Sequence record: SRR31156797_9179
Length of the DNA: 20,000 nucleotides
Direction: 5' to 3' (one strand)
Shown piece after piece: positions 1 to 20,000 of this stretch. The position numbers were made by a program, and so were the translations under genes. Under the pieces are notes generated by a model. That model had not been told where the DNA came from and ran no database searches. It saw only the letters and a list, made by a program, of their open reading frames with translations. Positions within the stretch are counted from its first letter, which is position 1. Each line of letters opens with the position of its first letter.

Positions 1-2837
1 GGAAAATATGCACCCTGTACATCCAATTCTTTTCTGGATTTAAAATCAGTAAAAGAGGAGAAGCTAAGTTTTTTTTCATACTTATCCCAATCACTAATCA
101 TGTATAAATTCCCCAGGGTATCTTGATTTAAGATTAAATCTTCGATTAATACATTGGAGTTGGATAGGCGATCACCATAAAAATCTGATATTTGTACATA
201 ACCTCTAACTTTACCATTAATGCCAATATTTTGTTCTCTTGCTAAATCGTTTAGGTTTTGTAAGCTAATATTATGAATTCTGAAATTGATGCTATCATTC
301 GGGTTAGTCGAAATTTTACCATCTAAACCAAAATATTGATTTTCACGCGCAATTCTAAAATTATCAATTTGATAACTAGTACTATCTGCGACAAAATGAG
401 ATTTTTGAATGTTCCATACACTATCAGCCATAATAATGGTGCTTGGTAAGAGATTTACATTCCAAATTGGATTATTTGTTTTTTGTGATTTTTTCACCTT
501 TCCTTCTGCTGATAAAAAACCACTATAGGTAACTTGATCCCAATTGTTCCAAAGAACATCTAGTTTAACTTTATTTTTTCCAGCAGTAATTTTTTGGGAT
601 AAATTATAAAGTCCAAAATCTTCTGAAAATAACAATTGATTTGTTCTTCCTTTCAAAATTAACTCTTCCTCTGAAGTCGATAAATCAACTTTTAATTCGT
701 CAAATGTTTTACCATCTATAATTAAACTGGAGGAATTAAAGTGCATGTCAAGTTTGTGTTCAAGAGCAATAATTTCGCCATTAATCGATGTTCCAGGAGC
801 TATGCTTATACTTGGGTAAAGAACTGAGGTAATTGGTTTGGTATCTTTTAAATTTAAGGAAAATTTAAAATTGTTTATACTGTCTATTTTTGTGTATTCC
901 TTATCTGGAGCATAAGCAGGCAAATAGTAATAGGTTAAATTAGCTATTGATGATACTAGTTTTCCAACCTCATAATTTCCTTCCACCTTCATATCTGATA
1001 CGTCAGAATTTAAGATGATTCGCTTTAGTTTTGGAGAGGTAAATGAATTGATAGTAAATTTATCAAGCATAAATTCTCCCAGGCTATTTTTATAATTAGT
1101 ATTATTTATTTCGATTATACCATTGGCATTATCTAAACCACTACCCGTAAAGTTTGCATCTACAGACAAACTTAGTTCTGCTTTTTTATCCTTTGTATTT
1201 AAATGTAGAGGGAACAGTTTAGCATGATTCAAATGAGAACTAAATTTCATAGTAGGAATTTTTTGTGAAAAGTCTACTTTACCTGAAAAATCGAAACCAA
1301 TATTCGGGTCTTGAATGGATATTTTACCATCAAATTGTTTTTCAGAGAAAAATCCATCCAATGATAAATTCTCATATTCATAGTCGTAAAAATCAACTTT
1401 GGAAATATTCCCCTTCATAACACCCTGGGTCGTTTCAGATGATGTAAAGCCTTTTACTGCTACGTTTAATGAAATATGACCTACTTTTTCCTGATCGATT
1501 AATCCACCCAAATTGAATTCCTGAGTCGTTAAATCACCAGTAAAATCAAGTTTCCCATTTCCTTGATTTGGTTTAAAAAGAATATCAGTTTTAAATTTTC
1601 CAAGTGCAGTTTTAAAATCTCCATAAAATACAAAGTCATTTAAAAAGCCATTAAATTTTCCTTTATATTCTATTAAACCTAAATTGTTGAAGTATTCAGG
1701 TAATTGAAAATGTTCCTTAGAGTAACCAGGAATGTATACCTTTTCAATATCAGGAATGCTGGTAATAAGTTTTTTAAAGTCCGCTTCCAAATAGGAATCT
1801 CTAAGATATGGCAAGCCATTCATGTAGAATTTACCCTTAAAATTGGTATTACTTCCATAAACGATATCAATATTTCTACCTCTTAAATCGTAAATTGTTC
1901 CGTATATTTTTCCCGAAATTTTTCCACTTTCCCGGAAACCAAGTAACTTTTCATTAAAATATGCCAGATCAAGAAAACTAATTCTGGAAGAATTTAATTG
2001 AAAATCGAGCTGCATTTTTTTTGTAAACTTTGCCCAGTAGCCTTGTCCGGCAATATAGCTAAAATACAGATGTTCTGCCTTTAGATTGCTATGTGTAGAG
2101 ACAATATTAACGTCTTTTAATCCCCATTGTTTGTTAGTAATCCAGGAATGGGCAACGAAATCTTTCAAAACAAAGCCAGATTTTTCAACACAACTTAAGT
2201 GCTTGAGATCAAAATCAAGAGAATCACCGATTAATTTTATATCGCGAGCTTGTAATTTCAAATTTGTCACCAATATATCATCGTAGTTCATTCCAAAATC
2301 CTGATAAACCGCTTCCACTGTTTTGTAGGCAAATTTTGTTTCTTCAATATCGATGTTTGAAATACCCACAAACCAAGATTTTTTTAGTGTATCTTCGTTG
2401 GTGTTATTCGTATTGCTGGAAAGAGAATCAATAAATACATCTAGGTTAAGAACCCTATCTTTATCTTCGTAAAGATTAAAGTAAGTTTCATTCAAACTTA
2501 ATTTATTGATGTAAAGCTTTTTTTTCTTATAACTGAAGGAATCTATTTTTACTTTTAATTCATTTATATAAACCAAAGTGTCTTTTTGATAGTCTTCAAT
2601 ATATAATCCTTCAAGAATAACACTTTTAAAAGGAGAAATATTAACCCCTTGAATGCTAATTGGAGTGTTGGTTTGTTGGGAAAGATAGTCAGCCAAATTG
2701 CGGCTTACATAGGTTTGAACAGTACTGCTTAAGAATAACAGATACATTAAACAGGGAATCATAATGATAACCGTGAATGCCCAAATTGATATTTTGAAAA
2801 ATTTTTTAATAATTTTGCCGTTTTGTGAGATGCACAA
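1..2837 (-). CDS. tamB: Translocation/assembly module TamB / AsmA-like large envelope protein, N-terminal ~940 aa (3' part runs off the left edge; start codon uncertain)
   Basis: Manual translation of the minus frame gives KKFFKISIWAFTVIIMIPCLMYLLFLSSTVQTYVSRNLADYLSQQTNTPISIQGVNISPFKSVILEGLYIEDYQKDTL, i.e. an N-terminal TM anchor plus an AsmA/TamB-type start. Beta-rich sequence follows (GKFNGFLNDFVFYGDFKTALG, FDGKISIQDPNIGFDFSGKVDF). The same frame is still open at the window edge (FTDFKSRKELDVQGAYF). No stop was seen in the stretches translated. Candidate starts: TTG 2837, ATT 2813/2810, ATG 2762. Confidence 0.8.
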   Translation of the reverse strand, partial: MCISQNGKIIKKFFKISIWAFTVIIMIPCLMYLLFLSSTVQTYVSRNLADYLSQQTNTPISIQGVNISPFKSVILEGLYIEDYQKDTLVYINELKVKIDSFSYKKKKLYINKLSLNETYFNLYEDKDRVLNLDVFIDSLSSNTNNTNEDTLKKSWFVGISNIDIEETKFAYKTVEAVYQDFGMNYDDILVTNLKLQARDIKLIGDSLDFDLKHLSCVEKSGFVLKDFVAHSWITNKQWGLKDVNIVSTHSNLKAEHLYFSYIAGQGYWAKFTKKMQLDFQLNSSRISFLDLAYFNEKLLGFRESGKISGKIYGTIYDLRGRNIDIVYGSNTNFKGKFYMNGLPYLRDSYLEADFKKLITSIPDIEKVYIPGYSKEHFQLPEYFNNLGLIEYKGKFNGFLNDFVFYGDFKTALGKFKTDILFKPNQGNGKLDFTGDLTTQEFNLGGLIDQEKVGHISLNVAVKGFTSSETTQGVMKGNISKVDFYDYEYENLSLDGFFSEKQFDGKISIQDPNIGFDFSGKVDFSQKIPTMKFSSHLNHAKLFPLHLNTKDKKAELSLSVDANFTGSGLDNANGIIEINNTNYKNSLGEFMLDKFTINSFTSPKLKRIILNSDVSDMKVEGNYEVGKLVSSIANLTYYYLPAYAPDKEYTKIDSINNFKFSLNLKDTKPITSVLYPSISIAPGTSINGEIIALEHKLDMHFNSSSLIIDGKTFDELKVDLSTSEEELILKGRTNQLLFSEDFGLYNLSQKITAGKNKVKLDVLWNNWDQVTYSGFLSAEGKVKKSQKTNNPIWNVNLLPSTIIMADSVWNIQKSHFVADSTSYQIDNFRIARENQYFGLDGKISTNPNDSINFRIHNISLQNLNDLAREQNIGINGKVRGYVQISDFYGDRLSNSNVLIEDLILNQDTLGNLYMISDWDKYEKKLSFSSFTDFKSRKELDVQGAYF

Positions 2838-2842
2838 AATTA
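2835..2842 (-). promoter_or_regulatory. Putative Bacteroidota sigma-A -7 element (TAATTTTG) for the tamB-like gene
   Basis: Forward CAAAATTA reads TAATTTTG on the minus strand, an exact TAnnTTTG match. The -33 TTTG element is poor. Confidence 0.5.
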
Positions 2843-2955
2843 GCTAAAAAGAAGAAGAATATAACACATACATTGGGGCGTTTAAACAGTTTTTTGATTT
2901 TTTTAACCTATTATAGGATGAAGATTAAATTTTGTCTCAATCTAATATAAAATTG

Positions 2956-3978
2956 ATGAGTGTAACCATACTAGGAATTGAATCATCTTGTGATGATACT
3001 TCGGCATCGGTACTAAAGGACGGAATAATTTATTCCAATATAATTGCGAACCAAGATGTACATATGAATTATGGTGGGGTAGTACCGGAATTGGCTTCGC
3101 GTGCTCACCAACAAAATATCATTCCTGTTGTGCATCAGGCGATGGAAAAAGCTGGTGTAACAGCAGATGAAATTGATGCCGTAGCTTTCACCAGAGGTCC
3201 TGGCTTACTTGGATCTTTAATGGTGGGAACTTCTTTTGCCAAAGGATTTGCTATGTCGAAAAATATACCTTTAATTGAGGTAAACCATTTGCAGGCACAT
3301 ATTCTTGCACATTTTATTGATGATTTGAAAAACACATATGATCATCCTGGATTTCCATTTTTGGCTTTATTGGTATCAGGTGGTAATTCACAAATTATTG
3401 TGGTGAAAGATCATTTAGATATGGAAGTTATTGGGGAAACCATTGACGATGCGGCAGGAGAAGCTTTTGATAAATGTGCTAAAGTAATGGGTCTGCCTTA
3501 TCCAGGAGGACCATTGATTGATAAAAATGCCAAACAAGGTAATCCATTGGCATTTGAATTTAGTCGTCCAAGAATTCAGGGATTAAATTATAGTTTTAGT
3601 GGTTTAAAAACTTCGTTTCTGTATTTTATTCGTGATAAAGTAAAAGAGAATCCAAATTTTGTACAGGAAAATATGAATGATTTGTGTGCATCATTACAAT
3701 ACACAATTGTTGATATTTTAATGAACAAGGTAAAACGTGCTGCAAAAGAGACAGGAATTAAGCAAGTCGCAATTGCTGGTGGAGTTTCAGCTAATTCAGG
3801 ATTACAAAATGCTTTGCACGAGGCAGCTGAAAAACACAAGTGGAAGGTATTTGTTCCTCAATTGGGTTATTCGCTGGATAATGCTGCAATGATTGCGATT
3901 ACAGGATATTTCAAGTATTTAAGAAATGAATTTGTAGGTCAGGATACAGCTCCTTTTGCTCGAATGACCATTAAATAA
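2956..3978 (+). CDS. tsaD: tRNA N6-adenosine threonylcarbamoyltransferase TsaD (Kae1/YgjD family)
   Basis: Motifs ILGIESSCDDT, GGVVPELASRAH, GPGL, metal-binding HLQAH, LVSGG, DDAAGEAFDK, FSGLKT, GGVSAN and DNAAMIA. ATG at 2956 is preferred over TTG at 2932. Confidence 0.97.
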   Translation: MSVTILGIESSCDDTSASVLKDGIIYSNIIANQDVHMNYGGVVPELASRAHQQNIIPVVHQAMEKAGVTADEIDAVAFTRGPGLLGSLMVGTSFAKGFAMSKNIPLIEVNHLQAHILAHFIDDLKNTYDHPGFPFLALLVSGGNSQIIVVKDHLDMEVIGETIDDAAGEAFDKCAKVMGLPYPGGPLIDKNAKQGNPLAFEFSRPRIQGLNYSFSGLKTSFLYFIRDKVKENPNFVQENMNDLCASLQYTIVDILMNKVKRAAKETGIKQVAIAGGVSANSGLQNALHEAAEKHKWKVFVPQLGYSLDNAAMIAITGYFKYLRNEFVGQDTAPFARMTIK

Positions 3979-3986
3979 AAAAATAG

Positions 3987-4017
3987 AAAACGGAAGTCAA
4001 TGAGCTTCCGTTTTTTT
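3987..4017. terminator. Bidirectional intrinsic terminator between convergent tsaD and the 147-aa gene
   Basis: AAAACGGAAG-TCAATGAG-CTTCCGTTTTTTT. An A-tract lies on the left and a T-tract on the right, and the stop codon of the minus-strand gene falls in the T-tract. Confidence 0.85.
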
Positions 4018-4459
4018 ATTCTGTGATGTTTAAATAGTTTTTTAAAATCGTTAATGAATTATCATTCAAATGGGAGAGATCTAATCGAATTACCTCTTTA
4101 TTTTTCATACTGATATCCATATTGTGATCAGAAATAGCGATGTCCTTTATATCTTTAAGATAGACTTTAATCTCTTTCTTTTTCCATCCTGTTTTGTACT
4201 TTAATTTTCTGGAATTAATGATTAAATATTCATTTGGATAAAGAAATTTACATCCCAATAAAAGACCCACAAAATAAATAGCGACCACGATCAATACAAG
4301 AATCAGATAATTACCATGTGGTAAAAAATCAAAATACTTGTTGAATAAATAAAGGAGTATTGCAGAAATTAGAAAAGAGATTCCTAAAGCAAGCTGTTTG
4401 CTTTTTGATACGTTATTGTTGATTTTATGATTCCGTATGTCAAATTCGAATTGAAGCAT
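4016..4459 (-). CDS. Hypothetical membrane protein (two TM helices plus small C-terminal beta-rich, possibly bacterial PH-like, domain)
   Basis: 147-aa ORF with hydrophobic segments LALGISFLISAILLYLF and YLILVLIVVAIYFVGLLLG. It fills the gap between the terminator and the CYTH gene. Confidence 0.7.
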   Translation of the reverse strand: MLQFEFDIRNHKINNNVSKSKQLALGISFLISAILLYLFNKYFDFLPHGNYLILVLIVVAIYFVGLLLGCKFLYPNEYLIINSRKLKYKTGWKKKEIKVYLKDIKDIAISDHNMDISMKNKEVIRLDLSHLNDNSLTILKNYLNITE

Positions 4460-4531
4460 AATCCTCTAGCTTTAGGTTCTATCTAAAGTTAAGAAATATG
4501 ATCCTTAGAATAAATTAAATTTTGACTTCAA

Positions 4532-5074
4532 TTATTCTTCAATAAATACCTGATTGAAAAGACTATTTTGTTGCAGTAAATCACTGTAAGAGTCAGAAAT
4601 TAAATCTTTAGCATTTATTTCCAATAGCTTGATATAGAAATTGCACTGTTCCTGTAATTTTTCTTTGGCAGTATTTTCTTCAAAATCAATAGCTTCGATT
4701 TCAATAAATTGACCAATTCTAGCAACGGAATCAATATGAAATTTTACATTGTCGATAAAATAGATTTCTCTTTGTTTATCAACTACACACCTGGTTCCCA
4801 TCGATTTTGTAAGAATCTCCTTTAAGTTCGAATCAGGAGAGGTTTTGTATAAACTAACCTTACTCTCTTTCGATCCTTTTTTATTTTCACGAATGTAATG
4901 AATTAGGTTGTTTTCGATATTTCCTTCACGTAGTTTTAATCTTCCTGTTTTCGAATGAAAATAGGTGTCAATTTGATGATCTAAACCTTTATATTCGGCA
5001 TTATTGGCTTTTAAAATTTTGCGGATTTTATCCTGATTTTTACAATATGCTTTTATTTCAACACTAACTGGCAT
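4532..5074 (-). CDS. CYTH-domain protein (class IV adenylate cyclase CyaB-like / triphosphate tunnel metalloenzyme)
   Basis: N-terminal VEIKA (ExExK-like), QIDTYF, RLKLREG, VDKQREIYFIDNVKFHIDSV, GQFIEIE and C-terminal SYSDLL. Confidence 0.88.
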   Translation of the reverse strand: MPVSVEIKAYCKNQDKIRKILKANNAEYKGLDHQIDTYFHSKTGRLKLREGNIENNLIHYIRENKKGSKESKVSLYKTSPDSNLKEILTKSMGTRCVVDKQREIYFIDNVKFHIDSVARIGQFIEIEAIDFEENTAKEKLQEQCNFYIKLLEINAKDLISDSYSDLLQQNSLFNQVFIEE

Positions 5075-5149
5075 ACTTATTTATTTTATCAATAATTGTT
5101 GGGGCAAGATCGGAAAAAAACATGAAATGTAATCTAAGAAAGTGAGGAA

Positions 5150-5716
5150 TTAAATTTGTTTGGCAAGTTCGGCTAATTTTATTCCAATTTCTTCGATATC
5201 TAAAATGAAATTTGGTTTGGAAGCGTCAATAGCTGCTTGTGGCATAATGGAGGCAAGAGCATTTATGGGGTTTTCTACAATCGAAATTCCACCATAATTG
5301 TTAATGGTTTTTAATCCTATAGCGCCATCTTGATTTAGTCCGGTAAGAATAACTCCAATTGCTTTAGTTTTACATGCCCAGGCTGCTGATTCGAACAAAA
5401 CATCTATTGAAGGGCGGGAGTGGTGTACTTTAGGATCGGTAGTAAATGAAATGCTATTGTCGCTTTCAATTAACATGTGATAGTTTGGTGGGGCAAAGTA
5501 AACTGTTCCGTTTTCGATGAATTCTTTTTCTTCTGCTTCTTTAATACATAGCTCACTAATGTTATTTAGATAGGAGATAAAGGAATCGTTATTATTATCG
5601 CCAATATGCAAAACAACAAGTACAGGCAAACAAAAATCTTTGGGTAAGGCTGGTATTATTGATTTTAAAGCCTCTAATCCTCCATATGAAGTTCCTATTA
5701 CCAAAGCTTTTGTCAT
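5150..5716 (-). CDS. cheB: Stand-alone CheB-type protein-glutamate methylesterase (no receiver domain)
   Basis: Catalytic Ser in GTSYGG, His in VVLHI and Asp in LTGLNQDGA, plus YFAPPNYH and RPSIDVLFESAA. At 188 aa it is the catalytic domain only. Its start overlaps the cheR stop (ATGA). Confidence 0.93.
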   Translation of the reverse strand: MTKALVIGTSYGGLEALKSIIPALPKDFCLPVLVVLHIGDNNNDSFISYLNNISELCIKEAEEKEFIENGTVYFAPPNYHMLIESDNSISFTTDPKVHHSRPSIDVLFESAAWACKTKAIGVILTGLNQDGAIGLKTINNYGGISIVENPINALASIMPQAAIDASKPNFILDIEEIGIKLAELAKQI

Positions 5717-6558
5717 CGACTAATTTTCTTTTTAAATATTTTTTGTTTGGAATCAATATCTACAAAATTGTTTTCGAATTGGGTAAACTTAAGAGATTCT
5801 TTTGAACCCAAACATAAATGACCGCTGTGAGTAAGGCTTTCGTGGAAAAGGCCGATGACTTTGTTTTGCAATTCTCGGTTAAAATAAATGAGAACATTCC
5901 GGCAGAGAATAAGATTTACTTCAGCAAAAACATGATCTGTAACCAAATTGTGATCGGCAAATACAACTTTTTTAGAAAGTGCCTGATCGAATTTGATTGA
6001 ACCATATTTTAGAGTATAATAGTTAGACAATTGAGCTTTGCCTCCTGAATTCGAATAGTTACGTTGAAATTTATCTAAATCTTGAGTGTGATAAATACCC
6101 AATTTCGCAATTTCTAATACTTTTCGATTAAAATCGGTAGCATAAATCTGACATCTGTCTAAAATTCCTTCCTCATGTAATAAAATGGCTAATGAGTAAA
6201 CTTCCTCACCAGTAGAACATCCGGCATGCCAAATCTTAATAAATGGATAGGTTTTTAAGCTTGGAACAACATTTTCGCGAAACGACTTGTAAAAATCAGG
6301 ATCGCGAAACATTTCTGTTACGTTTATAGATAAATCCTCAAGTAAGTCGATGAAAAACTCCTTGTCTCGAAGTACTTTTTCCTGCATTTGAGATACAGAA
6401 GTAAAGTTACCAATTGACATTCGGTGCATCAATCTTCTTTTAACATGAGCCTTTGAATAATCCCTAAAATCATAACTGTATTTTTGGAAAATAGCTTCCA
6501 AAAACAAGGGAATTTCAATATCTATATTTTCAATACCAACAGAATTGCTTTGAGTCAT
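5713..6558 (-). CDS. cheR: CheR-type protein-glutamate O-methyltransferase
   Basis: Motifs YDFRDY, SINVTEMFRDP, IKIWHAGCSTGEEVYSLAI, IYATDFN, ILCRNVLIYFN and LCLGSKES. Confidence 0.95.
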   Translation of the reverse strand: MTQSNSVGIENIDIEIPLFLEAIFQKYSYDFRDYSKAHVKRRLMHRMSIGNFTSVSQMQEKVLRDKEFFIDLLEDLSINVTEMFRDPDFYKSFRENVVPSLKTYPFIKIWHAGCSTGEEVYSLAILLHEEGILDRCQIYATDFNRKVLEIAKLGIYHTQDLDKFQRNYSNSGGKAQLSNYYTLKYGSIKFDQALSKKVVFADHNLVTDHVFAEVNLILCRNVLIYFNRELQNKVIGLFHESLTHSGHLCLGSKESLKFTQFENNFVDIDSKQKIFKKKISR

Positions 6559-6563
6559 AATGC

Positions 6564-8156
6564 TTACGCGATACTTTTTGAAATCTGGCTAAATATTTTT
6601 CTTAAAGCTTCTTCTTTAAACGGTTTGCTAATAAAATCATTCATACCTGCATTAATACAGTTTTGCTTATCCTCTACAAAAGCATTTGCCGTTAGTGCAA
6701 TAATAAAAGTTTTATTTATTTCTGGATTTTCATTTTCAAAACTTCTTATTTTTTCAGTTGCACTAATTCCATCCAATACTGGCATTTGCATATCCATAAG
6801 AATTACCTGATAGTTATTTTCTTTATGCATTTCAAAAGCTTCCAATCCATTTTTGGCAACATCGCATTGTAAACCCATATGTCTTAAGGTTAGCATTGCA
6901 ACTTTTTGGTTAATTGGGTTGTCTTCTGCAACTAGTATTGATAATTGTTTTGGAATTTCTACTTTTTCATTGTTAAACATATCTACCTCCTGATCTTTGT
7001 ATCCAAATTTTAGTTCAAACATAAACTCTGATCCTACTTCTGGCTCACTTTCCAAACTTATTCTACCGCCCATTAGGTTGGTTAAGTTTTTCGAAATTGC
7101 CAATCCTAAACCTGTTCCTCCATACTGTCGAGTTGTTGAACTATCGGATTGTGTAAATTCTTTAAATAGTTTTTTTTGTGCTTCCCGAGATATTCCAATT
7201 CCCGTATCCTTTACTGAAAAGAACAAAGATACGTATTGCTTTGTTTTCTCGAGACATTTTACTGATAATTGAACCGAGCCTTTGTGTGTAAATTTTATTG
7301 CATTATTGGCAAGGTTTATAAGTATCTGATTCAACCTAAATGAGTCACCAACTAGGTTTTTCGGAATGTCTTCATCAATATCTATAATAAAATCTATTCC
7401 TTTTTCTTTCGCTTTAAAATTTAATAAATAATAGATTGTATCTAAAAGTTTCTGGAGTTTAAAATCGATGCTTTCAATTTCAATTTGACCAGCCTCAATC
7501 TTTGAATAATCTAAAATATCATTAATTATTTGCAGAAGGTTTTCCCCCGAAGTGGTCATTACTTTTAGCATATCCTTTTGCTCATCGTTCAATTCCGATT
7601 CTATAAGTATTCTAGATAAGCCTAAAATTCCATTCATCGGAGAACGGATTTCGTGTGACATGTTAGCCAAAAACATCGATTTAGCCCTGTTTGCATCTTC
7701 AGCTCTGGCTTTTTCAATTATTAACTCTTCATTTTTCGATTCAAGATATTTTAACAAAGAATCAAGCTCTTTTCTTTGCTGATACAAATCGAGAAATACC
7801 TTTACTTTTCCTTTAAGAATTTCGGGAATAATAGGTTTTGGAATAAAATCAACGGCTCCAGTTTCGATTCCTTTAATGATATGTAAATCGCTTTGATGAA
7901 TAGCAGATACAAAAATTACAGGAAGAAGCTTAGTTTTTTTCCTTTGACGCATAAATTCAAGCGTTTCATAGCCATCCATTCCAGGCATTTGAACATCTAG
8001 GATTGCCATTGCAAATTCTTCTTTAAGAGTATGTTTTAAAGCTTCCTCTCCCGATGAGGCTCTGACAAATTCAACGTCAAAATCACTCAGAACTCGCTCT
8101 AGACTAACAAGGTTCTCTAACTTATCATCAACTATTAGTATTTTTTCCTTTTTCAT
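6564..8156 (-). CDS. Cytoplasmic hybrid histidine kinase (REC-HisKA-HATPase-REC)
   Basis: N-terminal REC (ILIVDD...ILDVQMP...KP), H-box FLANMSHEIRSPMNG, N-box QILINLANNAIKFT, G1 DTGIG, G2 GGTGLGL and C-terminal REC (VAEDN...LMDMQMP...SKP). No TM segment. Confidence 0.95.
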   Translation of the reverse strand: MKKEKILIVDDKLENLVSLERVLSDFDVEFVRASSGEEALKHTLKEEFAMAILDVQMPGMDGYETLEFMRQRKKTKLLPVIFVSAIHQSDLHIIKGIETGAVDFIPKPIIPEILKGKVKVFLDLYQQRKELDSLLKYLESKNEELIIEKARAEDANRAKSMFLANMSHEIRSPMNGILGLSRILIESELNDEQKDMLKVMTTSGENLLQIINDILDYSKIEAGQIEIESIDFKLQKLLDTIYYLLNFKAKEKGIDFIIDIDEDIPKNLVGDSFRLNQILINLANNAIKFTHKGSVQLSVKCLEKTKQYVSLFFSVKDTGIGISREAQKKLFKEFTQSDSSTTRQYGGTGLGLAISKNLTNLMGGRISLESEPEVGSEFMFELKFGYKDQEVDMFNNEKVEIPKQLSILVAEDNPINQKVAMLTLRHMGLQCDVAKNGLEAFEMHKENNYQVILMDMQMPVLDGISATEKIRSFENENPEINKTFIIALTANAFVEDKQNCINAGMNDFISKPFKEEALRKIFSQISKSIA

Positions 8157-8176
8157 TTGTTATAATATCTTTTGAG

Positions 8177-11100
8177 CTAGTTGTAAAGCCAAATTTTTAA
8201 CATTGAGAACAGTTTATTCTCATCAATAGGTTTGGATAAATAATCGTTTGCTCCTGAAGAAATTGCTTTCTGATAATCATCTTTCATTGCTTTTGCAGTA
8301 AGACAAATTATTGGAACATCCTGTATTTCCGGAGTTTGTCGAATAACGGTCATGGCTTCATATCCATCCATTTCCGGCATCATTATATCCATTAAAACTA
8401 AATCTACATTTGCATTGTTCTTTAATACGTCAATGGCTATTTTTCCATTTTCAGCTTCAAGAACTTCCATATCCTTTTCTTCAAGAATCTTGCCTAAAGC
8501 AAAAATATTTCTGATTTCATCATCAACAACCAACACTTTTTTACCTTTAAAAATGGAGTCGTCAATTTCTGTAACTTTTACCTTAGGGTTTTCTGGTGTT
8601 TTTGTTGCCACCTGATGTAAGAATAAACTTACTTCATCCATTAAACGTTCATCTGATTTTAATCCTTTAAGAATAATTGAATTAGTGTATTTGCTCAGTT
8701 CTCTGTGTTCTTCACGAGATAAATCTTTCCCCGTATAAATAATAGTATTAGGAACTTTAATATTTGCTTCGGATAATTTTTTTAGCAATTCATTTCCTGA
8801 GATATCTGGCAGACCGAGATCAAGAATTATACAGTCGTAATTTTTCTTTGAAATCAGGTCAAAAGCTTCTTCACCAGTTGTAGATTCATCAATCTGAACA
8901 TTGGTTGGAGTCAAAATACTTTTTATCAATTGCCTAGTAGTATCATTGTCTTCAATTACCAGAATCTTTTTCGATTCGGTGAACAATTGAGTTTTCATTT
9001 TATTAATTGCCTGAGAAACATTTGTAGCATTCACTGTAGGCAAATCATTCAGGTCTCTTTCAATAAATCCTTCAACAGGATTTACAATATGCATTGGTAA
9101 TTTAGAGGCATAAGAATTTAAACGTAATGGGTTTAAAACGTCTTCTCCTTTTTCAAGGATAAGTTCCATTCCAATAATAATTGCCGAAGGCTGGTGTGCT
9201 TCAATTAATAAGATAGCATCGGCAACATTCGAAGCAACCAAAGCATGGAAACTACTTTCATGTATTTGATAGTACAGAGAAGTTGCTTCATCACGTTTAG
9301 GATGAATTAAAACAACGGTTGAACCATTGTGTGGTATGTCTCTATCATCATCAATAAAAATTGGTAATACTACTGGTTTGTTTTCGGTTTCTAGAATTTC
9401 GTTCTCATTCTTAAGCGTAACAGATTTAAGATTTTGAATTGTTGTTTTATTCTGCTTCTCAGGAATAAATAAGGTAAAACTAGATCCTTTACCTACTTCG
9501 CTTTCCAGGTGAATTTCGCCACCTAACATTCTAGCCAATTCTTTCGAGATTGAAAGCCCTAAACCGGTTCCACCATACTGTCTTGAGGTACTTCCATCAG
9601 CTTGTTGAAAAGCTTCGAAAATGGCTTCCTTTTTCTCATCAGGAATACCAACTCCGGTATCTGTTACTGTAATTGAATAGGTATCTGAGGTTTTTAGATC
9701 ACTTCTCCATAATTTCGAACTATCAACTGCTTTCTTCATCGAAACGGTTATTGCTCCTTTTGAAGTGAATTTTAAGGCATTTGATAATAGGTTTTTAATG
9801 ATTTGATTTAATCTTAATGGATCTGTTTCAATATTATTTGCGAAATCATCTGAGATATCTACATGGAAATCCAAGTTTTTCTTATCTGCCTGATGTTTGA
9901 AATCCATTAAAATTTCACTTTTGATATCATCAGGTTGAACCGATTCGAATTCTATATTCATTTTACCTGCTTCAATTTTCGACAGGTCTAAAATTTCATT
10001 AATTAGTTGGAGTAGATCTTTTCCACTCTTATTTATGATTTGAGCTGATTCAATATCTTCATCAGTAAGATTTCCATTCTTATTCTTCACCAAAATCCCG
10101 GATAGAATAAGTAAACTATTTAATGGTGTCCTTAGTTCGTGAGACATGTTTGCCAAAAAGTCGGATTTGTATTGACTTGCTTGTTCCAATTCTCTGGCTT
10201 TAACCTCAATCTTGTCGTGAGCTACAGATAATCCTTTATTTTTTTGTTCTATTTCTTCTTTCTGAATTTCAAGTTGATTGGTTCTTTCCTCTAATTCTTC
10301 ATTGGCAACTCGTAACTCTTCTTGTTGAACTTGTAGTTTTTTCTCATTTTCAGTTAAAATGCTTGTTTGTTCTGCAAGTTCCTCATTGGCTACTCTAAGT
10401 TCTTCTTGTTGAACTTGTAGTTCACTGGCTTGTTCTTGTGTTGTTTTTAATAGATTTTCTAAACGAACACGAGCCAAAGTAGAGGCAATTTTAACTGTAA
10501 TACTTTCACGTACTGCTTTTACAAAATCGACAATCGATTCAGAAAATATTTTTATTGAGGCAATTTCTAATACGCCCCATAAAGCATCGTTGTATACTAA
10601 GGGAACCAAAAGAACATTCTTTGGCATTATTTCACCTGTTCCCGAAAACACGTTAAAATATTCCTTAGGCAGATCTTTCAAATGCTTCAGTTTTTTAGTT
10701 TGAGCAACTTGTCCTACTAAACCGTGTCCTACACGAATATTTTTGTATTGATTTTTGTCAGGAATACCAAATGATGCAGCTAAGGATAATGTCTCTTGTT
10801 CTTCGTGGTAGACATACAATGTACCTAATTCTGCTGATAAAAATTCAGACATAAATCCCAAAGTTCTTGAAGCTACTTCTTCTAGCTCATGATCGCCCTG
10901 AAGTTCTTCATTTAATTGATTTACACCAGATCTGAACCAATGTGTTTCATCATTTGTTGCTTTTGAATCTTTTAATGTTTTTACCATCTGATTCAAAGAA
11001 ATGGACAGTTCATCTTCTTTCGATTTAGGTGTAAGATTAATACTTAAATCACCGTTGGCAACCATTTTTGTATAATCAACAACACTTTGAAAATCGTTTT

Positions 11101-11929
11101 GAATAATTTGGAAAGATTGAGCCAATGAGCCGATTTCATCTTTGGTATGAATACTTAAAGGAGTGTGATAATTTCCTTTTGCCATTAGCTTAAAATTACC
11201 AACCATTTCTTTTATTGGAACAGTAATTGATTTTGAGATATATTTGGCAAGTAATAATATTACAACACAAAGTATTATTGCTATAATTGCCATAGCCCAG
11301 ACCAATGCACTATTAAATTTGTGAGATAAGCTATTAACTTCATCACTAATTCCGGTATAATGCTTTTGTATTTCGTGCAATTCAGATTTAATTTTTTCAA
11401 TATCAATGGTCGACTTTCCACTTTGCAATTCATTTTTGATCAACTCTGCTGCATCCAATGCTTTTTGAGAATGTCCTCTGGTACTTTCAATTTCGCCACT
11501 TTTAAGACTATTTAATATTCTTAAACGGGAAACCATTAATTCGGCATTCTTTAATTCGTGATTGTAAATTTCAGGAAAGCCATTAAAAAGATATGTAGCT
11601 ATTTCTTTATTTGTTTTGATGGGATAAAATCCTTGAATCTTTAGAAGATCCTTTACCAATTGGTTAGAACGATTGATATAATAAGCAGAAGATTCTCTGT
11701 ATTTATCCTCTTTGGTTATCTGAAAAGAATAGAAATTGTCAACACCTTGTTGTAATAAACTTTCATGAATACGTAGCCCATTAATCATGATGCTAACAGT
11801 TCGGCTGGTTTTGAAAAAGAAGCTGGAGGTCAGACTCAAAATTAAAATACTGATAAGCGTTAATACTGTTAATAACAGTAATTTAGATTTTAACTTCCAA
11901 TCTTTGAACATTTTCATTGTAAAATGCAT
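8177..11929 (-). CDS. Membrane hybrid sensor histidine kinase: TM-periplasmic helical domain-TM-2xHAMP-GAF-coiled coil-HisKA-HATPase-pseudoREC-REC-REC
   Basis: Two TM segments and tandem HAMP motifs (PIKEM...AKGNY...DEIGSLAQSF; VANGDLS...DELSISLNQM). GAF motifs GTLYVY, GLVGQVA, LLVPL and GVLEIAS. H-box FLANMSHELRTPLN, N-box NLLSNALKFT, DTGVG and GGTGLGL. Two intact RECs (ILDLGLP, LMDIMMP). The true start may be one of the next ATGs (MKMFKDW). Confidence 0.95.
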   Translation of the reverse strand: MHFTMKMFKDWKLKSKLLLLTVLTLISILILSLTSSFFFKTSRTVSIMINGLRIHESLLQQGVDNFYSFQITKEDKYRESSAYYINRSNQLVKDLLKIQGFYPIKTNKEIATYLFNGFPEIYNHELKNAELMVSRLRILNSLKSGEIESTRGHSQKALDAAELIKNELQSGKSTIDIEKIKSELHEIQKHYTGISDEVNSLSHKFNSALVWAMAIIAIILCVVILLLAKYISKSITVPIKEMVGNFKLMAKGNYHTPLSIHTKDEIGSLAQSFQIIQNDFQSVVDYTKMVANGDLSINLTPKSKEDELSISLNQMVKTLKDSKATNDETHWFRSGVNQLNEELQGDHELEEVASRTLGFMSEFLSAELGTLYVYHEEQETLSLAASFGIPDKNQYKNIRVGHGLVGQVAQTKKLKHLKDLPKEYFNVFSGTGEIMPKNVLLVPLVYNDALWGVLEIASIKIFSESIVDFVKAVRESITVKIASTLARVRLENLLKTTQEQASELQVQQEELRVANEELAEQTSILTENEKKLQVQQEELRVANEELEERTNQLEIQKEEIEQKNKGLSVAHDKIEVKARELEQASQYKSDFLANMSHELRTPLNSLLILSGILVKNKNGNLTDEDIESAQIINKSGKDLLQLINEILDLSKIEAGKMNIEFESVQPDDIKSEILMDFKHQADKKNLDFHVDISDDFANNIETDPLRLNQIIKNLLSNALKFTSKGAITVSMKKAVDSSKLWRSDLKTSDTYSITVTDTGVGIPDEKKEAIFEAFQQADGSTSRQYGGTGLGLSISKELARMLGGEIHLESEVGKGSSFTLFIPEKQNKTTIQNLKSVTLKNENEILETENKPVVLPIFIDDDRDIPHNGSTVVLIHPKRDEATSLYYQIHESSFHALVASNVADAILLIEAHQPSAIIIGMELILEKGEDVLNPLRLNSYASKLPMHIVNPVEGFIERDLNDLPTVNATNVSQAINKMKTQLFTESKKILVIEDNDTTRQLIKSILTPTNVQIDESTTGEEAFDLISKKNYDCIILDLGLPDISGNELLKKLSEANIKVPNTIIYTGKDLSREEHRELSKYTNSIILKGLKSDERLMDEVSLFLHQVATKTPENPKVKVTEIDDSIFKGKKVLVVDDEIRNIFALGKILEEKDMEVLEAENGKIAIDVLKNNANVDLVLMDIMMPEMDGYEAMTVIRQTPEIQDVPIICLTAKAMKDDYQKAISSGANDYLSKPIDENKLFSMLKIWLYN
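10292..10420 (-). repeat. Intragenic direct repeat, 2 x 45 bp at 84-bp period, encoding LQVQQEELRVANEEL twice
   Basis: Copies at 10376-10420 and 10292-10336. All 15 residues are identical, and the 8 nucleotide differences (in 6 codons) are all synonymous. Confidence 0.95.
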
Positions 11930-12169
11930 ATTTATAATGTGCGATTAAGTAGTTGTTTCTTATTATAGTGATTTGTTTTTTTGAATCACGCAGATATTAC
12001 GGTTTTCGTAGTGAATGGTTACTTTTTAAGTGTTAATATCTGGTTTTTTTCCATAAAAAAAAGAGGTGTCGTAAAAATAAGATCGTTTAAGTAGTTCTTT
12101 TCCTTTTAAATATGGACTTTGTTATCGTTTCTATTGTTAATAAAAAAATGTTAATGAATTGTTATTGTA

Positions 12170-12201
12170 TTTGGAAAAGAGAAAGCATAGCCATAGGTTT
12201 G
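12170..12201 (+). promoter_or_regulatory. Bacteroidota sigma-A promoter (-33 TTTG, 20-bp spacer, -7 TAGGTTTG) for the lipoprotein/PepSY-TM pair
   Basis: TTTG at 12170-12173 and TAGGTTTG at 12194-12201 match the consensus TTTG-N19-21-TAnnTTTG, ending 45 bp before the ATG at 12247. Confidence 0.75.
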
Positions 12202-12246
12202 TTAGTAATAAACAAAACTTATAATTAACCCTTAATCAAAAAAACT

Positions 12247-12771
12247 ATGAAATATTTAAGCTTATTGGCTATGTGCCTGATGTTGCTTTCATGTAATCAA
12301 AAATCCAAGCAAAAAGATTCAACTCCTAAGCAAGCAGAAATAAAGCAAATTGTTCAAACTATCGATCAGGTTATGCAAGCTGCTGAACAGAATGTTGGTA
12401 AACAGGTTCATTTTAAAGGTCTTGTTAATCATGTTTGTGCGCACTCTGGTAAACGATGCATTTTAAAAAACACATCTGGTGATTTATCTATTCGTGTTGA
12501 AGCTACAGGGAATTTAGAAGGTTTCAATAAGGAAATTGCAGGTAATGATTTAATTGTAACGGGAACTTTAAGAGAAAAAAGGTTGGATACGGCTTACATT
12601 AATGAATGGGAAAAAGATATCAAATCTAAACATGATGCCGAGGAAGGTGGAGAACACTGTAGTTCTGAAATGGCTAACATTAAGGAAATGCGTGATTGGA
12701 TGAAAGAGAATAACAAAGATTATTATGCTATTTATTTTGTAGACGGAACCAGTTATGAAGTTGTGGAGTAA
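12247..12771 (+). CDS. Lipoprotein with probable OB-fold and His/Cys motif (resembles DUF4920-type proteins)
   Basis: Signal peptide II ending LLSC (Cys16). OB-fold-like pattern GKQVHFKGLV...LIVTGTL. Motifs HVCAHSGKRC and EHC. Confidence 0.75.
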   Translation: MKYLSLLAMCLMLLSCNQKSKQKDSTPKQAEIKQIVQTIDQVMQAAEQNVGKQVHFKGLVNHVCAHSGKRCILKNTSGDLSIRVEATGNLEGFNKEIAGNDLIVTGTLREKRLDTAYINEWEKDIKSKHDAEEGGEHCSSEMANIKEMRDWMKENNKDYYAIYFVDGTSYEVVE

Positions 12772-13300
12772 GAAGGGAGCAAGAAAATGGCTTAGATTAA
12801 TTCATCGAGATTTAGGTTTTTTCTTTGTAGGAATTACAATTATTTATTCTGTTTCGGGCATTCTTTTAAATCATAAGAAAAATGGAGAGGATCCAGCATA
12901 TAAAACGGAATACAAATCTTATAATTTAGAAGCAAGTCTTAGTCCTGATCAATTAACTTCATATTGGAGTGAGGAATTGGATGCTTATCCTTTAAATAGA
13001 ATTCTTCCCAATGGAGATACATACGATATTTATCTTAAGGGAGGTTTGGGAAAGTATAATCCTGTAAATGGGAAGCTTACTTTTGAAGTGTATGAGAAAA
13101 AGGCTTGGGCATATTTTGTAAATAAGTTGCATTACAATAGTAAAAAAGGCTGGACACTTATGGCGGATATTTTTGCAATTGCAATGTTGATATTTGCTTT
13201 ATCGGGTATGTTTATGGTACCTGGTAAAAAAGGATTAAATGGAAGAGGAAAATGGTTGATTGCCATAGGGATAATTATTCCATTTTTATTTTTCCTTTAA
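12755..13300 (+). CDS. PepSY-associated TM helix protein
   Basis: Motifs WLRLIHRDLGFF...YSVSGILLNH, NKLHYN and W...DIFAIAMLIFALSG, with three TM helices. Overlaps the upstream gene by 17 bp. Confidence 0.88.
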   Translation: MKLWSKKGARKWLRLIHRDLGFFFVGITIIYSVSGILLNHKKNGEDPAYKTEYKSYNLEASLSPDQLTSYWSEELDAYPLNRILPNGDTYDIYLKGGLGKYNPVNGKLTFEVYEKKAWAYFVNKLHYNSKKGWTLMADIFAIAMLIFALSGMFMVPGKKGLNGRGKWLIAIGIIIPFLFFL

Positions 13301-13305
13301 AATAT

Positions 13306-13334
13306 AAGGTGCTGATTTAATCAGCACCTTTTTT
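13306..13334 (+). terminator. Intrinsic terminator after the PepSY-TM gene
   Basis: Perfect inverted repeat AAGGTGCTGATT-T-AATCAGCACCTT followed by a T-run, starting 5 bp after the stop. Confidence 0.9.
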
Positions 13335-13481
13335 ATTTTTGGAAATGTAAATGCTTAATTGCAATTTGGCAGAATACTTTGTTTGGAATGATAATTGATC
13401 AGGAGAAGTGGAAATTATAGATAACTATTTTGTTAATCGATTTTATCAGTTAAATTGCTGACTTATAAATAAAACTTACCC

Positions 13482-14525
13482 ATGAATAGAATTTTAATCA
13501 GTTTATTGCTAATACTTTTTCATTTTAGCTCAATGAGTCAGAATAAGGAGTTAAAAAAATTGTACTCTAAAGGAAAATACGATCAGGTAATAAGTAAAGC
13601 GCAATCTTTATTATCAGATAATACTGGTGATCCTGACTTAAATTCGATTATTGGAAGAGCTTATACAGCATCTAAACAATTTAATATGGCTGTTCCGTAT
13701 CTTGAAAAATCCATTCTTTCAGAATCGGTATCAGAAGAAACAAAGGCTTTGAGTAAAGCTTACTTAGCCAAGTGTTATTTTATAAATGGAGAGAAGAAAA
13801 AGGCAGTAACTTATTTAAAAGAGTGCCAGAATGGCAGAGAATCAAAAGAAGCTGTTAGATATGCTCAAAAATATTTAAGCCTGTTTCAAACAAGCATGTA
13901 TTATAAGACTTGGGAAGTGGTTGAAACCAAAAATATTAGATATCACTTTCAGGATAAGAAGAAGGTTGAGGATGTAGATAAATACATGAATAATTTAGAA
14001 GCGAATTACCAAAGAATAGTGAATTTGTTTACAATTGTTCCTACTAAAAAAATAGATGTATTTGTTTGGAGTGATAAGCATGAAGCTTACCGAAAATTTG
14101 ATAAGTCTCTTAGTTTTTCAAATCCAGATTTGTGTATTGTAAATGTGTATAATAACCAGAAAGATGATTATGAATTTAACCATATGCTTTCTAATATGGT
14201 TATACGACCAAAGTTTAAGAGCATGCTGATTGATAAAGGTTTGGCTGTGTATTTTGATACCATGGATAAAAACCTGTTTGCTATTGCTCGAAAAAGAATA
14301 CCAAAAGAGGATTTTTCTTTATTGGAACTTTGGGAAGATCCGACTAGTTATGAACGAGATTTAAGTAAGCCTGTTGGTGCAGCTTTTATAGAGTTTTTAA
14401 TTAATAAAGGTGGGAAAGCAAAGCTAAAAGAGTTTTTAAAGGTACAAACCATTAAGAATGCAGAAAAGGTTTATCCCGATTTTGATAAACTTGTTAAAAC
14501 ATTTGAAGCAATGTTGCTGAGATAA
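13482..14525 (+). CDS. Exported TPR protein with C-terminal peptidase MA-like (gluzincin-like) domain, probably inactive
   Basis: Signal peptide MNRILISLLLILFHFSSMS-Q. TPR-like helices (YSKGKYDQVI, IGRAY...QFNMAVPYLEKS, LAKCYFINGEKKKAVTYL). C-terminal ETKNIRYHF...KIDVFVW...YEFNH...DKGLAVYF...GAAFIEFLI pattern. Confidence 0.7.
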   Translation: MNRILISLLLILFHFSSMSQNKELKKLYSKGKYDQVISKAQSLLSDNTGDPDLNSIIGRAYTASKQFNMAVPYLEKSILSESVSEETKALSKAYLAKCYFINGEKKKAVTYLKECQNGRESKEAVRYAQKYLSLFQTSMYYKTWEVVETKNIRYHFQDKKKVEDVDKYMNNLEANYQRIVNLFTIVPTKKIDVFVWSDKHEAYRKFDKSLSFSNPDLCIVNVYNNQKDDYEFNHMLSNMVIRPKFKSMLIDKGLAVYFDTMDKNLFAIARKRIPKEDFSLLELWEDPTSYERDLSKPVGAAFIEFLINKGGKAKLKEFLKVQTIKNAEKVYPDFDKLVKTFEAMLLR

Positions 14526-14560
14526 TGATTTAGAGTTGATTTATTAGAAGAAACTATAGT

Positions 14561-14599
14561 AAAAACCGCCTTGGAAAGAGTTCTAAGGCGGTTTTTTTT
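14561..14599. terminator. Bidirectional intrinsic terminator between convergent TPR gene and ABC permease
   Basis: AAAAACCGCCTTGGAA-AGAG-TTCTAAGGCGGTTTTTTTT, a long stem with one G-T pair flanked by A and T tracts. Confidence 0.9.
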
Positions 14600-14644
14600 G
14601 TGTTAGAAAAGGTATTTGATTAGTGAAATGTTTATTCGTATTAT

Positions 14645-16990
14645 CTATTCATATTTTAAACTTTTAATTGGGTTTTGAGTTGCTGACCTCCAACTTTGGT
14701 AACTTACAGTGCAAATTGCAATTGCAAACACCATAAAAGCTACGGCAGCGAACACCCACCAAGGCATATCTATATGGAATGCATATTTGTTTAAATAAAA
14801 ATCCATAATATACCAGGAAATAGGCCAGGCTATAAGATTGGAAAGAACTACCCATTTTGTGAATTCTTTAGAAAAAAGTGCAATAAGGTTTGTAACCGTT
14901 GCACCCAAAACTTTTCGAACACCAACTTCTTTTGTTTTTTCCTCAGCCATAAACGAAGCCAATCCAAATAACCCTAGGCAGGATATAATGATTGTTAAAA
15001 TGGTAAAATATTTTAAAATTGCCAATGTACTGTCTTCTTCTCGGTACTGAGAAGCATATCTGTCCTCCAAAAAATTGATTTCCGTGGGAAAGCCAGGATT
15101 GTATTTTTTGCAAATTTTTTCGATATGCGCCAGAGCACGAGTATTGGTATTTTCCCCAATTTTAATAGATAGATATCTGTACCTTTCAAAAGGAATAATA
15201 GCCATAGGTTCGATTTTTCTGTGTAAACCTTTAAAATTGAAATCTTTTACAACCCCAATAATTCTTTTGTTGCTTCCCCAATGTACTATTGGTTTATCGA
15301 TAACCGAATTGTTATCAATTGTTTTTGCAAAGGTTTCGTTAATAATTAATGTTAGTGAGTCAGCGGCTAGATTTTCTTTATTAAAAAAACGTCCTTCAAC
15401 TAGCTCTGTTTTGTATACATCCAGAAAGTCAGAATCTGTCAATAACATATGAACAAGTACATCTTTGGTTGCTTCATCATTGTTCCACATGTACCCACCT
15501 CCATTGCTATTTAGAGCAATGGGTAAATCAGATCCAAAAGTTGTATGCAAAATACTAGGATCTCGAAGTAATTCCTCCTTAATACTATTTCGGCTCTCAT
15601 TCATTTTGCCATTTAATCCTACAAACACAATATTCGATTTATCAACACCTGTAGATGCTGTTTTCATGTATTTTGTCTGTAAGGTAATGGTAAGGGTACA
15701 AATAAGTAGTATTACCGTCAGCGTAAATTGCATTACAACTAATATTTTTCTAAATATTGCTGCTTTTTTACCGGAACTCACCGAACCCTTTAAAACTTGG
15801 ATTGTATTGTATGATGTAAGGTAGAAAGCAGGATAAGCACCTGCAAATAACCCAGTAAAAATTACAACAAAAAGCATGATACTAATGGATTGCCAATCGG
15901 TATAATACAACTCCAAACGTTGTCCAAGAATTGAGTTGAATTCCGGAATAAAAAGTCGAACCAAAATGATCGCGAAATTTATAGCAATAAAAGAGAGCAA
16001 TAATGATTCGAATAAAAATTGACGAACCAATTGAGCTTTGGAAGATCCAATAGCTTTTTTAAGCCCAATTTCTTTAGCTCTTTTTGCTGCTCTTGCAGTT
16101 GATAGATTCATGAAATTAAAGCATGCAATAAGCAAAATAATTAATGCTATTATTAAGAATATTCGGATACTTTTTAGGTTGGTTTCTTCTCCTTCAAGAT
16201 TGTATAAATGAGTATCACCAATTGGAAATAAAGAAAGCGTTTCAGTTGACTCTTCATCAACATTATCTACATAGAATGTTCTCAATTTTTCACTTACGAT
16301 AGCAGGATCTGCATTTACATCTAACTCTACAAATCCAGAATAAGTATGATTTCCCCAATGTTGCCAACCATTATAAGTTTTCTTTTTAAACTCATAGGGT
16401 ACGATAAAATCAAATTCAAAAGAGGAATTCGAAGGTAGATTTTTAAGTACTCCTCGAATGGTTAAGTTGTGGGTATTATCTAATTCGATAACGGATCCAA
16501 TAGGATCTTGATCTCCAAAATATTTTTCAGACATCTTTTCACTAATAACTATGGAGTACGGATCTTCGAAAACATCATTCGGAGAACCACTTATTAATGG
16601 AAAACTAAACATTTTGAAAAAGTCAGCATCTGCATGAAAAACCCTCTCATAGTTCTTAATACTGTTAATTACCAAAAGATTATTATCGCCCCAAGGGTTG
16701 TAGTTGGTTGCATGAACTACTTCTGGAACTTTATCTTTTATCAAATCAATTAATTTTCCAGGAATATTTGGCCAACCATATTCTTGTCCACTGTATGTTT
16801 GCCAGTTTACAATTTGAAATAATTGCTTTTCCTTCTTATGAAACTTATCGTAGCTTAATTCATGATTTACCCACAGTAAGAGTAGTATTGTACAAGCCAT
16901 ACCAATGGCAAGTCCTGATATATTTATAAAACTGTATCCTTTGTTTCGGATTAGGTTTCGGTAGGCAATTTTTAAGTTATTTAGAAACAT
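14645..16990 (-). CDS. ABC transporter permease, MacB/FtsX type (duplicated MacB_PCD-FtsX architecture)
   Basis: Motifs KIAYRNLIRNKGYSFINISGLAIG, IACFNFMNLSTARAAKRAKEIGLKK, FRKILVVMQF, ISCLGLFGLASF...TKEVGVRKVLGA and C-terminal NPIKSLKYE. Confidence 0.95.
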   Translation of the reverse strand: MFLNNLKIAYRNLIRNKGYSFINISGLAIGMACTILLLLWVNHELSYDKFHKKEKQLFQIVNWQTYSGQEYGWPNIPGKLIDLIKDKVPEVVHATNYNPWGDNNLLVINSIKNYERVFHADADFFKMFSFPLISGSPNDVFEDPYSIVISEKMSEKYFGDQDPIGSVIELDNTHNLTIRGVLKNLPSNSSFEFDFIVPYEFKKKTYNGWQHWGNHTYSGFVELDVNADPAIVSEKLRTFYVDNVDEESTETLSLFPIGDTHLYNLEGEETNLKSIRIFLIIALIILLIACFNFMNLSTARAAKRAKEIGLKKAIGSSKAQLVRQFLFESLLLSFIAINFAIILVRLFIPEFNSILGQRLELYYTDWQSISIMLFVVIFTGLFAGAYPAFYLTSYNTIQVLKGSVSSGKKAAIFRKILVVMQFTLTVILLICTLTITLQTKYMKTASTGVDKSNIVFVGLNGKMNESRNSIKEELLRDPSILHTTFGSDLPIALNSNGGGYMWNNDEATKDVLVHMLLTDSDFLDVYKTELVEGRFFNKENLAADSLTLIINETFAKTIDNNSVIDKPIVHWGSNKRIIGVVKDFNFKGLHRKIEPMAIIPFERYRYLSIKIGENTNTRALAHIEKICKKYNPGFPTEINFLEDRYASQYREEDSTLAILKYFTILTIIISCLGLFGLASFMAEEKTKEVGVRKVLGATVTNLIALFSKEFTKWVVLSNLIAWPISWYIMDFYLNKYAFHIDMPWWVFAAVAFMVFAIAICTVSYQSWRSATQNPIKSLKYE

Positions 16991-17018
16991 AGTTGGCTAA
17001 TATTTTTAAAGGATCAAT

Positions 17019-19367
17019 TTATTCATACTTTAGGCTAACCACTGGATTTTTAGTAGCTACTTTTAAACTTTGATATGCTACTGTAATTGTTGAAATTATA
17101 AGTAACAAGGTAAACACTGCAAGAAACAACCAGAAAGGAAAGTCAATTCTAAAAGGATAACTGTGGAACCATTCCTCCATAGCAAAATAGGTAATTGGCC
17201 AGGAAATTAAAGAAGCAACAAGAATCCATTTGCTAAAATCTTTGCTAAAAATCAGAATCAACTGACGCATTGAAGCACCTAGTACTTTGCGCACACCAAT
17301 TTCCTTTGTTCGTTCTTCGGCGTTAAACGATGCCAAGCCAAAAAGTCCTAGACAAGAAATAATAATAGCCAAAATTGAGGCATAAAGTAAGGTGCTAATA
17401 GTTGCTCTTTCGTTTTGGTACATTTTATCGTAATGATCATCCAGGAAATTGTAAATTAATGGGAAATCAGGATTGTATTTCGAGCATATTTTTTCAATTT
17501 CCTGAACTGCTTTCGATGCATTTCCATCAACGTATCGTACAAACAAGAAATCAGGATCGGAACATAGTCGAAGCATAAATGGTTGCAACTTTCTTGTATT
17601 TGGTGTACAATGATAATCTTTCACCACACCAATAATTCTTACATCTTTATTGTTTCCTGTATGAATCATTTTATCTATTACCGATTCATCAGATATCATT
17701 TCAGCAAATTTCTCATTAATGATCACACAACTTGAATCTGCGGCAGGATTATCGATATTAAAAGGTCTTCCTGAATGAAATTTAACTTTAAAAACATCGA
17801 AAAAATTTGCATCAACATTAGGGTAAGTAATCAGAGGTTTAAATTCGGGATCTTTACCTTCCCAATCTTCGCCCCAACCATTGCTAAAAACCCTGTAGGG
17901 TATGTGTGAACCATATGAAACATTATCAACAAGAGGGTTACTCATGAGCTCACTTTTTATAGATTCGATCTTGCTACGCATTTGCTGATTAATATTCACA
18001 GAAATTACGTTGTCTTTGTTTAAACCAACATCCATATTGGCGAGATACCTTGTTTGCAGTACAATGGTTAATGTACATATTAGTAATGATGAGGCTAATA
18101 CAAATTGTGTAACCACTAAAATTTTTCTAAATCTATTGCCTCCTTTTCCGCCTGAGAAAGTTCCTTTTAATACTGCAATAGGGTTGAAGGAAGATAAGTA
18201 AAATGCAGGATAGGCACCAGCAATAATTCCTGTGAATATGGTTACTCCCAAAATAATCAACCAGAATTCCAGAGATGAGTAATCTAAAATTAAATGTCTG
18301 CTCATTAAAGAATTGAATTGAGGCAAGAACAAGTGAGATAAAATAATAGCAAAATTTGCTGCAACTACGGTTATAAGTAATGATTCTCCAATAAACTGCT
18401 TGATTAATTGTGGATAGGTGGCTCCAATTGCTTTTTTTAAACCAATTTCTTTAGCTCTTTTTGCTGCTCTGGCAGTAGAAAGGTTCATGAAATTGAAACA
18501 GGCAATAATTAAAATGAAAATGGCAATCATAAAAAACATCTTTACCTGAGTTATTTTGGTTGGTCTGCCATCGATATAATACAAATGCCTCTTGATTAGC
18601 GGAAATAAAAAGACAGATTTCTCACTTTCCTTATCTACATGATCAATGTAGAACTGATCTAATTTTTTATTTAAAACATCGATATCAGTTCCCTTTGCAA
18701 TTTTCGTATAGCCAAAATAGTTATGAGAACCCCAATGATCTGAATAAGGGTTTTGTTTTTTCAACATTTCGAATGGAGTTAAAAAGTCGAATTGAATTGA
18801 AGAGTTACTTGGTATATCCTTTGTAACAGCTGTAATTATTAAAGGTTGCCTATTATCTACATTAACAATTTTACCAATTGGATTTTCATCTCCAAATATT
18901 CTTTTGGCTGCTTTTTCTGATAACACCAATGAATTGATATCATTCAAGCATGTTTCCATATTTCCATACAATAAAGGGAAATTAAAGATTTGGAAAAAGT
19001 TTGGGTCAGCGAATTTAATATTTTCATATTGTTTTTTGCCTTTGTATTCAACCAGCAGCCTTTCTCCCCAGGCATTGTAATGAGTTGCATATTCAATTTC
19101 GGGATACTTTTCTTTTAGAACATCAATTAGTGGTGTTGGTAAATTAGGCATTGCATTTTTCTTACCATTCCAAGATTGATAGTTACAGACTTGGTAAATT
19201 TTATCAGTATCCTTATGAAAATTGTCGTAGCTCAATTCATGATTTACCCATAGCAATAATAAAATGGTACAAGCCATTCCAATAGCAAGACCCGATATGT
19301 TAATAAAACTGTATCCTTTATTTCTGATAAGGTTACGGTAGGCAATTTTAAGGTTATTTAGAAACAT
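17019..19367 (-). CDS. ABC transporter permease, MacB/FtsX type (tandem paralogue)
   Basis: Same motifs as the neighbouring permease, 782 aa, ending NPVVSLKYE. Confidence 0.95.
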   Translation of the reverse strand: MFLNNLKIAYRNLIRNKGYSFINISGLAIGMACTILLLLWVNHELSYDNFHKDTDKIYQVCNYQSWNGKKNAMPNLPTPLIDVLKEKYPEIEYATHYNAWGERLLVEYKGKKQYENIKFADPNFFQIFNFPLLYGNMETCLNDINSLVLSEKAAKRIFGDENPIGKIVNVDNRQPLIITAVTKDIPSNSSIQFDFLTPFEMLKKQNPYSDHWGSHNYFGYTKIAKGTDIDVLNKKLDQFYIDHVDKESEKSVFLFPLIKRHLYYIDGRPTKITQVKMFFMIAIFILIIACFNFMNLSTARAAKRAKEIGLKKAIGATYPQLIKQFIGESLLITVVAANFAIILSHLFLPQFNSLMSRHLILDYSSLEFWLIILGVTIFTGIIAGAYPAFYLSSFNPIAVLKGTFSGGKGGNRFRKILVVTQFVLASSLLICTLTIVLQTRYLANMDVGLNKDNVISVNINQQMRSKIESIKSELMSNPLVDNVSYGSHIPYRVFSNGWGEDWEGKDPEFKPLITYPNVDANFFDVFKVKFHSGRPFNIDNPAADSSCVIINEKFAEMISDESVIDKMIHTGNNKDVRIIGVVKDYHCTPNTRKLQPFMLRLCSDPDFLFVRYVDGNASKAVQEIEKICSKYNPDFPLIYNFLDDHYDKMYQNERATISTLLYASILAIIISCLGLFGLASFNAEERTKEIGVRKVLGASMRQLILIFSKDFSKWILVASLISWPITYFAMEEWFHSYPFRIDFPFWLFLAVFTLLLIISTITVAYQSLKVATKNPVVSLKYE

Positions 19368-19378
19368 GCTGGTTGATA

Positions 19379-20000
19379 TTATAGTAATTCAGATTTTTCG
19401 CTTATTGTATGTACTTTCTTTTTGTGATTTTCACTCACAATGTGCCCGTCGAAAAGTTGAATGGTACGATTAGCACTTTCTGCATCGGAGCTTGAGTGTG
19501 TAACCATTACAATTGTAGTTCCTTCTTTATTTAATTCACTTAAAAGTTCCATAACTTCTCGACCATTAGCTGAGTCTAGATTTCCTGTAGGCTCATCGGC
19601 AAGAATTAAATTTGGATTTGAAACCACTGCTCGAGCGATTGCAACTCTTTGTTGCTGTCCGCCTGATAGTTGTTGCGGAAAATGTTTACTTCTATGCAGA
19701 ATTTGTACTCTTTCCAGAACTTTGTTTACTCGTCTTTTGCGTTCCGATGCTGGTATTTTCTGATAAACCAATGGCAACTCAACATTTTCGAAAACACTTA
19801 ATTCATCAATTAGGTTAAAACTCTGAAATACGAATCCAATATTCGATTTTCTCAATTGTGTTCTTTGTCTTTCAGAATAATTAGCTACTTCATCATTAAT
19901 AAATTGAAATTTACCATTGCTTGGATTGTCCAATAAACCAATAATATTTAGAAGAGTAGATTTTCCACATCCCGAAGGTCCCATAATGGCTACAAATTCT
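19379..20000 (-). CDS. ABC transporter ATP-binding protein, MacB/LolD/FtsE type (5' end beyond the right edge)
   Basis: Walker A GPSGCGKS, IGFVFQSFNL, signature LSGGQQQRVAIARA, Walker B ILADEPTGNLD and H-loop VTH. The frame stays open to the edge (EFVAIMGPSG), so the ATG at 19984 is internal. Confidence 0.96.
   Translation of the reverse strand, partial: EFVAIMGPSGCGKSTLLNIIGLLDNPSNGKFQFINDEVANYSERQRTQLRKSNIGFVFQSFNLIDELSVFENVELPLVYQKIPASERKRRVNKVLERVQILHRSKHFPQQLSGGQQQRVAIARAVVSNPNLILADEPTGNLDSANGREVMELLSELNKEGTTIVMVTHSSSDAESANRTIQLFDGHIVSENHKKKVHTISEKSELL

Follow-up and report, generated by a model that had tools for sequence, protein, structure and literature searches.

The window considered here, a stretch of 20,000 nucleotides from sequence record SRR31156797_9179, carries four co-oriented open reading frames (ORFs), which encode a membrane hybrid sensor kinase (HK1), a soluble hybrid kinase (HK2), a CheR-type protein, and a CheB-type methylesterase (Table 1). 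Their tight packing, pointed out in a preliminary description of this DNA, is reproduced by the ORF coordinates, with spacings of 20 bp and 5 bp followed by a 4-bp overlap. The same description reported that no chemoreceptor (MCP), CheA, CheW, or CheY lies in the window, and this also holds: among the 14 ORFs of at least 80 aa, none (0/14) matches MCPsignal, CheW, a CheA-specific domain, or a single-domain receiver in Pfam. Nor does Pfam recognize among the window ORFs an output regulator of the RsbY or CfcR kind, which counts against the interpretation preferred below.

Both flanks of the operon had been described as visible, and here the picture changes, as the downstream end is not clear: a CYTH gene and a small gene continue on the same strand, and the sole terminator-like hairpin on the operon strand is found at 4014-3987. 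These two genes were considered as parts of the module and rejected as core components because neither has a relative in the related loci (0/80) surveyed below. Promoter predictions in the window do not exceed those in shuffled sequences (33 found versus 36.4 expected), the terminator scan gave 5 hits versus 3.8 expected, and the Rfam and tRNA scans gave no matches. In NCBIfam no family-specific model applies, as all kinase matches fall far below the cut-off, and CheR and CheB match generic models only.

Table 1. Features of the operon and of the genes that follow it (window positions; aa, residues of the named protein)
Feature	Position	Strand	Basis or remark
HK1, membrane hybrid sensor kinase, 1250 aa	8177..11929	-	ORF, Pfam, hydropathy
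HK1 periplasmic sensor region, aa 38-206	11312..11818	-	flanked by TM segments; unmatched in Pfam
HK1 HAMP region, two HAMP-like stretches, aa 231-330	10940..11239	-	Pfam
HK1 GAF, aa 347-475	10505..10891	-	Pfam
HK1 S-helix / coiled coil, aa 497-587	10169..10441	-	sequence; between GAF and HisKA
HK1 kinase core, HisKA aa 588-655 and HATPase_c aa 703-825	9455..10168	-	Pfam
HK1 degenerate first receiver-like domain, aa ~870-975	9005..9322	-	alignment columns
HK1 two intact receivers, aa 985-1104 (Asp1037) and 1132-1244 (Asp1181)	8198..8977	-	Pfam
HK2, soluble REC-HisKA-HATPase_c-REC, 530 aa	6564..8156	-	Pfam
CheR, CheR_N + CheR, 281 aa	5713..6558	-	Pfam
CheB-type methylesterase, CheB_methylest domain only, 188 aa	5150..5716	-	Pfam
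CYTH gene	4532-5074	as operon	75 bp after cheB
Small gene	4016-4459	as operon	72 bp after CYTH gene

The kinases and the modification enzymes

HK1 is built, from its N-terminus, of a transmembrane (TM) segment, a periplasmic domain, a second TM segment, HAMP, GAF, an S-helix, HisKA, HATPase, a pseudo-receiver, and two receivers (REC), and its residues 480-600 are 99% identical to a protein of Marinifilum sp. N1E240. The hydrophobic segments at aa 15-37 and 207-229 bracket a periplasmic domain of about 170 aa, which gives only noise against Pfam at E ≤ 1 and, when compared with the periplasmic domains of 24 relatives (locus L060 left out), reaches an hhalign probability of 0.2%; the only relative found is the domain of L060. 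CHASE3 occurs in five of the seven relatives run through Pfam, and the idea that the HK1 domain is a divergent CHASE3 was dropped as unsupported by Pfam and hhalign, a point that we also count against the preferred interpretation. The phospho-acceptor His597 is encoded at 10139-10141, and the H-box columns around it are invariant in the alignment. The first receiver-like domain has no REC match in Pfam, carries Gly920 at the column of the acceptor Asp (Asp in 30/45 relatives), and has lost the acidic pair as well; its degeneration is another feature entered against the preferred interpretation. The protein ends in a family-wide tail, ...LKIWLYN, and a C-terminal RVW-type motif closes all 71 of the GAF/coil-HKs listed (71/71); among 18 other hybrid kinases only L025 has it, which itself belongs to the GAF/coil-HK class but is truncated by a contig end.

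The most distinctive part of HK1 is the helix that connects GAF to the kinase core, with Glu-Glu-Leu triplets at 509-511, 516-518, 537-539, and 544-546, whose second residues, E510, E517, E538, and E545, are candidate methyl-accepting glutamates. This helix spans about 100 residues and keeps a fixed, ungapped register to the phospho-His in all 70 kinases aligned (70/70, the window and 69 loci). In this set Leu occupies positions -86, -79, -72, -65, -58, -51, and -44 from the His, gapless and at 81-100%, and Glu-Glu is the commonest pair preceding Leu at five of these seven columns. Scored as in-phase [EQ][EQ]L heptads, 66 of the 70 GAF-coil kinases reach at least 3, while in the same loci none of the 82 other kinases and none of the 3236 other ORFs does. 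An S-helix is a coiled coil of about 40 residues between sensor and output domains with a central ERT-like signature; HK1 reads E-E-R-T at 547-550, where the family consensus is EE[QK]x, and its helix extends over about 100 residues. The residue at -66 is Lys531, which counts against the preferred interpretation; we take the mapped methylation sites of the kinase RsbK, discussed below, to be E439 and E446, one of which would fall at -66. Gln takes the Glu-Glu positions in 27/385 cases in loci with CheB (7.0%) versus 7/105 in those without (6.7%), and thus leaves no sequence trace of a CheB-type deamidation, which we likewise enter against the preferred interpretation. When CheR, SAM, and two HK1 fragments (aa 485-660) were modelled together as a complex, without controls, the runs scored 0.00, 0.43, and 0.01, values that we count neither for nor against methylation of the helix.

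Lying 1.6 kb beyond HK1 in the same orientation, the cheR gene encodes a putative SAM-dependent protein-glutamate methyltransferase, with a 5ftw chain as its best solved relative (110.9 bits). Its residues R41, R42, R85, G113, G117, and Y225 lie among the invariant or near-invariant columns of 60 subfamily members, and it is 64-99% identical to its relatives across the Marinilabiliales. For CheB, we take Ser10, His37, and Asp130 to be the catalytic triad, since in an alignment with solved CheB chains (3sft/1chd) they occupy the columns of the GxSxGG Ser, the His, and the Asp; the roles of the CheR and CheB residues are presumed in the same manner. Both enzymes had been described as intact-looking, which is right as far as the catalytic columns and the full-length ORFs are concerned, with the qualification that CheB lacks an N-terminal receiver. 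HK2 is the counterpart of the REC-HK gene that, according to the locus maps, follows CheB in most related loci; its place between HK1 and CheR, and not after CheB, is likewise counted against the preferred interpretation.

Related loci across phyla

The co-occurrence of this CheR/CheB subfamily with such kinases, which the preliminary description had proposed to survey, is borne out by a scan of the 80 best CheR relatives in contigs of one genome per species from many phyla: in 65/80 loci, the gene immediately upstream of CheR (same strand, within 1.2 kb) encodes a GAF-coil-HK-REC protein. From a reading of the locus maps, the remaining 15 comprise seven cut by a contig end, with only receiver remnants or nothing upstream, three with the kinase elsewhere in the cluster (L011, L039, and L060), two with a GAF-HK lacking a coil match (L019 and L034), and three that differ in arrangement (L003, L022, and L031). 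A receiver-less CheB is present in 64 of the 80 loci, with an N-terminal receiver fusion in 0/64. HK2-type genes are missing in 33/80, a count restricted to same-strand genes starting at most 3 kb after CheR, which the position of HK2 in the window would itself escape. Nine of the 120 best-scoring longer relatives of CheR are fusions of CheR to receivers or a kinase, such as P0417 (1416 aa), which reads GAF-coil-HK-REC-REC-REC-CheR and carries the heptad motif.

An MCP-like ORF, called by a tip motif that we presume to be diagnostic together with phmmer, lies within 10 kb in 2/80 loci, in each case oppositely oriented and non-adjacent, and Pfam finds no MCPsignal, CheW, or CheA domain in 118 flank ORFs of at least 180 aa from 14 of the 80 loci (0/118).

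Interpretation and alternatives

RsbK, a hybrid kinase of Bacillus cereus, is methylated on its S-helix by the CheR-type protein RsbM, which represses sigma-B (PMC4574943), a finding restated in PMC12848376 and PMC10950880. RsbK has the order CHASE3-HAMP-GAF-S-helix-HK-CA-REC, its receiver is inhibitory, and the contact between receiver and S-helix is strengthened by RsbM; the system functions without CheB, and the same source speaks of “127 RsbK-like sensor kinases in 10 phyla” (PMC4574943). The preliminary description knew of no demonstrated methylation substrate for such clusters, a statement that is out of date, and since RsbK is already published as a substrate, its claim to novelty fails. 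Its central proposal, that CheR acts on the sensor kinase itself, fares better, as it agrees with the RsbM-RsbK precedent (PMC4574943) and with the conserved Glu-Glu-Leu helix of HK1, which by analogy would be the target.

We therefore regard it as likely that this Marinifilum (Bacteroidota) locus belongs to the RsbK/RsbM-CfcA family, with a hybrid kinase whose signalling helix would be modified by a dedicated CheR-type methyltransferase. Likeness to RsbK and RsbM of B. cereus was judged through relatives from Bacillus, Paenibacillus, and allied genomes, and this membership therefore rests on architecture, context, and the Bacillota relatives. The module is widespread and already described, and the window holds a Bacteroidota copy, which is real but not new.

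The proposed mechanism starts with HK1, which would sense through its periplasmic domain and its cytoplasmic GAF, the latter linked to His597 by the rigid helix of about 100 residues with its Glu-Glu-Leu heptads. CheR would methylate the second Glu of the triplets at the candidate sites named above, and, by analogy with RsbK, methylation may promote binding of the last receiver (Asp1181) to the helix and the kinase core, holding the kinase off, although in the source organism the direction of this effect is inferred. The receiver-less CheB would strip these methyl groups, so that the setting could be reversed, and HK2 may act as a second-tier kinase that receives phosphoryl groups from HK1, with the final output regulator presumably encoded outside the window.

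Three other explanations deserve consideration. One is that HK1 keeps its Glu-Glu-Leu helix for signal transmission only and that the enzymes act within the module on another target, such as HK2, a receiver, or the NEEL segment ahead of the GAF. HK2 does have one NEEL heptad before its H-box, HK1 contains 'NQLNEELQ' at aa ~338-345, and a long helix would persist anyway as a rigid linker. Yet the heptad tract sets the CheR-adjacent GAF kinase apart (0/82 other kinases score at least 3), the published substrate region of RsbK is the S-helix (PMC4574943), and HK2-type genes are missing from 33/80 loci (same strand, at most 3 kb after CheR), so that this explanation appears unlikely. We find it very unlikely that CheR and CheB are ordinary chemotaxis enzymes acting on MCPs encoded elsewhere, with an incidental place beside the kinases. 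Their catalytic columns are canonical and some Bacteroidetes do possess chemoreceptors (PMC7390727), but the kinase-CheR(-CheB) arrangement is conserved across phyla in the 65 loci of the survey, MCP-like ORFs are as rare nearby as described above (2/80 loci within 10 kb; Pfam, 0/118 flank ORFs of 14 loci), CheB has no receiver through which to be coupled to CheA, kinase-CheR fusions exist, and the P. putida homologues are reported to be non-chemotactic (PMC4951495, citing other work).

It is hardly credible, finally, that CheR and CheB are inactive relics or scaffolds with no methyl turnover. The B. cereus system works without CheB (PMC4574943), and CheB is therefore dispensable in some lineages; against this stand the conservation of CheR across the Marinilabiliales at 64-99% identity with its invariant columns intact, the intact Ser/His/Asp columns of CheB, and the full length of both ORFs.

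The preferred reading, methylation of the signalling helix of HK1 by its dedicated CheR, may be carried a step further. Outside Bacillota the module might form a full chemotaxis-style adaptation loop on a histidine kinase, in which CheR and the receiver-less CheB continuously write and erase methyl groups on several heptad-spaced Glu of the S-helix while the many module receivers set CheB in trans; we put this forward tentatively, as a possibility somewhat short of even chances, and the literature examined yielded no demonstration of adaptation or memory by paired-CheB reversible methylation. If true, the kinase would adapt to persistent stimuli and hold a short-term memory, in an organism possibly devoid of chemotaxis machinery and through a sensor domain of unknown type.

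CheR/CheB genes in genomes or bins are not to be taken as evidence of chemotaxis; in the large RsbK/RsbM-CfcA family the target is probably a two-component kinase. To the literature examined the survey adds the ungapped 100-residue register with its Glu-Glu-Leu heptads across phyla, the dedicated receiver-less CheB in most non-Bacillota members, and the invariant Trp motif that ends the last receiver; the register, heptads, and Trp motif offer concrete sites for mutation.

Comparison with known systems

Chemotactic adaptation shares with the window the folds and catalytic columns of the enzymes and a long acidic coiled coil as substrate (putative in HK1), with Glu pairs seven residues apart. 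In MCPs, as proposed for HK1, the second Glu of a pair is modified; the MCP consensus is Glu-Glu-x-x-Ala-Ser/Thr, whereas in HK1 it is Leu that follows the pair. The window differs further in having no MCP, CheA, or CheW and a CheB devoid of a receiver, and the HK1 helix is not homologous to the MCP methylation helices, a homology that was considered and rejected, as the MCP ORFs of the flanks (phmmer, n = 2) match the kinases only in and around HAMP.

The preliminary description had also mentioned similar clusters in other phyla, including the CfcA locus of P. putida, and the published account of cfcABCDE, with its CfcA kinase, a CheR/CheB pair, and further genes (PMC4951495), indeed fits the Pseudomonas loci L007, L008, and L010. 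In these loci a three-receiver GAF hybrid kinase precedes CheR and a receiver-less CheB, with a REC-HK as well, and in both systems the output regulator is found elsewhere, the diguanylate cyclase CfcR being encoded away from cfcABCDE (PMC4951495; PMC6849547). They differ in gene order, the Pseudomonas REC-HK coming after CheB and HK2 of the window before CheR, and in the sensor, which is CHASE3 in L007 and of no recognized type in HK1. The cfc papers examined, PMC4951495 included, did not test what the CheR/CheB pair does.

A two-tiered kinase pathway, KipF/PakF, is described for Sphingomonas melonis (PMC10950880). The Sphingomonas loci L041, L044, and L051 encode CHASE3-GAF-coil-HK-REC x3, CheR, CheB, and REC-HK, and KipF would be a kinase of this type; the arrangement is what one would expect if a first-tier kinase passed its signal to a REC-HK, in the way suggested for HK1 and HK2.

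A close parallel in architecture is RsbK-RsbM(-RsbY), the sigma-B sensing module of B. cereus (PMC4574943), in which, as in the window, a membrane hybrid kinase combines HAMP, GAF, S-helix, HisKA, HATPase, and a C-terminal receiver, and shares its operon with a CheR-type methyltransferase gene. The RsbK-like Bacillota kinases of the scan also have Glu-Glu-Leu heptads before the H-box and a C-terminal ...VWL[YST] tail. The Bacillota loci display the RsbK layout (seven HKs with one receiver, and the His at 502-534), carry CheB in 0/10 cases, and have a gene for a REC-SpoIIE phosphatase nearby in 4/10; their sensors include CHASE3 in L070 and a four-helix bundle (4HB_MCP_1) in L055. Unlike RsbK-RsbM, for which B. 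cereus has no CheB, the window has a dedicated receiver-less one, its kinase has three receiver-type domains rather than one and a non-CHASE3 periplasmic domain in place of CHASE3, no REC-PP2C output gene lies near the operon, and a second kinase, HK2, is added.

The four-gene group and its surroundings

The minus-strand group consists of four genes coding for a membrane HAMP-GAF hybrid kinase (HK1), a soluble hybrid kinase (HK2), a CheR methyltransferase, and a CheB methylesterase. The preliminary description had reported them as tightly packed and co-oriented, and the ORF map returned the same head-to-tail spacings, with gaps of 20 and 5 bp followed by a 4-bp overlap. Its statement that the window encodes no chemoreceptor, CheA, CheW, or CheY also agrees with Pfam, by which none of the 14 window ORFs of at least 80 aa matched the MCP signalling domain, CheW, the CheA-specific domains, or a stand-alone receiver. 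Ser10, His37, and Asp130 of CheB fall in alignment columns of equivalent residues of solved CheB chains, and the structure that best aligns with CheR is a chain of entry 5ftw (110.9 bits).

The window has a G+C content of about 30–36%; over residues 480–600, HK1 matches a Marinifilum sp. N1E240 protein at 99% identity, and for CheR the M. flexuosum counterpart shows 88% identity. One HK1 relative, P0136 (89% over aa 480–600), comes from a eukaryotic transcriptome record (a TRINITY contig), presumably because of bacterial contamination of that data set.

Coordinates of the gene group, of parts of HK1, and of neighbouring features
Feature	Position	Strand	Description
HK1	8177–11929	−	ORF, 1250 aa; Pfam HAMP, GAF, HisKA, HATPase_c, receivers
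HK1 periplasmic domain	11312–11818	−	about 170 aa
HK1 first receiver-like domain	9005–9322	−
HK1 C-terminal tail motif	8180–8215	−
HK2	6564–8156	−	ORF, 530 aa; Pfam REC-HisKA-HATPase_c-REC
CheR	5713–6558	−	ORF, 281 aa; Pfam CheR_N + CheR
CheB	5150–5716	−	ORF, 188 aa; Pfam methylesterase domain alone
CYTH gene and small gene	4016–5074	−	CYTH gene with a weak, sub-threshold match to class IV adenylate cyclase; small gene EbsA-like
Hairpin	3985–4016		13-bp stem, T runs on both strands
tsaD	2932–3978	+	convergent with the small gene
174-aa ORF and PepSY_TM-like gene	12247–13300		ORF without family, 17-bp overlap with PepSY_TM-like gene (181 aa)
TPR gene	13482–14525		comes after PepSY_TM-like gene
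ABC ATPase and permease genes	14645–19984	−	ABC ATPase, then two tandem MacB/FtsX-type permeases (781, 782 aa)

At the 5' boundary, 317 bp separate HK1 from the divergent gene at 12247; the 174-aa ORF, the PepSY_TM-like gene, and the TPR gene all diverge from the kinase operon. On the 3' side of CheB, the CYTH gene follows on the same strand after 75 bp and the small gene after a further 72 bp, and neither has relatives in the 80 related loci described below. The first terminator-like hairpin on the operon strand occurs only at 4014–3987, with none between CheB and these two genes, and therefore transcription may extend beyond the four genes. The hairpin, placed between tsaD and the small gene, is likely a bidirectional terminator. 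Near relatives of the MacB/FtsX-type permeases lie about 6 kb from the module of a Chryseosolibacter locus (L042), on the opposite strand.

Occurrence of the module in related loci

CheR relatives form 1932 clusters (50% identity) at E ≤1e-30. An alignment of 60 CheR sequences (A1) was used to scan one genome per species, which gave at least 598 confirmed stretches, and the best 80 of these (L001–L080), with 10-kb flanks, were analysed by classing ORFs of at least 90 aa by phmmer with the window's own domains as queries. The best 80 loci come from Pseudomonadota, Bacteroidota, Gemmatimonadota, Cyanobacteria, Bacillota, Planctomycetota, Acidobacteriota, Deinococcus, Verrucomicrobiota, Bdellovibrionota, Myxococcota, and Desulfobacterota.

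The co-occurrence of CheR/CheB with such kinases, which the preliminary description had proposed to survey in MCP-less genomes, was found in most of them: a GAF-coil-HK-REC gene with one to three receivers lies directly upstream of CheR, at most 1.2 kb away and on the same strand, in 65 of the best 80 loci. As read from the maps, a contig end truncates seven of the other 15 (L005, L014, L021, L025, L043, L062, L080); six of the cut loci keep receiver remnants of a GAF-coil-type kinase upstream, and L043 starts at CheR. The kinase lies 3' of CheB in L011 and 2 kb off in L039; L019 and L034 have a GAF-HK with no coil match, L003, L022, and L031 have other layouts, and L060 shares the gene order HK1-HK2-CheR-CheB with the window. 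CheB, present in 64 of the 80 loci, never carries an N-terminal receiver, and tblastn found none in the remaining 16, ten of which are Bacillota. A REC-HK gene follows CheR within 3 kb in 44/80 loci, and in L027 CheB is fused to REC-HK.

Pfam analysis of 29 further ORFs identified the gene next to CheB as REC-GGDEF (L037, L071, L072, L080), REC-PAS-GGDEF-EAL (L043), a REC-HWE kinase (L015), or REC-PAS-PilZ (L001, L002); in Bacillota loci L016, L046, L064, and L075, Pfam placed a REC-SpoIIE phosphatase gene near the module. Single-domain receiver genes also occur within the module, either directly 5' of CheB in Alcanivorax-type loci (L001, 10851–11333; L002, 10819–11301), where they resemble a split CheB receiver, or directly 5' of CheR, at about 9600–9990, in loci of Flavobacteriia, Sphingobacteriia, and Cytophagia (L042, L061, L063, L067, L069, L074, L076, L078). 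In L004, a 399-aa protein encoded 8 kb from the module (19068–20267, minus strand) has a PAS_10 domain, which is typical of CheB-CheR-PAS fusion kinases.

No curated NCBIfam model was found for the module's proteins. The 120 best longer CheR relatives are mostly CheR-CheB or CheB-CheR fusions, but in nine CheR is joined with a kinase or with receivers. One of them, P0417 (1416 aa), is a full GAF-coil-HK-REC-REC-REC-CheR protein with the helix motif, and P0404, P0406, P0410, and P0427 are receiver-CheR pieces. Overlapping genes miscalled as one may account for some of these fusions.

Regarding chemoreceptors, the loci were searched with an MCP hairpin-tip motif and then by phmmer with the MCP-like ORFs found. 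The motif gave MCP-like ORFs in two of the 80 loci (L064, L009), each several kb away from the module and encoded on the other strand, and phmmer with these ORFs revealed no additional MCP in the 80 loci. Among 118 flank ORFs of at least 180 aa from 14 of the 80 loci, Pfam detected no MCPsignal, CheW, or CheA, and the flank genes are unrelated between loci.

The HK1 helix as candidate methylation target

For the window and 69 loci, the 95-residue segments preceding the kinase core were aligned without gaps on the H-box. Counted from the phospho-His, positions −86, −79, −72, −65, −58, −51, and −44 are Leu in 81–100% of the 70 sequences, and Glu-Glu is the commonest pair immediately before this Leu at five of the seven columns. 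In HK1, with its phospho-His at 597, EEL triplets stand at 509–511, 516–518, 537–539, and 544–546. When the helix was scored as the number of in-phase [EQ][EQ]L triplets across the seven heptads, a score of at least 3 was reached by 66/70 GAF/coil kinases, 0/82 other kinases, and 0/3236 other ORFs of the same loci; the GAF/coil label comes partly from a match to the window's own coil, and therefore the 82 other kinases are the fair control. Gln at the Glu positions is not enriched in loci having CheB. Homology of the helix to MCP methylation helices was considered and rejected after phmmer with the MCP-like ORFs.

The mapped methylation sites of RsbK, the Bacillus cereus kinase used for comparison, are reportedly E439 and E446, at −66 and −59 from its His505. 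In 7/7 RsbK-like Bacillota kinases, both positions hold the second Glu of an EEL triplet, the two triplets being consecutive, and in HK1 they are K531 (−66) and E538 (−59). CheR would most probably methylate the second Glu of EEL heptads in HK1, and methylation, by analogy with RsbK, would stabilise the last receiver docked on the helix and kinase core, keeping the kinase off; CheB would undo this methylation, and HK2 would act as a second-tier kinase. The conserved Arg41 and Arg42 of the CheR N-terminal domain are consistent with recognition of an acidic helix.

As for the remainder of HK1, hydrophobic segments at aa 15–37 and 207–229 enclose about 170 residues without a match to any Pfam family; profile comparison with relatives' CHASE3 domains likewise showed no similarity, and this type of periplasmic domain is shared only with L060, a Bacteroidales MAG locus. 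In the first receiver-like domain, Gly920 occupies the acceptor Asp position, and the acidic Glu-Asp-Asp is replaced by His-Pro-Lys; of 45 aligned relatives, 14 share the Asp loss, every one of them from Marinilabiliales, and 30 keep the Asp. The tail SL[LM]RVW[LM]x, whose Trp is invariant, lies at most a few residues from the C-terminus in all 71 GAF/coil kinases listed (L001–L079); among 18 other receiver-ended kinases of these loci it occurs in one, L025, which itself belongs to this class but is cut by a contig end. The tail might serve as the face by which the inhibitory receiver docks, or else might tether CheR/CheB.

Comparison with described kinase–CheR systems

The P. putida locus that the preliminary description had named matches cfcABCDE, in which the kinase gene cfcA comes first and cfcB/cfcC are a CheR/CheB pair for which a chemotaxis role was ruled out (PMC4951495). 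In B. cereus, the methyltransferase RsbM modifies the S-helix of the hybrid kinase RsbK, and this methylation represses sigma-B (PMC4574943, with the same methylation statement in PMC12848376 and PMC10950880). PMC4574943 also describes RsbK as CHASE3-HAMP-GAF-S-helix-HK-CA-REC (His505, Asp827) with an inhibitory C-terminal receiver whose contact with the S-helix is tightened by RsbM, states that B. cereus lacks a cognate methylesterase for RsbM, and counts 127 RsbK-like kinases across 10 phyla.

Like RsbK, the Bacillota kinases of L018, L034, L055, L064, L070, L075, and L079 have one receiver each and their His at 502–534, and that of L070 is CHASE3-HAMP-GAF; CheB is missing from all 10 Bacillota loci, as it is from the B. 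cereus system. The proposal that CheR acts on the kinase itself, rather than on an MCP, is supported by homology to the experimentally characterised RsbK/RsbM pair, and therefore the window module belongs to an already known kind. It differs from the described systems in that the periplasmic domain of HK1 is not CHASE3, its first receiver is without the acceptor Asp, HK2 lies 5' of CheR, and an output regulator is absent from the window.
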